The notes under the pieces are model-generated. The model saw only the letters and a list, made by a program, of their open reading frames with translations, was not told the DNA's origin and searched no databases. Shown here piece after piece: positions 1 to 64,000 of a DNA stretch of 64,000 nt. The stretch comes from Lachnospiraceae bacterium. Lineage in GTDB: Bacteria; Bacillota; Clostridia; Lachnospirales; Lachnospiraceae. A program made the position numbers and the translations under genes. Location of the stretch: contig JAFWDI010000017.1 of NCBI GenBank assembly GCA_017513125.1, positions 101,012-165,011 of the forward strand. The letters are read 5' to 3'. Each line of letters opens with the position of its first letter. The stretch's first letter is position 1.

Positions 1-698
1 GCACGGTAGGGCAGCAGGTCGCCGAACTGATAGATCTGGCCCGGATACGCTCCGACCGTGAGGATGCCCGAGTGCTCCGGGAATTCGAAGCCGTCCGGGA
101 TCGGGTCGTAGGCCGCGGAGAACGACGAGTGGCTGACGAGGCCCGGCGCGGTCTCGTGATGCGACATCGTCTTCAGCGGGTCGTGCAGTACCACGGGCTC
201 GTTCACGGCGTTCCGGTAGGAGATGCCCACGCCGCTCACCGAGCGTGCGCGGATAAAGTCCACGGCGGCGGTAAAATTCGCGAGGCCGTTCGAGCCTTCC
301 TCGCCCAGCGGCCGTTCGCTGGAGACGAAAATGATCGGAGGGCAGGTCCCCGGCGATTCGTTCTGCGAGTAGAAGCCGAAGCTGCCGAAGCGCAGGGCGC
401 AGGCCGCCGCGGCATACTGCTGGGTGTCCGTGCCGTGGGTGACGATGATGCCGTCGAAATCTTCCTTTACGCTCTCCTCGAGGGCGCGCAGAAGGAGGTT
501 GATCTCGCGGGCGGAGAGGTCCTCGCTGAGGATCGTGTAAGGTATGCGGGTCGTGAACGTGACGTCGTCCGCTGCCGCGCCGGCGGACTCGCGGTACATC
601 CGGATCAGCAGGGAGCGGGACCCGTCGTCGAGAGAGATGATGCCGTCGTCGGTCGAGGAACCGATCGTGCCGCCGGTGAATAAGACCAGGATCTTCAT
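1..698 (-). CDS. L-asparaginase (type I family); C-terminal end lies outside window
   Basis: Minus-strand frame from ATG (cat at 696-698) reads MKILVLFTGGTIGSS...DGIIVTHGTDTQQY. Both asparaginase signature blocks (TGGTIxS, HGTDT) are present. It is missing from the ORF track because no stop lies in the window. Confidence 0.85.
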   Translation of the reverse strand, partial: MKILVLFTGGTIGSSTDDGIISLDDGSRSLLIRMYRESAGAAADDVTFTTRIPYTILSEDLSAREINLLLRALEESVKEDFDGIIVTHGTDTQQYAAAACALRFGSFGFYSQNESPGTCPPIIFVSSERPLGEEGSNGLANFTAAVDFIRARSVSGVGISYRNAVNEPVVLHDPLKTMSHHETAPGLVSHSSFSAAYDPIPDGFEFPEHSGILTVGAYPGQIYQFGDLLPYR

Positions 699-775
699 GA
701 GACTGTCGTCCTTTCTGTTATGTGGGCAGCCGGGCGCGTTCGTATCGGGCCGGCTGTTTCCGCTGGGAATATTGT

Positions 776-809
776 AAAAAAAAGACCCGGAACTGTAAAG
801 TTCCGGGTC
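776..809 (-). terminator. rho-independent terminator after tRNA-Arg
   Basis: Perfect 10-bp stem gacccggaac/gttccgggtc (784-793/800-809) with a 6-nt loop. The A8 run at 776-783 is a U run on the minus strand. Confidence 0.8.
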
Positions 810-814
810 CGCGG

Positions 815-888
815 CGTGCGCGAGAGGATTTGAACCCCCGACACCTTGGTCCGTAGCCAAGTGCTCTATCCAGCTGAGCTACGCGCAC
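815..888 (-). tRNA. tRNA-Arg (anticodon ACG)
   Basis: Reverse complement folds as a cloverleaf: acceptor GTGCGCG/CGCGCAC, D arm GCTC-AGCTGGATA-GAGC, anticodon arm CTTGG-CTACGGA-CCAAG, T arm GGGGG-TTCAAAT-CCTCT. CCA is not encoded. Confidence 0.9.
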
Positions 889-912
889 ATGCTGATCAAT
901 TCAGCATTGCTC

Positions 913-941
913 ATATTACAACGATAAAAAGGCAATGTCAA
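913..941 (-). promoter_or_regulatory. sigma-70-type promoter for tRNA-Arg
   Basis: Minus strand reads TTGACA, a 17-nt spacer, then TAATAT, about 25 nt upstream of the tRNA 5' end. Confidence 0.55.
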
Positions 942-1130
942 GAAAACTTACAGCATAATCGTGAAAACTGTCCGGCGGCGGCATCCGCGGCGGAAGGGGA
1001 CCCGGTGAGATTTTTTCAGTTATAATTGACTAACTTTGATCCGTTGTTGTATAAAGCGAATGAATATCGGAAAAACGTCGGGCGGACGCCTGACAAAGAG
1101 ATCATTTTTCACACACAGGAGGAAGAAAAA

Positions 1131-1301
1131 ATGGCATTTGTGGTTGGTAGTGGTTGTGTTGGCTGCATGTCTTGCGTGGCTGCTTGCCCCGTCGAGGCGA
1201 TCGAGGATGCCGGCGGAGTGGCGAAGATCGATGAGTCGAAGTGCGTCAACTGCGGTACTTGCGCGGCTCAGTGCCCCGTGAGCGCGATCGAAGAGGGCTG
1301 A
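1131..1301 (+). CDS. 2x[4Fe-4S] ferredoxin (56 aa)
   Basis: MAFVVGSGCVGCMSCVAACP...CVNCGTCAAQCP carries two CxxCxxCxxxCP motifs. AGGAGG lies 8 nt upstream of ATG 1131. The TTG-1026 extension in the ORF track has no RBS. Confidence 0.9.
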   Translation: MAFVVGSGCVGCMSCVAACPVEAIEDAGGVAKIDESKCVNCGTCAAQCPVSAIEEG

Positions 1302-1327
1302 TCACCGACCTTTGATTAGCGTAAAGA

Positions 1328-1361
1328 GCGCCGTACCTCTCAGGAGGTGCGGCGCTTTTTT
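1328..1361 (+). terminator. rho-independent terminator after ferredoxin
   Basis: Stem gcgccgtacc/ggtgcggcgc (one G-U pair) followed by T6. Confidence 0.8.
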
Positions 1362-1464
1362 CGTGCTTTCGGGGCGGCCGCGGCAGCAGCCCCGGCCCGA
1401 AGGGGCAAAAAAGAGACGGCTTGATCGTATATTGTGCCAACGTTTTCTGACTGCAGGTCTTGTC

Positions 1465-1699
1465 TTTCGAAATGACACGGACCGCAGGGAGACTTCGAAG
1501 CGCGACCATGCGCAGCAGACAGCGCAGAAAAAACAACGGGAGGGATCGTGATATCCGCTTCACGATCCCGGCGAGACTGAACGAGGAGACGCATCGGCGT
1601 CTCCCCGTGAATTCGAGCTATGCCCGTTGTTTTTAAACTGTGATGTCTGTGCTGCGCAGGAAGCGCGGAGCGTCTCCCGGCAGCCGTGTCATTTCGAAA
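1465..1699 (+). repeat. structured palindromic element, copy U3 (full length)
   Basis: Perfect 16-bp clamp 1465-1480/1684-1699. Rod 1510-1527/1638-1657. P1 aaaaacaacggg/cccgttgttttt (1529-1540/1623-1634) encloses two hairpins (1542-1569, 1585-1604). Shares the block cgcgaccatg (1501-1510) with copies at 35.0-35.5 kb. Confidence 0.7.
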
Positions 1700-1717
1700 A
1701 AGCCGATCAGTCAGAAA

Positions 1718-3718
1718 TCAAATGCGTCCGATGTCCCTCGCCGCGTTATACGCTTCCCGCGTCGCACTCATAATGTTCCGCGCCTGGATGCAGTCGCCCA
1801 CCATGTAAAATTCCGGAGCGAACCGTCCGAGCGCGACGGCTTCGTCGCTGTGGGAACGCTGGCCGACCGCGTAGATCACGGTGTCGGCCGGGAAGAACTT
1901 CTCTTCGCCGTCGTCCGCGACGACTCCGTCCGCGCGGATCTCCTTCGCACGCGTGGAGAGCGCGACCTTGATCTGCTTCTCCGCGATCTGCATCCGCAGC
2001 GAGTTCATGTGGACCAGGTTTCCGCCGTCGTTCAGTTCGGGAAGCATCTCGATCAGCTGTATATCGCGGCCCAGCCCCTTCAGGAAGAGACCGAGCTCGA
2101 TGCCTACCAGGCCGCCGCCGAGGATCACGACGCGGTTTTCGGTCTCCTCGGGGTGAGTATAGATGTACTCCGCGCCGAAGACGTTCGCCCCGTCGATTCC
2201 GGGGATCGGAGGCTTCACCGGGGTCGCGCCCAGCGCGGCTACGATCGCGTCCGGCTCCAGACTTTCGGCAAGCTCGGGCGTCACGGGCGTGTTCAGGCGG
2301 ATCTCCACACCGGCCTCCGCCACGCGGCGGGCCTGGCGCTTCAGATACTCGTCCAGACGCTTCTTGAAAGGCACCAGCGCCTCGCATTTCAGCACGCCGC
2401 CCAGCTCGCTGCCGGCCTCGCAGAGGATGACCTCATGTCCGCGCCGCGCGGCGGTCAGCGCGGCCTCCATGCCGGCAATGCCTCCGCCCGCCACCAGGAC
2501 CTTTTTCCGGACCGCGGGCTTCCTGTCGGAGAACTCCTCGAGTTCCTGACCGATCTCGGGATTGATCGCGCAGGCACGGCGGCGCGTGCGCGTGCTCGTC
2601 GAGAAGCAGGCGCAGCAGCGCATGCAGCGGTCCACGTCGTCGTCGCGTCCCGCCCGTGCCTTCCGCGGCAGGTCGGGATCCGCCAGACTCTGGCGCCCCA
2701 GATGGATGATATCCGCCTGGCCGGAGGCGATGAGCTCCTCCATGTACGCGGGATCCGTGATCGCGCCTACGGTCGCGACCGGTGCGCTCACGTGTTTCTT
2801 TATTTCCGCGGCGTACTTTACATTACACCCGTCCTCCTGGAACATGCCGGGATGCGTGATGATCGTCGCGTACGGCGACTCATGGTGCCCGGCGGACACG
2901 TGGATGATGTCCGCGCGGCCGTCCAGCATCTTCGCGATCGCGACGCCCTCGTCGATATCGTAGCCGGTGTCGGTGCACTCGGCGCCGCTGATGCGCACCT
3001 CGATCGGGAAACCGGGGCCGACGGCCCTGCGGACGCTGTCGATCACCGCGAGCGGCAGGCGCATGCGGTTTTCCAGGTCATGGCCGCCCCACTTATCCGT
3101 GCGCGTGTTCGTGGCCTCGGAGATGAACTGCGCGAGCCCCCAGCCGTGGCCGGCATGGATCATGACCATGCCGAAGCCGCATTGCTTTACGAATGCCGCG
3201 GCCTTTCCGAACTTCCGGATCAGGTCTTCGATCTCCTCCTCGGTCATGCCGCGGACGTAGCGCATGCCGTCGGCCGACGCGGCGACCTCATGGCCGTCAT
3301 TGTTCGTCGTGTGCACATCCGGAATGGCCATGTCGACCGGGCCCAGCAGCTGATCGCCGCGCTCGTACACCAGGTGCGAGTACATGCCGCAGTGCTGCAG
3401 CTGCACCGAGGCGACGGCCCCGTGCCGCGAGATGGCGGTCGCCATCGACGACAGGGGCGGCAGCGCCGCCGGGTTATCCAGCAGGATCTGGTAGGCGTGC
3501 GCCTGCCCGGTCTTCGAATCGACGATGCACTCGCCCAGCGTCACCGCCGCGAAGCCGCCGAGCGCCTTTCTCTCGTAGAAGGCGACGCCCCGGTCGGAAG
3601 GCACGTTCCCGTAATCCAGATACTGACAGCCGTTCGGAGCCGCGAAGATGCGGTTCTTAAACAGTGTGCGGCCGATGCGGATCGGCTCGAAAAGATGGGG
3701 GAATTTGAGTTCGTTCAT
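1718..3718 (-). CDS. 2-enoate reductase / NADH:flavin oxidoreductase (OYE domain + 4Fe-4S + FAD/NAD(P) domain), paralog 1
   Basis: 666 aa. OYE-type TIM-barrel block HAGHGWGLAQFIS..TNTRTDKWGG, Cys cluster CMRCCACF...C, and Rossmann motif VLVAGGGIAGMEAA. This is the clostridial enoate reductase / 2,4-dienoyl-CoA reductase architecture. Confidence 0.85.
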   Translation of the reverse strand: MNELKFPHLFEPIRIGRTLFKNRIFAAPNGCQYLDYGNVPSDRGVAFYERKALGGFAAVTLGECIVDSKTGQAHAYQILLDNPAALPPLSSMATAISRHGAVASVQLQHCGMYSHLVYERGDQLLGPVDMAIPDVHTTNNDGHEVAASADGMRYVRGMTEEEIEDLIRKFGKAAAFVKQCGFGMVMIHAGHGWGLAQFISEATNTRTDKWGGHDLENRMRLPLAVIDSVRRAVGPGFPIEVRISGAECTDTGYDIDEGVAIAKMLDGRADIIHVSAGHHESPYATIITHPGMFQEDGCNVKYAAEIKKHVSAPVATVGAITDPAYMEELIASGQADIIHLGRQSLADPDLPRKARAGRDDDVDRCMRCCACFSTSTRTRRRACAINPEIGQELEEFSDRKPAVRKKVLVAGGGIAGMEAALTAARRGHEVILCEAGSELGGVLKCEALVPFKKRLDEYLKRQARRVAEAGVEIRLNTPVTPELAESLEPDAIVAALGATPVKPPIPGIDGANVFGAEYIYTHPEETENRVVILGGGLVGIELGLFLKGLGRDIQLIEMLPELNDGGNLVHMNSLRMQIAEKQIKVALSTRAKEIRADGVVADDGEEKFFPADTVIYAVGQRSHSDEAVALGRFAPEFYMVGDCIQARNIMSATREAYNAARDIGRI

Positions 3719-3822
3719 GAATCTGCTCCCTTCTGTCTGCAGGATTGATTGGATGAAAGACCATTTTCATCTTACCGCGCGCCCGGCGTGCGTGCAATGA
3801 TGAGCTGAGACGGTCCGCGTCC

Positions 3823-4605
3823 TCACGACCACTGACTGAGCAGCTCGTTCATCCATTCGTGAACGTCCATGCCGTAGACCTGACTGAGGTGTTCCCTGGT
3901 CAAGACTTCGCCGGCGGGCCCGTCCGCGACGACGCGGCCGTGCTGCAGCAGAAGGACCTGCGTCCCGAAGGCTTTCGCGAGGCTCAGATCGTGCATGACG
4001 GAGATGACCGCACGCCCGGGAGTCTTCAGCCAGTCGGAGACTAGCCCCAGAAGCTGCTTCTGGTAGACCAGATCGAGATGATTCATGGGCTCGTCGAGGA
4101 TCATGATCTTCGGGTCCTGTGAAAAAAGCTGCGCGAGGAACACGCGCTGCAGTTCGCCGCCGGACAGCTGCAGGACGGATTTGTTTTCCAGCTCGGTGAG
4201 GCCGGTGAGGCGGAGCGCTTCGTCGATGGCCGCCTCACATCCGGGGTCGCCGCCGCCGAAGACGCCCTTCGAGTAAGCGTAGCGTCCCAGACGGATCACT
4301 TCCCGGACCGTGAAGGAGTAGCCCACGGCGTTCTTCTGCGCGAGCACGCCGATGTGCCGCGCCAGTTCATGGGGCTTGAAACTGCGGATGTTCCGGCCGA
4401 GGCAGAGCACCTCGCCGGTGCAGGGGGCGCCGCCGGAGACGGCATTGACGATCGTCGATTTTCCCGCGCCGTTCGGACCCACGATCATGAGCCACTGCCC
4501 CTCCTCGAGGTCGAAACTCACGGAATCCAGGACAACATAGTCTCCGTACTGCACATGCAGACCGCGGGCCTCCAGCATGAGCTGCTTTTTATGATCGCCG
4601 CCCAT
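3823..4605 (-). CDS. ABC transporter ATP-binding protein (FecE/BtuD type)
   Basis: Walker A GPNGAGKST, signature LSGGELQR, Walker B IMILDEP. The start overlaps the stop of the permease gene. Confidence 0.9.
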   Translation of the reverse strand: MGGDHKKQLMLEARGLHVQYGDYVVLDSVSFDLEEGQWLMIVGPNGAGKSTIVNAVSGGAPCTGEVLCLGRNIRSFKPHELARHIGVLAQKNAVGYSFTVREVIRLGRYAYSKGVFGGGDPGCEAAIDEALRLTGLTELENKSVLQLSGGELQRVFLAQLFSQDPKIMILDEPMNHLDLVYQKQLLGLVSDWLKTPGRAVISVMHDLSLAKAFGTQVLLLQHGRVVADGPAGEVLTREHLSQVYGMDVHEWMNELLSQWS

Positions 4606-5690
4606 CAGCCTTTCCTCCTGGAACGATAGAAGATAATAACAAAGAGCACCGCGCCCACGAGCGACGTCACGACGCCCAGCGGAAGCTCCAGCGGCCGCAG
4701 CAGCGTACGTGCGACCAGATCTGCGAACATCAGGAACACCGCGCCGCCGAAGACCGCAGCGGGAAGCAGGCGTTTATGGTTCGGGCCGGTGATGAACCGA
4801 ATAATGTGCGGTGCGACCAGGCCGACGAAGGCGATGGTTCCGCCGATTGACACGCATACGCCGATCAGCGCCGCAACGGTGATGAGGATCGAGATACGGA
4901 CGGCTTTGACATTGACCCCGATGTTCCGGGCGTTGTCCTCACCGATCGCGAACGCGTTCAGTTCGCGCGCCCGCGAGATAATGATGATGCTCCCGATGAA
5001 CAGCACGACGGCCAGCACCAGCGCGTTCCCGTAACTGCTCCCGGCGAGGGAGCCCATGGTCCAGAACGTGATGGTTCGAAGTTTGTCGTGGGCGAACGTG
5101 ATGATCAGCGAGAGGATCGCGTTGGCGAACATCGAAAAGATGATGCCGATCAGGATGATGGTGTTCGTCGAGAGGGAATTGTCAAATTTATACGCCAGCG
5201 ACATGATGACCACCAGCGAGAGGAAGGCGAAGAGGATCGCCATGACCATCGTGCCTGCGAAGGGCAGGGCGGGAAACGTCAGTCCCAGCGCGATGGATAA
5301 AACGGCGCCCAGCGAGGCGCCGGAGGAGACGCCGAGGGTCGAACCGTCGGCGAGCGGGTTTTTCAAAAGCCCCTGCATGGCGGCGCCGCACAGAGAGAGC
5401 GACGCGCCGGTAAGCGCCACGCATAGTACGCGGGGCAGGCGTACCACGCGGATGATCGAATAAAAGGAGACAGACTCGGACGCCCTGCCGAACAGGATGC
5501 GCAGTGTCTGCCCAGGGGGCACGGTCACGCTGCCCACGCAGACGCAAAGCAGGATCACGAGCGCGGTGACGGCAGCGTAGATGAGGAACACCCAGGGCGC
5601 GGAGCCTTCGCGGGTGTTCTGTCTCGAAAAGAGGGAGGAGTGTTTCGCTCCTCCCTCTGCGGTTTTCGACGATTGTGTCGAACGGTTCAT
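4605..5690 (-). CDS. FecCD/BtuC-family ABC permease
   Basis: Polytopic membrane protein with a FecCD-like sequence. Start moved to MNRST (ATG 5690), which has GAAGGAAG upstream. Confidence 0.85.
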   Translation of the reverse strand: MNRSTQSSKTAEGGAKHSSLFSRQNTREGSAPWVFLIYAAVTALVILLCVCVGSVTVPPGQTLRILFGRASESVSFYSIIRVVRLPRVLCVALTGASLSLCGAAMQGLLKNPLADGSTLGVSSGASLGAVLSIALGLTFPALPFAGTMVMAILFAFLSLVVIMSLAYKFDNSLSTNTIILIGIIFSMFANAILSLIITFAHDKLRTITFWTMGSLAGSSYGNALVLAVVLFIGSIIIISRARELNAFAIGEDNARNIGVNVKAVRISILITVAALIGVCVSIGGTIAFVGLVAPHIIRFITGPNHKRLLPAAVFGGAVFLMFADLVARTLLRPLELPLGVVTSLVGAVLFVIIFYRSRRKG

Positions 5691-5748
5691 AACGCTTCCT
5701 TCGGGCAATGCCCCGGCGGATTTGCTCCGGCTGCCGCCGGAACGGTGT

Positions 5749-6738
5749 TTACTGTGCCGCCTCCGTGCCGCCCTCGGCGGCGTCCGCGACCTCCGCGGTG
5801 ACTGTGCCGGTCACAAAGTCATACAGCATCTGCGCGCCATCGACCAGTCTCGGGACCGGACGGGACAGCTCATCGTTCTGCAGGTTCAGGATCGCCTCGT
5901 TCTGAACGGCGGTCACATTCTCCCAGCCGGTGCGGCTCAGGATCTCCTCGGTCGGAGTCGGGCCCTCGCCGTAGTACATCGTGATCGTCACGATGTAATC
6001 AGGGTTCCGCTCGATGACCTGCTCTTCGGAGATCTCGGCATAGCCGTCGACGTCCGCGAAGACGTTCTCGAGGCCGATCATATCGGCGATCTCGTTATAG
6101 AACGTGCCGCTGCCGGCGGTCCACAGTCCGTACTCGAGCGGGGAGACCTCGAAGTAGACGGTGCCGCCCTCGACGGGGTTCGCGGCCAGATCGGCGAAAC
6201 CGGCCTGCATGTCGGAGACGACCTGTTCCGCTTCGGCGTCCTTGCCCATCAGGGTGCCGATCATGCGCACGGACGTATAGATGCCCTCGATGTCATACGC
6301 CTCGGAGACCACGCAGGTGATGCCGGCTTCCTCGAGCGCCTGGACCTGCTCCTCGGACTGCGCCATGGAGCTCATGATGACGACCTGCGGATCCAGCTCG
6401 ATGATCTGCTCGATGTTCGTTTCGTAACCGGACTGGACGGACGGGAGGTCGAGCACTTCCGCGGGATAGTCACAGTATTCGCCGCGGCCCACCAGGGTGT
6501 CGCCGGCGCCTACCGCGAACAGGATCTCGCAGTCTGCCGCGGACAATGCCACGACGCGCTCGGGAACTGCGTCCAGGGTGACGTCATGGCCGGCCATATC
6601 GGTGAACGAAATGGATGTGTCTTCGGGCGCCTCGGTCTCGGGAGCGGGGCTTCCGCCGCCCGAACCGCCGCAGGCGGCCAGCATGCCGGCGGTCATAACA
6701 GCCGCCAGGACCAGAGCGAGTACTTTCAGTTTCTTCAT
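5749..6738 (-). CDS. ABC substrate-binding lipoprotein (BtuF/FepB cluster A type), probable corrinoid binder
   Basis: Signal peptide plus lipobox MKKLKVLALVLAAVMTAGMLAAC|GG. Periplasmic-binding-protein-like sequence. Sits directly downstream of the cobalamin riboswitch. RBS AAAGGAGGG. Confidence 0.85.
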   Translation of the reverse strand: MKKLKVLALVLAAVMTAGMLAACGGSGGGSPAPETEAPEDTSISFTDMAGHDVTLDAVPERVVALSAADCEILFAVGAGDTLVGRGEYCDYPAEVLDLPSVQSGYETNIEQIIELDPQVVIMSSMAQSEEQVQALEEAGITCVVSEAYDIEGIYTSVRMIGTLMGKDAEAEQVVSDMQAGFADLAANPVEGGTVYFEVSPLEYGLWTAGSGTFYNEIADMIGLENVFADVDGYAEISEEQVIERNPDYIVTITMYYGEGPTPTEEILSRTGWENVTAVQNEAILNLQNDELSRPVPRLVDGAQMLYDFVTGTVTAEVADAAEGGTEAAQ

Positions 6739-6814
6739 GTTTCCCTCCTTTACTGACAGGATCTTTCGGCCGATAAATCGGTCGGGCCGTGAACGATCCG
6801 GGTAAATTCCGGAA

Positions 6815-6995
6815 ACAGAAAAGCCTTCCTTAAATACTGCAAGGAAAGGCCAGCGCGTGCTCGATCACTGCCGCAGCCGTCCATCGCGACCTTTAGCGAC
6901 GATGCCGCGCTTCGGCGATCCGGCTTGCGATCACGCTCACGGTTGCGGGACAGCGCAGGATTTGCACCTGCTTCTCCGATAGGCGGCATATATAT
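6815..6995 (-). promoter_or_regulatory. cobalamin (B12) riboswitch with terminator-type expression platform
   Basis: Minus strand reads ...atgccgcctatcGGAGAAGCAGGTGCAAATCCTGCGCTGTCCCGCAACCGTGAgcg...aagccggatcgcc...gcggcat, which is the conserved cobalamin-aptamer core. It is followed by the hairpin gcctttcctt/aaggaaggc plus a U tract just before the SBP gene. Confidence 0.8.
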
Positions 6996-7045
6996 ACTAT
7001 CACCTGCGCGAATCTGCCGCAACAAAATGCCGGATCCGGGAGTGT

Positions 7046-7083
7046 AAAAAGGGAAAAGCGCCGTGCCTTTCGGGCCGCGGCGC
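7046..7083 (-). terminator. terminator after the sugar-phosphate isomerase gene
   Basis: Minus strand: gcgccg...cggcgc stem followed by ttttcccttttt. Confidence 0.5.
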
Positions 7084-7122
7084 CTCCGATTACAGATATT
7101 ACGGATTTCTCCGCAGGCGATG

Positions 7123-8103
7123 TCATTCCGGCTCTCGCCCGATCGTCTTCAGCTGAACGTCCAGCGCATCCAGATAAGCACGGCCCCATGCCGCCAGCTC
7201 GTGCGTCAGGTATGCCGGCTCTACGCGTTCAATGATCTGCACACAGGCGGGATCCGTCCAGGGCTCATGCCGGTCGATCTGCTGGATGTGACGGTAGTTG
7301 GGACCGAACGAATCGGTGTAAGAGCCATTGGCAATCTTCGCCGGCACCTCACCGATGTGCGTCCGCACATATTCCCCGCTGACACCCTGGTGAAAATGCA
7401 TACCGCGGATCATCTTCGAGGTCTCGCCGTGAGCCTCGATGCAGTCGAGAATCCAGCGCACGCCGTCCGCTTCGCTGCGGATGGCGGGATTTGCGTTCAT
7501 CAAATGGCCGGTGTCGAGCATGATGCCTTTCCGGTTCCAGCCGATCGCATTCAGCAGCCGGTCGGTCTTCGCGGGATCGGTCAGGGTGAGGCCGGGCCAC
7601 CACTGGTTCTCCACCAGGAGATCGAACTTTTCGGGCAGGCCTTCCAGAATAGTATTGATGACCTCGGCGGAAGCGTCCAGAACCTCTTCGTCTGTGTGGC
7701 GCCAGCGGTAGGTCCAGCACTCTTCGACAGATACGTCCGAGACATGGAAGACGACGTAGTCGGCTCCCAGAGACAGAGCGCGCCGCAGATCAGCACGGTA
7801 GGCTTCGATCATATCTTCGGGGCGGGAACCCCAGTACACCATGGAGATCGTTTCATCGTCCCCGAACTTCGCGCGGACGATGTCTTTCCGGCCCCGGTAG
7901 AAGTCGACCCAGTCCGGGAAAAAGGTCAGGTGATAACCGGTCAGCAGATTCCGCGGAAATGCATCCGGGGGTTCGTTTAAACCGGTCCAGATGCCTTCGA
8001 CGCCGTCGATGCCGCGCGCATGCAGCTCGCTTCTCAGACCGTCCCAGCCCCCGAAGGGTTCGGCGAATTCATCCGCGAGGGGAAGGTTCATGCTCTGGAT
8101 CAT
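7123..8103 (-). CDS. sugar phosphate isomerase/epimerase (xylose isomerase-like TIM barrel family)
   Basis: 326 aa with TIM-barrel-like blocks (ADYVVFHVSD, LLVENQ, MLDTGHL). Confidence 0.7.
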   Translation of the reverse strand: MIQSMNLPLADEFAEPFGGWDGLRSELHARGIDGVEGIWTGLNEPPDAFPRNLLTGYHLTFFPDWVDFYRGRKDIVRAKFGDDETISMVYWGSRPEDMIEAYRADLRRALSLGADYVVFHVSDVSVEECWTYRWRHTDEEVLDASAEVINTILEGLPEKFDLLVENQWWPGLTLTDPAKTDRLLNAIGWNRKGIMLDTGHLMNANPAIRSEADGVRWILDCIEAHGETSKMIRGMHFHQGVSGEYVRTHIGEVPAKIANGSYTDSFGPNYRHIQQIDRHEPWTDPACVQIIERVEPAYLTHELAAWGRAYLDALDVQLKTIGREPE

Positions 8104-8230
8104 AAAGGACTCCTTTCTGTGGCTTACAGTTTGATTTTGCGGCGGCCGGGGCGGCGTGTCAAGGCTTGCGGGAGCGTTTCCGAAGCCGCGGGAAAGAAAT
8201 CCGTTCTGTGGTTTTCGGGAAGAACAAAGG

Positions 8231-8259
8231 TGGACATTCGCTGTACTTTTTACTATAAT
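8231..8259 (+). promoter_or_regulatory. sigma-70-type promoter for citrate synthase
   Basis: TGGACA (8231-8236), a 17-nt spacer, then TATAAT (8254-8259). The leader is about 100 nt. Confidence 0.5.
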
Positions 8260-8367
8260 ATAAACTCCTATACCCTAGGCTCCTGCCGGTGCGCGGTCTG
8301 CGCGCAGCCTGCCGGGCAGCCGGTACGGTCCCGCGGGAGCAGATATTGAAAGAAGGAGACAGAGATC

Positions 8368-9726
8368 ATGAGTGACAGGATCTTCGAGGTCACACCCCAG
8401 ATCAGACAATACACAGAGCTGGCAAGGCGCCATGACACGATTCCTTCGGAGCTTTATGCGAAGAATAACGTTATGCGAGGCCTCCGCGACCTGAACGGAA
8501 ACGGCGTCATCACCGGACTGACCAGCATTTCCGAAGTGTACGCGAAGGAGATCGTCGACGGAAAGCGGATTCCCTGCCCCGGCGAACTGTATTACCGCGG
8601 ATATAACGTGAAGGATCTCATCCATGGCGCTGCCGCCGAGGGACGCTTCGTGTTCGAGGAGGCGGCCTATCTGCTTCTGAACGGCGAGCTCCCGAACGAG
8701 CGGGAACTGGCTGACTTTACCGCGGAACTGTCTTCGCGCCGGACGCTGCCCGCGAACTTTACGCGCGACGTGATCATGAAGGCTCCCACCCGGGACGTCA
8801 TGGTGAACCTGGCGAAAAGCGTTCTCGCGCTTTACTCTTATGACGTAAATCCCACGGACATCTCGCTGGAAAACGTCATGCGCCAGTGCATGAACCTGAT
8901 CGCGATCTTCCCGCGTCTGGCCATCCACAGCTACCACGCCTACCGTTACGTACAGGGCGACAGCCTCTACATCCACCAGCCGAAGCCGGAGCTCTCCACC
9001 GCGGAGAACATCCTGCATATGCTGCGGGCCGACATGCAGTATACGCCGTTCGAGGCGGCTACGCTCGACATGGCTCTGCTGCTGCACATGGAGCACGGCG
9101 GCGGTAATAACTCGACGTTCACGACCCGCGTGGTCACCTCATCCGGTTCGGATACTTATTCGACCATCGCGGCTGCCATCGGCTCCCTGAAGGGACCGAA
9201 GCACGGCGGCGCGAACGTGAAGGTCATGGAGATGTTCGACGACATTAAGGAACACGTCGGCGACTGGGCGGACGAGGAAGAGGTTTCCGCGTATCTGAAG
9301 AAGATCCTCGAGGGCGAAGCCTTCGACCGCACCGGCCTGATCTACGGTATCGGCCACGCGATCTACTCGGTATCCGATCCCCGTGCGGAGATCTTCCGCG
9401 AGTATGTCGGCCGCCTGGCCGAGGAGAAAGGCCGCGTCGAGGAGTACCGCCTGTATGAGACCGTGGCGCGGAAGGCGCCCGAGATCATCTCCGGAAACCG
9501 GAAGATGTATAAGGGCGTAAACACGAACGTCGACTTTTATTCGGGCTTTGTCTATAACATGCTCGGACTTCCCGAAGAGCTCTATACGCCGTTCTTCGCG
9601 GTGGCCCGCATCGTCGGATGGAGCGCGCACCGGCTCGAGGAGCTCGTGAGCGCGGAGAAGATCATCCGTCCGGCTTACATTGAGACCTCCGAGCGGAGAG
9701 CGTACACGAGGATCGAAGACAGATAA
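8368..9726 (+). CDS. citrate synthase
   Basis: 452 aa with citrate synthase blocks HMEHGGGNNSTF, LKGPKHGGAN and GIGHAIY..DPR. RBS GAAGGAG. Confidence 0.9.
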   Translation: MSDRIFEVTPQIRQYTELARRHDTIPSELYAKNNVMRGLRDLNGNGVITGLTSISEVYAKEIVDGKRIPCPGELYYRGYNVKDLIHGAAAEGRFVFEEAAYLLLNGELPNERELADFTAELSSRRTLPANFTRDVIMKAPTRDVMVNLAKSVLALYSYDVNPTDISLENVMRQCMNLIAIFPRLAIHSYHAYRYVQGDSLYIHQPKPELSTAENILHMLRADMQYTPFEAATLDMALLLHMEHGGGNNSTFTTRVVTSSGSDTYSTIAAAIGSLKGPKHGGANVKVMEMFDDIKEHVGDWADEEEVSAYLKKILEGEAFDRTGLIYGIGHAIYSVSDPRAEIFREYVGRLAEEKGRVEEYRLYETVARKAPEIISGNRKMYKGVNTNVDFYSGFVYNMLGLPEELYTPFFAVARIVGWSAHRLEELVSAEKIIRPAYIETSERRAYTRIEDR

Positions 9727-9750
9727 ACTGACTAAGGAGGAAACGGCCCT

Positions 9751-11769
9751 ATGAACAGGGGACCTTACTACATCACTACGGCAATCGCTTATACCTCGGG
9801 AAAACCGCACATCGGAAACACTTATGAGATCGTGCTCGCGGACGCGATCGCGCGTTACCGCCGCGCACAGGGCTACGACGTGCGCTTCCAGACAGGCACG
9901 GACGAGCACGGTCAGAAGATCGAAGATAAAGCCACCGCGCAGGGCCTATCGCCGAAGGAATTCGTCGACCGGACCGCGGGCGAGGTGAAGCGCATCTGGG
10001 ACCTGATGAACACGTCCTACGACCGCTTTATCCGGACCACGGACGCGGACCATGAGCTTCAGATCCAGAAGATGTTCCGGAAGATGTACGACCAGGGCGA
10101 CATCTATAAAGGTTCTTACGAGGGCATGTACTGTAAGGAGTGCGAGGCGTTTTACACCGCGTCGCAGATCGTGGACGGGAAGTGCCCCGACTGCGGCATG
10201 GAGGTGCATCCCGCCAGCGAGGAGGCGTATTTCTTCCGTATGAGTAAGTACGCGGACCGGCTGATCGAGCACATCGAGACGCATCCGGAGTTCATCCAGC
10301 CCGAGTCGCGGAAGAACGAGATGATGAATAACTTCCTGAAGCCCGGCCTGCAGGATCTCTGCGTGTCGCGGACGAGCTTCACCTGGGGCATCCCGGTGGA
10401 CTTCGACCCGAAGCACGTGGTCTACGTCTGGCTCGACGCGCTGTCGAACTATATCACCGGCCTGGGCTACGACGCGGACGGCGAGAGCGGGGAACTGTAT
10501 AAGAAGTACTGGCCCGCCGACCTTCAGGTGATCGGAAAGGACATCATCCGCTTCCACACGATCTACTGGCCCATCTTCCTGATGTCGCTGGGCGAGCCGC
10601 TTCCGAAGCAGGTGCTCGGCCATCCCTGGCTGCTGCTGGCGAAGAACGAGAAGCAGGACGACGAGGAAGCTCCCGTGAAGATGAGCAAATCGCGGGGCAA
10701 TGTCATTTACGCCGACGACCTCGTGGACATCTTCGGCGTGGACGCGGTGCGCTACTACGTGCTTCACGAGATGCCTTTCGACAATGACGGCACGATCTCC
10801 TGGGAGCTGGTCGTGGAGCGTGTGAACTCCGACCTGGCGAACACCCTGGGGAACCTCGTGAACCGCACGATCTCGATGACGAACAAATACTTTGGCGGCG
10901 AAGTGCGGCAGACCGGCGCGGTGAACGATGTGGATGCGGACCTGAAGGCCGTCACGCTCGACGCGGTGAAGAAGACCGAAGAGAAGATGGAGCAGAACCG
11001 CGTGGCGGACGCGCTGACCGAGATCTTTAACATCTTCCGCCGTTCGAATAAATATATCGACGAGACCATGCCCTGGGCCCTCGCGAAGGACGAGGCGCAG
11101 AAGGACCGCCTGGCCGAGGTGCTCTATAACCTGACCGAGGCGATCACGATCGGAGCGAGCTTGCTCGCGCCGTTCCTGCCCGAGACCGGGGAGCGGATCC
11201 TCGCGCAGCTGGGCGCGGAGGCGCGGAACTTCGACGATATGGACCGCTTCGGGCTGCTGCCCGACGGTACGAAGGTCACGGAGAAGCCCGAGATCCTGTT
11301 CGCCAGACTCGACGAGGCTGAGGTCCTGGCGAAGGCCGACGCGATCGCAGAGAAGCAGATGGCCGCGGCGGGTGCGCCCGCGGAAGACGCCGGCGACGAC
11401 GCTGGCGACGAGGAGAGATATCCTTTCACCGAGGCGAAGGCCGAGGTCGGCATTGACGATTTCGCGAAGCTGCAGTTCCGCGTGGGCGAGGTCATTGCCA
11501 GCGAGAAGGCGAAGAAGTCGAAGAAGCTGCTCGTGAACCAGGTGAAGATCGGACGCGAGACCAGACAGATCGTGTCCGGCATCGCGAAGCAGTACACACC
11601 CGAGGAGATGGTCGGGAAGAAGGTCATCGTGATCACGAACCTGAAGCCCGCGGTGCTGGCCGGCTACGAGTCGCAGGGCATGATCCTGTGCGCGGAGGAC
11701 GCGGACGGGAACCTGAGCCTGCTGACCGTGGAGGATGCGGCGTTCCCGGGCGGATCCGAGGTGGGCTGA
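9751..11769 (+). CDS. metG: methionine--tRNA ligase with C-terminal tRNA-binding domain
   Basis: YYITTAIAYTSGKPHIGN (HIGH-type motif), KMSKSRGN, and a C-terminal EMAP/Trbp111-like OB domain. Confidence 0.95.
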   Translation: MNRGPYYITTAIAYTSGKPHIGNTYEIVLADAIARYRRAQGYDVRFQTGTDEHGQKIEDKATAQGLSPKEFVDRTAGEVKRIWDLMNTSYDRFIRTTDADHELQIQKMFRKMYDQGDIYKGSYEGMYCKECEAFYTASQIVDGKCPDCGMEVHPASEEAYFFRMSKYADRLIEHIETHPEFIQPESRKNEMMNNFLKPGLQDLCVSRTSFTWGIPVDFDPKHVVYVWLDALSNYITGLGYDADGESGELYKKYWPADLQVIGKDIIRFHTIYWPIFLMSLGEPLPKQVLGHPWLLLAKNEKQDDEEAPVKMSKSRGNVIYADDLVDIFGVDAVRYYVLHEMPFDNDGTISWELVVERVNSDLANTLGNLVNRTISMTNKYFGGEVRQTGAVNDVDADLKAVTLDAVKKTEEKMEQNRVADALTEIFNIFRRSNKYIDETMPWALAKDEAQKDRLAEVLYNLTEAITIGASLLAPFLPETGERILAQLGAEARNFDDMDRFGLLPDGTKVTEKPEILFARLDEAEVLAKADAIAEKQMAAAGAPAEDAGDDAGDEERYPFTEAKAEVGIDDFAKLQFRVGEVIASEKAKKSKKLLVNQVKIGRETRQIVSGIAKQYTPEEMVGKKVIVITNLKPAVLAGYESQGMILCAEDADGNLSLLTVEDAAFPGGSEVG

Positions 11770-11808
11770 TCCCCGCCGGACGGGTTCGGGCCGGTTTCAG
11801 GAGGAAGT

Positions 11809-12219
11809 ATGAGCAGCAACGCTGATTATAAGAAAAAGTATCTGTCGATCGCCGCGGTGATCGTGGTGTTCATCGTTTACAGTCTCATTCGCGCCGGGCA
11901 CTACGTGACCGTCAGCAACCCTTCGCCGAACGAGATCCGGATGGAGGCGAAGGCCGCCCGGGAGGGCGGCAGCGGCGTCGGCTATCTGACGCTCGAGGAC
12001 GGGCAGGACATCGTGATCACGACGGATCTGCGGGAAGGCTCCTCCGTGCTGGTCGAAGTGTTCATCGAGGGCGCGGACGGCGAGCCGGTGCAGGTCTACA
12101 GCGATACGTTCTTCGTCGGGGAGACCGATACCATCGATTTTACCGACGGGGGCGAGTATGCCGTCCGCTTCACTGCGCATGAAGGCACCACCGGCCGGAT
12201 GACGGCCACGATAGGGTAG
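11809..12219 (+). CDS. hypothetical membrane-anchored protein (136 aa)
   Basis: AGGAGG RBS, an N-terminal TM helix (LSIAAVIVVFIVYSLI) and a beta-rich ectodomain. No family recognised. Confidence 0.6.
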   Translation: MSSNADYKKKYLSIAAVIVVFIVYSLIRAGHYVTVSNPSPNEIRMEAKAAREGGSGVGYLTLEDGQDIVITTDLREGSSVLVEVFIEGADGEPVQVYSDTFFVGETDTIDFTDGGEYAVRFTAHEGTTGRMTATIG

Positions 12220-12268
12220 GGCGCGGACCGCATCGCATCGAAATGATCCGGAATGATAAGGAAGAGGG

Positions 12269-12309
12269 GGCAGCTGCCGGAGGGATCCGGCGGCTGTCTT
12301 TTTCTTTTT
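12269..12309 (+). terminator. rho-independent terminator
   Basis: 12-bp stem (12269-12280/12287-12298, two G-U pairs) followed by tttttcttttt. Confidence 0.8.
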
Positions 12310-12381
12310 GTATGGGCAATGCAGGCCGGCCGCGGGCCGCGGCGCTCGCCGTGATGCTGTGAAAAGGCGATCGGGATGTGA

Positions 12382-12410
12382 TTGCCCGAGCGCGGCGCAT
12401 CGTTTAAAAT
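12382..12410 (+). promoter_or_regulatory. candidate promoter of enoate reductase paralog 2
   Basis: TTGCCC, a 17-nt spacer, then TAAAAT. Confidence 0.4.
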
Positions 12411-12478
12411 AGACCTGAATGTGAGACATGTGCCGGCGGGGCCGGCATTGGACAGAACAGAAAGATCAGGAGGTCATT

Positions 12479-14503
12479 ATGTCGAAACTTCAGTACGAAC
12501 ACCTTTTCACGCCCATTCGCTGCGGCGGCATTACGTTTAAGAACCGCCTGTTTTCCTCGCCCCAGGACTATCCCGGGCTGACGAGCGGAGAGCGGTTTCT
12601 GACGGAAGAGGCGGCGTATTTTTATGAGAGAAAGGCAGCCGGCGGCTTCGCGGCGGTCTGCGTCGGCGATGTGATCGTGGACGCGGATCACGGCCGCAGC
12701 CATCCCTTCCAGATGCGCGGTCTGGATCCCATGGCGAAGGTGAACATGACCCGCGTTTCCACTGCTATTAAGCGCCACACCGCGGTTCCGTCGGTCGAAC
12801 TGTGCCACGCGGGAAAGAACGCCTCGGTCGACCTGATGCCGGAAGGCGAGAAGTTCGTCTACGGCCCGGTCGAGTGGGAGCGTCCGGACGGCGTGCTGGT
12901 GCGTCAGCTGGACGACGAAGGCATCGAAAAGCTGATCTGGCATTATACGAATGCCGCGGTCTTCGCGATGCAGACCGGCTATAAGATGATCACGCTGCAC
13001 GGCGGCCACGGCTGGCAGATCCACCAGTTCATCTCCCCGACCGAGAACACCCGCACGGATAAGTGGGGCGGCAGCATCGAGAACCGCATGCGCTTCCCGC
13101 TGGCGGTCATCGAGTCGATCCGGAAGGCCATCGGCCCGCGCGTGCCGATCGAGTTCCGCATGAGCGGTTCGGAGAACCTGCCGTGGGGCTATGACATTGA
13201 CGAGGGCATCGAGATCGCGAAGATGCTCGACGGCAAGGTCGACATCATTCACGTGTCCACGGGCCACCACGAGATCGATCTGGCCAGCATGCGCACGCAT
13301 CCGACCATGTTCCTGGAGGACGGCTGTAATCTTCAGTACGCGGAGAAGATCAAGGCGGTCGTCTCCACGCCGGTCTCGACGGTCGGCGCCTATACGGATC
13401 CGGAGATGATGGAAGACATCATCGCGAGCGGGAAGGCGGATATCATCTGTATGGGCCGCCAGACGCTGGCCGATCCCGACCTGCCGATCAAGGCGCGCGC
13501 CGGAAAGCGCGACGAGATCCGTCCGTGCCTGCGCTGCTTCAACTGCTTCTCGAACAGCACGGTCGACGGCGTGTTCTACTGCGCGGTGAACCCGGAGATC
13601 GGACGCGAGGCGGCGTCGATGTTCCGGAAGGCTCCGAAGTTTAAGAAGAAAGTCCTCGTGGCGGGCGGCGGCCCCGGCGGCATGCAGGCGGCACTCACCG
13701 CCGCGGAGCAGGGCCATCAGGTCATCCTCTGCGAGAAGAGCGGACGCCTGGGCGGCGCGCTGCTTTGCGAGGAGAAGATTCCGTTTAAGAAGAACCTCGG
13801 GATCTACCTGGACCGCCAGGCCCGGATGTGCGAGAAGGATCCCGCGATCGAGGTGCGTCTGAACTGCGCGGTGACGCCGGAACTCGTTGAGGAGATCGCG
13901 CCCGACGCGGTCATCGCGGCGATGGGCGCCCGGCCGGTGAAGCCTCCGGTGCCGGGCATTGACCTGCCGAAGGTCGTCGGCGCGGAGGAGGTCTACCTTG
14001 ACATCGATAAGGCAGGACAGAAGGTCGTCATCATGGGCGGCGGCCTGGTCGGCCTCGAGCTCGGAGTGTATCTCGCGGAGAACGGCCGCGAGGTCACGGT
14101 CGTCGAGATGATGCCCGGCACGCTCGTGACCCCGCCGGAGGGCGGCACGAGCGAGCGCTTCGGCGGCGTTATGGATATGCCCGCGGGTTATCCGCTGGTG
14201 CAGGGCGTGGCGCTGATGGTGAAGCTGGAGTCCCTCCCGAACATGAAGGTGAAGCCGTCCACAAAAGCGCTTGAGATCAATGATGAGGGCCTGGTCGTCG
14301 AGACGAAGGGCGAGCAGTACCTGATTCCGGCGGACACCGTGATCTACGCGGTGGGCCAGCGGCCGGAGACCGCTGCGGCGGAGGCAATCGCGGCGGTGTC
14401 GCCCGAGTTCTACCAGATCGGCGACTGCGTGCTGCCGGCGAACGTCTATGAGGCGACGTCGCAGGCGTGGCAGATCGCGGTGGATATCGGACAGATCATT
14501 TGA
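12479..14503 (+). CDS. 2-enoate reductase / NADH:flavin oxidoreductase, paralog 2
   Basis: MSKLQYEHLF start with AGGAGG RBS. Same architecture as 1718-3718 (HGGHGWQIHQFISP.ENTRTDKWGG; CLRCFNCF...C; VLVAGGGPGGMQAA). Confidence 0.85.
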   Translation: MSKLQYEHLFTPIRCGGITFKNRLFSSPQDYPGLTSGERFLTEEAAYFYERKAAGGFAAVCVGDVIVDADHGRSHPFQMRGLDPMAKVNMTRVSTAIKRHTAVPSVELCHAGKNASVDLMPEGEKFVYGPVEWERPDGVLVRQLDDEGIEKLIWHYTNAAVFAMQTGYKMITLHGGHGWQIHQFISPTENTRTDKWGGSIENRMRFPLAVIESIRKAIGPRVPIEFRMSGSENLPWGYDIDEGIEIAKMLDGKVDIIHVSTGHHEIDLASMRTHPTMFLEDGCNLQYAEKIKAVVSTPVSTVGAYTDPEMMEDIIASGKADIICMGRQTLADPDLPIKARAGKRDEIRPCLRCFNCFSNSTVDGVFYCAVNPEIGREAASMFRKAPKFKKKVLVAGGGPGGMQAALTAAEQGHQVILCEKSGRLGGALLCEEKIPFKKNLGIYLDRQARMCEKDPAIEVRLNCAVTPELVEEIAPDAVIAAMGARPVKPPVPGIDLPKVVGAEEVYLDIDKAGQKVVIMGGGLVGLELGVYLAENGREVTVVEMMPGTLVTPPEGGTSERFGGVMDMPAGYPLVQGVALMVKLESLPNMKVKPSTKALEINDEGLVVETKGEQYLIPADTVIYAVGQRPETAAAEAIAAVSPEFYQIGDCVLPANVYEATSQAWQIAVDIGQII

Positions 14504-14516
14504 GGATTTCGTGAAG

Positions 14517-14569
14517 GCGCAGCGGACAGCGAACAGCCCGAAGGGCTGTGAGATGGAGCGCTGCGGCGC
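14517..14569 (+). repeat. possible truncated copy (mid-rod only) of the structured element
   Basis: gcgcagcggacagcgaacagccc-gaa-gggctgtgagatggagcgctgcg resembles both arms of the U3 rod (1510-1527/1638-1657). The apical junction is replaced by a GAA loop. Confidence 0.35.
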
Positions 14570-14614
14570 TCGGTCCGCATGAACGTGCGCGGCCGCAGGA
14601 AAGCGTAATAACAC

Positions 14615-14648
14615 AAAAAAACGTCCCCGATCTCTCGGAGACGTTTTT
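14615..14648. terminator. bidirectional terminator (enoate reductase 2 / tRNA-Lys)
   Basis: Hairpin 14621-14644 flanked by an A run on the left and a T run on the right. Confidence 0.75.
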
Positions 14649-14650
14649 CA

Positions 14651-14723
14651 TGCACCCTCGGGGGCTCGAACCCCGGACACCCTGATTAAGAGTCAGGTGC
14701 TCTGCCAGCTGAGCTAAGGGTGC
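14651..14723 (-). tRNA. tRNA-Lys (anticodon CTT)
   Basis: Reverse complement: GCACCCT-TA-GCTC-AGCTGGC-AGAGC-A-CCTGA-CTCTTAA-TCAGG-GTGTC-CGGGG-TTCGAGC-CCCCG-AGGGTGC-A. Confidence 0.9.
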
Positions 14724-14851
14724 ATAACTGTCCGCCCGTGTTTCGAGCGAACAGGCGTATTATATAACTCGATGAAAAGTATTGCAAGCGTTTTTTCACG
14801 TAATTCGGAAAGAAGCGCCCGCCGCACCCGCCGGTGCCCTGTGAACGCCGC

Positions 14852-15166
14852 TTACAGCTGCGCGTCCAGTTTCGCCGCGAGAGCCGCCTTCGGCATCACG
14901 CCGACTACCTCGTCGACTTCCTCGCCGCCCTTGAAGATCTTCAGGGTGGGGACTGCCTGGATCATGAATTCCATGGCCTTACTGCCCTGGTCGATGTCGT
15001 ACTTTCCGAAGATGACCTTCCCTTCGTACTCTCTCTCCAGCTGCTCGAGGGTCGGAGCCAGCATCTTGCACGGTCCGCACCAGGTCGCGAAGAAATCGAC
15101 GAGTACGGGCTGCTTCGCCTTCATAACGACTTCGTCAAAGTTCGCGTCATTTAATACCTGAATCAT
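14852..15166 (-). CDS. trxA: thioredoxin
   Basis: MIQVLNDANFDEVV...FFATWCGPCKMLAP carries the WCGPC active site. Start is either ATG 15166 or 15172 behind AAGGAAG; the upstream extension in the ORF track is rejected. Confidence 0.9.
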   Translation of the reverse strand: MIQVLNDANFDEVVMKAKQPVLVDFFATWCGPCKMLAPTLEQLEREYEGKVIFGKYDIDQGSKAMEFMIQAVPTLKIFKGGEEVDEVVGVMPKAALAAKLDAQL

Positions 15167-15281
15167 TTTCATACTTCCTTTCTTTATGATGTCTCCGCAC
15201 TGCGCGGGCTCTGTCCGCCGCGCCGCGGAATGTTTCGGGTTCCGGGACGGCCGCGCCTTCGCGCCCCTGCCGTCCGTATCA

Positions 15282-16031
15282 TTATAATTTACTTGCAATG
15301 AGCTTGCAAATAGGCTTTCCCTTGCCGGAAAACTTTTCTTCGTACTCGGTCATGATCCGGACGCGGATCAGCATGCGTTCCTCGCTTTCGTCCGGGCCGG
15401 AGAGATCCCCGGCGCCGGCACGGCTCTCCGCATCGGCACAGTCCGCGATTCCCGCTGCCGCGAGCCCGCGTTCCGCGTAATACGCGTGGAGGTCGAAGGT
15501 CTTCGCGAGCACGGTCCAGCCGTTCGCCGCCAGTTCCTCGAGCGAGAAATCGAACAGTTCGCGGTTATCGGTCTTGAACTCGATCGTGCCGCCCGGCCGC
15601 AGGATCTGTTCGTACATCGCGAGGTAGCGCCCCGAGGTCAGCCGCCGGTCCGCATGCCGCTTCTTCGGCCAGGGATCCGAAAAATTCAGGTAGATCCGGT
15701 CGAGCTCGCCTTCCGCGAATACTTCGGTGAGGGTGCTCGCGTACAGGCAGGCGAAGCGCAGATTCTCGCGGAACGGACATCCTTCGAGGCGCCGCAGGCC
15801 CTTATAGATCACGCTCGTGTATTTGTCGATGCCGATATAGTCCGTTCCCGGATCCGCCGCGGCCAGCTCCGTGATGAAGCGTCCTTTTCCGCAGCCGAAC
15901 TCGGCTTCTAGCTTCCGGCGGTCCCGCGCGAAGAATTCCCGCCAGCGCCCCCGCAGCCCCTCGGGCTCCGCGGCCGCATAAGGGCTGTTCATGAAATAGT
16001 CATGTGATTCCGGTATGTTTCTCAGTCTCAT
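15282..16031 (-). CDS. trmB: tRNA (guanine46-N7)-methyltransferase
   Basis: EFGCGKGRF SAM motif and LNFSDPWPKKRHADRRL block. ATG 16031 is preceded by GAGGAAG. About 40 extra acidic residues lie near the C-terminus. Confidence 0.85.
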   Translation of the reverse strand: MRLRNIPESHDYFMNSPYAAAEPEGLRGRWREFFARDRRKLEAEFGCGKGRFITELAAADPGTDYIGIDKYTSVIYKGLRRLEGCPFRENLRFACLYASTLTEVFAEGELDRIYLNFSDPWPKKRHADRRLTSGRYLAMYEQILRPGGTIEFKTDNRELFDFSLEELAANGWTVLAKTFDLHAYYAERGLAAAGIADCADAESRAGAGDLSGPDESEERMLIRVRIMTEYEEKFSGKGKPICKLIASKL

Positions 16032-16234
16032 GATCTTCCTCACTGCGGACGGCAGCCTCGGCGCACCGGGCGTTTTCGCCGCTCTGAGAGTGTATCACAT
16101 GCAGACATGAGCCGAAAGCAAAAAGTACGGTGAATGCAGGCATTGCCCCCGGGTAGAATCTGTTATATAGTATATGAGTTATATTGGCATACTATGGGCA
16201 GTATGCCCGGAAAGTTTTTCCGGAGTTGGGACGT

Positions 16235-16939
16235 ATGAAAAAACTACTGTACATCCCGGGTGTGATCCTCGCGCTGTGCGCGCTCATGACCGTCTTCCTC
16301 TCGAGCATCGAGTCGGTGATCTACGGCGGCATGGAGCTCTACGAGACCGAGTACGAGAAGTACCGGGTCTGCGAGCTCATGGACATGGAGATGGACGATC
16401 TCCTGGACGTCATGGAGCACACGATCGAGTACATGCGCGGGAACGAGGACGAGTTTCAGGTCACGACGACCGTGGCGGGCGAACGCGTGGAGTTTTACAA
16501 TGAGCGCGAGACCGCCCACATGATCGACGTCCGGGCGCTCGTGATCGGCGCGTTTTTCCTGAGGGCGGCGCTCGTCTGCGCCGCGCTGGGGTGTCTGCTG
16601 ATCATTCTGGCGGCGCGGCCGCCGAGGCTCGCGCGGCTGCTCGCGGTGAGCTTCCTGGCGGGGACGGTCATTTTCCTGGCGTTCATCGCGTTCATCGCAG
16701 TGTTCGCGGCGGTCGATTTTACGGCGTTCTGGACCCGCTTCCACGGCGTTCTTTTTACGAATGACCTGTGGCTGCTGGACCCGGCGACCGACCGCATGAT
16801 AAACATCTGCCCGGAGGGGCTCTTCCACGACATGGTCGTGATGATCAGCGTGCGCTTCGGCATTGCCGCCGCGGCGATCCTGGCCGTTTCGGCCGCGGTC
16901 ACGGCGAAGACACGGAAACCACATGAAAAGAGAGCATGA
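16235..16939 (+). CDS. integral membrane protein (family I recall as TIGR01906)
   Basis: MKKLLYIPGV start. Several TM helices and the characteristic FH..LF.ND.W..DP..D..I...PE.F block (FHGVLFTNDLWLLDPATDRMINICPEGLF). Confidence 0.7.
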   Translation: MKKLLYIPGVILALCALMTVFLSSIESVIYGGMELYETEYEKYRVCELMDMEMDDLLDVMEHTIEYMRGNEDEFQVTTTVAGERVEFYNERETAHMIDVRALVIGAFFLRAALVCAALGCLLIILAARPPRLARLLAVSFLAGTVIFLAFIAFIAVFAAVDFTAFWTRFHGVLFTNDLWLLDPATDRMINICPEGLFHDMVVMISVRFGIAAAAILAVSAAVTAKTRKPHEKRA

Positions 16940-16940
16940 G

Positions 16941-18971
16941 ATGACCTTTTTTAAGAGAGACACGAAGACGGACGATCACGGACATAAAAAGGCGGGAAGA
17001 CTGCCGCGCGTGATCGCGGGCCTGATCGCGGCATGCGTGCTGGCGGTGACGGCATTGCCCGGCGTCGTTCCCGGCAGCATCGCGCTGGCCGACGAACCCT
17101 ACACCGCGGGAAATTCGCTTCCGGGGATCGAGGGCGGCGCAGGCTACATGATGGAGGCGAACACCGGAGTCTGCCTTTACAGTTATAACGGCGACCAGCG
17201 GATGAACCCCGCCAGCACGACGAAGATCCTGACCGCGCTGCTCGTGATCGAGCACTGCACGGATTACCAGGAAGTCATTACGTTCTCGCACGAGTCCGTG
17301 AACAATATCAGCTGGGACTCCTCGAAGATCGGTGCCCAGGAGGGTGAGCAGATGACCGTCGAGCAGGTGATGTACGGCCTGTTCCTGAAGTCGGGCAATG
17401 ACGCGGCCTACGCCCTCGCGGAGTACGTCTCCGGCACGATGGAGGAGTTCGCGGAGCTGATGACGCGGCGTGCGGCCGAGCTCGGCTGCACGGGAAGTCA
17501 TTTCGCGAACCCGCACGGCCTGACGGACGAGGAGCATTATACGACCGCGCACGACCTGGCGGTCATTCTGCGCGAGTGCGTGCGCCATCCGGAGTTCATG
17601 CAGTTCGCGGGCGCGGATTACTACTATATCGAGCGAACGAACCAAAACCCGGACGGGTACATCTGGTATACATCGAATAAACTGCTGAACGACTCGTATG
17701 AGACCTATGACGAGCGCGTGATCGCCAGTAAGACCGGCTTCACGGACGAGGCCGGAAACTGCCTGGTGACCGCGGCGCAGGTCGGGGACATGACACTGCT
17801 GGTCACGGTGATGGGGTGCCATGACACGCATTATTCCGACACCGCGACGCTGCTGAACTACGGCTTCGATCACTTCGCGGTGCATAATATGAACCCGGAC
17901 GTCGGGGACGGATCGGCGGACCATGCGATGTTCGGTTCCTGGCGCAGGCTCATCCGCGATTCCGATCTGTCGATCGACGCGGAATCGGCTTATGTGCTGC
18001 TTCCGAAGGAGGCGGACGTGAGCGAGGTCGCGACGCAGATCATTCCGGAGACGGAGGATCCGAACGACGACGTGATCGCGAACATCGTTTATACGTACGG
18101 AGACCGGACCGTGGGACAGTCCGCGGTGCGGCTGGATACGTCCGCGGTCGGTTCGGCGGTGCGGATGCTTGAGCGCGCGCAGGGCCGGAGTTTCACGGAT
18201 GAGACCGCGGATGCCGCGGAAGGCGGCGCGGGCCGCGGAGACGCCGGGAGCGGGGACAGCGGTTCCGCGGCGGTGCCTGCGCGGGGACCCGCGGGGATCG
18301 GGATGAAGCCGATCATCGCCCTGGTAGTCGTGCTGGCGGTTCTGGCGGCGATCGTGATCGCGATGGCGGCCCGGAACCGCATGAATAAGAAGCCTTCGAA
18401 GCTGGTCTACGGCCCGAAGGTGAAGCATGCGGCGGGGGCCGCGGAGACGCCCGAAGAACGGCGTGTCAGACGCGACCCGGACGGAGCGCCGCTGAGGGGA
18501 CGCGCGATCCGAAAGGATCAGCAGATACATGCGACCCATGCGGCGCCGGGCACGCCCGGCGGGCGCAGGCGGACGGCCGACATGGAGGAGAAGCGCCGGC
18601 GCACCATGAATACTTCCGGCCATGATCCGAAACCGCACAGGCAGCTCACTCCCGAGGAGCAGAAGCGCCGCGCGGCCGCCCGTGAGGAGGCTCAGCGCAG
18701 GGCGGCGGCACGGACCGCGGCGCAGAAGCGCGCCAGAGAGCAGGAGCAGGAGCACAGACAGTCCGAGGCGCGGAAGAACGCACGGACGCGGGCACATATC
18801 GAGGAGAGCCGCAGGAAGAACGAGGAGCCGCAGCGCGGCGGGTCCTACGAGAACCGTCCGGCGCGCAGACCGGAAGGTCTGACCGGGACGTCGGGCCTGA
18901 GTTCGGATCTCGTGAACGAGCGCCTGAGAAGGCGCGCGGAGCGGGAGGACCGCGGCAGGGACAAGGAGTAA
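16941..18971 (+). CDS. D-alanyl-D-alanine carboxypeptidase (S11, PBP5/6 type) with TM helix and long basic cytoplasmic tail
   Basis: SxxK (ASTTK), SGN (KSGND) and KTG (SKTGFT) motifs. TM segment IIALVVVLAVLAAIVIAMAA, followed by about 200 aa rich in R/E/A/K/Q. Start is 16941 or 16923. A strong terminator follows the stop directly. Confidence 0.85.
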   Translation: MTFFKRDTKTDDHGHKKAGRLPRVIAGLIAACVLAVTALPGVVPGSIALADEPYTAGNSLPGIEGGAGYMMEANTGVCLYSYNGDQRMNPASTTKILTALLVIEHCTDYQEVITFSHESVNNISWDSSKIGAQEGEQMTVEQVMYGLFLKSGNDAAYALAEYVSGTMEEFAELMTRRAAELGCTGSHFANPHGLTDEEHYTTAHDLAVILRECVRHPEFMQFAGADYYYIERTNQNPDGYIWYTSNKLLNDSYETYDERVIASKTGFTDEAGNCLVTAAQVGDMTLLVTVMGCHDTHYSDTATLLNYGFDHFAVHNMNPDVGDGSADHAMFGSWRRLIRDSDLSIDAESAYVLLPKEADVSEVATQIIPETEDPNDDVIANIVYTYGDRTVGQSAVRLDTSAVGSAVRMLERAQGRSFTDETADAAEGGAGRGDAGSGDSGSAAVPARGPAGIGMKPIIALVVVLAVLAAIVIAMAARNRMNKKPSKLVYGPKVKHAAGAAETPEERRVRRDPDGAPLRGRAIRKDQQIHATHAAPGTPGGRRRTADMEEKRRRTMNTSGHDPKPHRQLTPEEQKRRAAAREEAQRRAAARTAAQKRAREQEQEHRQSEARKNARTRAHIEESRRKNEEPQRGGSYENRPARRPEGLTGTSGLSSDLVNERLRRRAEREDRGRDKE

Positions 18972-18980
18972 AGCATAATG

Positions 18981-19010
18981 AAAGCGGCGGGAGACGATCC
19001 CGCCGCTTTT
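18981..19010 (+). terminator. rho-independent terminator
   Basis: 12-bp stem aaagcggcggga/tcccgccgcttt ending in a T run. Confidence 0.8.
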
Positions 19011-19119
19011 GGTATCCGGCACAGACACAGGCTGTTTTCGGGGTTGATTTCGGAAAACGCCTGTGTTATATTATGAAAACCAGATATGTTTATAACATAT
19101 GTGCGAAAGCTCCGCGCGC

Positions 19120-19986
19120 TCAGATCAGCGAACGCATCGCCGACGAGAACGCGTCGTTCGCGCCCTTGATGTCCTTCATCAGCTCGATGGAGACTTCGGT
19201 CCGGGACGCGTGCTTGTCGATGCGCTCGTCGATCTGCTCGAGGTCGGCGATCATGTTCGACAGCGTGATGCCGAGCTCCTGTACGTGCTGGTCGATCGGA
19301 GGGATGCCTTCGCGGTTCTTCTTCACCTCCTCGGAGATCTCGAAGAAGCTCTCGGTGTAGGCGGAGACCTTCCCGTCGATGCCTTTCAGCATGTGCAGCT
19401 GCTCTTCGGTCGCCGCGTTTACACCGTCGGTCGTGGCGACGATGCGCTCGAGGCGCTCCTTGATCGAGAAGGTGTCCATGGTCGTGGCCTGGAGTTCGGC
19501 CTTCGTGGCTTCGAGGTCCTGCCGGAGGATGGACAGCGAGGTGATGATGTCCTCGTCGTACTGTCCGAGCTTATTCGTCTCCTGATGCAGTGCGAGCACG
19601 TCGTCGGAGATCTTCGTGATGTCGCCCGCGGCGAGACGCATGTTCCGGGCGGAGTCCTCGAGGTTTTCGGCGGACTGCTCGGCGGCGGTGAGGATCTCGT
19701 TGATATCGCTCTTCAGCGAGCTTTCGTTCATCTGGTACCTGCGGATGGCCTCCGTGTTATCCGCGATCTGGCTTTCCATGATCTGCACGCGTCCCGTCAG
19801 CTCGCGGAGCTCGCCGGTCGTGCCGGTCACGTCTTCGCGGATCTTCCGGACCTCCGCTTCGACGTTCTCCGAGACGGCCTGCAGGGTGCGCTGGTTCTTT
19901 TCCAGTGCCTGCATCGTGTTCTGGATGGTCTGCATGTCGGAAGCCAGCAGCGAGAGCAGTTTTATGAGTTTTTCATCCTGATCCAT
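19120..19986 (-). CDS. hypothetical all-helical coiled-coil protein (288 aa)
   Basis: MDQDEKLIKLL start behind AAAGGAG. Heptad-rich and has no TM segment. No family recognised. Confidence 0.65.
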   Translation of the reverse strand: MDQDEKLIKLLSLLASDMQTIQNTMQALEKNQRTLQAVSENVEAEVRKIREDVTGTTGELRELTGRVQIMESQIADNTEAIRRYQMNESSLKSDINEILTAAEQSAENLEDSARNMRLAAGDITKISDDVLALHQETNKLGQYDEDIITSLSILRQDLEATKAELQATTMDTFSIKERLERIVATTDGVNAATEEQLHMLKGIDGKVSAYTESFFEISEEVKKNREGIPPIDQHVQELGITLSNMIADLEQIDERIDKHASRTEVSIELMKDIKGANDAFSSAMRSLI

Positions 19987-20157
19987 AGAGGGTCTCCTTT
20001 CAGGGGATCTTTCTGTCTTTGCGGCCTTAAGGGCCTTCCCAATTATAGCCTTTTCGAGGCGCGAACGCAAACGCGCCTGTTCGGGCTCCCGAAGCGGCTT
20101 CCGCCGGCGGGGGTCCGGTGACGGCGCACTTTATTACCTGGATTACGGAGAAAAGAT

Positions 20158-23100
20158 ATGAAAAAGATATTGAAACGGGCGGCGGCCGTACCGGCGGCAC
20201 TCCTGGTACTGGCCGCGCTTCTTTTGATCCTGCCCCCGCAGACCGCCTTCGCGGCGAAGGACCTCGGGGACGGCATTTATTCTCATAACTATCAGGGCTG
20301 GTTCGGGAGCGGCCTGGACAGCCTGCTGATCGCTTGTTTCCGGACGGCGATTCCGGAGGACGCGGTGCTGGTCACGCCGGGAGGCGAAGTCATTGCCCGC
20401 AGGGAGATCACCTACGTCGACGGGATGCATCTGATGAACGCGGTCTCGGCCAATGACTCGGGCCCCCGCACACACGCGTACATGCGGCTCACGCATCTGT
20501 GGCGGGACGCCGCGGGGAACCCGGTCTACTGCTATGACTATGCGACGGACGATAACGGCACGCGGGCGCTGTATTCGTTCGATGATCTGCCCGCCTCCTA
20601 TGTGAACCGCGACCGGTTCGTGCGGGCCTGGCAGATGGCGTCGGCATTGTCCGCGGACGGTTTTGCACTGCTGAAGGCGAACCTGCGCGGCGCCTGCCGG
20701 GACGTGACTTCGGTCGTGGATCCCTCGTGGGTCATGAGCGGCGAGGTCACATATCAGGCATTGGTCAATGACACGAACGCCCTCCAGGCTATCGTCCAGG
20801 AATGCGTGTGGCTCGTGATGCATGACGCGTCCGCGGGCGAGATCCAGGTCGGGACTTCGTTCGGCGGCGGGGGACAGTGGATCCACACGAAAGACGGGGA
20901 CGTCTGGACCGAGACAGGGCTGCAGTCGGAGACGGCGGAGAACGGAACGTTTATCGATTTCGCGCTGCTGATCGGCGTCGGGACCGGGGCGGGAGCGCCT
21001 TACGGGACCCCGGATCTGGTCTCGTCGGGCTCGACCCCGGGAGACATCACGAACCCCGGCGCGTCCGGCGGGCAGCTGCTGGTCGTGGTGAAGCTGCAGG
21101 AGCCGACCGGGTTCCTGCGCGTGCGGAAGGTGAGTGCGGATCCCGGCATGACCGGCGGGAACCGGATGTATCCGCTGGGCGGGATCACGTTCCGGGTGTA
21201 TGCCGACGAAGACTGTACGGAACCCGCGGCCGGACCGGACGGGGCGGCCGTCGTTCTCACCACGAATGAGCGGGGAGTGACCGGGACCGCGGAACTGGCT
21301 CCCGGGGTCTATTGGGTGCGTGAAGACGCGTCCACGGTCGGAAACTGGGTCTGGAACGAACAGCCTGTTCGGGTCGAAGTCACGGCGGACCGCACGGCCG
21401 AGGCGCCCGCGGAGGCATCCGTGGCCAATGAGCCCGCGGCCTGCCCGGTCGGCATTTTCCTGACGAAGATCGACGCCGAGACCGGGGAGAGCCGGCCGCA
21501 GGGGACCGCGTCGCTGGAGGGCGCGCGGTTCACGGTGGAGTATTACGACGCTCCGGCCGCGTCGGGCGAGCCGCTGCGGACCTGGGAGTTCGGGACGGAT
21601 GCGGACGGCGTCGTCAGGATGGACGCCGCACATCTGATCTCGGGAGATGAGCCGTACACGGCTTCGGGCAGAGCAGGAAGCGGCGGCGGAGGCGCGGCAG
21701 GTCAGTTCGTCATCCCTGCCGGCACGGTCACGATCCGGGAGACGCAGGCGCCTGTGGGCTATCTGGAAAATGAAACGGTCCATACCGTGCACATCACGGC
21801 GCGGGGCGGTGCGGCCGTACCGGACGTTCCGTTCGTGCGGCACGGGAATACGGCGGACCTGCGGCTGCGCTGCGAAGAACAGATCATCCGGGCGGATCTG
21901 AAGTTTTCGAAGCTGGACATTGACGGGAGCCCGATGGCGGGGGTCCGCTTCCGGATCGATCTGCTGGACGCGGAAGGGGATACCGTCGAGAGCCATGAAG
22001 CCGTCACGGACGAAAACGGCCGGTTCGACACTTCGGCCGGGGATACCGGCATCCGGTTCGGCGGGCCGTCCGCGGGAGGCACGGACCGGGGAGCGCTCAT
22101 CTTCGGACGGTACCGGGTCACGGAGCTGCCCTGCGCCGCGAACGCGGGTCACGATCTCCTCGCACAGGAGTTTACGGTCTCCGAGGACGGAAAGGTCTAT
22201 GAGCTTTCGGCGGTATTCATCGACCTGGTCATCCACCTGGAGTCGGACCTGATCGATGATGCGAGCGGGACGCGGACCGTGACGCTCGCGGAGGAGACGC
22301 CGGTCACGGACACATTCCGCTATGACCATCTGAAGACTTCGAAGACCTATGTTCTGGAGACCGAGATCGTCTGGGTGAGCGAAGACGGAAGCGGGCGGGA
22401 GTCACTGGGTTCCGGCCGGGTGACGTTCGTTCCGGAGTCACAGGATGGCGGACAGACCGCGGGCGGGACCGTCAGGAACACGGTCGCTGTGCGGACGCTG
22501 GGGCTGAACGGCGGCACGCTGCACGCGGTCGACCGGCTCTATCAGGAGGAAGACGGGGAAGAGATCCTTCTCACGACGCATAACGAAGATCTGAGCGAGG
22601 AGCGGCAGACGCTGCGCGTGCCGTGGATCGGGACGACCGCCGCGGACACAGCTTCGGGAGATCATATCGGCACGCTTTCCGGGGAGGCGTCGGTCACGGA
22701 CGTCGTGGAGTACCGCGGGCTGGCCGACGGGATGTACCGGCTGGAGGGAACGCTGCGCGACGCGGAGACCGGCGAGGCGGTCGCGGGTCCGGACGGCGAA
22801 CCCTGCGCCGTGACGAGGCTGCTGCGCGTCAGCGGGAAACTGACTGACATGCAGGAGCGCGGCGAGATGACGGCCGGGCCGGCGGACGGCGAGGTGACCA
22901 TGCCGGAGTTCCGGTTCGACGCGTGCGCATATGCGGGGCGGACGCTCGTCGTGACGGAGGTCCTTTTCGATTATGATACCGGCGCGGCGCTTCTGGCGCA
23001 CGACGACCTTTCCGACGAAGATCAGCAGGTCTCCTATCTGCGGATCACGACGTCCGCTTCGGCCGCGGATACCGGGGATCACGTCGCCGGAAACCTTGAG

Positions 23101-24780
23101 GAGTGCGTGATCACGGACGTTGTGACATACGAAGGACTGCGGACGGACGGGAGCACCTATACGCTGCGGGGATACCTCGCGGACGGCGAGACCGGCGGGC
23201 CGGTCCTGGTCGGCGGCGCGCATGTGGAAGCGGAGACGGAGTTCGTACCGGAGGAGCCGTCGGGACAAGTCGCGATGACGTTTACGTTCGATGCGTCGGC
23301 ATTGGGCGGGACCCGGATCGCAGTATTCGAGGAACTGCTGCACGAAGGCGTGAGCGAAGCGGTCCACGCGGACCCGGAGGATGCGGATCAGATGGTCTAT
23401 ATTCCCGCGATCCGCACGAGCGCGCGCGACGCGGGGACCGGAATCGACCACACGCGGGCGGAAAGCGGGGCCGAACTGATAGATAACGTATGTTATTCTA
23501 TGCTCCTGCCGGACCGCGAGTACACGCTGCGGGGATATCTGGTGAACAGGAACACGGGCGAACCGCTCACGGACGCCGAAGGTGCGCGGATCGAAAGCGG
23601 GACGGTCTTTACACCGGAGACTTCGGAAGGCTCGGTCGACGTGACGTTTCCGTTCGACGCGGACCGGTTTTCGGGCGTGCCTGTCGTGGTGTTCGAGGAG
23701 CTGTATCTCGGGGAGACTCTGCTCGTCTCGCATGCCGATATTGATGACGAAGAGCAGTCCGGCTACATCCCGGAGATCCGCACGAACGCGGTGTTCGCGG
23801 AGACCGGGGAGCACATCGCGGAGGCGGCGGGACAGGTCACGGTCGTCGATACGGTCATGTACGAGGGGCTGCGCCCGGACACGAAATACGTTCTGACGGG
23901 GACGCTCACGGACCGGGAAACCGGCGGGACGGTCTCTGCGGACGGACGGCCGGTGACCGCGGCCGTGACATTTGTGACGGGGCATGCAGAGGAAGCGCAG
24001 AGCGGCAGCCGGACCGTCAGCGGTTCGGTCGATGTTGAGTTTACGTTCGATGCGTCTGTGCTGGCAGGGAGAACGCTGACGGCGTGCGAGACATTGACCA
24101 GGGAAGGCCGGGAAGTCGCGGTCCATGCGGACCTGAATGACGAGGCGCAGACCGTATATCTGCCCGGGGTCGCCACGCGGGCGTCAGACCGGCGGAGCGG
24201 GACGCAGGAGCTGAGCCTCGGGACGAGATCGGTGCTGGTCGATGAGGTCGATTACGAGGACCTGCTGCCCGGCCGCACATACACGGTCCGCGGAACAGTC
24301 ATGGACCGTGCGTCCGGAACAGCCCTGCGGGACGCGGAGGGCGAGCCGGTGACGGCGGAGACTGTGTTTGCCCCGGAGACTCCGGACGGTACGGCCGAGG
24401 TGGAGTTCCGGATCGACACGAGCGGGCTGCACGGCAGGGAACTGGTGGTGTTCGAACGGCTGTATACGGCCGCGGGTGACGGATCCGGAAACGGGGGCGG
24501 GGAGGATGAGCTTCTGATCGCCCGGCATGAAGATCTGAATGCGGCTTCGCAGACCGTCAGAGTCCCGGAGCGGCCGTCCGCGGTCCTGACCGGAGACCGT
24601 GCGAGACCGGCGGTTCTGATCGGGCTGTGCGTGTGCGCGGGAGGCGCGGCGGTATGCTGCGGATCCGCGCTCATCCCCGCCCGTGACCGGCTGTTTCCCA
24701 AACGAAGCCGGGGAAAAGAGGCTTCCCTGTCAGACGCAGATCAGCTCGAAACCGGCGGAATGAGTGAAAGAAAAGCGTAA
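20158..24780 (+). CDS. cell-wall-anchored adhesin: candidate thioester domain + SpaA/CnaB-like domains + about 6 ester-bond (VaFE-type) repeats
   Basis: Signal peptide ...PPQTAFA. YCYD and VQECVW motifs. TIRETQAPVGYL-type prealbumin-fold modules. Repeats end in VVFEELY...HxDxxDxxQ...IxTxAxD. C-terminal VLTGD, hydrophobic stretch and basic tail. Confidence 0.85.
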   Translation: MKKILKRAAAVPAALLVLAALLLILPPQTAFAAKDLGDGIYSHNYQGWFGSGLDSLLIACFRTAIPEDAVLVTPGGEVIARREITYVDGMHLMNAVSANDSGPRTHAYMRLTHLWRDAAGNPVYCYDYATDDNGTRALYSFDDLPASYVNRDRFVRAWQMASALSADGFALLKANLRGACRDVTSVVDPSWVMSGEVTYQALVNDTNALQAIVQECVWLVMHDASAGEIQVGTSFGGGGQWIHTKDGDVWTETGLQSETAENGTFIDFALLIGVGTGAGAPYGTPDLVSSGSTPGDITNPGASGGQLLVVVKLQEPTGFLRVRKVSADPGMTGGNRMYPLGGITFRVYADEDCTEPAAGPDGAAVVLTTNERGVTGTAELAPGVYWVREDASTVGNWVWNEQPVRVEVTADRTAEAPAEASVANEPAACPVGIFLTKIDAETGESRPQGTASLEGARFTVEYYDAPAASGEPLRTWEFGTDADGVVRMDAAHLISGDEPYTASGRAGSGGGGAAGQFVIPAGTVTIRETQAPVGYLENETVHTVHITARGGAAVPDVPFVRHGNTADLRLRCEEQIIRADLKFSKLDIDGSPMAGVRFRIDLLDAEGDTVESHEAVTDENGRFDTSAGDTGIRFGGPSAGGTDRGALIFGRYRVTELPCAANAGHDLLAQEFTVSEDGKVYELSAVFIDLVIHLESDLIDDASGTRTVTLAEETPVTDTFRYDHLKTSKTYVLETEIVWVSEDGSGRESLGSGRVTFVPESQDGGQTAGGTVRNTVAVRTLGLNGGTLHAVDRLYQEEDGEEILLTTHNEDLSEERQTLRVPWIGTTAADTASGDHIGTLSGEASVTDVVEYRGLADGMYRLEGTLRDAETGEAVAGPDGEPCAVTRLLRVSGKLTDMQERGEMTAGPADGEVTMPEFRFDACAYAGRTLVVTEVLFDYDTGAALLAHDDLSDEDQQVSYLRITTSASAADTGDHVAGNLEECVITDVVTYEGLRTDGSTYTLRGYLADGETGGPVLVGGAHVEAETEFVPEEPSGQVAMTFTFDASALGGTRIAVFEELLHEGVSEAVHADPEDADQMVYIPAIRTSARDAGTGIDHTRAESGAELIDNVCYSMLLPDREYTLRGYLVNRNTGEPLTDAEGARIESGTVFTPETSEGSVDVTFPFDADRFSGVPVVVFEELYLGETLLVSHADIDDEEQSGYIPEIRTNAVFAETGEHIAEAAGQVTVVDTVMYEGLRPDTKYVLTGTLTDRETGGTVSADGRPVTAAVTFVTGHAEEAQSGSRTVSGSVDVEFTFDASVLAGRTLTACETLTREGREVAVHADLNDEAQTVYLPGVATRASDRRSGTQELSLGTRSVLVDEVDYEDLLPGRTYTVRGTVMDRASGTALRDAEGEPVTAETVFAPETPDGTAEVEFRIDTSGLHGRELVVFERLYTAAGDGSGNGGGEDELLIARHEDLNAASQTVRVPERPSAVLTGDRARPAVLIGLCVCAGGAAVCCGSALIPARDRLFPKRSRGKEASLSDADQLETGGMSERKA

Positions 24781-24819
24781 GTTTCTGTACATCCGGGACC
24801 GATCCGCCGACGCCTCTCA

Positions 24820-24848
24820 TTGACAAAACCCCATGCCGGAAATAAACT
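24820..24848 (+). promoter_or_regulatory. candidate promoter for proS
   Basis: TTGACA, a 17-nt spacer, then TAAACT. Confidence 0.45.
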
Positions 24849-24880
24849 GGAATAAGTCTGTTTATTAAGGAGAAAGCATC

Positions 24881-26320
24881 ATGGCGAAAGAGAAAAAACT
24901 GGTCGAGGCCATCACTTCCATGAGTGAGGATTTCGCTCAGTGGTACACGGACGTGGTCAGAAAAGCGGAGCTCGTGGAGTACTCCGGCGTGCGCGGCTGC
25001 ATGATCTACCGCCCGTACGGCTACGCGATCTGGGAGAACATCCAGCGTGAACTGGACGCGCGGTTTAAGGCGACCGGCGTCGAGAACGTCTACATGCCCA
25101 TGTTCATCCCCGAGAGCCTGCTCCAGCGCGAGAAGGACCATGTCGAGGGTTTCGCCCCCGAGGTGGCCTGGGTCACGCACGGCGGGTACGAGGAGCTGCA
25201 GGAGCGGCTGTGCGTGCGCCCGACGTCCGAGACATTGTTCTGCGACCTGTATTCGAAGATCGTGCAGTCCTATCGCGACCTGCCGAAGAATTATAACCAG
25301 TGGTGCTCCGTGGTGCGCTGGGAGAAGACCACGCGTCCTTTCCTGCGCTCGGCCGAGTTCCTGTGGCAGGAGGGCCACACGGCCCATGCGACCGCCGAGG
25401 AAGCCGAGGAGCGCACGATCCTGATGCTGAACATCTATGCGAACTTCTGCGAGGATTTCCTGGCGATCCCCGTGGTGAAGGGCCAGAAGACGGAAAAGGA
25501 GAAGTTCGCGGGCGCGAAGTCGACCTACACGATCGAGGCGCTGATGCACGACGGTAAGGCGCTGCAGTCCGGCACGAGCCATAACTTCGGCGACGGATTT
25601 GCGCAGGCTTTCGGCATCCAGTACTCCGACGCGAATAACGAGCTGAAGTACGTCCATCAGACTTCCTGGGGCATGTCCACCCGCATCATCGGCGCGATCA
25701 TCATGGTCCACGGCGATGACAGCGGACTGAAGCTGCCGCCGCGCGTGGCGCCCACGCAGGTCACGGTCATTCCGATCGCGCAGCGGAAGGAAGGCGTGAT
25801 GGAGGCGGCCGGCGCTCTGAACGACCGGCTCGTCGCCGCGGGCATCCGTGCGAAGTTCGACGACTCGGATAAGAGCCCGGGATGGAAGTTCTCCGAGCAG
25901 GAGATGCGCGGCATCCCGCTGCGCGTGGAGATCGGTCCGCGCGACATCGAGAACGGTCAGTGCGTGCTGGTCCGCCGCGATACCGGCGAAAAGATCGAGA
26001 CGCCGCTGGAGGGCATCGAGGAGACCGTGAAGGCGCTGCTCGAGCAGATCCAGGCCGATATGCTGGCGGCCGCGAGAGCACACCTCGAAAGCCACATCTC
26101 CGACGCTGTGACCTACGACGAGTTCCGGGACGCCGTCGAGAATAAACCCGGCTTCATCCGTGCGATGTGGTGCGGCGATGAGGCCTGCGAGCTGAAGATA
26201 AAGGAAGACACGACCGCGACTTCGCGGTGCATGCCGTTCGAGCAGGAGAGCATCTCTGATGTGTGCGTCTGCTGCGGACGCCCTGCGAAGAAACTGGTCT
26301 ACTGGGGTAAGGCATATTAA
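24881..26320 (+). CDS. proS: proline--tRNA ligase (archaeal/eukaryote-like short type)
   Basis: 479 aa; N-terminus [26 protein letters not shown]... and class II motifs. Lacks the bacterial INS editing domain. Confidence 0.9.
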
Positions 26321-27638
26321 GATTCGGATTCCGGACAACGTCAGAAAGATCATCGCGGCCTTCGAGGGCGCGGGCTATGAAGCCTGCGCCGTCGGAGGCT
26401 GTGTTCGTGATGCCCTGCTGGGGCGCGAGCCGCAGGACTGGGACATCGCGACGTCCGCCCGCCCCGAGGAGACGAAGGCGTTGTTCCGGCGCACCGTGGA
26501 TACAGGCATTAAACACGGGACCGTGACCGTCCTTCTGGGCAGCGACGCCTATGAGGTGACGACCTACCGGGTCGACGGCGCGTACGAGGACGGCCGCCAC
26601 CCGAAGTCCGTCACGTTCACGCCGAGCCTGCGTGAGGATCTGGCCCGGCGCGATTTCACGATCAATGCCATGGCCTACAGCGATTCGCTCGGACTCGTGG
26701 ATCTGTTCGGCGGCATGGACGACCTGCGCGCGGGCGTGATCCGATGTGTCGGCGTTCCCGAGGAGCGCTTCGGGGAGGATGCGCTGCGGATCCTGAGGGC
26801 ATTGCGCTTCTCGGCCCAGCTCGGGTTTACGATCGATCCCGCGACCGAGGCCGCCGTGGTCCGCCTGGCTCCCACGCTCGAAAAGATCTCGGCGGAGCGC
26901 ATCCGCGAGGAGATGACGAAGCTGCTGGTCTCGGACGATCCGGGAAAGGTCCGGAAGCTGTACGAGACCGGGATCACGCGCGTGATCCTGCCGGAGTTCG
27001 ACGTTCTGATGGAAACGGAGCAGGACGGAAGATATCATCTGTTCAATGTCGGCGAGCACACGATCCGCGTGATCGAACACGTGTCCGCGGATCCGGTGAT
27101 GCGGTGGACGGCATTGCTCCATGACATCGGGAAGCCGCGCAGCCGGCAGATCGACGAGGTGAAGGGGCGGATCCATTTTAAGGGCCACGGCCCTGCCGGC
27201 GCGAAGCTGGCGGAAGAGATCCTGCGCCGCCTGAAGTTTGACAATGCCACGATCGAGACCGCAGTGAAACTTATCCGCTGGCATGTCATGCGGTTCGAGC
27301 GCGGAGAGTACGACATTCGCTGGTGCCTGAACGAGATCGGGCCCGAGCGGTTTCCGCTGCTGATGGAGCTTCAGAGGGCTGACGCTTACGGAAAGAAACC
27401 GGAGACGCTCTCGGATAGCCTGGCCCGCTGCGACCGCGTGGAGAGGATGTGCGATGAGATCCTCGCGCGCGGGGACTGCTTCCGCATGAGCGATCTGGCG
27501 GTGAAGGGCGCAGACCTGATCGAGGCCGGCATGGCCCCCGGGCCGGAGATGGGCGAGATCCTGGGGCGGATGCTCGAGGACGTGCTGAACGAGCCGTCAC
27601 ATAACGACAAAGAGTATTTGATGCGGATTTATACCTGA
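26259..27638 (+). CDS. cca: CCA-adding tRNA nucleotidyltransferase with HD domain
   Basis: [14 protein letters not shown] head domain and HD motif (LLHDIGK). The start is uncertain: ATG 26259 overlaps proS by 62 nt, whereas homolog-like N-termini (MKI.IP) would begin at ATT 26316. Confidence 0.85.
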
Positions 27639-27650
27639 GAGGAGTGCAGC

Positions 27651-28166
27651 ATGGCGAAAAATCTAATCATCTATTATTCGAGAACCGGCGAAAACTACGT
27701 GAACGGGAGCGTGAAAACGCTCGCGAAGGGGAACACCGAGACTGTCGCGGAATTCATTCAGAAAGCGGTCGGCGGCGACCTGTTCCGCGTCGAGACCGTG
27801 AAGGAATATGCGGCGGACTATTACGCCTGCATCGATGAGGCGAAAGACGAGCTGCGGCAGCAGGCGCGGCCGGAGCTCAAGGCGGAGCTGGGCAGCATTG
27901 ACGAATATGAGAATATCTTCGTCTGCGGTCCCTGCTGGTGGGGGACGTTCCCAATGGCCGTGTTCACGCAGCTGGAGAAGCTGGACTGGGCAGGGAAGAA
28001 GGTCATGGCGGTCATGACGCACGAGGGCTCCGGGCTGGGTTCCTGCGAGCGTGACCTGAAGCGAATCTGCGAGGGCGCATCGTTCGGAAAGGGACTCGCG
28101 GTCCACGGCGCGGATGCGGCGAAGTCGGAGAAGACTGTGGCGGATTGGGCGCGGGCGCAGGTGTAA
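27651..28166 (+). CDS. flavodoxin-family protein
   Basis: NLIIYYSRTGEN N-terminus, 171 aa. RBS GAGAGGAG. Confidence 0.75.
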   Translation: MAKNLIIYYSRTGENYVNGSVKTLAKGNTETVAEFIQKAVGGDLFRVETVKEYAADYYACIDEAKDELRQQARPELKAELGSIDEYENIFVCGPCWWGTFPMAVFTQLEKLDWAGKKVMAVMTHEGSGLGSCERDLKRICEGASFGKGLAVHGADAAKSEKTVADWARAQV

Positions 28167-28243
28167 AGCTCCGAATGATCATTATATGAAGACAGATCCT
28201 CTTTCCGGCGGCTATAATGGCAGTGTCGGAAGGAGGATCTGTT

Positions 28244-29857
28244 ATGTCTGAACAGAACAGTGACTTTATCGAACTGAAATGCCCGTCCTGCGGCGGCGTA
28301 CTGCAGATCATGGCGGACGCGGCGGAGTTCACCTGCATGTACTGCGGGGCGAAGTACATGAAGCGCGAACAGGCGCAGACTCCGCAGGGGCCGCTCGGGA
28401 TCGTCGATCAGACCACGGGGCGGACGCTGCTGCATTCCTGCGTGCCCGGGAACTGGAAGCTGAACACCGCGAAACTCGACACTGCATTTACCAGCGAGGG
28501 CTGGCCTTTCACGATCGCGGCGGAAGTCACGGACGGAAAGGGCGTATTCATCCGTTACCGCTCGAACGAGGCGCATACCCAGAAGAACGGAGCCGCGCAG
28601 GCAGCGGAGAGAACATACGGTGCGGCGTTTGCGAGCAATGTAAATGACCGCGATTTTCCGATGCCCGGCCCCTGGGCGGACCGCGAGGCGGCCGCGCAGC
28701 TCGGTGAGTTTGCGAAAACGCTGCGCTTCGTCGGCGAGTATCCGCTTCCGCTTCGCCCGGAGAAGAATATCCCGGTGGAGCAGCGCGAGCAGCGGCTTCG
28801 CGCGGAGGCGGAGGCAGAGAACCGGAGAGCGGCCGCGGGGACCGTGGCCGTGCCGCAGGTCACCGGTGTGTTCAGCCAGCCGATCGCCCGGGTCTATGAG
28901 TTTGAGATAAACGGACATAAGCTCCGCATGGGGATCCACACGGTCCTGAACGGTTCAAAGACGGTCCTGAACGCTCCGGGAGCGGGCATGCTCGGAATGG
29001 GCGCCGGCCTGCTGGGAGGGCTGATCGGCGGACTTTTCAATGGGCAGCAGCAGACGCAGCAGCCCCTCGGGACGGGCGCGCCGGGCGGACAGGCCGGGCA
29101 GGGACAGCCGATGCGCTTCGACCCGATGACCGGGAAGCCTCTGAACCGGGGGGCGCAGGAACGGCCGATGCGCTTCGATCCGATGACCGGAAAACCCCTC
29201 AGCGAAGAGGCGCAGGCTCAGGCTGCGGCTGAGGCGAAAGCCCGGCAGGAAGCCGCTCAGAGGGCAGCCGCACAGCAGGCTGCGGCACAGAAAGACGCCC
29301 GAGCCCGCGAGTTCGCTCAGTTGGGCGGCATGGGAATGCAGTACCTGAACTGGAATACGGAGCCGGTCTTCACATTGATTGCGCCGGCGGAACGCTTTGA
29401 CGAGGTGTATCGCGGCGTGTTCACCGATATCTGCAGCCAAACGACGATCGATCCTTACTGGCTGCAGTACCGCGAGCAGACGAATATGGCCGAGGCGCAG
29501 CGGACCCAGGCATTGGCCGGGCAGCAGATCCAGCAGATGAACGCGAACTTCCAGGCCATGCAGCGGGCAAACGCGCAGCGGCAGGCGGCATTCGACGCGC
29601 AGAACCGCGCGTGGCAGGAGCGGAGCAATGCCCAGTTCGAAGCCAACCGCGCCCGCAGCCAGGCAGCGTTCGACCGCAGCACCCCGGATTACTCCGAGGC
29701 GATCCGCGGCGTGAACACCTATGTGGACCAGTACGGGCATGAACATGAGGTCACCGTGCAGGCGGACCGCGCATGGACCAATGCCTCCGGCGATGTCATC
29801 GGCGGTTCGAACAGCTTTGAGCCGGGCGGGGACTGGACAGAGATGACGAGGAAGTAA
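28244..29857 (+). CDS. hypothetical zinc-ribbon protein with Gly-rich hydrophobic segment and Q/A-rich coiled tail
   Basis: GGAAGGAGG RBS. CPSCGG...CMYCGA zinc ribbon. Tandem PMRFDPMTGKPL repeats. No family recognised. Confidence 0.7.
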   Translation: MSEQNSDFIELKCPSCGGVLQIMADAAEFTCMYCGAKYMKREQAQTPQGPLGIVDQTTGRTLLHSCVPGNWKLNTAKLDTAFTSEGWPFTIAAEVTDGKGVFIRYRSNEAHTQKNGAAQAAERTYGAAFASNVNDRDFPMPGPWADREAAAQLGEFAKTLRFVGEYPLPLRPEKNIPVEQREQRLRAEAEAENRRAAAGTVAVPQVTGVFSQPIARVYEFEINGHKLRMGIHTVLNGSKTVLNAPGAGMLGMGAGLLGGLIGGLFNGQQQTQQPLGTGAPGGQAGQGQPMRFDPMTGKPLNRGAQERPMRFDPMTGKPLSEEAQAQAAAEAKARQEAAQRAAAQQAAAQKDARAREFAQLGGMGMQYLNWNTEPVFTLIAPAERFDEVYRGVFTDICSQTTIDPYWLQYREQTNMAEAQRTQALAGQQIQQMNANFQAMQRANAQRQAAFDAQNRAWQERSNAQFEANRARSQAAFDRSTPDYSEAIRGVNTYVDQYGHEHEVTVQADRAWTNASGDVIGGSNSFEPGGDWTEMTRK

Positions 29858-29880
29858 GACCGACTGATTGTTTCATATCG

Positions 29881-29924
29881 AAAGGCCCGGAATCTCAGAG
29901 CTGAGGTTCCGGGCCTTTGGTTTT
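29881..29924. terminator. bidirectional terminator between convergent genes
   Basis: aaaggcccggaa.ctcag / ctgag.ttccgggccttt hairpin with flanking A and T runs. Confidence 0.75.
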
Positions 29925-29970
29925 ATCCTGGTTTGAAAATGTTAAGGGAGAATGCCTGCGGCCCCCCCGC

Positions 29971-31092
29971 TCAGCACATCTCAGCGAACGCCTGCACCGC
30001 CGAGCGGATCTGCTCGTAGTTCACCATCTGGCGGTCCACCTCGAGCGACAGCACCCGGATGCCGGCGGCGTCCGCCATCCGCTTCACGGGCACGAAGTCG
30101 TACTCCTCGGGATCGCAGAACTTCGTCATGACCCAGATGATGCCCTCGGCGCCTGCCTGCTTCGCGAGCTCGACGAGCTCCTTCCCGCGCTGCTTGCCGG
30201 GGTCGAAGAGGATGCTGCAGCCTTCGAGCTTCCCGTAGCGCTCGGCCATGCCGATGATCGGGTCTTCCGTGACCGGGGTCTGCGTCCGCGCGTCCACGCT
30301 CTCCGCGGCGATCTGGTCCGCGGCGATGCAGATCCGGTTCTCCTCGAAGATCTCCAGCAGCGCCGGCGAGTCCGCCAGGATGCCGGTCGTGACGACGCGG
30401 ATGTATCCGCGGTCCCCGGGCTCCGCCGCGAGGAGTTCCGCAAGCTCCGTCAGCAGCTTCGCGTGCTCGGCCCGGTCCATGAAGAAGCCGGCCTTGATGA
30501 CAGCGCTGCGCTTCGCTGCGGGGACGAGCTTCGGGTGCTTTCCGGCCGCGTCCGCGAACGCGATGATCGCCGCGCGGTCCGCGTTATAGACCTCGACCGC
30601 CGCCGCGATGTCCGCGTCCGTGATCTCACGCCCGGCGATCTCTGCGAGCTGCCCGCGGATCTTCCGCAGCTGCGACGCGGTGAACTCCGTGCCGGCGTCG
30701 ATCTTCCGGTTCTGCGCGTAGGCGACATTGATCACCGGAATGTCCTTCACGGACACCTCCCAGTTCGTGGCCATGCCCTTCAGACTGTCGCACGAGAACG
30801 GGATCATGATCGCGGAAAGCCCTGCGAGCTTCCCGGTGATGCCCAGCTCCAGCACCGAGTGCAGGATCGAGCAGATGAACGCGGGGTAGTAGCGCCGCGA
30901 CTGGTCGCAGACCATGTCCGCGCCCCACAGCCCGAACGGCTGCATGCCCGCGGCATAGACCAGTTCCTCGGGGCAGAAATACGGCATGACTCCGACGGCC
31001 TTCTTCCCGGCGGCCAGACATGCGTCCAGCTGCGCCCGCGGGTTCCGGCTGATCGTCTCCAGCTGCGTTAAGATATCATCGATCCTGCTCAT
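29971..31092 (-). CDS. 2-hydroxyacyl-CoA dehydratase, beta subunit (FldC/HadC/HgdB-like)
   Basis: 373 aa, HgdB-family-like sequence. The start overlaps the stop of the alpha subunit gene. Confidence 0.8.
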   Translation of the reverse strand: MSRIDDILTQLETISRNPRAQLDACLAAGKKAVGVMPYFCPEELVYAAGMQPFGLWGADMVCDQSRRYYPAFICSILHSVLELGITGKLAGLSAIMIPFSCDSLKGMATNWEVSVKDIPVINVAYAQNRKIDAGTEFTASQLRKIRGQLAEIAGREITDADIAAAVEVYNADRAAIIAFADAAGKHPKLVPAAKRSAVIKAGFFMDRAEHAKLLTELAELLAAEPGDRGYIRVVTTGILADSPALLEIFEENRICIAADQIAAESVDARTQTPVTEDPIIGMAERYGKLEGCSILFDPGKQRGKELVELAKQAGAEGIIWVMTKFCDPEEYDFVPVKRMADAAGIRVLSLEVDRQMVNYEQIRSAVQAFAEMC

Positions 31093-32306
31093 GCCTGCGC
31101 CTCCTTCGCTCTCTTTCTCTCATCCATGATCTCGGCCAGCGCCTCGACCCGGGTCTCGTACTGCGCCTCCGAGAACACGCGCGGATCCGACTGGTCGCCG
31201 TCGAACATGACGGTCGGCACACCGGTCTCCTCGCGGAAGCGGCGCTCCAGTTCGTAGAGGTTTCCGCTCCAGTTCTTGCACGAGCGGTTCATGTGGAAGA
31301 CCGCGCCGTCGACCTTGTGGGCGATCGCGTCCTTCACGCGCATCTCGAGCTCTCGCTCGAAGCAGTTCGAGTTCGGCACGTAGGCGTAGGCGGCCATCAG
31401 CTCGTCCATGTTCTGATAGAGGAACGAGAACGCGGGGCCGTAGACCGACGCAGTGAGATTGATGCCGCGCGACTGCAGCGCCTTATACGTGAACCGCAGG
31501 TTCGCCCAGCAGGCGATGCCTTCGAACAGGATCCGGTGTTTCTCCTCGCCCTTGAACGTGGTCTCACCCTTCGCGGCGAGCTCCTCGTACTCGTCGGCGA
31601 GCGCTTCGAACGCCTCCGCAGCGGCGACCGTGCCGCGTCCGACGCAGGCGACCGCCATGTTATTGAAGATATCGAAGCCGGAGAACGGGCTCGGGGTCGC
31701 GCTCATGCTGGCGATCGCGCGCAGCCACGCCCGGCTCGAGCGCTGCGAGACGTCCATGACCTCGCGGAAATGATCCCAGTCCATCTTCTTCCCGGTGATC
31801 TCCTCGAGCTGCCGCACGCAGTCGTCGAACTGCGCACGGATGTAGCGGATGCGGTCCTCGTCGCAGGTGTACTTGTCCAGGTGCGGGATGTCGATCATCA
31901 GCAGCGGGATGTCCAGCTCGAGCGCCAGGTTCTCGTACCACTTCATCATGCAGTTGCAGATGTTGTTGCAGCACAGCAGGAAGTCCGGCATCGGGATCTC
32001 CTGCTCGGCGCACTCCTTCAGGTCCGCGTAGGCGAAGTTGATGCGCGAGTAGGAGCACAGGTCGTTCGAATAGCCCATGCCCTCCGCGTACTCGCACATG
32101 CGCTGTCCGCCGCCCTTCGCGCCGACGGCCGCGCCCATGTTCTCGGGATACGTCACCTGGATCCCCATCGCGGTCGTGATCTCCTGCGGGAAGTTCGACG
32201 CGCACCAGCCGATCTTCTCGCCGCGGTTCTTCGCGTCCCAGACGTCCTGCGCGATCTTGTCCTGCAGTTCGCGCAGGATCACTTTTGCGGATTTCTTTTC
32301 TTCCAT
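31089..32306 (-). CDS. 2-hydroxyacyl-CoA dehydratase, alpha subunit (FldB/HadB/HgdA-like)
   Basis: MEEKKSAKV start behind AGGAGG, about 405 aa. HgdA-like (GWCASNFPQEI..., conserved Cys residues). Confidence 0.8.
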   Translation of the reverse strand: MEEKKSAKVILRELQDKIAQDVWDAKNRGEKIGWCASNFPQEITTAMGIQVTYPENMGAAVGAKGGGQRMCEYAEGMGYSNDLCSYSRINFAYADLKECAEQEIPMPDFLLCCNNICNCMMKWYENLALELDIPLLMIDIPHLDKYTCDEDRIRYIRAQFDDCVRQLEEITGKKMDWDHFREVMDVSQRSSRAWLRAIASMSATPSPFSGFDIFNNMAVACVGRGTVAAAEAFEALADEYEELAAKGETTFKGEEKHRILFEGIACWANLRFTYKALQSRGINLTASVYGPAFSFLYQNMDELMAAYAYVPNSNCFERELEMRVKDAIAHKVDGAVFHMNRSCKNWSGNLYELERRFREETGVPTVMFDGDQSDPRVFSEAQYETRVEALAEIMDERKRAKEAQA

Positions 32307-32370
32307 GTAGGTTCCTCCTGTTTTATGGGCCATGCTCCGGCCCGCGCCGGTACGTGTCCCGGCCCGGCCG

Positions 32371-33171
32371 TCATTGCCCCGCCTTCCTGTATGCGTGCAA
32401 CGCCGCTCCGTAAGCTCCGCAGAGCTGGGAGTCCGGCGAGATCATCAGTTCGCAGCCGAGCTCCTGCCCGAGCGCGCGGATCATGCCGCGGTTTTGCGCC
32501 ACGCCTCCCGTGACCGCCGCCGGCAGCACGAGGTTCATGCGCCGCACCAGACTCGCGGTCCGCACCGCCGCGGACTCGTGGATGCCGCGGACGATCTCGG
32601 GGATCGGGGTCCCCTTCGCGAGCTGCGAGATGACCTCGCTCTCCGCGAAGACCGTGCAGGTCGAGCTGATGCCCGCGCTCTGTTCGGCTTTTCCGTCCAT
32701 GTCGCCCAGCTGCGTGACGTCGAGCTCCAGGATGCGTGCCATCACTTCGAGGAAACGGCCCGTTCCCGCGGCGCATTTGTCGTTCATCACGAAATTATCC
32801 AGCACGCCGGCCTCGGTCAGCCGCAGGACCTTCGCGTCCTGCCCGCCGATGTCGATGACCGTTCGGACGCCCGGGAAGAACGCCGCCGCGCCGATCGCGT
32901 GCGCGGAAAGCTCGCTGATGACCAGGTCCGCCTCGGCGAAGCTGTTCCGCCCGTATCCGGTCGCGGTTATCATCGCGATGTCCTCCCGCCGCAGCCCGGC
33001 CTTCGCGAGCACGCCCTCGAAGGCTCTCGCCGGCCCGCCGGTCCCGGCGCCCGCGCTCTCGACGGTCGAGGCGGCCATCTCCGCGCCGTTCTTCAGGATC
33101 ACGCACTTCGACGCCGCCGAACCGATGTCCGCGCCGAGCGTGTAAATGTCAGTTCCCATCGCATTTCCCAT
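32371..33171 (-). CDS. 2-hydroxyacyl-CoA dehydratase activator ATPase (FldI/HadI/HgdC-like, BcrAD/BadFG family)
   Basis: LGADIGSAASKCVIL, DIGGQDAKV and ND.CAAGTGRFLE (cluster-bridging Cys) motifs. Confidence 0.85.
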   Translation of the reverse strand: MGNAMGTDIYTLGADIGSAASKCVILKNGAEMAASTVESAGAGTGGPARAFEGVLAKAGLRREDIAMITATGYGRNSFAEADLVISELSAHAIGAAAFFPGVRTVIDIGGQDAKVLRLTEAGVLDNFVMNDKCAAGTGRFLEVMARILELDVTQLGDMDGKAEQSAGISSTCTVFAESEVISQLAKGTPIPEIVRGIHESAAVRTASLVRRMNLVLPAAVTGGVAQNRGMIRALGQELGCELMISPDSQLCGAYGAALHAYRKAGQ

Positions 33172-33172
33172 A

Positions 33173-34417
33173 TCAATATCCGTGTGCGCCCTTCAGGTCG
33201 TCCCAGGTGTTATAGACGCCGGCCTCGTGCATGGTCCGCATCTCCTCCTCACTGTAGCCGAGACCCCGGATGACCTCCTCGCTGTTCTCGCCGAGCAGCG
33301 GCCCCATGGGATAATCCGGCAGCTCCCCGCCGACGAAGACGGGCTGGCGCACCAGCTTCCGGACGGCCCCGGTCGGATAGTGCATCTCGTAGAAGACGTC
33401 CGCCGCGTTTGCCTGCGGATCGTCGAGCACTTCCTCCCAGCCCTGCAGCAGGCTGTGCGGGATGTCGTTTTCGGTCAGGATCGCGTCCCATTCCGCCGCG
33501 GTCTTCTGCGACAGGGCTTCCTGAACGATGTCGATGAACTCTCCGTGAAGCTTATTCTCGGTGATGTTATCCATCGTATACCGCGGGTTCCCGACCAGGT
33601 CCGCGCGGCCGATCAGCGGCATGAAGCGCGGGAAGAACATGTCGAACGGCGGCATCGACAGCTGCAGGAACCGCTCGTCCTTCGTCAGGTAGGTGCCGTT
33701 AAAAGGATTATCCAGCGTGCGGTGGGAGATCGGGTACTTCTGTCCCAGATCCGTGTACTGCGCGGCCTGGAGCGGGATGCCCTGCATAAAGATGGAGGAG
33801 TGCAGCAGGTTCGTGCTGACGCGCTCGCCGACGCCGGTCTTTTCCGCCTGGTAGAGCGCCGCCATGACGCCGGCCGCGAGGTTCATGCCCGCCACGTGGT
33901 CGCCGGTGCCGGGGACCAGGTTGATGGGCCACTCGCCTTTCTGGCGCAGCGACTCCATGAAGCCGCCCCGCGCCCAGAACGCGGTGAAGTCATAGCCCGG
34001 AAGGTCCTTGTCGGGGCCCTTGTCGCCGTAGCCGGTCAATGTTCCGTACACCAGCTTCGGGAACCGCTCGTGGAGCGTCTCGTAGCCGAAGCCGTTCTTC
34101 TCGAGCGCCTGCGGGCGCCAGTTCGTAAGGAAGACGTCCGCGTCCTCGAGCAGCTTGAAGAAGATCTCGCGTCCGCCCTCGGACTTCAGGTTCAGGACGA
34201 TGCCTTTTTTATTCGCGTTTTCGAGGTCGAACGTCGTGTTCTCGAAGGCGCTTCCGCTGCGTCCTTCGCTGACGCCGGCCCAGCGGACCGCGTCGCCGCC
34301 CTTCGCTTCGATCTTAATGACCTCGGCGCCCTGGTCCGCCAGGAACCGGGCGCATGCCGGGACCGCGATCATGGTGCTGAGCTCAATGACTTTTACGCCT
34401 TCCAATGCCTTGCTCAT
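33173..34417 (-). CDS. family III CoA-transferase (FldA/HadA/CaiB-BaiF type)
   Basis: LEGVKVIELSTMIAVPACARFLADQGAEVIKIE N-terminal signature, 414 aa. RBS AGGAGGAAA. Confidence 0.85.
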   Translation of the reverse strand: MSKALEGVKVIELSTMIAVPACARFLADQGAEVIKIEAKGGDAVRWAGVSEGRSGSAFENTTFDLENANKKGIVLNLKSEGGREIFFKLLEDADVFLTNWRPQALEKNGFGYETLHERFPKLVYGTLTGYGDKGPDKDLPGYDFTAFWARGGFMESLRQKGEWPINLVPGTGDHVAGMNLAAGVMAALYQAEKTGVGERVSTNLLHSSIFMQGIPLQAAQYTDLGQKYPISHRTLDNPFNGTYLTKDERFLQLSMPPFDMFFPRFMPLIGRADLVGNPRYTMDNITENKLHGEFIDIVQEALSQKTAAEWDAILTENDIPHSLLQGWEEVLDDPQANAADVFYEMHYPTGAVRKLVRQPVFVGGELPDYPMGPLLGENSEEVIRGLGYSEEEMRTMHEAGVYNTWDDLKGAHGY

Positions 34418-34536
34418 GGTTTCCTCCTGTGCCGTGTGATATACTCGATTCGGAATCGAAGCGGAAGCAGATGCCCGCTTTTTCCATTGTAGCGTTTCGG
34501 ACTGTTTTGGGCAATGCCGCAGGGAGGAGATTGATC

Positions 34537-34887
34537 ATGATCGTACAGGTTTCCGTGCTGACGAAGGTGCTGGATGAGAGCATCGCGTTCTATGAGAAGT
34601 ACATGGGTTTTCAGATCATTAAGGACGTGCGGCCGTTCGGTCCGCCGATCGTTTTCATGGCGGAGAGCGCGGACGATCCGGCGACCCTGGAGCTGATCGG
34701 CTCGGACAAGCCGTATCAGGGCGAAGGCGTCTATCTGGGGATCCACGACGACGATCCGGATAAAAAACGGGCGTTATTTATCGAGGAAGGCCTCGAGGTC
34801 TCCGAGATCGCGGAGCCGGAGCCGGGGGTGAGGCTGTTTTTCGTGAAGGATCCGAACGGGCTGCAGGTGAAGGTCACATCGGCGTGA
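34537..34887 (+). CDS. VOC/glyoxalase-family protein (116 aa)
   Basis: MIVQVSVLTKVLDESIAFYEKYMGF... start behind GGGAGGAG; ends in FFVKDPNGLQVKV. Confidence 0.7.
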   Translation: MIVQVSVLTKVLDESIAFYEKYMGFQIIKDVRPFGPPIVFMAESADDPATLELIGSDKPYQGEGVYLGIHDDDPDKKRALFIEEGLEVSEIAEPEPGVRLFFVKDPNGLQVKVTSA

Positions 34888-34900
34888 AGATGTCCGCGAG

Positions 34901-35135
34901 CGCTGCAGGCACAGACTGCAAAGGTGGTTCGGCGCTCCCTGAATGACATCGTCGTAAAAACACAGAAGCAAGGGGCACAGCTCATATTCAGCGCGAAATC
35001 TCCGATGGATTTCGCGCTTCAGATGAGCTGAAACGCTCGGTACGGTAACCGGCGTTTCTCCCCTTGCTTTTTATGTGTTTTTCCGACGGCCATTCATGGT
35101 CGCGTCTCAAACCTCCGCAGTCTGTGCCCGCAGCG
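34901..35135 (-). repeat. structured palindromic element, copy U1 (inverted relative to U2/U3)
   Basis: 24-position outer stem 34901-34924/35112-35135. P1 34956-34975/35060-35082 encloses hairpins 34978-35030 and 35031-35057. Conserved blocks at 35095-35104 and 34926-34941 (reverse complement). Confidence 0.7.
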
Positions 35136-35261
35136 GTACGGAGTGCCTCATACGCCGGCGCCGACGTCACCTTCAGAGGTTGAACTTAAGTGCTCTATGT
35201 GTACCGGTTTCGGAGACCTGAACCGCGGCCGTGCGCGGCGGACGGCGGTTATTTGGCAGCG

Positions 35262-35481
35262 CCCTGCAGCGGAGAAAGCCTTGAGCCGCGACCATGAAGA
35301 TCCTGGCGAACACGCAGAAAAGCAGACGGAGAAATGATGGTTTCGGAACCATCATTTCAGATTCGGGTGGCGGGAAATCCATCAGAGATTTCCCGTCACC
35401 TCGAATCGGTGCCGTCTGCTTTTCAATAGTGTGAGGCGATAATATTCAGGGAGCGGTGAACCGGTTTTCTCCGCTGAAGGG
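35262..35481 (+). repeat. structured palindromic element, copy U2
   Basis: Outer stem 35262-35277/35466-35481. Perfect 13-bp P1 35317-35329/35412-35424 encloses hairpins 35332-35357 and 35360-35407. Conserved blocks cgcgaccatg (35287-35296) and cagggagcggtgaaccg (35447-35463). Confidence 0.7.
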
Positions 35482-35484
35482 TGC

Positions 35485-35530
35485 TGTCGTAAACACATCC
35501 GCCCGCGCAGGGAGCGGTGAACCGCCTCTG
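35485..35530 (+). repeat. partial copy of the structured element
   Basis: gtcgtaaacaca (similar to the U1 P1 arm) followed by an exact second copy of cagggagcggtgaaccg (35508-35524). Confidence 0.45.
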
Positions 35531-35627
35531 AAACGGGTACGTAAGAGCACTCATTTCGCTTACCCCATTGACCGATTCTGTAGTATAATGCACCTGTATT
35601 ATAGTCTCTTGACGGAAGCACACAGGA

Positions 35628-37001
35628 GTGACCCCCATGGCGGAACCGGATCTGTTCGGATACATGAGCGGATTGAAGAAGGAAAAGGAAGCGCCTCTGG
35701 CCGCGCGCATGCGCCCCGAGACCCTTGACGAGGTCGTCGGGCAGCAGCACATCATCGGTGAGGGGACGCTGCTTTACCGCGCCATAAAAGCGGATAAGCT
35801 CAGTTCCATCATCCTCTACGGCCCGCCCGGTACCGGAAAGACCACGATCGCGAAGGTGATCGCGCACACGACGCGCGGCATCTTCTGCCAGATCAACGCC
35901 ACCTCCGCCGGAAAGAAGGACATGGAGGAGGTCGTGCGCCAGGCGAAGGATAACCTGGGCATGTACGGGAAGAGGACGATCCTGTTCATCGACGAGATCC
36001 ACCGTTTTAACAAGGCCCAGCAGGACTACCTCCTGCCCTTCGTCGAGGACGGCACGATCGTGCTGATCGGCGCGACCACCGAGAACCCATATTTCGAGGT
36101 GAACAGCGCGCTGATCTCGCGTTCGATCGTCTTCGAGCTGAAGCCGCTGACGAAGGAGGAGACGAAGACCCTGATCCTCCGCGCGGTGAACGACCCGGTG
36201 AAGGGCCTCGGAAGCTTTCACGTCACGATCGACGACGACGCGCTCGAGTTTCTCGCGGATGTGGCCGGGGGAGACGCGCGCGTGGCATTGAACGCGATCG
36301 AGCTCGCGGCACTGACCACGGACCCCGAGCTGCGCCCCGACGGGGCGGACGGCTCCGGGCAGGTCCGCGTGACGCTCGGAATCGCCGAGAACTGCGTGCA
36401 GAAGCGCGCGGTGCGCTATGAGAAGTCGGGGGATAACCACTACGACACGATCTCGGCGTTCATTAAGAGCATGCGGGGCTCGGACCCCGACGCGGCGGTC
36501 TACTACCTCGCGCGGATGCTGTACGCGGGCGAGGATATCAAGTTTATCGCCCGGCGCATCATGATCTGCGCCTCCGAGGACGTGGGCAATGCCGACCCCC
36601 AGGCGCTGCAGGTGGCCGTCGCCGCCGCGCAGGCCGTGGAGCGCATCGGCCTTCCGGAGTCGCGCATCATCCTCGCGCACGCCGCGATCTACGTCGCCTG
36701 CGCCCCGAAGAGCAATGCCGTCGTGGTCGCCATTGACCAGGCGGACCGCCACGTCCGTGAGCACGACGTGAAGACCGTCCCGCCGCACCTGCAGGACGCG
36801 CACTATCACGGGCATGAGGCGCTCGGCCGCGGGATCGGATATAAGTACGCACATGACTTCCCGGGGAACTACGTCGAGCAGCAGTACCTGCCCGACGAGG
36901 TCGTGGGAACGGTGTTCTACCGTCCCGGAGAGAACGGATACGAGAAGCAGATCGGCGAGCATCTGCGGAAACTGAAAGGCTCGCACACGGAAACGGAGTA
37001 A
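35628..37001 (+). CDS. rarA: replication-associated recombination protein A (AAA+ ATPase)
   Basis: GPPGTGKTT Walker A, FIDEIHRFNK Walker B, and the MgsA C-terminal block (YDTISAFIKSMRGSDPDAA.YYLARM). Confidence 0.95.
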   Translation: MTPMAEPDLFGYMSGLKKEKEAPLAARMRPETLDEVVGQQHIIGEGTLLYRAIKADKLSSIILYGPPGTGKTTIAKVIAHTTRGIFCQINATSAGKKDMEEVVRQAKDNLGMYGKRTILFIDEIHRFNKAQQDYLLPFVEDGTIVLIGATTENPYFEVNSALISRSIVFELKPLTKEETKTLILRAVNDPVKGLGSFHVTIDDDALEFLADVAGGDARVALNAIELAALTTDPELRPDGADGSGQVRVTLGIAENCVQKRAVRYEKSGDNHYDTISAFIKSMRGSDPDAAVYYLARMLYAGEDIKFIARRIMICASEDVGNADPQALQVAVAAAQAVERIGLPESRIILAHAAIYVACAPKSNAVVVAIDQADRHVREHDVKTVPPHLQDAHYHGHEALGRGIGYKYAHDFPGNYVEQQYLPDEVVGTVFYRPGENGYEKQIGEHLRKLKGSHTETE

Positions 37002-37039
37002 ACGCCGCGGCGGAACCGCCGCGCTGAAGGAGAACAGCC

Positions 37040-40000
37040 ATGCGTGAACGTCTGGGGTATCTCGCCAGAGGCCATATCGATTACGGAAAGAGCGCGCTTA
37101 TCGTCTCTTCGAACGCCATTCAGATGCCGGTCGGCGCCGGCACCGTCGAGAAGGGTTCGTTCGAACTGACGAATTCCGCGGGACTCACCGCCATGAAGGG
37201 ACTCGTCCGCTCGACCGACAGCCGCGTCCGCGTTTGGGACGACCGCTTCGTGAGCGGGACCGTGAAGATCCGCTTCGAGGTGAACGCGCAGTTCGAGGAG
37301 CCTGACAGCGCCATTGAGGGCGAGTTCCAGATCATCTCGAGCTGCGGGGAGCACTCAGTCCCCTTCCGCTTCGATATCGTGAACACCGCCGCGGATCACG
37401 CGTCCGGGATCGAGACTCCGGACGATCTCGCGCGCCTCGCCGAGGAGGACGAGGCCGCCGCGTTCTCGCTGTTCACGTCCCCCGGGTTCATTCATCTGCC
37501 GTTCATGAAGAACGGAAACTACCGCGTCCTGTACTCCGGCCTGATCGGCGGAGTGGGGAAGCGCGCCGCGATGGAGGAGTTCCTGACCGGCATCGGTGTG
37601 AAGGAGCGCGTACATCTGAGCGTGAACACCGGGCCGCGGTCCTACGTGATGACGAACGGCGCGATCGCCGACAGCATCACGGTCACGCGGAGCACCTGGG
37701 GTTATGTGAGTCTGGACGTGCGCTCAGACGCGGAGTTCCTGGTTCCCGAGAAGACGTCCTATACGAACAATGACTTCGAAGGCGACCTTCTGAACATCCG
37801 CTACCGGGTGGATCCGAAGGCATTGCACGCGGGAAAAAATTTCGCCCGCCTGAAGATCGACACGGCGGAGAAGTCCTTCGTGATGGACGTGGAGGTCCGC
37901 ACGCAGGGCACTGCCGACGGGGAGGAGATCATTGCCCGGCAGGCGTATCTGAACTACTGCGACCTGTACGTGAACTACCAGCTGCAGGACGGCCACGCGC
38001 ACACGCTGCTGGCGCGGATGCAGTCCGAGCTGACGCGCATGCGCAGCGGCGCCTATGAGACTTCGGATCTCGTCGAGCTGCAGCATGCGGAGATCTTCGC
38101 GCTTCAGGGCCGGACCGAGCAGGCGCAGATCCTGCTCGAGGACGCCGGATCGCGCGTGATGGACGTGCGGAACACGGACGTGGCCGCCTACTGCTACTAC
38201 CTCTATGTGAGAGACCTTCTGGAGCCTTCCGACTCCCTGAAGGAACTGCTTCTGCAGAAGCTGCTGGTCTGCTCCGAGAGCGGAGGACTTCCGGATGACG
38301 CGGTGATCTCTCTGCTGCTGCGGATGGATCCGGTCATGAACGGGAACCCCAGCATGAAGCTCTCGCAGATGAAGGGCTGGTACCGGATGGGCTGCCGCAG
38401 CGCCTTCCTGTTCATGGAGGCGGCGCTGACGGCGGTGCAGAACCCGGAGCTCATCCGCGTGCTCGAGCCGTTCGAGCAGTACATGTTCGATTTCGCGGTG
38501 AAGCACGGCATGGTCACCGACCGCCTCGCGATGAAGGCTGCCGACATGGCGGTCCGCGCGAAGGACCCGACGGGGCGCTTCCTGTACACGCTGATGGACC
38601 TCTACGATCAGAAACCTTCAAAGGAACTGATCGAGGCGATCTGCACGAACCTGATTCGCGGGGGCTGCCGCGGGAGCGAGTGGTTCCGCTGGTATCGCGC
38701 CGGCGTGGAGCAGGATGTGCGCATCACCGGACTCTACGAGCACTTCCTGTATTCGATGCCCGACGACTACCGCGAGCCCTGGCCGCGGATGGTATTGCTG
38801 TACTTTTCGTATAATTCCGTTCTGGACGAGGCTGCGGGCTCGCGCCTCTACCGCTATGTGAACGACCACCCCGACCGGGATCCGGAACTTCGCGAGCGTT
38901 ACCGGACGCAGACCGAGCGCTTCGTGCTGCGCCAGCTGGCGGAGGGCCGCATGAATAACGATCTGGCGGTCCTCTACGACGCCTATCTGGCCCCGGAAAT
39001 GATCGGCGATGAGCTGCTGCCGCGGCTGCCGGAGATCGTGTTCGGCCACAGTATCCGCTGCGAGGCTCCGCAGGTGACGCACGCGGTCGTCTGCTACGAG
39101 GAGCTGCGCGACGAGACCGTCGTTGAGTTCCACGACGGCGTGGCCTGCGCCCCGATCTATACCGAGAACGCGAGAGTCCTCACGCAGGACGCGCGCGGGA
39201 ACCGTTACGAGAGCTTCCCGGTCACGGTCCGTCCGCTGACGCGGAACGCCGACCTGAAGCGCTGGTGCATCGCGAAGAACCCTTCGAACGAGATGATCCT
39301 GCTCGCCTGCGGCAGCCGGGACGGCGCGAAGGACGGCGATGCGGTCGTATACCGGCAGAAACTCCTGCATTTCGAAAATCTTCATCCCGCCTACCGCAGG
39401 GATGTGTTCACCGGACTTACCGAGTGGTATCTGGAACATCCGGACGCGGAGGGCGGCGAAGACTTCCTGCTGACCACGGACAAGCGCTTCCTCGATCCGA
39501 AGGACCGCGCCCGCGTCATCGACCTGATGATCGACAAGGACCTGCTGCCGGAGGCCTGGCGGCTGGTCGAGAAGTTCGGGCCGGCGGGCATTGCCCCCGA
39601 AAAACTGAAAGAACTGTGCAGCCGCATGGTCATGGAGCGGCTGTACGGATACGACGAGCGCGTGCTCGACATGGCGCAGATCTGCTTCGCGAACGACGAA
39701 CTGGACGATAAGATCCTCGAGTATCTGTGCTGCTGGTACAATGCCTCCTCGGCCGACATGTACCGACTTCAGCGGAAGGCTGCCGAGGCCGGCACGGACT
39801 CGCACGACCTGGAGGAGCGCCTGCTCGGGCAGATGCTCTTCTCGGGCGAGACGGAGCATCTGGACGAGATCTTCCTGGCGTATATCGCGCGGTCGTCCTG
39901 CGACGAGATCATCCTGAAGGCCTTCCTCGCGGTGAAGAGCTGGCTTTACGTGATGAAGGGCGAGAAGATCGATACCGACATCGAGCAGTACATGGCGCAG

Positions 40001-40576
40001 CTGTGCGACCAGAGCGACATGCGCGCGCTGCCGGACATCTGCATGATTGCGCTGACGCAGTCGGCCTCCGAGCGGGTGAAGGACCTGACGGCGGAGGGAA
40101 AGGACCTCGTCGAGCGGATGATCCGCAGCCTCTGGGAGAAGGGCTATCTCTTCGGCTTCTATTCAAAGTTCTCGAAGGTCGTGGCGCTTCCCGACGAGTT
40201 CGCGGACAAGGCCATCGTAGAGTACCGCGGCGCTCCGGGCCGGAACCTCCGGATCGTCTGGCGCCTGGCGGACGAAGAGGAGGAGAGCGCGGATCTGCCC
40301 GAAGTGTTCGAGGGCGTCTACGCGACCGCGCTCCCGCTGCTGTACGGCGAGGAGCTGAAGTACGACATCCTTCAGGCGAGCGTCGGCGACGTGCTGACGT
40401 CGGGCACGGTCCGGTTCCTCGGAAAGCCGAAGGCGGCGGCCGTGACGCGTACCGCGGCGCTGAACCGGATCCTCGCGGCGATCGCGAAAGACGACGACGC
40501 TGCGGTCGAGGATGAGATGATGGATTATGCCGTCAAGGACGGCCTGATCGAGAAGTGCTTCACACCGATGGAGTGA
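37040..40576 (+). CDS. uncharacterised 1178-aa protein: N-terminal beta-sandwich-like module + about 1000 aa helical repeats
   Basis: GAAGGAG RBS. Coding-like composition throughout. I recall a Firmicutes DUF family (possibly DUF5717) of this size and neighbourhood; this is unverified. Confidence 0.75.
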   Translation: MRERLGYLARGHIDYGKSALIVSSNAIQMPVGAGTVEKGSFELTNSAGLTAMKGLVRSTDSRVRVWDDRFVSGTVKIRFEVNAQFEEPDSAIEGEFQIISSCGEHSVPFRFDIVNTAADHASGIETPDDLARLAEEDEAAAFSLFTSPGFIHLPFMKNGNYRVLYSGLIGGVGKRAAMEEFLTGIGVKERVHLSVNTGPRSYVMTNGAIADSITVTRSTWGYVSLDVRSDAEFLVPEKTSYTNNDFEGDLLNIRYRVDPKALHAGKNFARLKIDTAEKSFVMDVEVRTQGTADGEEIIARQAYLNYCDLYVNYQLQDGHAHTLLARMQSELTRMRSGAYETSDLVELQHAEIFALQGRTEQAQILLEDAGSRVMDVRNTDVAAYCYYLYVRDLLEPSDSLKELLLQKLLVCSESGGLPDDAVISLLLRMDPVMNGNPSMKLSQMKGWYRMGCRSAFLFMEAALTAVQNPELIRVLEPFEQYMFDFAVKHGMVTDRLAMKAADMAVRAKDPTGRFLYTLMDLYDQKPSKELIEAICTNLIRGGCRGSEWFRWYRAGVEQDVRITGLYEHFLYSMPDDYREPWPRMVLLYFSYNSVLDEAAGSRLYRYVNDHPDRDPELRERYRTQTERFVLRQLAEGRMNNDLAVLYDAYLAPEMIGDELLPRLPEIVFGHSIRCEAPQVTHAVVCYEELRDETVVEFHDGVACAPIYTENARVLTQDARGNRYESFPVTVRPLTRNADLKRWCIAKNPSNEMILLACGSRDGAKDGDAVVYRQKLLHFENLHPAYRRDVFTGLTEWYLEHPDAEGGEDFLLTTDKRFLDPKDRARVIDLMIDKDLLPEAWRLVEKFGPAGIAPEKLKELCSRMVMERLYGYDERVLDMAQICFANDELDDKILEYLCCWYNASSADMYRLQRKAAEAGTDSHDLEERLLGQMLFSGETEHLDEIFLAYIARSSCDEIILKAFLAVKSWLYVMKGEKIDTDIEQYMAQLCDQSDMRALPDICMIALTQSASERVKDLTAEGKDLVERMIRSLWEKGYLFGFYSKFSKVVALPDEFADKAIVEYRGAPGRNLRIVWRLADEEEESADLPEVFEGVYATALPLLYGEELKYDILQASVGDVLTSGTVRFLGKPKAAAVTRTAALNRILAAIAKDDDAAVEDEMMDYAVKDGLIEKCFTPME

Positions 40577-40593
40577 CGGAACGGAGGCAGACT

Positions 40594-41853
40594 ATGGGAC
40601 TGATCATGGGCGTTGACCTTTGCGACGACTACAGTCAGGTCAGCTGGTTCGACAAAAAGATCATGGACGCGGTCCAGGCGGGCACCTCCGAGAAGGAGGA
40701 GTCCTGCCTGATACCTTCGGTGGTGTGCCGCAGAAAAAAGACGGACGACTGGCTGATCGGCGAGGACGCCTATCTGCTGGCGCTCGACGGCGAGGGCACG
40801 ATGGTGGATAAGCCCGTGAAGCTTCTCGAGAAGAAGGGCACGGCCACGATCCGCCGCGTGAAGTATACCGCCTCGGACATCATGCGGATCTTCCTGGAGA
40901 AGCTGATCAATCTCGCGAAGGCCCGCAGCGGCGAGACCGAGATCGAGAGTCTCGTGATCACGCTGCAGGATACATTGCCCGAGGTGCTCGACGCGATGAT
41001 CGGGATCACCGACAGCCTCGGGATCGCGCGCGAAGCGGTGCATATCATCAATCACTGCGAGGCTTACATGTTTTACGTGCTGAGCCAGAAGAAGGAGATC
41101 TGGGCGAACAACACCTGCCTGTTCGACCTGAACGCGAACGATCTGTTTTATTACGAGTTTTCGGTCATGCGCGGGCGGAAGCCCCAGCTGGTGCAGGTCA
41201 GCGGGATGCCGCTCGAGGAGGGCTTCAGCCTCGAAGTCCTGGACACGGAGTCCGGTGAGAAGACCGCGGACACGATACTGACGACCTGCGCGGGCCGCCT
41301 GCTGGATAAGAAGATCATCACGACGGTCTTCCTGACCGGAAAGGGTTTCGAGCGCACGGACTGGGCGCCGGAGTTTCTGCGGACCGTCTGCCAGAAGCGG
41401 CGCGTGTTCTACGGCCAGAACCTGTTCGCGAAGGGGGCGGCGTTTCTGGCGTATGACGCGACATTGCCCCAGACAAGCTTCCCGTACGTCTGCGTCTGCG
41501 AGGGCCGGATCCCCTCGACGATCTCGATGCGCGTGCTCTACGAAGGCAGGGAGCGTCAGCTCGTGGTGCTCTCGGCCGGCACGAACTGGTACGAGGCGAA
41601 GTCCACGGTGGACCTGATCCTCGAGAGTGAAGATTATCTGGAATTTTACGTGACGCCGGCGGCGGGCACGACGCAGAAGCGCTATGTGGTGGATCTGTCG
41701 GAGTTTCCGGCGCGGCCGGTGCGCACCACCAGGGTGCAGGCCGTGTTCGCGTTTACGGACGACCGCCGCATGACGGTGCGCGTGATCGACAAGGGTTTCG
41801 GAGAGTTCTTCCCGGCGAGCGGGAAGATGGTGAAGCAGGACTTCATTATTTGA
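40594..41853 (+). CDS. Hsp70/actin-fold protein with degenerate nucleotide-binding loops
   Basis: GVDLCDDYS aligns with DnaK GIDLGTTNS, LVITLQDTL...IINHCEAYMFY with AVITVPAYF...[12 protein letters not shown], and FDLNANDLF with FDLGGGTFD. GGAGG RBS before ATG 40594. Confidence 0.75.
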   Translation: MGLIMGVDLCDDYSQVSWFDKKIMDAVQAGTSEKEESCLIPSVVCRRKKTDDWLIGEDAYLLALDGEGTMVDKPVKLLEKKGTATIRRVKYTASDIMRIFLEKLINLAKARSGETEIESLVITLQDTLPEVLDAMIGITDSLGIAREAVHIINHCEAYMFYVLSQKKEIWANNTCLFDLNANDLFYYEFSVMRGRKPQLVQVSGMPLEEGFSLEVLDTESGEKTADTILTTCAGRLLDKKIITTVFLTGKGFERTDWAPEFLRTVCQKRRVFYGQNLFAKGAAFLAYDATLPQTSFPYVCVCEGRIPSTISMRVLYEGRERQLVVLSAGTNWYEAKSTVDLILESEDYLEFYVTPAAGTTQKRYVVDLSEFPARPVRTTRVQAVFAFTDDRRMTVRVIDKGFGEFFPASGKMVKQDFII

Positions 41854-41911
41854 TACGGCCCCGCGGAATGTGAAAGCGGGCAGGACCTCAGGTCCGGCCG
41901 GGAGGTAAGTC

Positions 41912-42724
41912 ATGGGATACATTCTGTGCAAAGACGCGGAAGCAGAGCAGCCCTATTACGTGAAAGAACTCGGATTGAGCCTTCGGAGCGCCTACGAGCT
42001 CTGCTACTTTATCTATAATCACAGCGCGCTGATCGACGACGGGTTTCCGTCCGAGGAGATGCTGCGGTTCATCGGGACCGGCTGCCGCATGCCGGACCTG
42101 GAGCGGAAGCTGCGCAAATGGAAGAACGACGGCGAAGACGTCGAAGTGCTCATGCTGACGATTCTGCAGGACGTGCACTACTACGGCGAGCGCGACATGA
42201 GACTGTTCTCGGAGCGCATGAACCGGCGGCGCGGCCTGCCTGCGGCCGAAAAGGCGAAGCAGCGCGCGGACTACCTGCTCGGACAGAAGTATTACTCGGA
42301 GGCGCTGGCCATGTACGAACAGATCCTGCGCGGTGAGTTCGGCGAGCCCGACGACGGACTGCGCGGACGCGTCAGGTATAACAGCGCGGTCGCGATGGCC
42401 GGCCTGTTCCTGTTCGCGGAAGCCGCGGAGGCATTCGCGGAGAGCTATGAGATCCTCGGGCAGGAGAGCATCCTGCGCGATCTGTGCTTCCTCTATGAGA
42501 TCGATGAAACGATCCCGATCCGCAGCGACCTGATCGATCCGGTCCCGGCCAGAAACCGCCTCTTCTGGAAAGAAGAGTATGAGAACGCGAGGACCCGCGC
42601 GGCGAACGAGGGCAAGGCTCTCCGGGTGCGCGCGGCACTCGAAAAGGGCGCGTTCTCCAGGCACGAAGCCGTGACCGCTCTCGCGGAAGAGTGGAAGAAC
42701 GAATATCGGAGAATGTCGCGATGA
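41912..42724 (+). CDS. uncharacterised 270-aa helical (TPR-like) protein
   Basis: GGGAGG RBS. TPR-like stretch (QRADYLLGQKYYSEALAMYEQIL). The stop overlaps the aroK start (ATGA). Confidence 0.65.
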   Translation: MGYILCKDAEAEQPYYVKELGLSLRSAYELCYFIYNHSALIDDGFPSEEMLRFIGTGCRMPDLERKLRKWKNDGEDVEVLMLTILQDVHYYGERDMRLFSERMNRRRGLPAAEKAKQRADYLLGQKYYSEALAMYEQILRGEFGEPDDGLRGRVRYNSAVAMAGLFLFAEAAEAFAESYEILGQESILRDLCFLYEIDETIPIRSDLIDPVPARNRLFWKEEYENARTRAANEGKALRVRAALEKGAFSRHEAVTALAEEWKNEYRRMSR

Positions 42725-43311
42725 CCGGCGGGAACCATGCCGGCCGCGGCGCCGCCGCGAACATCGTCCTCCTGGGTTTCATGGGTTGCGGAAAGACGAC
42801 CGCGGCCGCGAAGCTTGCGGAGATCGGCGGGCTGGAAGCGGTCGAGACGGATGAGATCATTGCCCGCAGGGCCGGAATGAGCATCCCTGAGATCTTCGCC
42901 CGCGAAGGCGAGGAAGGCTTTCGGGCACGCGAGACCGCGGTACTGAGGGAAGCGCTCGCGGGGCGCGGGCGCGTCATATCCTGCGGGGGCGGCGTCGTCA
43001 CGAGGCCGGAGAATGCGGCTCTTCTTCGAGAGGCCGCGGCTGCGGGAAATTGCATCGTGATCCGTCTGACGGCGAGCCCGGAGACGGTCTTCGCACGGAT
43101 CGGCGCGGATCCCGGACGGCCCATGCTGAAGGACGTCCGCGGGCCCGAAGACATCGCGCGTCTGATGGCGCGGCGAGAGGACGCATACCGGGCCGCGGGC
43201 GGCGCGGAGGTCGTCACGGACGGGCGCGGCGCGGAGGAGATCGCGCGGGAGATCCTTAAGATCGCTTCGGACGGCGCGGAGGATCCGGACACCGCGGGAG
43301 AAGACGGATGA
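42721..43311 (+). CDS. aroK: shikimate kinase
   Basis: IVLLGFMGCGKTT Walker A, then ETDEII...G.SI.EIF...GE..FR..E block. Confidence 0.85.
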   Translation: MTGGNHAGRGAAANIVLLGFMGCGKTTAAAKLAEIGGLEAVETDEIIARRAGMSIPEIFAREGEEGFRARETAVLREALAGRGRVISCGGGVVTRPENAALLREAAAAGNCIVIRLTASPETVFARIGADPGRPMLKDVRGPEDIARLMARREDAYRAAGGAEVVTDGRGAEEIAREILKIASDGAEDPDTAGEDG

Positions 43312-43775
43312 AACATTTATATGAGATCTACGACGGCTACGAGGATCTCCGCAAGGGCGAAAAGAAGCTTTTCGGAAGGACGAGGACCTCGAACCGCGAC
43401 GCTTACGCGGCTGCCATGAGGCGGTTCCGCGATACATACGAAGAGGATGTCCTCGATACCTGCGCGCAGGCCGCGGAGAGCGCGGATCCCGCAGGTTTTC
43501 TTTCCGCTTACGGACAGCGGTTCATGGACGAGGCGGAGCGGATCCTCGCGAAGGGGAAGCAGAAGGTCCCGCGCTCCGTGAAGGTCGACAGCACGTTTTT
43601 TACGGTCATGTATGTGATCCCGCTGATCCGGCTGTGCGGCGCCGGGAACCGGGACGACCTCGCGGAGGCGGTCCGCGCGGCCTGGTCGGAGCGCTTCGGC
43701 GAACCGGATATGAAGCTGACGTCGTACCAGGACATCTTCGCTGCATTCAACACGAAATTCCTCGGATTCCTTTAA
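43308..43775 (+). CDS. hypothetical protein (155 aa)
   Basis: ATGA overlap with aroK. Coding-like composition. No family recognised. Confidence 0.6.
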   Translation: MKHLYEIYDGYEDLRKGEKKLFGRTRTSNRDAYAAAMRRFRDTYEEDVLDTCAQAAESADPAGFLSAYGQRFMDEAERILAKGKQKVPRSVKVDSTFFTVMYVIPLIRLCGAGNRDDLAEAVRAAWSERFGEPDMKLTSYQDIFAAFNTKFLGFL

Positions 43776-43785
43776 AGGAGAGAAC

Positions 43786-45276
43786 ATGATACACCAGTAC
43801 AGACAGATGGAGCAGAACATCGTGATGGACGTCTGCAGCGGCGCCGTTCACGTCGTGGACGACGTCGTTTATGACGCGGTCGCGATCTACAGCGGCCTTT
43901 ACGAGGCCGGCATCACGGACCGGACGGAGCTCCGGCAGCGGACCGTCGCGGCATTGATCACCGCGTACGGCGAGGATGACCTGAACGAGGCGGTCGACGA
44001 TATCGAAGAGCTGATCGACGCGGGCGAGCTGTTCGCCCCGGACGAATATCAGGAGTGCCTCGAGGCGTTCAAGGACCGCGGGGCGGTCGTGAAGGCGCTG
44101 TGCCTTCACATTGCCCACGACTGCAACCTCGCCTGCCGCTACTGCTTCGCCGAGGAGGGCGAGTACCACGGCCGCAGGGAGCTGATGAGCTTCGAGACCG
44201 GAAAGAAGGCCCTGGACTTCCTGGTGGCCGCGTCCGGCACCCGCCGGAATCTCGAGGTCGATTTCTTCGGCGGCGAGCCGCTGATGAACTGGGATACCGT
44301 GAAGCGGCTCGTGGCTTACGGGCGTTCGCTCGAGGAGCCGAACGGAAAGCATTTCCGGTTTACGGTCACGACGAACGGTATGCTCCTGAACGACGAGGTC
44401 ATGGAGTTCTGCAACCGCGAGATGGACAATGTCGTCCTTTCGCTCGACGGCCGGAAAGAGGTCAATGACCGCATGCGCCCGACGCCGGGCGGGCACGGCA
44501 GCTACGATATCATCGTCCCGAAGTTTCAGAAGTTCGCGAAGCAGCGCGAGGGCCAGTACTATGTGCGCGGCACCTTCACGCGGCAGAACCTCGATTTCTC
44601 CGAAGATGCGCTGCACTTTCTCGAGCTCGGCTTCGATCGCTTCTCGCTGGAGCCGGTCGTGGCGTCAGAGGATCTCTCCGAGGACATGGCCTATGCGATC
44701 CGGGAGGAGGATCTTCCGAAGATCTTCGCGGAGTATGACCGTCTGGCTGAGATTCTCGTCGAGCGGACGAAAGCCGGGGAACCGTTTACGTTCTTCCACT
44801 TCATGATCGATCTGCAGCAGGGGCCCTGCGTCGCGAAGCGCCTAGCGGGCTGCGGCTCGGGCTGCGAGTATGTGTCCGTCACGCCGAACGGAAACATCTA
44901 TCCCTGCCATCAGTTCGCCGGCGAGGACGAGTTCCTGCTCGGGACCGTCGACACGGGGATCACGAACACGGCGGTGACCGAAGATTTCCGCTCGTGCAAT
45001 GTCTATTCGAAGGAAAAGTGCCGGAACTGCTTCGCCCGCTTCTACTGCAGCGGCGGCTGCGCGGCGAACTCCTATCACTTCCACGGTACGATCCACGACG
45101 CCTACGACATCGGCTGCGAGATGCAGCGGAAGCGGATCGAGTGCGCGATCGCGGTCCAGGCGGCGCTCGCGGCGGACGATGATGACGATGCCGGTTTCGG
45201 GGACGGTGTTCCCGCGATCGATTACGATGCACAGGCGGCGTTTTCGAACCCGCTGTCCTTCACGGAGACGGACTGA
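43786..45276 (+). CDS. scfB: radical SAM/SPASM peptide maturase, SCIFF (CteB) type
   Basis: N-terminus MIHQYRQMEQNIVMDVCSGAVHVVDD is typical of SCIFF maturases. CNLACRYC radical SAM motif. SPASM Cys clusters (CGSGC...PCHQF; CRNCFARFYCSGGCAAN). Confidence 0.8.
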   Translation: MIHQYRQMEQNIVMDVCSGAVHVVDDVVYDAVAIYSGLYEAGITDRTELRQRTVAALITAYGEDDLNEAVDDIEELIDAGELFAPDEYQECLEAFKDRGAVVKALCLHIAHDCNLACRYCFAEEGEYHGRRELMSFETGKKALDFLVAASGTRRNLEVDFFGGEPLMNWDTVKRLVAYGRSLEEPNGKHFRFTVTTNGMLLNDEVMEFCNREMDNVVLSLDGRKEVNDRMRPTPGGHGSYDIIVPKFQKFAKQREGQYYVRGTFTRQNLDFSEDALHFLELGFDRFSLEPVVASEDLSEDMAYAIREEDLPKIFAEYDRLAEILVERTKAGEPFTFFHFMIDLQQGPCVAKRLAGCGSGCEYVSVTPNGNIYPCHQFAGEDEFLLGTVDTGITNTAVTEDFRSCNVYSKEKCRNCFARFYCSGGCAANSYHFHGTIHDAYDIGCEMQRKRIECAIAVQAALAADDDDDAGFGDGVPAIDYDAQAAFSNPLSFTETD

Positions 45277-45280
45277 CCGT

Positions 45281-46450
45281 ATGGAATATAAGATCTTAAA
45301 AGAAGACGGCCTTGCGAAGAGCGCCGAGGTGAAGACTGTCCACGGGACCGTGCAGACGCCGCTGTTTATGAACGTGGCGACTGCCGGCGCTATCAAGGGC
45401 GCGGTCTCCGCGGAAGATCTCGAACAGATCGGGACGCAGGTCATGCTCTGCAACACCTATCACCTGCATGTGCGCCCCGGCGACGAGGTCGTGCGCGACA
45501 TGGGCGGCCTGCGCGGATTTACGACCTGGCAGGGGCCGACATTGACCGACTCGGGCGGATTTCAGGTGTTTTCGCTCGCGGGGCTGCGGCGCATTAAGGA
45601 GGAAGGCGTGACCTTCCAGTCCCATGTGGACGGGCGGAAGATCTTCATGGGACCCGAGGAGAGCATGCGGATCCAGTCGAACCTCGCGTCGACGTTCGCG
45701 ATGGCGTTCGACGAGTGCCCGCCCAGTAAGGCCGAGCGTCCCTATATCGAGCAGAGCGTGGACCGCACCACGCGGTGGCTGGCCCGGTGTAAGGCAGAGA
45801 TGGAGCGCCTGAACGCGCTGCCGGAGACTCTGAACCCGGAGCAGCAGCTGTTCGGAATCAATCAGGGCGGCGTGCTCGACGACGTCCGCATCGCGCATGC
45901 AGACACGATCTCGGAGATGGACCTGCCCGGATACGCGGTCGGCGGCCTGGCGGTCGGCGAGACTCACGAGGAAATGTATCACATCCTGGACGTGACCGTT
46001 CCGCACCTGCCGCGGAACAAGCCCACCTACCTGATGGGCGTGGGCACGCCGGCGAATATCCTCGAGGCGGTCGACCGGGGCGTGGATTTCTTCGACTGCG
46101 TCTATCCTTCCCGGAACGGCAGACACGGACACGTCTACACCTGGGACGGGCGCATGAATCTGCTGAACGCCTGCTATGAGCGCGACCCGAAGCCGATCGA
46201 TGAGGAATGCGGCTGTCCGGCGTGCCGGCGGTTCTCCCGCGCTTATATCCGCCATCTGCTGAAATCGGGAGAAATGTTGGGAATGCGATTATGTGTCTTG
46301 CATAATCTGTGGTTTTATAATATGATGTTACACAATATTCGCCTTGCTATTCATGAAGGCCGTTACCGGGAATATAAGAAGGAACGCCTGGAACGCCTGG
46401 AAGAAGGAGAAAAGGAAAGAAAACAGCAGCAGAGCCTGCGCAGGAGGTAA
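45281..46450 (+). CDS. tgt: queuine tRNA-ribosyltransferase
   Basis: MEYKILKEDGLAKSAEVKTVHGTVQTPLFMNV, LTDSGGFQVFS, and the C.C..C zinc site (CGCPACRRFSRAYIRHL). Confidence 0.95.
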   Translation: MEYKILKEDGLAKSAEVKTVHGTVQTPLFMNVATAGAIKGAVSAEDLEQIGTQVMLCNTYHLHVRPGDEVVRDMGGLRGFTTWQGPTLTDSGGFQVFSLAGLRRIKEEGVTFQSHVDGRKIFMGPEESMRIQSNLASTFAMAFDECPPSKAERPYIEQSVDRTTRWLARCKAEMERLNALPETLNPEQQLFGINQGGVLDDVRIAHADTISEMDLPGYAVGGLAVGETHEEMYHILDVTVPHLPRNKPTYLMGVGTPANILEAVDRGVDFFDCVYPSRNGRHGHVYTWDGRMNLLNACYERDPKPIDEECGCPACRRFSRAYIRHLLKSGEMLGMRLCVLHNLWFYNMMLHNIRLAIHEGRYREYKKERLERLEEGEKERKQQQSLRRR

Positions 46451-46453
46451 AGG

Positions 46454-46744
46454 ATGAACCCCACTTTTATCATTATTTACATTGTCATCATCGGCGTATT
46501 TGCGTACTTCTTCGTGATCCGTCCCAGCCAGAAGAGCCGTAAGGAAAAAGAGGCGCTGAAGAACAGTCTGAAGATCGGCGATCTGGTGAAGACTACGGCC
46601 GGCTTTTACGGGGAGGTCATAGACCTCACCGATGAGATGGTCATCGTCGAGTTCGGTAATAACCGGAACTGCCGCATCCCGATGGACAGAGACGCGATCG
46701 TCGACATCGAGAGAGCGGATGAGCAGACGGAGAAGGCGGAGTGA
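46454..46744 (+). CDS. yajC: preprotein translocase subunit YajC
   Basis: 96 aa with a single TM helix and the RPSQK...GD.V.T..G..G.V motif. Confidence 0.9.
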   Translation: MNPTFIIIYIVIIGVFAYFFVIRPSQKSRKEKEALKNSLKIGDLVKTTAGFYGEVIDLTDEMVIVEFGNNRNCRIPMDRDAIVDIERADEQTEKAE

Positions 46745-46780
46745 TCTCTTCCCCGGCTGCCTGAACTGCAGGAACCACAT

Positions 46781-46818
46781 CGGGCTGTCCGCTCGGCACG
46801 GACAGCTCCGATCTTTTT
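46781..46818 (+). terminator. terminator after yajC
   Basis: Stem gctgtccg/cggacagc, with a T5 run a few nt downstream. Confidence 0.55.
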
Positions 46819-46865
46819 ATAGGAACATTATTCATTTTTTCATATAGTTTTTTAAGAGGTATCAG

Positions 46866-47951
46866 ATGAGCAGAGTTTATAACTTTTCGGCGGGCCCCGC
46901 GGTCCTGCCCGAGGAAGTGCTGGAGCAGGCCGCCGCAGAGATGATGGATTACCGGGGCACCGGAATGTCCGTCATGGAGATGAGCCACCGTTCGTCCGCG
47001 TTCCAGGAGATCATCGACACCGCAGAGGCGGACCTGCGCGAGCTGATGCGGATTCCGGAGAATTATAAGGTCCTGTTTCTGCAGGGCGGCGCGAGCGCGC
47101 AGTTCTCGGCGATCCCGCTGAACTTCATGACGACCGGGAAGGCTGATTACATCATCACCGGCCAGTGGGCGAAGAAGGCCTGGACCGAAGCGCAGAAGTA
47201 CGGCGAGGCGAACGCCGTCGCGTCGAGCGCCGACGAGACTTTCACCTACATCCCGGACTGCTCGGATCTGCCGATCAGCGAGGACTCGTCCTACGTCTAC
47301 ATCTGCCAGAACAACACCATTTACGGCACCGCCTATCACGAGCTGCCGAACACGAAGGGAAAGGACCTGATCGCGGACCAGAGCTCCATGTTCCTGTCCC
47401 AGCCCGTCGATGTGTCGAAGTACGCGATGATCTATGCCGGCGCGCAGAAGAACGTGGGTCCCGCGGGCGTGGTCATTGCCATCATCCGCGATGATATGCT
47501 CGAGAAGGAAGTGAACCCGCTGACTCCCGTGATGATGAACTATAAGACGCAGGCCGACGCCGGCTCGCTGTATAACACCCCGCCCTGCTACGGTATCTAC
47601 ATCTGCGGCCTCGTGTTCCAGTGGCTGAAGCGCCAGGGCGGCCTGAACGCCATGGAGATCTATAACGAGGAGAAGGCGAAAGTCCTGTACGACTTCCTGG
47701 ACGCGAGCGAGATGTTTAAGGGCACGGTCCGGAAGGAAGACCGTTCGATCATGAACGTGCCTTTCGTGACTGGGGATGACGATCTGAATAAGAAGTTTAT
47801 CGCCGAGGCGACCGCGGCCGGTTTCGTGAACCTGAAGGGTCACCGCACGGTCGGCGGCATGCGCGCGAGCATCTATAACGCGATGCCGATGAAGGGCGTC
47901 GAGGAACTCGTCGGTTTCATGGGCGAGTTCGAGAAGAGAAACCTGAAGTAA
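46866..47951 (+). CDS. serC: phosphoserine aminotransferase
   Basis: VYNFSAGPAVLPEEVL N-terminus, 361 aa. Confidence 0.95.
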   Translation: MSRVYNFSAGPAVLPEEVLEQAAAEMMDYRGTGMSVMEMSHRSSAFQEIIDTAEADLRELMRIPENYKVLFLQGGASAQFSAIPLNFMTTGKADYIITGQWAKKAWTEAQKYGEANAVASSADETFTYIPDCSDLPISEDSSYVYICQNNTIYGTAYHELPNTKGKDLIADQSSMFLSQPVDVSKYAMIYAGAQKNVGPAGVVIAIIRDDMLEKEVNPLTPVMMNYKTQADAGSLYNTPPCYGIYICGLVFQWLKRQGGLNAMEIYNEEKAKVLYDFLDASEMFKGTVRKEDRSIMNVPFVTGDDDLNKKFIAEATAAGFVNLKGHRTVGGMRASIYNAMPMKGVEELVGFMGEFEKRNLK

Positions 47952-47995
47952 TATCGTGAGTGGACGGGCGGGAGGCCCGCCGCGGAGGAGAAGAG

Positions 47996-49141
47996 ATGAA
48001 AGTACATTGCCTGAATGCCATTTCCCCGAAGGGCACGTCCCTGATGGAAGGCTATGAGTTTACCGATGAGCTGAAGGACGCGGACGCCGTACTGGTCCGC
48101 AGCGCGAAGATGCACGACATGGAGATCGGCGACGGGCTCCTGTCCGTGGCGCGCGCCGGCGCGGGCGTGAATAATATCCCGCTGGAGGCGTACGCTGAGA
48201 AAGGCATCGTGGTGTTCAACACCCCCGGCGCGAACGCGAACGCCGTGAAGGAGCTCATCGTAGCCGCGCTGCTTCTTACCAGCCGCGATATCCACGGCGG
48301 TATGAAGTGGGTCGAGGAGAACGCGGGCGATCCCGATATCGCGAAGACCGTCGAGAAGGCGAAGAAAGCGTTCGCGGGCCGCGAGATCATGGGTAAGACC
48401 CTCGGCGTCGTGGGTCTGGGCGCGGTCGGCGCGATGGTCGCGGAGGCGGCTCTGGGCCTGGGCATGAAGGTCATCGGTTACGATCCCTTCCTGAGCGTGA
48501 ATGCCGCGTGGCGCATTTCTCCGGCGTGTGTGAAGTCGGATGACCTGAAGAAGATGGCAGCGCAGTGCGATTATGTGACGATCCACGTGCCTGCGACCCC
48601 GTCTACGAACGGTATGATCAGCGCGGAGATCATCGGCGCGATGAAGCCCGACGCGGTCCTGCTGAACTTCTCCAGAGATTCGCTGGTGGACGAGGAAGCG
48701 CTGACGGCGGCCCTCGAGGAGGGTAAGATCAGCCGTTACATCTCGGATTTCCCGAATCCGGTGTCCGTGAAGATGAAGAACGCGCTGCTGGTGCCGCACC
48801 TGGGCGCTTCGACCGAGGAGGCCGAGGATAACTGCGCGGTGAAGGCTGCCGTACAGACCATGGATTATCTGGAAAACGGAAATATCGTGAACTCCGTAAA
48901 CTTCCCGGCGGTGAGCCTGGGCGAGAAATCCGGCCCCCGCGCGGTGGTGCTGGCTGCGGCGTCCGACGCGCTGGCCGCGCAGGTCAGTGAGGCGCTCGCG
49001 GGCTGCGGCATCGGCGGGATGGCCTGCCAGACCCGCGGAGCGAACACGGCGATGCTGGTCGACCTGGCGCAGGCGCCGGATCAGGCGGCGGTCGCGAAGA
49101 TCGAAGCGATTCCCGGCGTGTATCGCGTGAGAGTGCTCTGA
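47996..49141 (+). CDS. serA: D-3-phosphoglycerate dehydrogenase (2-hydroxyacid dehydrogenase family)
   Basis: MKVHCLNAIS start behind GGAGGAG. GVVGLGAVG NAD motif. Adjacent to serC. Confidence 0.85.
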   Translation: MKVHCLNAISPKGTSLMEGYEFTDELKDADAVLVRSAKMHDMEIGDGLLSVARAGAGVNNIPLEAYAEKGIVVFNTPGANANAVKELIVAALLLTSRDIHGGMKWVEENAGDPDIAKTVEKAKKAFAGREIMGKTLGVVGLGAVGAMVAEAALGLGMKVIGYDPFLSVNAAWRISPACVKSDDLKKMAAQCDYVTIHVPATPSTNGMISAEIIGAMKPDAVLLNFSRDSLVDEEALTAALEEGKISRYISDFPNPVSVKMKNALLVPHLGASTEEAEDNCAVKAAVQTMDYLENGNIVNSVNFPAVSLGEKSGPRAVVLAAASDALAAQVSEALAGCGIGGMACQTRGANTAMLVDLAQAPDQAAVAKIEAIPGVYRVRVL

Positions 49142-49169
49142 TACAGGGATCATTGACAGAAGAGGAAAT

Positions 49170-49208
49170 GCCGCGGAGCCTGACGTATGCAGGTGCCGCG
49201 GCGTTTTT
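49170..49208 (+). terminator. rho-independent terminator after serA
   Basis: Arms gccgcggagcctg/caggtgccgcggc followed by gttttt. Confidence 0.7.
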
Positions 49209-49218
49209 AGCGAATAAG

Positions 49219-49249
49219 CACCCGAGAAGAAACAGACGACGCGGTGAGC
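49219..49249 (+). repeat. 31-bp direct repeat, copy 1 (recJ leader)
   Basis: cacccgagaagaaacagacgacgcggtgagc, identical to 49297-49327. Confidence 0.9.
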
Positions 49250-49296
49250 TCGCTCACCGGTAGTGCGGCAGCGCGGAGCTGCCCGTGCTTACAAGA

Positions 49297-49327
49297 CACC
49301 CGAGAAGAAACAGACGACGCGGTGAGC
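49297..49327 (+). repeat. 31-bp direct repeat, copy 2 (abuts recJ RBS)
   Basis: Exact copy of 49219-49249, followed directly by AGGAGG and ATG 49340. Confidence 0.9.
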
Positions 49328-49339
49328 AGGAGGACTGAA

Positions 49340-51112
49340 ATGGCAGGAGAAAAATGGATCCTGGAAACGAAGCGCGCGGACTTTAAAGCGATCGCGCAGG
49401 CGCTCGGGATCGATCCCGTGACCGCCCGGCTGATCCGGAACCGCGGACCGGTGACGGAAGACGAGGCGCGCGCCTATCTTTTCGGCGGCCGCGAAGCGAT
49501 GCACGATCCTCTGCTCATGAAAGACATGGCGGAAGCCTGTGAGGCGGTGGAGGAACACATCGCCCGCGGATCGAAGATCCGCATCGTCGGGGACTATGAC
49601 GTCGACGGCGTCAGCGCGACATATATTCTCCTGAAGGGACTTGCGCGCATCGGCGCGGACGTCAGCTGGGACATCCCCGAACGGATCCGGGACGGCTACG
49701 GGATCAATGACCGCATCATCGACCGCGCGGCGGCCGACGGGATCGGCCTGATCGTGACCTGCGACAACGGCATCAGCGCGTCCGGTGCGCTGGCGCATGC
49801 CGCGGAGCTGGGAATGGAGACCGTCGTTACGGATCATCATGAAGTCCTCCGGGAAGAGGGGCTCGACATGCTGCCCCCCGCGCGTGCGGTCGTGAACCCG
49901 CACCGCGCCGACAGCGCCTACCCGTACCGCAAACTCTGCGGCGCGGCGGTCGCGTATAAACTGGTCGAAGTCCTGTTCGCGCGCGCCGGCATCCCGGCCG
50001 CGGAGCTGGACCCGCTGCTCGAGTTCGCCGCGCTGGCCACGGTCGCCGACGTGATGGAGCTGGACGGCGAGAACCGGGTCATTGTCCGGGAAGGCCTCGC
50101 GCTCATGAGGCACACCGCGAACCTCGGACTGTCATGCCTGATGGACGTGAGCGGCGCGGACCGCGCGCATCTGTCCGCGTTTACGCTGGGCTTCGTGATC
50201 GGCCCCTGCATCAATGCCGCCGGCCGCCTCGAGACCGCGGCCGCCGCGATGGAGCTGCTGCTCGAGGAAGACCCTGCGAAGGCCCGCTCCCGCGCGGCGC
50301 ACCTGCGCGAACTGAACGAGGCGCGGAAAGCCATGACGGCGGACGGCGTGAAAGACGCGGTCTATGAGATCGAGGACGGCGAGGACGCTTCGCCCGGCGA
50401 CCGTGTGCTCGTGGTGTTCCTTCCGGAGTGTCATGAGAGTCTCGCGGGGATCATTGCCGGGAAGCTGAAAGAGCGATATTACCGACCTGCGATCGTCCTC
50501 ACGCGCGGTGAAGACTGCGTGAAGGGCTCCGGCCGCTCGATCGAGGCTTACCCCATGTACGAGTCGCTCTGCGAGGTCCGCGGCATGCTGCGGAAGTTCG
50601 GCGGCCACCCGATGGCCGCGGGTCTCTCGCTCGCCGAGGAGGACTGGAAGGAGCTGCGGCGCCTGCTGAACGAGAACTGCACGCTGACCGAGGAAGACCT
50701 GACCGAGAAGGTGCGGATCGACATGGCGGTCCCGCCCGCCTACCTGACGCCGGAGCTCGTCGAACAGCTGGGGCTGCTCGAGCCCTTCGGGAACGGAAAC
50801 CCCGAGCCGCTCTTCGCCGAGGCGCATCTGAACATCCGTTCGATCTCGGTCGTGGGAAAGACGGGCAATGTCGTGAAGATGAAAGTTGCCGACTCTGCCG
50901 GAAACGTGATGGAAGCGGTCCGGTTCCGCGACGCGGACGGGTTCCTGGAGTTCCTGCGCGGGACTTACGGGGACGAGCAGGTGATGAAGGCGATGCGCGG
51001 CGCGGAAAATGAGATCGATATCGCGTTCGCCTACCGCCCGCAGATCAATGAATGGCGCGGGCGCCGGACCGTCGAACTCGTGGTGGAGTATTACTGCCGG
51101 ATCGGCAGATGA
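49340..51112 (+). CDS. recJ: single-stranded-DNA-specific exonuclease RecJ
   Basis: MAGEKWIL start behind AGGAGG. DHH motifs (GDYDVDG, CDNG, TDHH) and DHHA1 (GGH..AAG). Confidence 0.9.
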   Translation: MAGEKWILETKRADFKAIAQALGIDPVTARLIRNRGPVTEDEARAYLFGGREAMHDPLLMKDMAEACEAVEEHIARGSKIRIVGDYDVDGVSATYILLKGLARIGADVSWDIPERIRDGYGINDRIIDRAAADGIGLIVTCDNGISASGALAHAAELGMETVVTDHHEVLREEGLDMLPPARAVVNPHRADSAYPYRKLCGAAVAYKLVEVLFARAGIPAAELDPLLEFAALATVADVMELDGENRVIVREGLALMRHTANLGLSCLMDVSGADRAHLSAFTLGFVIGPCINAAGRLETAAAAMELLLEEDPAKARSRAAHLRELNEARKAMTADGVKDAVYEIEDGEDASPGDRVLVVFLPECHESLAGIIAGKLKERYYRPAIVLTRGEDCVKGSGRSIEAYPMYESLCEVRGMLRKFGGHPMAAGLSLAEEDWKELRRLLNENCTLTEEDLTEKVRIDMAVPPAYLTPELVEQLGLLEPFGNGNPEPLFAEAHLNIRSISVVGKTGNVVKMKVADSAGNVMEAVRFRDADGFLEFLRGTYGDEQVMKAMRGAENEIDIAFAYRPQINEWRGRRTVELVVEYYCRIGR

Positions 51113-51178
51113 CGCCGGCCCGGCCGGATCCGGTCCTGGGACCGGACGGCGTGTCCGGAGACGGAAAAGGAGAAGACC

Positions 51179-51727
51179 ATGATCTATAACGAGACCATTA
51201 CACTGAAAGACGGCCGCACCTGCATCCTTCGGAACGGCACCGAGGCGGACGGGCAGAGCGCTCTGGATAACTTCATCCTGGCGCACGAGCAGACCGATTA
51301 CCTGACCACCTATCCGGATGAGTGCACCCGCTCCGCCGAGGGCGAGGCGCAGTTTCTGAAGGCAAAGACCGAGAGCCCGGACGAGATCGAGCTCGTGGCG
51401 GAAGTCGATGGAAAGATCGTGGGACTGGCCGGGATCGACCGGATCGGTACACGCGAGAAGATCCGTCACCGGGCGGAGTACGGCATCAGCATCGACCGTG
51501 CGTACTGGGGGCTCGGAATCGGACGTGCGCTGACGCGGGCCTGCATTGCGTGTGCCCGTGCCGCGGGTTACGCGCAGCTCGAACTGGACGTGGTCGCGGA
51601 GAACGAAAACGCGATCGCCCTCTATCTGAGCGAGGGCTTCACGGAGTACGGCAGGAACCCGCGCGGCTTCCGCTCCCGGCTGACCGGGTGGCAGGAACTC
51701 GTGCTGATGCGGATGGAGCTGGACTGA
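51179..51727 (+). CDS. GNAT-family N-acetyltransferase
   Basis: 182 aa with acetyl-CoA-binding block (YWGLGIGRALT). Confidence 0.8.
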   Translation: MIYNETITLKDGRTCILRNGTEADGQSALDNFILAHEQTDYLTTYPDECTRSAEGEAQFLKAKTESPDEIELVAEVDGKIVGLAGIDRIGTREKIRHRAEYGISIDRAYWGLGIGRALTRACIACARAAGYAQLELDVVAENENAIALYLSEGFTEYGRNPRGFRSRLTGWQELVLMRMELD

Positions 51728-51772
51728 TCGCGGGGCATGTACAGGTGTACGGCCCGGCCGCAAACTTTCGTG

Positions 51773-51801
51773 TTGGAAAAACCGCGGCGAGCGCCTATAA
51801 T
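51773..51801 (+). promoter_or_regulatory. sigma-70-type promoter for apt
   Basis: TTGGAA, a 17-nt spacer, then TATAAT. Confidence 0.55.
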
Positions 51802-51880
51802 GAATGCGTGCGAAGACCCGGGCGGCCGGCGGCGGTCCGGACCGGAACATGACCATTAAAATCATGAAAGAGGTTCGTTT

Positions 51881-52411
51881 ATGAAATTGGAAAAACTGGA
51901 AGATTACGTGATCACTATCCCGGATTTCCCGGTGCCCGGCATCATGTTCCGGGACGTCACCGGCATCCTGAACGACGCGGACGGCATCGAGATGGCGATC
52001 GATAAGATCTGCGAGCAGCTGGAGGATATTGATTTTGACGTGATCATGGGTCCGGAGTCCCGCGGTTTTATCTTCGGCATGCCCGTGGCGTATAAGATGC
52101 ATAAGTCGTTCGTGCCGGTCCGGAAGCCCGGAAAGCTGCCGCGCGAGGTCATCTCCCGCGAGTACGCCCTGGAGTACGGCACCGCGAAGATCGAGATCCA
52201 TAAGGACTCGATCAGGCCCGGCCAGAAGGTCGTGATCATCGACGATCTGGCGGCGACCGGCGGCACGCTGAAAGCCGTGATCGAGCTGGCAGAGGAGCTC
52301 GGCGGCGAGGTCGTCCGCATCGTGACGGTCATGGAGCTGGCGGGTCTCGAGCCGCAGAAGGCTGTCGAGGGGTACGACCTCCGCAGCATCATCCGCTACG
52401 AGGGAAAGTAA
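51881..52411 (+). CDS. apt: adenine phosphoribosyltransferase
   Basis: IPDFPVPGIMFRDVT and the PRPP motif VVIIDDLAATGGT. Confidence 0.95.
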   Translation: MKLEKLEDYVITIPDFPVPGIMFRDVTGILNDADGIEMAIDKICEQLEDIDFDVIMGPESRGFIFGMPVAYKMHKSFVPVRKPGKLPREVISREYALEYGTAKIEIHKDSIRPGQKVVIIDDLAATGGTLKAVIELAEELGGEVVRIVTVMELAGLEPQKAVEGYDLRSIIRYEGK

Positions 52412-52454
52412 GACCGCATCTGATCTCAGGTGCGCGTTTCGGAAGAAACATTCG

Positions 52455-52488
52455 GACCGCTCCGCATGATACGGGGCGGTCTGTTTTT
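52455..52488 (+). terminator. rho-independent terminator after apt
   Basis: 10-bp stem gaccgctccg/cggggcggtc followed by tgttttt. Confidence 0.8.
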
Positions 52489-52551
52489 CAGGGTCATGCC
52501 GTACCGCGCGGTGCGGGACTGCGGGGAGCGGCATGGGCGGAGGAGCATGCA

Positions 52552-53352
52552 TTGGAACGCATCACCAGCGCGCAGAACGCGAAAGTGAAGAGGGTAAAGG
52601 AACTGCTCGCCCAGTCGAAGGCCCGCCGGAGAGCGGGCGAGTTCGTCTGCGAAGGGCGGAGGCTCTGCGAGGAGATTCCGCCGGAGCTGATCCGTGAGGT
52701 GTGGATGTCTGAGAGCTTCGCGGAACGGGAGAGAGATCTGCCCGAAGATGTGCGGACCTTCGTCGTCCCGGACAGCCTCTTCCGGTCCGTGAGCGACACC
52801 GCGGGGCCGCAGGGCATGCTCGCGGTCGTGCGGATGCCGGAGCAGGCGCGGAGCGGGGCCGGTCCGGATCCGTGCGCGGAGCAGGCGGGCCCGGAACCCC
52901 GGGTCATCCTGATGCTCGAAGGACTGCAGGATCCGGGCAATCTCGGCACGATCTTCCGCACGGCGGAGGCGGCCGGAGTCGGGGAGATCGTCATGGACCG
53001 GGGCTGCGCGGACGTCTTCAGCCCGAAGGTCGTGCGCGCGACCATGGGGTCGGTCTTCCGCGTGCCGTTTTCGATCTGTGAGGATCTGCCGGCATTGGCG
53101 GCGTCGATGGTGGCGCGGGGCAGAAAGGTGTTCGCGGCATGCCTGGGCGCGGAGACGGATTACCGCGATGCGGACTTTACCGGAGACTGCGCGATCCTGA
53201 TCGGAAATGAAGGGAACGGCCTCACGGAGGCGGCCCTTTCCGCGGCCACGGAGCGGGTGATCATTCCGATGCAGGGAGAGATCGAGTCATTGAACGCGAG
53301 CGTCGCGGCGGCGCTTCTGATGTATGAAGCGGGAAGGCACGCGGCCGGATAA
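52552..53352 (+). CDS. TrmH/SpoU-family RNA 2'-O-methyltransferase (RlmB-like)
   Basis: TTG start behind GGAGGAG. SpoU motifs (LEGLQDPGNLGTI.R, IGNEGNGL, IPM.G..ESLNASVA). Confidence 0.8.
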   Translation: MERITSAQNAKVKRVKELLAQSKARRRAGEFVCEGRRLCEEIPPELIREVWMSESFAERERDLPEDVRTFVVPDSLFRSVSDTAGPQGMLAVVRMPEQARSGAGPDPCAEQAGPEPRVILMLEGLQDPGNLGTIFRTAEAAGVGEIVMDRGCADVFSPKVVRATMGSVFRVPFSICEDLPALAASMVARGRKVFAACLGAETDYRDADFTGDCAILIGNEGNGLTEAALSAATERVIIPMQGEIESLNASVAAALLMYEAGRHAAG

Positions 53353-53392
53353 ACAGCCTTCGGAGGCCGGTTTTATCAGGAAGGAGTTATTT

Positions 53393-54727
53393 ATGGCGAA
53401 GTATCAGTGCAGCGTCTGCGGTTTCATCTATGACGAAGAGGCAGAGGGAAAGCCCTTCGCGGAACTGACCGAGTGTCCCGTCTGTAAGCAGCCGGCGTCG
53501 GTATTTGAAAAGATCGAAGATCCGGCCCGGGAGAAGGCGTCGGATTATCGGTACCTGCGCGAGATTCAGGAGATGGCAAAGACCGGGAAGTCCATCATCG
53601 AGGCGATGGGCACGAAGATGCCGATGCCGAACTGGGACGACATCCTGATCCTCGGCGCGCAGCTGAACCCGCCGCCGCTCGACGAGCACGCGGAGGTGAA
53701 TATCCGCACCGTGATCGGCAAGCACGCGGAGAAGCCGATGGTGCTCGAGGGGCCGGTCTACGTCTCGCACATGTCGTTCGGCGCGCTGTCGAAGGAGGCG
53801 AAGGTGACGCTCGCGAAGGGCTCCGCCGCGGCGAAGACCGCGATGTGCTCGGGCGAGGGAGGCATCCTTCCCGAGGAACAGGCGGCGGCCTATAAGTACA
53901 TCTATGAATACGTTCCGAACCTGTACAGCCTGACTCCGGAGAACCTGCAGGCGGCGGACGCCATCGAGATCAAGATCGGCCAGGGCACGAAACCCGGCAT
54001 GGGCGGACATCTGCCCGCGGAGAAGGTCACGCCTGAGATCGCAAAGATCCGGAACAAACCGCTCGGAAAGGACGTGATCAGTCCTTCGAAGTTTGATTTC
54101 CTGAACTCGAAGAAGGATCTGAAGGAACTGGTCGACGGGCTCCGCATGGGGTCCGGCGGACGGCCGATCGGCATTAAGATCGCCGCGGGCCGGATCGAGC
54201 AGGATCTCGAGTACTGCGTGTACGCGCAGCCGGATTTCATCACGATCGACGGCCGCGGCGGCGCGACGGGAGCGAGTCCCCGGCTGGTCCGCGACGCGAC
54301 CAGCGTCCCGACCGTGTACGCGCTGGCGCGCGCGAAGAAGTATCTGGACAGCGTGGGCAGCGACATCGACCTGGTGATCACCGGCGGCCTGCGCGTGTCT
54401 TCGGACTTCGCGAAGGCGATCGCGATGGGTGCGTCCGCGGTGGCGGTGGCGAGCGCAGCGATGGTGGCGCTGGGGTGCGAACAGTATCGGATCTGCGGGA
54501 GCGGAAAGTGCCCTATGGGTATCGCGACGCAGGACCCCGAGCTGCGGAAGCGCCTGGACTGCGCCGCGGGCGAACAGCGTGTCGCGAACTATTTCCGCTG
54601 CGCGTTCGAAGAGCTGAAGACCTTCGCCCGCATCACCGGGCACAGCGACATTCATGACCTGACGATAGAGGATCTGGTCACGGTCAGCGACGAGATCGCG
54701 AACCACACGGATATCCGGCACGCCTGA
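53393..54727 (+). CDS. rubredoxin-fused FMN-binding glutamate synthase-family protein
   Basis: MAKYQCSVCGFIYDE...CPVC rubredoxin knuckles, then a GltS FMN-domain-like region (GEGG, KIGQGTKPGMGGHLP, ITIDGRGGATGA). Confidence 0.8.
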   Translation: MAKYQCSVCGFIYDEEAEGKPFAELTECPVCKQPASVFEKIEDPAREKASDYRYLREIQEMAKTGKSIIEAMGTKMPMPNWDDILILGAQLNPPPLDEHAEVNIRTVIGKHAEKPMVLEGPVYVSHMSFGALSKEAKVTLAKGSAAAKTAMCSGEGGILPEEQAAAYKYIYEYVPNLYSLTPENLQAADAIEIKIGQGTKPGMGGHLPAEKVTPEIAKIRNKPLGKDVISPSKFDFLNSKKDLKELVDGLRMGSGGRPIGIKIAAGRIEQDLEYCVYAQPDFITIDGRGGATGASPRLVRDATSVPTVYALARAKKYLDSVGSDIDLVITGGLRVSSDFAKAIAMGASAVAVASAAMVALGCEQYRICGSGKCPMGIATQDPELRKRLDCAAGEQRVANYFRCAFEELKTFARITGHSDIHDLTIEDLVTVSDEIANHTDIRHA

Positions 54728-54903
54728 AACGGGGCGCCGCGAAAGTGGGAGAAAAACGCGTTTTTACGCCGGTTTTTCGCCCGAAAGTGTATCCAAATTG
54801 AATAAATTTTTCTAAAATTGTGCCCCGCTCAGCGGGGCACATACTATATCTGGTAGAAAAACCCCGGAAAACACCAGTGACAAAATCAGGTGACATATAT
54901 CCA

Positions 54904-54933
54904 TTGACAATGCATTATTACGAGGCCTATAAT
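54904..54933 (+). promoter_or_regulatory. sigma-70-type promoter for the SH3b/SleB-like hydrolase
   Basis: TTGACA, an 18-nt spacer, then TATAAT, in an AT-rich gap. Confidence 0.5.
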
Positions 54934-55027
54934 AACTTCGCAACATTTTCTTAACATTTTTCAGAGGTTTTACCGCAGCATGCGGCCCGTCCGGGGCCGC
55001 TGCCGGACGAAAGGAACCGGCACGGAT

Positions 55028-56278
55028 ATGTTCAGAAGAGAACGCATTATCTACAGAACGGGAAAGGACCACAGCCGTGAGCTGAAGCTCGCGGTCTGTG
55101 CGCTGACCGCATGTGTGATCGTGCTCCTGATCGTCCTGCTTCTTCCGCGCATCGGCGGTATGCATACGGGCAGATCGTTCGCGGCCGGGGAAGAGACCGG
55201 AGCCGCGGAGGCCGCGGCGCCCGCGGCCGAAACGTCTGCGGCCGACACCGACGGGACTCCCGCCGGACTGCGCGCGCTGCTTTCCACGCAGGGAGCTTCT
55301 CTGGTGCGAAGCGGCCTTTCCGCTTATTTTGAGCCTGTGAACGAGGAGTTCGCGAACGTTCTGATCGCGGACGTCGAAAATTTCCTGAACGTGCGCGCGG
55401 CGGCGGATGAAGAAGGCGAGATCGTCGGCTATCTGTACCGCGGCGACAGCGGAGAGATCATCGAGCAGGAAGGAAACTGGTATCACATCACGTCGGGCAA
55501 TGTCGACGGCTGGGTCGCCGGAGACTATGTCGCAGTGGGCAATGACGCGGCGGAACTCGCGGCTGAGATCTGCGACGTCCGCGCGGTCATCCAGACCGAC
55601 GGCCTGAATGTGCGCGAGGACGCGTCGGGTGAGGCCGACGTGCTCTGCACCGTGAGTACCGGCGAACGCTATATCGTGCTGGACCAGACGGAAGACGGCT
55701 GGGTGCAGATCGAGTACGCGGACGACGGATCCACGGGCTATGTGAGCGCCGACTACGTGGAGCTGTCCATGGATCTCGGGACCGCGCTGACCGTCGAGGA
55801 GGCGGAAGCCATCGCCGAGGCGGAACGCGAGGCGGCCCGCCAGGCGGCGGAAGCGGCGGCTGCGGCCGAGGCTGCTGCGGCAGCGGAAGCCCAGGCGGCT
55901 GCACAGGCCCAGGCGGCGCCTCAGCCGACACAGCAGGCTCCGACGTCCGCCAACTATGATGAAGTTTACCTGCTCGCGTGCATCTGCCGCGTGGAGGCGA
56001 TCAATTACGAGGGCATGATCGCGGTGGCCAACTGCGTGATCAACCGCGTGAACCACCCCTCTTATCCGAACACGATCACCGAGGTCATCTACCAGCCCGG
56101 ACAGTTCGCGGTCGGCAGCCGCTTCCAGAGCTATCTGGCGAACGGCCCCGGAAGCACCGCGATCGACGCGGCGAACGCCGCTCTCGGCGGACAGAACCTG
56201 ATCGGCGGTCTGCTGAACTTCGGCGCGACCTGGGCGGGTCATACCGGATTTGTGGTCGGCGACAACGCATTTTATTAA
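55028..56278 (+). CDS. cell-wall hydrolase: TM anchor + two SH3b domains + SleB-like (Hydrolase_2) domain
   Basis: MFRRERIIY start. SH3b-like FLNVRAAADEEGEIVGYLYRGD and GLNVREDASGEADVL. C-terminal EAINYEGMIAVANCVINRV...YQPGQF. Confidence 0.8.
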   Translation: MFRRERIIYRTGKDHSRELKLAVCALTACVIVLLIVLLLPRIGGMHTGRSFAAGEETGAAEAAAPAAETSAADTDGTPAGLRALLSTQGASLVRSGLSAYFEPVNEEFANVLIADVENFLNVRAAADEEGEIVGYLYRGDSGEIIEQEGNWYHITSGNVDGWVAGDYVAVGNDAAELAAEICDVRAVIQTDGLNVREDASGEADVLCTVSTGERYIVLDQTEDGWVQIEYADDGSTGYVSADYVELSMDLGTALTVEEAEAIAEAEREAARQAAEAAAAAEAAAAAEAQAAAQAQAAPQPTQQAPTSANYDEVYLLACICRVEAINYEGMIAVANCVINRVNHPSYPNTITEVIYQPGQFAVGSRFQSYLANGPGSTAIDAANAALGGQNLIGGLLNFGATWAGHTGFVVGDNAFY

Positions 56279-56305
56279 GCGCGGCATCTGTGCTAAAATA
56301 GCGGC

Positions 56306-57787
56306 ATGAAAGAACGAGTGTCCGCGTTTTTAAGAGAACATGAACTTCTGCAGGCAGGCGGAACCGTACTGGCCGGGGTATCCGGCGGGGCGGATTCCGT
56401 GTGCCTGCTTCTGTTGCTGAAAGAACTGGAGCCGGAGACCGGCGCGCGGGTCGCGGCGGTCCATGTGAACCACTGCATCCGCGGCGGGTCGGCGGACGCC
56501 GACGAAGCTTTCGTGCGGGCGCTCTGCGAGCGGATCCGCGTGCCCCTCACGGTCCGTACCGTCAATGTTCCCGCCCTCGCGAAAGACCGCGGCCTTTCGC
56601 TCGAGGAAGCCGGCCGCGAGGCCCGCCTGCGTGTCTTCGCGGAGGAAGCGGCGCGCCTGGGCTGCTCTGCCGCGGCGGTCGCCCACCACAGGGATGACGC
56701 TGCCGAGACCGTGCTGATGAACCTTCTGCGCGGGTGCGGGCCGGAGGGCCTGGCGGGCCTGCAGCCGAAGAGACCGCTGCCCCCGACGGAAGCCGGAGCC
56801 GCTCCCGGCGTCATGCTGATCCGTCCGCTCCTCTGCGTGACGAAGCGCGAGATCACTTCCTGGCTGGAAGCGCGCGGCGAGACCTGGCGCGAGGATGAGA
56901 CGAACGCGGAGCCCGGCGCCTTTCGAAACCGGATCCGGCTGGAGGCATTGCCCCTGCTCGAGGAGATTCGGCCCGGCGCCGCGGAGAATATCCTGCGGCT
57001 TTCCGAGCTGGCGGAAGAGACCGCCGGCTTTCTGGAGCGCGAGGCCGGAGAGGTGTTCGCCCGGGCTCTGGAGGAGGCCTCCGGGGCTTCGGCGGCGGAC
57101 GGAATGCCGGAAGCGCCCGGAACCGTGGCATTGGACGTGAAGCGCCTGCGCGAGGCGGATCCCGCGCTTCTTCCCTATGTGATCCGCACCGCCCTGGCGG
57201 AGTTTCGGGGCGACCTGCACGACATTTCTTCCGCGCATATCGACGCGGTGCGCGGGCTCATCCTGCGCGATACGGACGGGGCTGCGGACCTTCCCGGGAC
57301 CCGCGTGCGGCGGACGGGCGGGAAGATCGTGTTCGCACCGCCGGAACCGCGCGGCCGGACAGCGGAGCACCCCGAAACGGATCCTCGCCGCGCCGCGGCC
57401 CTTCCGAACATGGAGTTTACGGTCCGCGACCGGCTTCCCGGCGAGATTTTCCCGGAAAATCCATATACGAAATGCTTCGATTATGATAAGATATCTCAGA
57501 ATATCGTCATCCGCCGGCGGCTCCCGGGAGACTTCCTGGAGGTGAACGGCGGGACGAAACTTCTGCGGCGCTGGTTCATCGACGAAAAAGTCCCTGCCGG
57601 CGTCCGCGCGGACGTTCCCCTGCTGGCCGACGGCAGCCACGTCATGTGGATCGTGGGCGGGCGGATGAGCGACCGCTATAAAGTCGGGCCTGACACCCGG
57701 CGCATCTTAGAGGCAAGACTGACGGAACGCGAAACAGTCTCCGGTTCCGGACCGGAGGCCACCAGTCCCTCAGTAAAGGAGCAGTAA
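56306..57787 (+). CDS. tilS: tRNA(Ile)-lysidine synthetase
   Basis: PP-loop VLAGVSGGADSVCLL. 493 aa. Confidence 0.9.
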   Translation: MKERVSAFLREHELLQAGGTVLAGVSGGADSVCLLLLLKELEPETGARVAAVHVNHCIRGGSADADEAFVRALCERIRVPLTVRTVNVPALAKDRGLSLEEAGREARLRVFAEEAARLGCSAAAVAHHRDDAAETVLMNLLRGCGPEGLAGLQPKRPLPPTEAGAAPGVMLIRPLLCVTKREITSWLEARGETWREDETNAEPGAFRNRIRLEALPLLEEIRPGAAENILRLSELAEETAGFLEREAGEVFARALEEASGASAADGMPEAPGTVALDVKRLREADPALLPYVIRTALAEFRGDLHDISSAHIDAVRGLILRDTDGAADLPGTRVRRTGGKIVFAPPEPRGRTAEHPETDPRRAAALPNMEFTVRDRLPGEIFPENPYTKCFDYDKISQNIVIRRRLPGDFLEVNGGTKLLRRWFIDEKVPAGVRADVPLLADGSHVMWIVGGRMSDRYKVGPDTRRILEARLTERETVSGSGPEATSPSVKEQ

Positions 57788-59689
<1,902 letters not shown>

Positions 59690-59758
59690 TGTGATACTGC
59701 GGGGGCAGCGCCGGGCGCGCTGCCTTCGTGCATGAAACGGACAGGTCGAAGAGACAGG

Positions 59759-61873
59759 ATGAGAGAGATCCGCATAGATCGCGAAGCCGTGTTTTCGGAC
59801 GGGACGGGAAATTTCCGCAGTCCCGCTTTTTGTGACGCGGGCAGCCGGGTGCGGATCGCGCTGCGCACGGCGAAGGGAAATGTGATCACAGCCCGCCTGA
59901 TCCTGCGCGCCGGCGGAGACGCCCGGACGGAGGAACGTCCGGCGCAGCCCCGGGTCATCTTCATGGACTACGAGCGGTCGGACGCACTGTTCGATCTCTT
60001 CACCTGCGAAGTCGAGGTCGGCGCGGAGCCGGTCCGCTATCATTTCCTGCTCGCTTCGACGGACGGCAGCGATCTGTGCTGTTACGGGCGGCGCGGCGTG
60101 TTCGAGCGTTCGCGGGGCGCGGATCCCTGCTGCGCGGAGGACGCCGGACAGGATCTCGAGATCATTCCCGGACTCTCCGTGCCGGAGTGGGCGCAGGGCC
60201 GCGTGTTCTACCAGATCTTCGTGGACCGCTTCGCGAACGGAGATCCGGACAATGACGTGCTGCCTTACGAATATCCTTACATCGACGGAAACTGGGCGAA
60301 CGCGCCCGGGGCGCACGACACCTGCACGTTCGCGGGCGGCGATCTGCAGGGTGTGATCAATAAACTGGATTACCTGAAGGGCCTCGGGATCGGGGGCATC
60401 TATCTGAACCCGGTCTTCGTTTCGCCCTCGAGCCATAAATACGACACGCAGGACTACGACGCGGTCGATCCGCATTTCGGGCGGATCGTCCGGGACGAAG
60501 GCCCGCTCCCGCTGTCAGTGGCCGGCGAGCCGTCCGGAGACGCGCTCGCACGCTACCGCTGCCGCACGACGGTCCCGGAGAACCTGGAAGCCTCGAACGG
60601 GCTTCTGGCCGAACTGATCCGCGAGGCGCACGCGCGCGGGATCCGAGTGATCCTGGACGGCGTGTTCAATCACTGCGGTTCGTTCCATAAGTGGATGGAC
60701 CGCGAAGGGATCTACGCAGGGGAGGAACCGCCCGGCGCGTACGGACATCCGGAGAGCCCGTACCGGGATCATTTCCGATTCGCGGAGGACGCCGCGGAGG
60801 ATGACGCCGGCCCGCCGTTTGAAGGCGAGTACGAGGGTTGGTGGGGCTACGAGACATTGCCGAAACTGAACTATGAGGGGAGCCCGGCACTGCGCGAAGA
60901 GATCCTCCGGATCGCGAAGAAGTGGCTTTCGCCGCCCTACGACGCGGACGGCTGGCGCCTCGACGTCGCGGCGGATCTGGGGCACTCCCCGGAGTTCAAT
61001 GCCTCCTTCTGGCGCAGCTTCCGCGCGGCCGTGAAGAGCGTCTCGCCGGAGAAACTGCTCATCGCGGAACACTACGGCCCCGCGGCCGACCGCCTGCGCG
61101 GCGACCAGTGGGACGGCCTGATGAACTATGACGGCTTTATGGAGCCCGTGAGCTGGTTCCTGACCGGCATGGACAAACACTCCGACACGAAGCGGGAGGA
61201 GCTCGAGGGTGACGCGGACGCGCTGTTTGCCGGCCTGCTCGGCCCGATGGACGAGGTCCAGGCGGGCCCCGTGTCCGTCATGATGAACCAGCTGTCGAAT
61301 CACGACCATTCGCGCTTCATGACGCGCACGAACGGTGTGTGCGGACGCGTGGAGGACCTCGGCCCCGAGGCGGCTTCCGAGAACATCCGCCCCTGGGTCT
61401 ACATGCAGGGGCTCATGATCCAGATGGTCTGGCCCGGCATGCCCGCGGTCTATTACGGGGACGAGGCCGGCATGTGCGGCTTCACGGATCCCGACGACCG
61501 CAGGCCCTACCCCTGGGGGAGCGAGGACCGCGAACTGATCGAGTTTCACCGCTACATGATCGGGCTGCGGGGGAACAGCCGGGCGCTCCGGCTGGGATCG
61601 ACCGCGGTGCTGGCGTCGGAACCGGGCCTCGCGGCATTCGGCAGATTCACCGCGGAGGAGGCCTATGCCGTTGCGGTGTGCACCGGCGAGGCGCGGGATG
61701 TGACATTGCCCGTCCGCGTGCTCGGCGCTGCGGAAAGCTGCACCTGCGAGCGGCTGATGCTGACGGCTCCCGGCGGCTATAACGTAGGACATGTCTATGA
61801 AACGGTCACGGACGGAAAGCTGACTTTCCCGATGGAAAAAGGCTCCGCCGTGCTCTGGAGGATACGCATATGA
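59759..61873 (+). CDS. GH13 alpha-amylase-family enzyme (neopullulanase/cyclomaltodextrinase-like)
   Basis: GH13 regions DGVFNHCG, GWRLDVAADL, AEHY and NHDHSRF. Start is either ATG 59759 or 59732. Confidence 0.85.
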   Translation: MREIRIDREAVFSDGTGNFRSPAFCDAGSRVRIALRTAKGNVITARLILRAGGDARTEERPAQPRVIFMDYERSDALFDLFTCEVEVGAEPVRYHFLLASTDGSDLCCYGRRGVFERSRGADPCCAEDAGQDLEIIPGLSVPEWAQGRVFYQIFVDRFANGDPDNDVLPYEYPYIDGNWANAPGAHDTCTFAGGDLQGVINKLDYLKGLGIGGIYLNPVFVSPSSHKYDTQDYDAVDPHFGRIVRDEGPLPLSVAGEPSGDALARYRCRTTVPENLEASNGLLAELIREAHARGIRVILDGVFNHCGSFHKWMDREGIYAGEEPPGAYGHPESPYRDHFRFAEDAAEDDAGPPFEGEYEGWWGYETLPKLNYEGSPALREEILRIAKKWLSPPYDADGWRLDVAADLGHSPEFNASFWRSFRAAVKSVSPEKLLIAEHYGPAADRLRGDQWDGLMNYDGFMEPVSWFLTGMDKHSDTKREELEGDADALFAGLLGPMDEVQAGPVSVMMNQLSNHDHSRFMTRTNGVCGRVEDLGPEAASENIRPWVYMQGLMIQMVWPGMPAVYYGDEAGMCGFTDPDDRRPYPWGSEDRELIEFHRYMIGLRGNSRALRLGSTAVLASEPGLAAFGRFTAEEAYAVAVCTGEARDVTLPVRVLGAAESCTCERLMLTAPGGYNVGHVYETVTDGKLTFPMEKGSAVLWRIRI

Positions 61874-61986
61874 TGAACTTAAGTGATAAGAGAACGAAGA
61901 AGAAGCTGCGCATCGCGATTCTGGTTGTGGTCATCGTGCTGGTCGCCGCGATGGTCATTCCGATGGTGCTGCAGTATCTGATGTAA
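61870..61986 (+). CDS. possible 38-aa single-pass membrane micro-protein
   Basis: ATG overlaps the GH13 stop (atATGAtg). MMNLSDKRTKKKLRIAILVVVIVLVAAMVIPMVLQYLM has a basic head followed by one TM helix. Confidence 0.35.
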   Translation: MMNLSDKRTKKKLRIAILVVVIVLVAAMVIPMVLQYLM

Positions 61987-62033
61987 GCCCGTCTGATGTG
62001 CGCGGGTCTGCCCCGCGCGGGAACGGAGAAGCG

Positions 62034-62528
62034 ATGATCAACATAGTTCTTCTGGAACCGGAGATTCCGCAGAACACGGGCAATATCGGGCGCAGCTGCG
62101 TTGCCACGGGCAGCCGCCTGCATCTGATCGGGCCGCTGGGCTTCCGGCTGGGCGAAAAAGAGATCCGCCGCGCCGGGCTCGACTACTGGAAGGATCTCGA
62201 CGTGACGACTTACGGGAGCTTCGCGGATTTCCGCGCGCAGTACCCGGACGTGCGCCTGATCATGGCCACGACGAAGGCGCGCCGGAACCACACCGAGATC
62301 GAGTACGGCGAAGACTGCTGGATCATGTTCGGGAAGGAGAGTCTGGGGATTCCCGAGGAGATGCTGGTCGGAAACGAGGAGAACTGCGTGCGGATCCCGA
62401 TGATCGGCGACACGCGCTCGCTGAACCTTTCGAACTCCGTGGCGGTGATCCTCTACGAGGCGCTGCGGCAAAACGGTTTTCGCGGACTGAATGAACGCGG
62501 TGAGCTCCACAGGCTTTCATGGGATTGA
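62034..62528 (+). CDS. trmL: tRNA (cytidine/uridine34-2'-O)-methyltransferase
   Basis: MINIVLLEPEIPQNTGNIGRSC..., FGKESLGIP and SLNLSNSVAVILYEALRQ. Confidence 0.85.
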   Translation: MINIVLLEPEIPQNTGNIGRSCVATGSRLHLIGPLGFRLGEKEIRRAGLDYWKDLDVTTYGSFADFRAQYPDVRLIMATTKARRNHTEIEYGEDCWIMFGKESLGIPEEMLVGNEENCVRIPMIGDTRSLNLSNSVAVILYEALRQNGFRGLNERGELHRLSWD

Positions 62529-62552
62529 CAGATCGTTTTCGGGGAGGACGCA

Positions 62553-63458
62553 ATGTCGGCATTCTATACATTCCTCAAGGCAGGCGCGCGGGTGATCGGC
62601 TTTTCGAAGCCGCTGAAACGGAGCCCCGCGGAGATCATCGAGAAGTCCCGGCAGGAGAACCTCTGGCGCGGGCTTCCGGACCTGCACGATCCGGAGCTGG
62701 ATATCCGGACGGAGAGCATTGACGGCCGTCCGCTTCTGTGCATGCGCCATAAGGACGGCGGCCGGAAGCTTATTCTGTATATCATCGGCGGCGGCATGGT
62801 GAAGGCGCCCCGGCACGAGGCGATCCTGCGCGCCGTGCGGATGGCGAAGGTGACCGGGAAGGACGTGTTCATCCCGTACTATCCGCTGTGCACGGATCAT
62901 CCCGCGAGCGCGGCCTATGAGATGATCCTCGCGACCTACCGGCGGATCCTGCGGGACTACGCGCCGGAAGACGTCGCTCTTCTGGGCACTTCCTCGGGAG
63001 GAAACCTCGCTCTGGGGCTGATCGCGCACATGAACGCGCTCGGACTGGATCTGCCGAAGCCAGCGGTGATCTTCGCGCTCTCGCCGGCGACCTGCCCGGA
63101 CAGCCGGGAGGAGTACCGCCTGATGAAGGCGCACGACCGTACGGATTTCATAATACCGGCGAAGTTCCTGCACACGCTTGAGAAGATCATGCGCCGCGGC
63201 AGCGACAGCGTGAAGGATTACATGGTCTATCTGAAAAAGGGAGACTACACTGGATGCCCGCCCGTGCGGCTGGTCTATGCGGATACCGAGACGCTCTACG
63301 GCGGCTGCCCCGGGATCGAGGCAGCGCTGAAGAAGTACGGGGTCCCGTACCAGAAGATCATCGGGAAAGGCATGTTCCACTGCTATCCGATCTATATGGC
63401 GCCCAGAGAGGCGCTGGAGGCGAATAACCGCCTGATGGAGCGGCTCGCGTCCTGCTGA
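62553..63458 (+). CDS. alpha/beta hydrolase (esterase/lipase, Abhydrolase_3-like)
   Basis: IIGGGMV oxyanion-type block and the nucleophile elbow GTSSGG. Confidence 0.7.
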   Translation: MSAFYTFLKAGARVIGFSKPLKRSPAEIIEKSRQENLWRGLPDLHDPELDIRTESIDGRPLLCMRHKDGGRKLILYIIGGGMVKAPRHEAILRAVRMAKVTGKDVFIPYYPLCTDHPASAAYEMILATYRRILRDYAPEDVALLGTSSGGNLALGLIAHMNALGLDLPKPAVIFALSPATCPDSREEYRLMKAHDRTDFIIPAKFLHTLEKIMRRGSDSVKDYMVYLKKGDYTGCPPVRLVYADTETLYGGCPGIEAALKKYGVPYQKIIGKGMFHCYPIYMAPREALEANNRLMERLASC

Positions 63459-63502
63459 GCCGCGCGCTGTGTTCCGCGCAGCGCCCCGTGCCGGCGGGCA
63501 TG

Positions 63503-63528
63503 AAAAAAGCGCCGCCCGGAGGCGGCGC
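63503..63528 (-). terminator. terminator of the TetR-family gene
   Basis: gcgccgcc-cgga-ggcggcgc hairpin. The A6 run on the + strand is a U run on the minus strand. Confidence 0.7.
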
Positions 63529-63549
63529 ACGTCCGATCGATCGTCGTCC

Positions 63550-64000
63550 TCAGCCCGTTACGGCCTCGAAGTAGCCTTCGAGTTCTTCCGGCGTGGCGGT
63601 CAGTCCGGTGCCGAACCACCACTTCACCGCCTCCATGAACGCGCTGCAGTAGAAGTTGATATAGAAATCCTCGGGAAGCTCCTGCGGCAGACTGCCGGCG
63701 GGGGCTTTTTTCTGCGCTGCGATCACAGCCACCTGCTTCTTAAAATACGACCAGAACAGGTCCGCGCTCTCGCACGAAAAGATCCGCGTGTAACGGTCGC
63801 GGTCGTCCTTCAGGTGGTAGAGGATGTGGGTCAGCCGTGCGCGCAGGCCGTGGTCTTCCGAAAAATCATGCGAATGTTCGCGGCCGTGCGGCTCGAAAAT
63901 ATGCGCGAACAGCTCGTCGCAGGTCGCCATGAAGAGCGCGTCCTTCGTCTCGAAATGCGCGTAGAACGTGCTGCGCCCGATGTTCGCGCGGTCAATGATG
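63550..64000 (-). CDS. TetR/AcrR-family transcriptional regulator (N-terminus outside window)
   Basis: The frame continues upstream of the listed Met: reverse complement of 63931-64000 reads IDRANIGRSTFYAHFETKDALF, a TetR HTH tail. Confidence 0.75.
   Translation of the reverse strand, partial: IIDRANIGRSTFYAHFETKDALFMATCDELFAHIFEPHGREHSHDFSEDHGLRARLTHILYHLKDDRDRYTRIFSCESADLFWSYFKKQVAVIAAQKKAPAGSLPQELPEDFYINFYCSAFMEAVKWWFGTGLTATPEELEGYFEAVTG

Follow-up and report, generated by a model that had tools for sequence, protein, structure and literature searches.

A palindromic repeat family with a conserved three-way-junction fold in uncultured Lachnospiraceae

The bcr1 elements (Group A bcr repeats) of the Bacillus cereus group are intergenic, show a non-conserved distribution among strains, have short direct repeats and are transcribed; they fold into a cruciform-like stem with two independent stem-loops, kept by compensatory changes, and are seen as mobile sequences of a special class (PMC3184786). 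Classical MITEs (Correia/nemis, ERIC, RUP and Chunjie) are likewise short, non-coding, multi-copy intergenic sequences that differ from strain to strain and whose RNA forms long stem-loops of great stability (PMC3184786). Two studies (PMC3337134, PMC3116915) describe REP/BIME and REPIN–RAYT sequences as extragenic palindromes at gene 3′ ends and in inverted pairs, with long persistence and vertical inheritance, and present the REPIN, a hairpin of two conserved inverted blocks, as the supposed mobile unit, thought to be recognised as folded single-stranded DNA (ssDNA) by an enzyme encoded once elsewhere. Here we describe a family of much larger hairpins from an uncultured Lachnospiraceae lineage.

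The window, that is, the whole 64-kb stretch of Lachnospiraceae DNA that was analysed, contains a 749-bp gap between a VOC/glyoxalase gene and rarA. As originally predicted, the gap held no credible open reading frame (ORF): gene callers predicted nothing in three public assemblies with the same locus, and its hairpins were overlapped only by ORFs of at most 69 amino acids. Two long palindromes of the same architecture, U1 and U2, had been placed here, and their stems were recovered at those positions as inverted repeats I3, I5, I6, I9 and I11–I15. The folds were strong on both strands (U1, −140.9 kcal/mol with a z-score of −13.6 on the + strand and −149.3 kcal/mol with −13.2 on the − strand; U2, −145.0 kcal/mol with −14.6 on the + strand and −121.0 kcal/mol with −10.6 on the − strand), and none of the shuffled sequences reached the native fold energy in any of these four cases. 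The U1 − strand aligned with the U2 + strand, so that U1 and U2 are mutually inverted three-way-junction hairpins, also as proposed. The copy count was correct for these two full copies, but the third piece, taken for a fragment at 35508–35524, proved to be box II of the outer shell of a further copy, U3. The U3 arms at 35201–35253 and 35490–35540 pair with each other, so U2 is nested inside a decayed outer copy; the enclosing hairpin (35201–35540) folds at −204 kcal/mol, and 35186–35205 reads as complementary to 35536–35554. The features of the gap, in window coordinates, are as follows.

34868..35175, − strand: the whole U1 hairpin (inverted repeat I10); 34868–35175 is the outermost enclosing pair of the fold
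34868–34884 / 35159–35175: outermost 17-bp stem of U1 (inverted repeat I10)
34899..35136, − strand: U1, full copy, sense −; covariance model 192.6 bits on the − strand; folds
35093–35104, 35031–35057, 34978–35030 and 34926–34941, − strand: box I, hairpin H1, hairpin H2 and box II of U1
34888..35153: segment swapped in strain L007 (alignment of the window, L007 and L010)
35137..35253: spacer separating the U1 and U2 5′ ends
35186/35201–35253: 5′ arm of U3, the right part of the spacer
35213–35233: degenerate box I of U3, GAGACCTGAACCGCGGCCGTG
35254..35489, + strand: U2, full copy, sense +; covariance model 207 bits on the + strand; folds; inverted repeats I11–I13
35287–35298, 35317–35329/35412–35424, 35331–35358, 35360–35407 and 35445–35463, + strand: box I, stem P1, H1, H2 and box II of U2
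35490..35554, + strand: 3′ arm of U3 (direct repeat D3), carrying box II (35508–35524) and the outer stem that pairs with 35186–35253
35464..35524, + strand: 61-bp segment absent from L010, between two 17-nt direct repeats, CAGGGAGCGGTGAACCG

The left arm of the outermost U1 stem is the last 17 nt of the VOC/glyoxalase reading frame, including most of the stop codon region, and this 17-bp stem is retained in both L007 and L010. In an exact-pattern search of the window, CGCGACCATGAA and CAGGGAGCG(G/C)(T/C)GAACC were confined to the gap, the latter with three matches against 0.34 expected.

The family was built from 22 copies, taken from the window, from one MAG (six copies on four contigs) and from metagenome contigs of related uncultured Lachnospiraceae; two pattern matches from the metagenome scan, L006 and L016, were chance matches in unrelated sequence and were discarded. 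Over the 22 copies, 94.8% of cells were paired, compared with 69.7% in shuffles, and double changes were seen at 62 of 73 pairs, which bears out the view that the stems are kept by compensatory double substitutions. The covariation score was 0.688 (0.206 in shuffles and at most 0.15 in slid controls), with very strong covariation in seven of seven helices. The fold is also polar. A covariance model scored the sense strands at 126–232 bits and the antisense strands at 38 bits or less, 19 of 21 copies gave a stronger fold on the sense than on the antisense strand, and sense-strand mismatches were G·T in 49 cases versus A·C in 18; on either strand the fold energies are −112 kcal/mol or lower. A weak strand hint in the original prediction thus generalises, with sense being − for U1 and + for U2.

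Each copy is an imperfect hairpin of 230–280 nt, in which a variable outer stem bears YCTGCRG / CYGCAGR and is followed by two conserved boxes that form an asymmetric pair, CGCGACCATGAA facing TTCAGGGAGCG, then by a variable inner stem with an A-rich 5′ strand and a T-rich 3′ strand, and then by a three-way junction (GGAGAAAT ... ATTTCAG ... GGTGCC). The junction carries two short hairpins, H1 and H2, whose loops are conserved and which sit on stem P1. The box segment had been described as conserved blocks in an unpaired internal loop; conserved it is, but it is nearly paired, through CGC/GCG, a tandem G·A, CC/GG, one bulged A and UGAA/UUCA. Sequence conservation is highest at the junction and in the loops, and the tandem G·A, the bulged A, the order of the hairpins and the junction strands are retained in all 22 copies. 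Neither box is a palindrome in itself. One arm repeats the other in inverted form, with only YCTGCRG/CYGCAGR conserved near the base; hairpins run on past the model with copy-specific sequence and end differently in each copy, and we found no sharp conserved termini across copies. The duplex energy between a copy's own flanks was −21.2 kcal/mol, compared with −15.9 kcal/mol when the flanks came from different copies (permutation p < 0.0002). Within one genome the copies are old and diverged (45–75% identical), and apical hairpins that are 85–100% identical occur between copies whose arms are only 40–70% identical, which makes the copies mosaic.

Copies abut stop codons, lying almost always at gene 3′ ends and often filling the gap between convergent stop codons. 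Their neighbours are unrelated to one another (FAD oxidoreductase, purH, nitrogenase-like protein, BipA, SDR, FemAB, GltD, acetate-kinase-like protein, ferredoxin, VOC and rarA). Solo copies are common, and nine of nine neighbouring pairs have a ‘−’ copy followed by a ‘+’ copy, that is, inverted with the 5′ ends inward, the partners being 45–58% identical. No transposase, recombinase, integrase or RAYT-like gene was seen among the ~49 window ORFs or next to any copy, no Y1-transposase domain in the window ORFs, and no parent IS in the window or in the other loci retrieved; the ~49 window ORFs and ten neighbours of other copies are housekeeping genes.

Divergent transcription of U1 and U2 as a selected RNA gene, which the original prediction had suggested, was not borne out. 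No promoter-like or sigma-70-like site was found in the gap or in the U1–U2 spacer, nor any shared promoter, terminator or flanking motif at the copies, and the 5′ flanks of 21 copies have nothing in common. The location beside rarA is not conserved either: related genera keep the order rarA–DUF5717–DUF5716 with short gaps of 167–274 bp upstream, and the 40 kb around that gene contained no copy. The 749-bp gap is not a regulatory leader or riboswitch of rarA. A small protein was also set aside: although a 46-amino-acid ORF starts at the box I ATG of U2, indels disrupt its frame from copy to copy and no gene caller predicts it.

Close strains differ in these hairpins. At the U1 position L007 carries a different family member, about 60% identical and in the same orientation, between flanks that are 96–98% identical, and in L010 U2 has been partly lost through the 61-bp deletion, whose flanking CAGGGAGCGGTGAACCG repeats are box II of U2 and box II of U3. 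The third full copy in the window, W3, has variant boxes (CGCGACCATG / CAGGAAGCG) and was missed by the exact-pattern searches. It has the ferredoxin gene and its terminator on one side and the stop codon of a convergent flavin oxidoreductase gene on the other.

1442..1719, + strand: W3, third full copy; nhmmer; covariance model 125.9 bits; model match 1469–1696
1400..1688, + strand: strain-polymorphic indel, present in seven assemblies and absent in three; bounded by a 6-bp direct repeat, AAAAAG

Among strains 2–4% apart, the ferredoxin locus exists as filled (416 bp; the window and six assemblies), empty (126–127 bp; three assemblies, with AAAAAG at the junction) and doubled (728 bp; L031) alleles. 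The indel is offset from the W3 hairpin, so the right outer arm, CAGTCAGAAA, remains in the empty allele. This is the only junction with a direct repeat, the other changes being replacements, and it fits microhomology deletion at least as well as insertion with target-site duplication; it is perhaps better read as deletion because of that offset and because the indel's left part complements the right flank that is retained. Phylogenetically, the strains proved mosaic and the empty alleles did not form a single clade, and insertion and deletion are therefore indistinguishable at this locus.

The original prediction had opposed a selected fold to a decaying repeat. The fold is indeed conserved beyond chance, but the copies are gained, lost, replaced and nested like repeat DNA, and it is because of this turnover between close strains that the gap behaves as ‘junk’ DNA of the REP/MITE type would, albeit with its fold conserved. 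Much of what had been named as the mark of an ordinary MITE was found, namely presence or absence among strains and a short direct repeat at the junction, together with the replacement of U1, nesting and mosaicism. The 22 copies share with MITEs that they are short, non-coding, multi-copy and dispersed in intergenic DNA, with no conserved ORF, and that related strains are polymorphic for their presence. A MITE, however, is defined by terminal inverted repeats that match those of an IS and by regular target-site duplications, and its copies are usually near-identical, whereas the Lachnospiraceae termini are unconserved beyond CTGCRG, the copies differ as much as described above and no parent IS is known.

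With REP/BIME sequences the family shares its position at gene 3′ ends and its inverted doublets (nine pairs). Yet REPs are ~25–35 nt and REPINs ~70–110 nt long, with a conserved 5′ tetranucleotide and no three-way junction, and the unit described here does not qualify as a 20–40-nt G+C-rich REP/REPIN palindrome; REPIN–RAYT systems have, moreover, been described mainly from proteobacteria, and no RAYT lies in the window ORFs or beside copies here.

Integron attC sites are imperfect palindromes whose structure, mismatches and extrahelical bases are conserved while the central sequence is free, and they are recognised in a strand-specific manner as single strands. The Lachnospiraceae family resembles them in its conserved structure, mismatches and extrahelical base. 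It is not attC: those sites are 57–141 nt long, with R/L boxes (GTTRRRY), direct orientation after each cassette and an adjacent integrase, whereas here the boxes are of another kind, paired copies are inverted and no integrase was seen among the window ORFs.

The closest analogue is probably bcr1, likened here by description and not by sequence: both are intergenic Firmicutes repeats, unconserved in position between strains, in which compensatory changes preserve a stem bearing two stem-loops. Unlike bcr1 (~155 bp, with a regular 5-bp direct repeat), the Lachnospiraceae copies are 230–280 bp, have a single ambiguous 6-bp junction repeat, carry conserved mismatched boxes in a long rod, occur in strictly 5′-inward pairs and nest.

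Database searches gave no relative. Rfam 15 had nothing at the gathering score across the whole window or in 14 other copy-bearing loci, and at E ≤ 10 it gave only a 10.7-bit SNORD17 chance match in the gap; the gap thus matches no Rfam 15 family, be it 6S, ROOL, GOLLD, HEARO/omega RNA, raiA, pRNA or another. A plasmid or phage origin found no support, blastn of the gap against PLSDB and INPHARED giving no match; an exact-pattern scan of IMG/VR gave 0 matches and a looser pattern 100, all chance and none with an nhmmer match. The box sequences matched only unrelated primers in published full text, and we found no description of such a repeat family in Lachnospiraceae in the literature.

Our best reading is that this repeat family is previously undescribed and would fall, like bcr1, in the structured MITE/REP class. 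U1, U2, U3 and the copy at 1442–1719 are probably lineage-specific, non-coding, non-autonomous palindromic repeats of the structured-MITE or REP-BIME kind. Copies may be spread or exchanged as DNA by an enzyme whose gene lies elsewhere in the genome; it would recognise the sense strand in its folded form, above all at the mismatched box pair and the junction, and insertion may favour sites in or beside existing hairpins. Complementarity of the arms could be kept partly by templated repair or conversion, between arms and between copies, and partly by selection for the hairpin, and long hairpins might also be lost through microhomology-mediated deletion. Any effect on VOC or rarA, such as a block to read-through or a 3′ hairpin on the mRNA, would be a by-product.

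An unusually large and ornate family of palindromic repeats is added to the Lachnospiraceae, bacteria of guts and digesters. Its rigid head-to-head pairing, onion-like nesting and module shuffling are unexplained by current models of REP/MITE propagation, and can be studied in the many MAGs available.

Several observations sit less easily with a structured MITE or REP. No mobilising gene lies nearby, sharp termini are lacking and the one direct-repeat junction is ambiguous; the age and divergence of copies within a genome (45–75% identity) are unlike a recent MITE burst; and the ferredoxin-locus copy is as diverged between strains as its flanks are.

The conserved loops, the conserved junction and the excess of G·T over A·C point to selection on a folded single strand, which RNA explains equally well as ssDNA. 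The copies might accordingly belong to a multi-copy structured non-coding RNA family, in which a transcribed sense rod has a protein-binding site at the tandem G·A and a three-way junction with loops that may kiss, genomic spread being secondary; we consider this unlikely, at perhaps one chance in a handful. The covariation in every helix, the strand split of the covariance model, the better sense-strand folds and the conservation of junction and loops are what such an RNA would predict. The consensus loops UCCGA and UCGGA are also complementary, with mean complementarity above that of shuffles, but the 5 bp are kept in only 5 of 20 copies, and we treat kissing loops as a lead, not as a firm feature. 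Against an RNA family, near-identical strains differ by absent, replaced, nested or truncated copies, no Rfam relative emerged even at E ≤ 10, the G·T excess could be mutational and, in pairs, it is never the sense strand that falls within the adjacent gene's proximal 3′ UTR. A stand-alone RNA gene would have its own promoter and terminator and a conserved position, and neither promoter nor terminator was found at any copy. Here very strong ‘covariation’ and a strand-specific fold belong to repeats that turn over like mobile DNA, a caution for RNA discovery.

It is less probable still that the copies are domesticated cis-acting hairpins, which in neighbouring mRNAs would block read-through or protect 3′ ends in the manner of REP/BIME sequences, with the strand-specific features incidental. 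Such a role would suit the placement at gene 3′ ends and between convergent stop codons, and the stable folding of either strand. It leaves unexplained the conserved asymmetric boxes, junction and loops and the strict relative orientation of pairs; W3 already sits behind an intact intrinsic terminator, and copy-free strains exist.

Equally doubtful is a self-targeting structured nucleic acid, in which the folded sense strand, as RNA or ssDNA, would be the substrate of a putative enzyme that inserts copies at the apex of, or beside, hairpins, the variable 5′ outer arm pairing with the target flank. Two cases suggest it: a 10-nt sequence within the ferredoxin-locus indel, TTTCTGACTG, is complementary to CAGTCAGAAA of the empty allele, and the 17-nt arm of U1 complements the end of the VOC reading frame. 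If true, elements in Firmicutes would have a new mechanism of mobility, directed by hairpins and guided by base pairing.

Paired changes in the arms of long DNA palindromes can arise without RNA selection, through template switching or conversion of hairpin modules (quasipalindrome mutagenesis). The copies could on that basis be inert, decaying duplicates, kept as hairpins purely by arm-to-arm template switching of DNA and of no function to any partner, and the growth of the outer stems with copy-specific sequence is in keeping with this. Template switching should, however, erase asymmetries, and those of the box pair, the hairpin order and the junction strands persist in 22 of 22 copies, which makes the explanation very improbable.

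Least credible of all is that U1 and U2 are arms of a site-specific inversion or cassette-exchange system, with boxes as crossover sites and a spacer or cassette that is flipped or swapped: pairs are always inverted with 5′ ends inward, one pair brackets a promoter and two genes, and the L010 deletion runs exactly between two box II copies, but no recombinase is nearby, solo copies are common, partners are only 45–58% identical, and the orthologous loci L007, L010, L017 and L023–L025 showed no allele with the spacer inverted.

The bracketed genes belong to L011/L040, where two inverted copies enclose a promoter and a two-gene cassette (a membrane protein and an HTH_26 regulator). Mobile insertion cassettes (MICs), as generally defined, offer a likeness, in that inverted copies bracket passenger genes with no transposase. 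Unlike MICs, there is one such cassette only, and where it recurs in another context its ends break inside the copies and not at their outer tips.

The gap between the stop codon of the 116-aa glyoxalase/VOC gene (34537–34887) and the rarA ATG (35637) spans 749 bp and is free of genes, as the original prediction had it: none is called there in three public assemblies covering this locus, and all ORFs overlapping its hairpins are ≤69 aa. Folding and detected inverted repeats recovered both hairpin units, U1 and U2, with the stems first listed; energies on either strand were −121 to −149 kcal/mol (z −10.6 to −14.6), and no shuffle was equally good. U2 (+) aligned with U1 (−), confirming their mutual inversion. 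The internal loop, first taken as unpaired, proved nearly paired, through CGC/GCG, tandem G·A, CC/GG, one bulged A and UGAA/UUCA. Within the window, exact-pattern matches to its two conserved blocks (box I and box II) were confined to this gap. Box II does recur at 35508–35524, not in a loose fragment but in a decayed outer copy, U3, whose arms pair across U2, so that U2 is nested within an older copy.

34899–35136 (−): U1
34868–34884 / 35159–35175: extra 17-bp outer stem of U1, its left arm coinciding with the 3′ end of the VOC ORF
35254–35489 (+): U2
35201–35253: U3 5′ arm with degenerate box I, GAGACCTGAACCGCGGCCGTG, pairing with the 3′ arm
35490–35540, on to 35554: U3 3′ arm with box II (35508–35524), pairing with the 5′ arm
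1442–1719 (+): third full copy, with boxes slightly different from those of U1 and U2

Single exact-pattern searches of genomes and metagenomes, with both boxes combined in the pattern, recovered four copies, each on its own contig, in one MAG (uncultured Lachnospiraceae), and ten true copies plus two chance matches among metagenome contigs. Trained on these copies, a profile and a covariance model (R1) yielded additional members outside the pattern selection. No relative was found in Rfam 15, even at E ≤ 10, or in plasmid and phage collections. The window's rarA shares 99% identity with its counterpart in a ‘MAG: Lachnospiraceae bacterium’ (nearest isolates, 75%). On the sense strand, members share the following order, in which P1 is the stem carrying apical hairpins H1 and H2.

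5′ end: variable outer stem with YCTGCRG ... CYGCAGR
Then box I, (T)TGARNCGCGACCATGAA
Then a variable stem and the A-rich strand of P1
Then the junction sequence GGAGAAAT
Then H1, loop (A)TCCGA(A), followed by TTTCAG
Then H2, loop C(C)ATCGGAG, followed by GGTGCC
Then the T-rich strand of P1
3′ end: box II, TTCAGGGAGCGGYGAAC, and the outer stem

The H1 and H2 consensus loops, UCCGA and UCGGA, are complementary (for example, L011 88–325, L009 4544–4782 and L013 3421–3657; L007 has UCGG/CCGA instead); 5 bp are kept in only 5 of 20 copies, with the mean above all 1000 shuffles.

The predicted conserved fold with compensatory changes was upheld across 22 copies: standard pairs filled 94.8% of cells (69.7% shuffled, 39–49% in slid registers), 62 of 73 pairs had changed on both sides, and the covariation score was 0.688 (0.206 shuffled, ≤0.15 slid). 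A strand hint read from mismatches also held, with U1 sense (−) and U2 sense (+). R1 scored sense strands at 126–232 bits and antisense strands at ≤38 bits; the sense strand was the better folder in 19/21 copies, by a mean 10.6 kcal/mol; and G·T outnumbered A·C among non-Watson–Crick cells (49 versus 18; p ~2e-4 by our own calculation under cell independence, although cells are not fully independent).

In long DNA palindromes, arm-to-arm template switching and the conversion of entire hairpin modules also yield paired arm changes, which alone are therefore no proof of selection on RNA. Such processes fit the observed mosaicism, in which apical hairpins 85–100% identical across copies occur in varied combinations on arms only 40–70% identical. 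The asymmetries kept in every copy (tandem G·A, bulged A, hairpin order, junction strands and loop sequences) do need selection, with weaker support from the G·T excess, and together they imply that one strand is recognized in folded single-stranded form. At the least the fold is maintained, if not selected, and it is strand-specific. The partner would be a DNA enzyme acting in trans, with the fold mattering as single-stranded DNA; no mobilizing gene was seen within the window or adjoining any copy.

Copies also turn over between strains. Ten contigs with an identical ferredoxin gene, plus the window, carried three alleles of the ferredoxin–oxidoreductase spacer.

Filled (third copy of the window present): 416 bp, window and 6 contigs
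Empty: 126–127 bp, 3 contigs
Doubled, a second (−) copy added: 728 bp, 1 contig (L031)

The empty junction reads GGGGCA-AAAAAG-CCGATCAG; in the filled allele, 283 bp are flanked on each side by AAAAAG. Because the indel (1400–1688) is offset from the hairpin (1442–1719), and its left-hand sequence, TTTCTGACTG, complements CAGTCAGAAA, retained in the empty allele, we read the event, on sequence grounds, as the probable loss of a long hairpin by microhomology deletion, not as an insertion with target-site duplication. Recombination has made these strains mosaic, and the empty alleles do not group as one clade. Upstream of this copy, a canonical, bidirectional-looking intrinsic terminator (1327–1362, GAGCGCCGTACCTCTCAGGAGGTGCGGCGCTTTTTT) follows the 56-aa ferredoxin gene; lying behind it, the copy is not needed for termination. 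At the U1 site of strain contig L007, another family member (~60% identical, same orientation) replaces 34888–35153 inside the same 17-bp outer stem, between flanks 96–98% identical to the window, and L010 lacks 35464–35524 through a deletion between two 17-nt box II repeats. Of two features expected of an ordinary MITE, strain presence/absence was observed, but no unambiguous target-site duplication was seen at the junctions compared.

Neighbouring copies lay left (−), right (+), with 5′ ends inward, at 9/9 two-copy loci ((1/4)^9 ~4e-6 under random orientation, our own calculation), two of these pairs having an incomplete partner (L002 right copy, cut by the contig end; L012 left copy, a 46-nt fragment). 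Partners are only 45–58% identical and L031 shows a (−) copy added beside a resident (+), so pairs arise by separate events, not inverted duplication. Spacers are 48–229 bp, except for 966 bp in L011/L040, which carries a TTGACA-17-TATAAT promoter and genes for a 174-aa membrane protein and an HTH_26 regulator. This cassette recurs at 92% identity in L036–L039 (for example, L036 844–2009), in an AT-richer context and with two other small genes after it; the block in common runs from inside the left copy's H2 to ~20 nt into the right copy, with breakpoints within copies. The ~1.4-kb copy(−)–cassette–copy(+) insert of L011/L040 occupies the site of a 148-bp spacer before a tRNA gene in the window (14503–14650), which has short hairpins with CTGCGG/CCGCAG motifs; the spacer may thus be what an element of this family left behind. 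Those motifs are also frequent in the outer shells of copies, where hairpins reach past the model with copy-specific sequence; the duplex energy of a copy's own flanks was −21.2 kcal/mol, that of flanks taken from different copies −15.9 (permutation p < 0.0002).

The copies are most simply explained as members of a non-autonomous, lineage-specific family of palindromic repeats, of the bcr1, REP/BIME/REPIN or MITE kind, and we lean towards mobile or recombinogenic DNA. Copies sit among unrelated housekeeping genes, mostly abutting stop codons and often where two genes converge, with no transposase or recurring gene beside them and no shared motif among the flanks of 21 copies; they lack sharp conserved termini and are old and diverged, not recently amplified. 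By likeness, the closest analogue is Bacillus bcr1, a transcribed Firmicutes repeat with short direct repeats, non-conserved strain distribution and a cruciform-like fold of two stem-loops kept by compensatory changes (PMC3184786); host phylum, varying distribution and the compensated two-stem-loop fold are what the families share. REPINs are described as inverted doublets spread by an enzyme whose single gene lies elsewhere (PMC3337134, PMC3116915), resembling our pairs and giving precedent for a trans-acting enzyme.

A true structured-RNA family is unlikely: the same asymmetries are compatible with a strand folded as RNA, but the copies have no fixed position, turn over between strains and are mosaic, and the VOC–rarA gap contains no promoter-like site. 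Cis-acting mRNA hairpins, an inversion system and inert decay jointly share what these two readings leave. The predicted novel RNA gene tied to rarA did not hold up, the family being dispersed, polymorphic and nested; related genera with the rarA–DUF5717–DUF5716 order have only 167–274 bp upstream of rarA, and 40 kb from rarA loci of related genera held no copy. The repeat-family reading draws moderate interest from three unexplained features: strict 5′-inward pairing, onion-like nesting and extension, and shuffling of conserved apical modules.

In the window, the DUF5717 (1178 aa) and DUF5716 genes follow rarA at 37040–41850 (+), an order kept in related genera (L019 and L022, rarA 77–78% identical). 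Directly upstream of the VOC gene lies a 2-hydroxyacyl-CoA dehydratase set (29974–34417, −) of two HGD-D subunits, a BcrAD_BadFG activator and a family III CoA-transferase. An AdoCbl (B12) riboswitch (6863–7001, −; 52.4 bits) precedes a transporter operon (3826–6738, −) encoding a periplasmic-binding protein, FecCD and an ABC ATPase. A 1540-aa protein (20158–24777, +) with five T-Q ester-bond domains and a SpaA-type fold is, from its domains, a probable surface adhesin cross-linked internally by ester bonds.

Follow-up and report, generated by a model that had tools for sequence, protein, structure and literature searches.

In the GAP1-N2/DO-GTPase systems, an FNIII-repeat protein fused to TPRs occurs together with Hsp70 and GrpE (Kaur, Burroughs, Iyer and Aravind 2020, PMC7159879). 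The Hsp70-GrpE theme of these systems also includes an extra Hsp70-domain protein and is found mostly in Firmicutes and Actinobacteria (PMC7159879). Here we analyse three adjacent genes, the first two of which belong to PF18984, PF18983 and PF18980. These are name-only families without an assigned function; our literature search found no paper discussing DUF5717_N, DUF5717 or DUF5716_C, and the string DUF5716 appeared once, in an unrelated paper. The names DUF5716 and DUF5717 had been suggested in the initial annotation, and the Pfam check showed that they were correct. All genes of the module lie on the + strand of the window, that is, of the whole 64,000-nt stretch of DNA that was analysed, and all coordinates are positions in it (Table 1).

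Table 1. Positions of the genes, protein domains and sequence signals of the module.
Feature	Position	Strand	Remarks
Inverted repeat	37006..37023	+	cgcggcgg aa ccgccgcg, perfect, 8 bp; in the 38-nt rarA/gene 1 spacer; sequence reading
Gene 1 RBS	37026-37033	+	GAAGGAGA; read from sequence
Gene 1 ORF	37040-40576	+	1178 aa
N-terminal peptide	37043..37072	+	M-[RK]-E-[RK]-I-x-[RQ]-L-A-[KR]-G; near-invariant; helix 2-9 in AF2 model
Two ASH/MSP-type (PapD-like) beta-sandwiches	37097..37903	+	residues 20-114 and 193-288; AF2, Foldseek
TPR-like alpha-solenoid 1	37919..39040	+	residues 294-667; AF2, Foldseek
Small beta domain between the solenoids	39044..39235	+	residues 669-732; AF2
Alpha-solenoid 2	39248..40204	+	residues 737-1055; AF2, Foldseek
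C-terminal beta domain and helical hairpin	40208..40558	+	residues 1057-1125 and 1137-1173; AF2
Gene 2 ORF	40555 or 40594 to 41853	+	GTG, 432 aa, or ATG, 419 aa
Former phosphate-1 loop of gene 2	40609..40638	+	GVDLCDDYSQ vs Hsp70 GIDLGTTNS
Conserved motif of gene 2	41479..41508	+	FPYVCVCEGR; at Hsp70 interdomain linker position; two conserved cysteines
Gene 3 ORF	41912-42724	+	270 aa
Gene 3 domains	41912..42724	+	N-domain 1-105; about two TPRs 110-190; C-terminal helix with W-K-x-E-Y-R 261-266
ATGA overlap, gene 3/aroK	42721-42724	+	couples both genes

The three open reading frames, their ribosome-binding sites, the 17- and 58-nt gaps and both ATGA overlaps were all confirmed on the + strand. 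Gene 2 starts at the ATG at 40594 according to the start-codon reading, with GGAGG 7 nt upstream, and GGGAGG lies upstream of gene 3. The spacers measure 38 nt between rarA and gene 1, 17 nt between genes 1 and 2, and 58 nt between genes 2 and 3. The terminator scan did not call the inverted repeat in the first of these, which has no T-tract and may therefore be an RNA-stability or attenuating hairpin; the sole strong terminator-like site in 34.8-47 kb was found at 46782-46808, 3' of yajC. Pfam identified RarA/MgsA, shikimate kinase, a radical SAM/SPASM protein, TGT, YajC and a class-V aminotransferase among the neighbours, confirming the setting initially described, with rarA upstream and scfB-tgt-yajC downstream. 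The proposed coupling to these housekeeping genes held in part: gene 3 runs into aroK through an ATGA overlap, as aroK does into a 155-aa ORF at 43308-43311, but rarA is in the opposite orientation in 14/80 related loci and aroK comes next after the triad in only 33/80. The rarA/aroK linkage is conserved gene order and no fixed operon, and aroK is a neighbour outside the module.

PF18984 was present in 24/24 and PF18980 in 14/14 of the Lachnospiraceae genomes searched; none of 290 Clostridia genomes outside this family contained PF18980. The triad is complete in 78/80 named Lachnospiraceae loci, keeps its gene order across 20 genomes, and occurs at one copy in a recurrent housekeeping neighbourhood. 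The neighbourhood check suggested at the outset thus found that the three genes do co-occur; they are a single conserved unit in all Lachnospiraceae genomes searched. One draft genome (G449) holds a 725-aa ORF that joins DUF5716 (residues 18-435) to a gene-3 homologue (from 452), possibly an assembly error; if genuine, it links genes 2 and 3 physically. Against a 94%-identical relative, dN/dS was 0.18, 0.06 and 0.09 for genes 1, 2 and 3: the three genes are real and under purifying selection. Pairwise distances of the triad proteins correlated at 0.76-0.81 with one another and at 0.59-0.79 with those of rarA, and mean p-distances were 0.65 for gene 1, 0.59 for gene 3 and 0.27 for rarA.

Residues 1-868 of the gene 1 protein match PF18984 (DUF5717_N; E = 1.9e-227, 757.6 bits vs a cut-off of 25) and residues 872-1174 match PF18983 (DUF5717; E = 7.6e-64, 216.2 bits vs a cut-off of 25). 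No TM segment was predicted in this protein, which we read as cytoplasmic. Its AF2 model (pLDDT 85.6) contains four beta domains (residues 20-114, 193-288, 669-732 and 1057-1125) and two solenoids; a beta-sandwich and helical repeats had been anticipated, but not this layout, since a single sandwich followed by about 1000 aa of helix had been proposed. In Foldseek searches, the two sandwiches, separated by a helical insert (residues 116-184), matched the ciliary central-pair ASH arrays 7sqc_2A (E = 9e-7) and 9ijj, the CEP192 SPD-2 domain (9fh8, 7ptb) and 2qsv, and alpha-solenoid 1 matched the TPR superhelices of Ctr9, Ski3 and IFT-A. Conservation peaks inside this solenoid, from W551 to Y604. 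Gene 1 contains nothing but folds that bind proteins, namely ASH/MSP sandwiches and TPR-like solenoids, and is a scaffold rather than an enzyme. The N-terminal peptide, in which homologues keep I5 (63/66), L8 (62/66), A9 (64/66) and G11 (66/66), is by analogy a candidate docking peptide.

Gene 2 belongs to PF18980 (DUF5716_C; E = 2.5e-95, 319.3 bits vs a cut-off of 34.7). No Pfam model covers its first 130 residues, and PF00012 gave no match in this protein at E <= 0.01. Nevertheless, the AF2 model (pLDDT 92.5, pTM 0.90) resolves into an NBD (residues ~1-290) and an SBD-beta (~299-419), and DnaK structures were its best Foldseek matches (4ani, E = 3e-19), with 7kru at a TMq of 0.63 and Ssz1 (6sr6) also found. 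In the motif alignment, phosphate-1 GTTNS is changed to CDDYS, glycine-free residues take the place of the phosphate-2 GGGT, and the adenosine motif is substituted, yet G249 and G251 are kept; D8 and D178 (DnaK D8 and D194) are invariant or almost so in the family. Also absent are the alpha lid and subdomain IIB, the part of Hsp70 that closes over the nucleotide and contacts GrpE. The most conserved motif of the DUF5716 family is FPYVCVCEGR, with invariant columns, which the related-loci search picked automatically. Model, alignment and Foldseek agree with the initial call of an Hsp70-fold pseudo-ATPase: gene 2 descends from Hsp70 as a paralogue and retains the actin-like core of the NBD together with the beta substrate-binding domain. 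Judged from its sequence, it would be a pseudo-ATPase by loss of the canonical loops, but it could still bind nucleotide, as D8, D178 and G249/G251 remain.

For gene 3 we found no Pfam family, and no Pfam model for its ~100-aa N-domain, which is family-specific and present in 1532 clusters at 50% identity. The gene 3 profile matched a consensus TPR at E = 9e-23 and CHIP, Hop, FKBP51 and TOM70 at E = 1e-5 to 1e-6, and TPR_1/2/12 matched 25-29/35 family members, bearing out the TPR-like call. Gene 3 is a truncated TPR adaptor, and its W-K-x-E-Y-R motif is invariant in the family alignment.

In other families of the Lachnospirales the module is an operon of nine genes, among them three for Hsp70s with intact motifs; it also encodes a GrpE fusion, a vWA domain and a membrane protein. 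Its order is membrane coiled-coil protein, ASH protein, solenoid, Hsp70-A, GrpE fusion, DUF5716, Hsp70-B, Hsp70-vWA and TPR protein, genes 2 and 3 (fused), 6 and 9 being the counterparts of the triad. This context had escaped the initial annotation. The Lachnospiraceae version has neither the Hsp70s with intact motifs nor the exchange factor or the membrane protein. In the tree, DUF5716 adjoins Hsp70-B, and the clade of G027 and Lachnospiraceae DUF5716 sits on a long branch, whereas the motif-keeping Hsp70 paralogues evolve slowly. We infer that the triad represents the three non-ATPase parts retained from a multi-Hsp70 operon; the direction, from expanded to reduced, follows from DUF5716 being a degenerate Hsp70 and from the tree, whose root is assumed.

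The explanation that we favour, with about an even chance of being right, is that the three proteins form a putative constitutive cytoplasmic complex. Within it the pseudo-Hsp70 would serve, independently of nucleotide, as a peptide clamp or bridge. Its SBD-beta may grip a partner segment, the candidate being the near-invariant gene 1 peptide, much as the pseudo-substrate in 6sr6 is a segment of the Ssz1 partner Zuo1. By its title, that entry has the Ssz1 SBD holding a pseudo-substrate, and it serves as the model for our docking proposal. The TPR protein would be placed at the C-terminal side of the pseudo-Hsp70, and the gene 1 scaffold would present multiple peptide-binding surfaces to a client. 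With no ATPase, J-domain or nucleotide-exchange factor of its own, the module alone cannot run an Hsp70 cycle, and the 'dedicated assembly or chaperone machine' first suggested was not borne out. An ATP-driven step, if any, would need the housekeeping DnaK, the sole full-length Hsp70 match found in its own genome, where a 333-aa frame also matched PF00012 weakly and only in part.

This sole full-length match also suits a rather unlikely alternative, in which the triad is a DnaK-recruiting co-chaperone complex, a bacterial RAC analogue: a platform, not an autonomous holdase, that positions DnaK or passes clients at the ribosome, the membrane or a similar site. It is consistent with the nine-gene operon, where DUF5716 stands beside a GrpE domain and three Hsp70s with intact motifs, with the RAC subunit Ssz1 as a structural neighbour of gene 2, and with Hsp70/Hsp90 co-chaperones as the natural proteins nearest to the gene 3 profile. 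However, a J-domain is absent from all proteins of the triad and of the nine-gene version, the DnaK tail (...DADFRQV) is unlike an EEVD-type TPR ligand, and nothing seen here points to ribosome or membrane contact. Moreover, the Asn position of clamp-type TPRs such as those of CHIP and Hop appears to be a conserved Asp in gene 3.

It is distinctly improbable that DUF5716 still works as a nucleotide-driven chaperone by means of non-canonical motifs and that the operon is a self-contained machine for specialised folding or assembly, the latter as in the initial annotation. The intact NBD fold of a high-confidence model and the persistence of D8, D178, G249 and G251 point this way, but the altered phosphate-1, the lost phosphate-2 glycines, the deleted subdomain IIB, the lack of a lid, J-protein and exchange factor, and the long branch of the clade argue against it.

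Very unlikely, too, is a conflict or anti-phage system akin, in its Hsp70-GrpE theme, to the GTPase-centred systems (Kaur et al. 2020, PMC7159879). The nine-gene operon has the same theme (a beta-sandwich and TPR protein, Hsp70s, GrpE, an extra Hsp70-like protein and vWA) and gives weak PADLOC matches (membrane-protein tail to ZorA, 1e-5; Hsp70s to PDC-M61B), and genes 1 and 3 evolve fast. However, no cluster protein has a P-loop, GTPase or effector-type domain, PADLOC gave no match for the window's three proteins, and a single-copy module in all Lachnospiraceae genomes searched, with recurrent housekeeping surroundings, distances that follow rarA and low dN/dS, is the reverse of the patchy and mobile spread of defence systems. 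These data fit the housekeeping rather than defence role proposed earlier and argue for a general vegetative function, speaking against defence and sporulation alike. Although the lineage is Clostridia and spore morphogenesis typically uses large scaffolds, a sporulation- or differentiation-specific assembly factor is scarcely tenable, being already contradicted by cross-tabulation with SpoIVA, which occurs in only 7/14 Lachnospiraceae (the module in 14/14), did not turn up in the 87%-complete genome from which the window comes, and is present in 14/14 and 13/13 genomes of families without the module.

How, then, does the favoured clamp complex compare with known systems? In Pfam, genes 1 and 2 count as full-length members of DUF5717_N, DUF5717 and DUF5716_C, with high scores. 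The triad differs from the GAP1-N2/DO-GTPase systems (PMC7159879) in having no GTPase, no recognised effector and none of the NTPases, and in a spread that looks vertical and family-wide rather than patchy. Like CHIP, Hop/Sti1, FKBP51/52 and TOM70, the top natural matches of its profile over two TPR motifs, gene 3 is partnered with an Hsp70-type protein; unlike them, it has about two TPRs instead of a three-TPR clamp domain, adds a unique 100-aa N-domain and the W-K-x-E-Y-R tail, and finds no EEVD-like tail on DUF5716, DUF5717 or DnaK. With DnaK-DnaJ-GrpE, gene 2 shares the NBD and SBD-beta architecture, including an SBD motif, LxxFPARPxxTTRV, that parallels the DnaK SBD-beta signature, and the sister-family operon shares a GrpE domain; in contrast, the phosphate-1, phosphate-2 and adenosine motifs of gene 2 are replaced, IIB and the alpha lid are missing, and the triad has neither J-protein nor NEF. 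Finally, DUF5716 is no orthologue of Ssz1, having arisen beside Hsp70-B in a Lachnospirales-specific operon, and differs from it in lacking subdomain IIB and the lid, and the triad differs from RAC in having no J-domain partner and in showing no sign of ribosome binding. Yet Ssz1 of the fungal RAC (Ssz1-Zuo1; 6sr6, 7x3k) is a non-cycling Hsp70-fold protein that acts as a fixed subunit with a helical partner, and we propose that gene 2 may be the same.

The three genes that lie between rarA and aroK in the window, referred to here as the triad, encode a DUF5717 scaffold (gene 1), a DUF5716 pseudo-Hsp70 (gene 2) and a TPR adaptor (gene 3). Each is preceded by a Shine-Dalgarno sequence, the spacers are short (38 nt from rarA to gene 1, 17 nt between genes 1 and 2, and 58 nt between genes 2 and 3), and ATGA overlaps couple gene 3 to aroK and aroK to the next ORF. 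The initial annotation had described this layout, including the ribosome-binding sites, gaps, couplings and rarA/aroK setting, and ORF, spacing and Pfam evidence proved it accurate. Pfam identified RarA/MgsA upstream, shikimate kinase and then a radical SAM/SPASM protein downstream, and further downstream TGT, YajC and a class-V aminotransferase. Since the only strong terminator-like hairpin within 34.8-47 kb lies 3' of yajC, a single long rarA-to-yajC transcript is plausible from the sequence. A perfect inverted repeat between the rarA stop and the gene-1 ribosome-binding site has no T-tract after it; within this putative transcript, it could form a hairpin that serves processing or stability.

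Features of the triad, its surroundings and its relatives (residue ranges of gene 1 are from the AlphaFold2 model)
Feature	Position	Strand	Description
Inverted repeat	37006-37023	+	8 bp, GC-rich, 2-nt loop
Gene 1	37040-40576	+	ORF, 1178 aa
Gene 1, short N-terminal helix	residues 2-9		
Gene 1, beta-sandwich 1	residues 20-114		
Gene 1, helical insert	residues 116-184		
Gene 1, beta-sandwich 2	residues 193-288		
Gene 1, alpha-solenoid 1	residues 294-667		
Gene 1, small beta domain	residues 669-732		
Gene 1, solenoid 2	residues 737-1055		
Gene 1, further beta domain	residues 1057-1125		
Gene 1, helical hairpin	residues 1137-1173		
Gene 2	40555-41853	+	ORF; likely start ATG 40594, GGAGG 7 nt before, giving 419 aa
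Gene 3	41912-42724	+	ORF, 270 aa
Gene 3/aroK overlap	42721-42724		ATGA
aroK/155-aa ORF overlap	43308-43311		ATGA
155-aa ORF	43308-43775	+	
Radical SAM + SPASM gene	43786-45276	+	SCIFF-maturase-like; start 10 nt past the 155-aa ORF
Gene 2-gene 3 fusion (genome G449)	L113:4392-6569	-	725-aa ORF; DUF5716 at residues 18-435, gene-3 homologue from 452
Expanded operon gene 1	L030:4632-5969	+	~445 aa; three TM helices, coiled-coil tail; homologues in L027, L028, L031
Expanded operon gene 2			~395 aa; ASH protein
Expanded operon gene 3			~900 aa; solenoid protein
Expanded operon gene 4			559 aa; Hsp70-A, motifs intact
Expanded operon gene 5			627 aa; C-terminal GrpE domain (PF01025, E = 7e-10)
Expanded operon gene 6			526 aa; DUF5716, IIB present, motifs half degenerate
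Expanded operon gene 7			547 aa; Hsp70-B, DUF5716_C-like SBD
Expanded operon gene 8	L030:16748-18835	+	695 aa; Hsp70-vWA fusion
Expanded operon gene 9			~385 aa; triad gene-3 N-domain and ~7 TPRs; hhalign probability 99.1%, E = 9e-19

The triad is the conserved unit of this region. In every inspected genome of the same family, the genes come in the order DUF5717, DUF5716, gene 3, and all three, initially annotated as a module, occur together in 78 of the 80 Lachnospiraceae loci from named organisms (including Fusibacillus, Lientehia, Hungatella, Enterocloster, Hominifimenecus, Lachnotalea and Cuneatibacter); in each of the remaining two loci a single gene is missing, in one case at a contig end. 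The DUF5717_N profile PF18984 was detected in 24/24 Lachnospiraceae genomes searched and the DUF5716_C profile PF18980 in 14/14, the latter also in 9/9 Lachnospiraceae versus 0/290 other-family genomes of a 300-genome class sample; the triad was absent from all 14 control genomes. Among the 80 loci, rarA adjoins the triad in about 50 (14 of them on the opposite strand) and aroK lies 3' of it in 33; with an ispE-like ORF, recognized by eye from sequence, and other unannotated ORFs, these are the recurrent neighbours, each present in a minority or bare majority of loci. Such variability argues that the triad itself is the unit, set in housekeeping DNA. No membrane gene follows gene 3 as a fourth member in any of the 80 loci, and the 155-aa ORF, which matches neither Pfam nor NCBIfam and is predicted to lack TM segments, is present in only one, thus it is lineage-specific and outside the module. 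No gene for a small Cys-rich precursor lies directly upstream of the radical SAM/SPASM gene.

Compared with a 94%-identical relative, dN/dS was 0.18 for gene 1, 0.06 for gene 2 and 0.09 for gene 3. Pairwise distances of the three proteins are intercorrelated (Spearman 0.76-0.81) and also correlate with those of the adjacent rarA, a comparison gene linked to the triad (0.59-0.79; observed value reached in 0/300 permutations), which fits vertical descent together with co-evolution. In a single Lachnospiraceae draft genome, DUF5716 and the gene-3 homologue appear fused through a linker of ~16 residues. This fusion, the longest branch of the DUF5716 tree, provides a Rosetta-stone argument for a physical association of the two proteins.

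Gene 1 matches DUF5717_N (PF18984; E = 1.9e-227, 757.6 bits, profile 1-873 of 875) and DUF5717 (PF18983; E = 7.6e-64, 216.2 bits, profile 1-306 of 306), and gene 2 matches DUF5716_C (PF18980; E = 2.5e-95, 319.3 bits, profile 2-294 of 296), all well above the gathering cut-offs of 25 bits for the two DUF5717 profiles and 34.7 bits for PF18980. The initial annotation had thus named these families correctly; three Pfam DUF families cover genes 1 and 2. The families carry no function, and we found no published treatment of DUF5716, DUF5717 or their Pfam/InterPro accessions. No NCBIfam model matched any triad protein, a PDB sequence search with all three returned nothing significant, and no usable Lachnospiraceae Tn-seq study was found in the literature.

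The AlphaFold2 model of gene 1 (36 homologues as input, pLDDT 85.6) contains both the N-terminal beta-sandwich and the helical repeats first annotated, but the architecture is richer, with three further beta domains and the repeats divided into two solenoids. In Foldseek searches, the first ~285 residues align to ASH/MSP-type sandwich arrays, among them those of the ciliary central pair (7sqc_2A, E = 9e-7; 9ijj), the SPD-2 domain of CEP192 and 2qsv from P. gingivalis, while the solenoids align to the TPR superhelices of Ctr9, Ski3 and IFT-A. No TM segment is predicted and no enzyme-like motif is present; the invariant residues are glycines and aromatics. Unlike the protein overall, which shows just 25-35% identity across the family, the N-terminal peptide M-[RK]-E-[RK]-I-x-[RQ]-L-A-[KR]-G is near-invariant.

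Gene 2 had been called an Hsp70-fold pseudo-ATPase, and its model (pLDDT 92.5, pTM 0.90) bears out the fold: an actin-like nucleotide-binding domain (NBD) is followed by a beta substrate-binding domain (SBD-beta), the nearest structures being DnaK NBD plus SBD-beta (4ani, E = 3e-19; 7kru, TMq 0.63, the highest value), with the atypical Hsp70 Ssz1 (6sr6) also among the matches. Aligned with three motif-intact Hsp70s from sister-family operons, the motifs that handle ATP are replaced: GVDLCDDYS stands for GIDLGTTNS in the phosphate-1 loop, FDLNANDLF for DxGGGTxD in the phosphate-2 loop and LTGKGFE for VGGS (G-G-x) in the adenosine motif. Subdomain IIB, which in Hsp70s forms the lid of the nucleotide cleft and contacts GrpE, is deleted (an alignment gap of ~75-95 columns), and the protein ends right after SBD-beta, where Hsp70s carry a helical lid. 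Gene 2 does not match PF00012 (Hsp70) either; lacking all of these defining features, it resembles Hsp70, as modelled, only in the NBD core and SBD-beta. In the latter domain the signature LxxFPARPxxTTRV is retained, and the most conserved motif of the DUF5716 family, FPYVCVCEGR, is sited where the Hsp70 interdomain linker lies. Five or six cysteines are also conserved among Lachnospiraceae DUF5716 proteins (C10, which lies in the former phosphate-1 loop, C45, C232, C266 and C300/C302); the alignment shows these to be missing from the Hsp70s and from DUF5716 of the larger clusters described below.

Neither Pfam nor NCBIfam has a model for gene 3. Its alignment with homologues (35 in all) delineates an N-domain of ~100 aa that is conserved, roughly two TPR motifs (tandem 34-residue helix-turn-helix motifs; residues 110-190) and an invariant W-K-x-E-Y-R tail. 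The suspected TPR character was confirmed at the family level: the profile matches consensus TPR proteins (E = 9e-23) and, among natural proteins, the Hsp70/Hsp90 co-chaperones CHIP, Hop, FKBP51 and TOM70 (1e-5 to 1e-6), and Pfam TPR_2, TPR_1 and TPR_12 match 29, 25 and 25 of the 35 members; the window's own copy scores only E = 0.05 with TPR_12. Clamp-type co-chaperones of the CHIP/Hop class have a three-TPR domain whose two-carboxylate clamp takes an EEVD-type C-terminal tail as ligand. Gene 3 has about two TPRs, and no EEVD-like tail is found on DUF5716, DUF5717 or DnaK. The C-terminal tails of DUF5716 and DUF5717 were considered as conserved TPR ligands and rejected as too variable. Searched by itself against a library of 1.84 billion proteins, the N-domain recovered 1532 clusters (50% identity); the 150 best are mostly full-length ~270-aa proteins, the remainder shorter fragments, and the domain is N-terminal in nearly all. 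It is thus a sizeable family without a model in the Pfam copy searched.

In other Lachnospirales families, DUF5717 is split into an ASH protein and a solenoid protein, and the cluster is larger, comprising nine genes. Within the order, families are largely all-or-none for PF18980 (for example 14/14, 8/8 and 5/5 versus 0/14, 0/13 and 0/13), with a few mixed cases, such as 4/14 and 5/13. Genomes outside the Lachnospiraceae usually have two matches, which in the inspected clusters are DUF5716 and Hsp70-B. The gene-3 homologue of this expanded operon (387 aa) shows its TPRs clearly. No P-loop was detected in the four domain-less proteins (membrane, ASH, solenoid and GrpE-fusion). In the membrane protein, the three TM helices (1 + 2 hairpin) and the long coiled-coil tail make up a MotA/ExbB-like layout; the tail weakly matches that of Zorya ZorA (PADLOC E = 1e-5), probably through coiled-coil similarity. 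The Hsp70-vWA protein, in which a C-terminal vWA domain takes the place of the helical lid region, is very slowly evolving (terminal branches ~0.1), and its operon combines three Hsp70s and a GrpE fusion with no J-protein.

In a maximum-likelihood tree, DnaK, Hsp70-vWA and Hsp70-A form a group, and Hsp70-B branches beside the DUF5716 proteins. The DUF5716 clade of the Lachnospiraceae lies together with an intermediate genome, G027, at the tip of two long branches (1.09, 1.03). Judged by sequence, DUF5716 is a degenerate Hsp70, and its Lachnospiraceae form, with IIB and loops gone, the most degenerate. We therefore read the triad as a reduced form of the nine-gene operon, on a tree whose root is not fixed. 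The reduction appears to have kept exactly the non-NTPase parts, with loss of all three Hsp70s that have intact motifs, along with the exchange factor, vWA domain and membrane protein. In the window's genome (87% complete), a homologue of the membrane protein was not found, and Hsp70 searches returned one full-length match, DnaK, and one weak partial match. Our confidence in these structural and evolutionary statements is high.

The three proteins may form a constitutive cytoplasmic complex, in which DUF5716 would act as a nucleotide-independent clamp or bridge rather than as a cycling chaperone. Its retained SBD-beta would hold a partner, and one candidate is the N-terminal peptide of DUF5717, near-invariant and basic-hydrophobic, by analogy with the pseudo-substrate held by the Ssz1 SBD in the ribosome-associated complex, RAC (6sr6). 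If the fusion is a guide, the gene-3 N-domain would sit at the DUF5716 C-terminus. Scaffold and TPRs would offer many peptide-binding surfaces toward a client, and any ATP-dependent step would need DnaK as supplier. We propose this clamp-and-scaffold mechanism tentatively, with somewhat less than even confidence.

A triad serving as a RAC-like platform that recruits DnaK would refine this mechanism rather than contradict it, but we consider it unlikely, as no J-domain was detected in any protein of the triad or expanded operon and there is no tail that a TPR could bind. Distinctly unlikely is the full picture of a bacterial RAC counterpart, a nucleotide-independent machine of a new kind required for normal vegetative growth, with a dead Hsp70 locked on a giant ASH/TPR scaffold via the N-terminal peptide and the scaffold both organising one specific cellular process and bringing DnaK to it; in that picture the DUF5716 cysteines might make up a metal or redox site at the former ATP-binding position. 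That DUF5716 is still an active ATPase is improbable given the loss of both the nucleotide motifs and IIB. More improbable again is a conflict system: the expanded operon does have the same cast as the Hsp70-GrpE/FNIII-TPR theme of Kaur et al. 2020 (PMC7159879), but no GTPase was found, and the distribution is family-wide, single-copy, syntenic and apparently vertical. The defence reading of the triad was rejected, the three window proteins having no PADLOC-DB 2.0 match at E <= 0.01. A sporulation factor is barely credible and was rejected by SpoIVA cross-tabulation, SpoIVA being present in only 7/14 Lachnospiraceae, all 14 with the module, and in 14/14 and 13/13 genomes of two module-free families. 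The window's genome (87% complete) gave no SpoIVA match, and its organism may be non-spore-forming.

All together, the operon is real and strongly conserved and its evolutionary origin well supported, while its mechanism is putative. Few families are as abundant in the gut of humans and animals as the Lachnospiraceae, to which major producers of butyrate belong. This operon is present in every one of their genomes searched, yet it is named only by three DUF numbers. As we read it, an Hsp70-derived system has here been pared down to a pseudo-enzyme, a scaffold and an adaptor, and nature thus offers a clean example of an Hsp70 machine stripped of every ATPase. It bears on the retention of pseudo-enzymes as structural subunits and on the capabilities of Hsp70 substrate-binding domains when no nucleotide cycle drives them. 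The parent operon, with its three Hsp70 paralogues, is itself an undescribed chaperone system.

Among known systems, the DO-GTPase/GAP1-N2 conflict systems contain one or two TRAFAC GTPases and a GAP1 component (PMC7159879). The triad and expanded cluster differ from them, as none of their proteins matches a GTPase family. RAC (Ssz1-Zuo1) consists of an inactive Hsp70 and a J-domain protein that form a stable pair on the ribosome. RAC shares with the triad an Hsp70-like subunit, which in the triad is predicted to be inactive; the triad has no DnaJ domain, thus it is not a RAC. By analogy, Ssz1 in RAC is nevertheless the nearest functional counterpart of gene 2.
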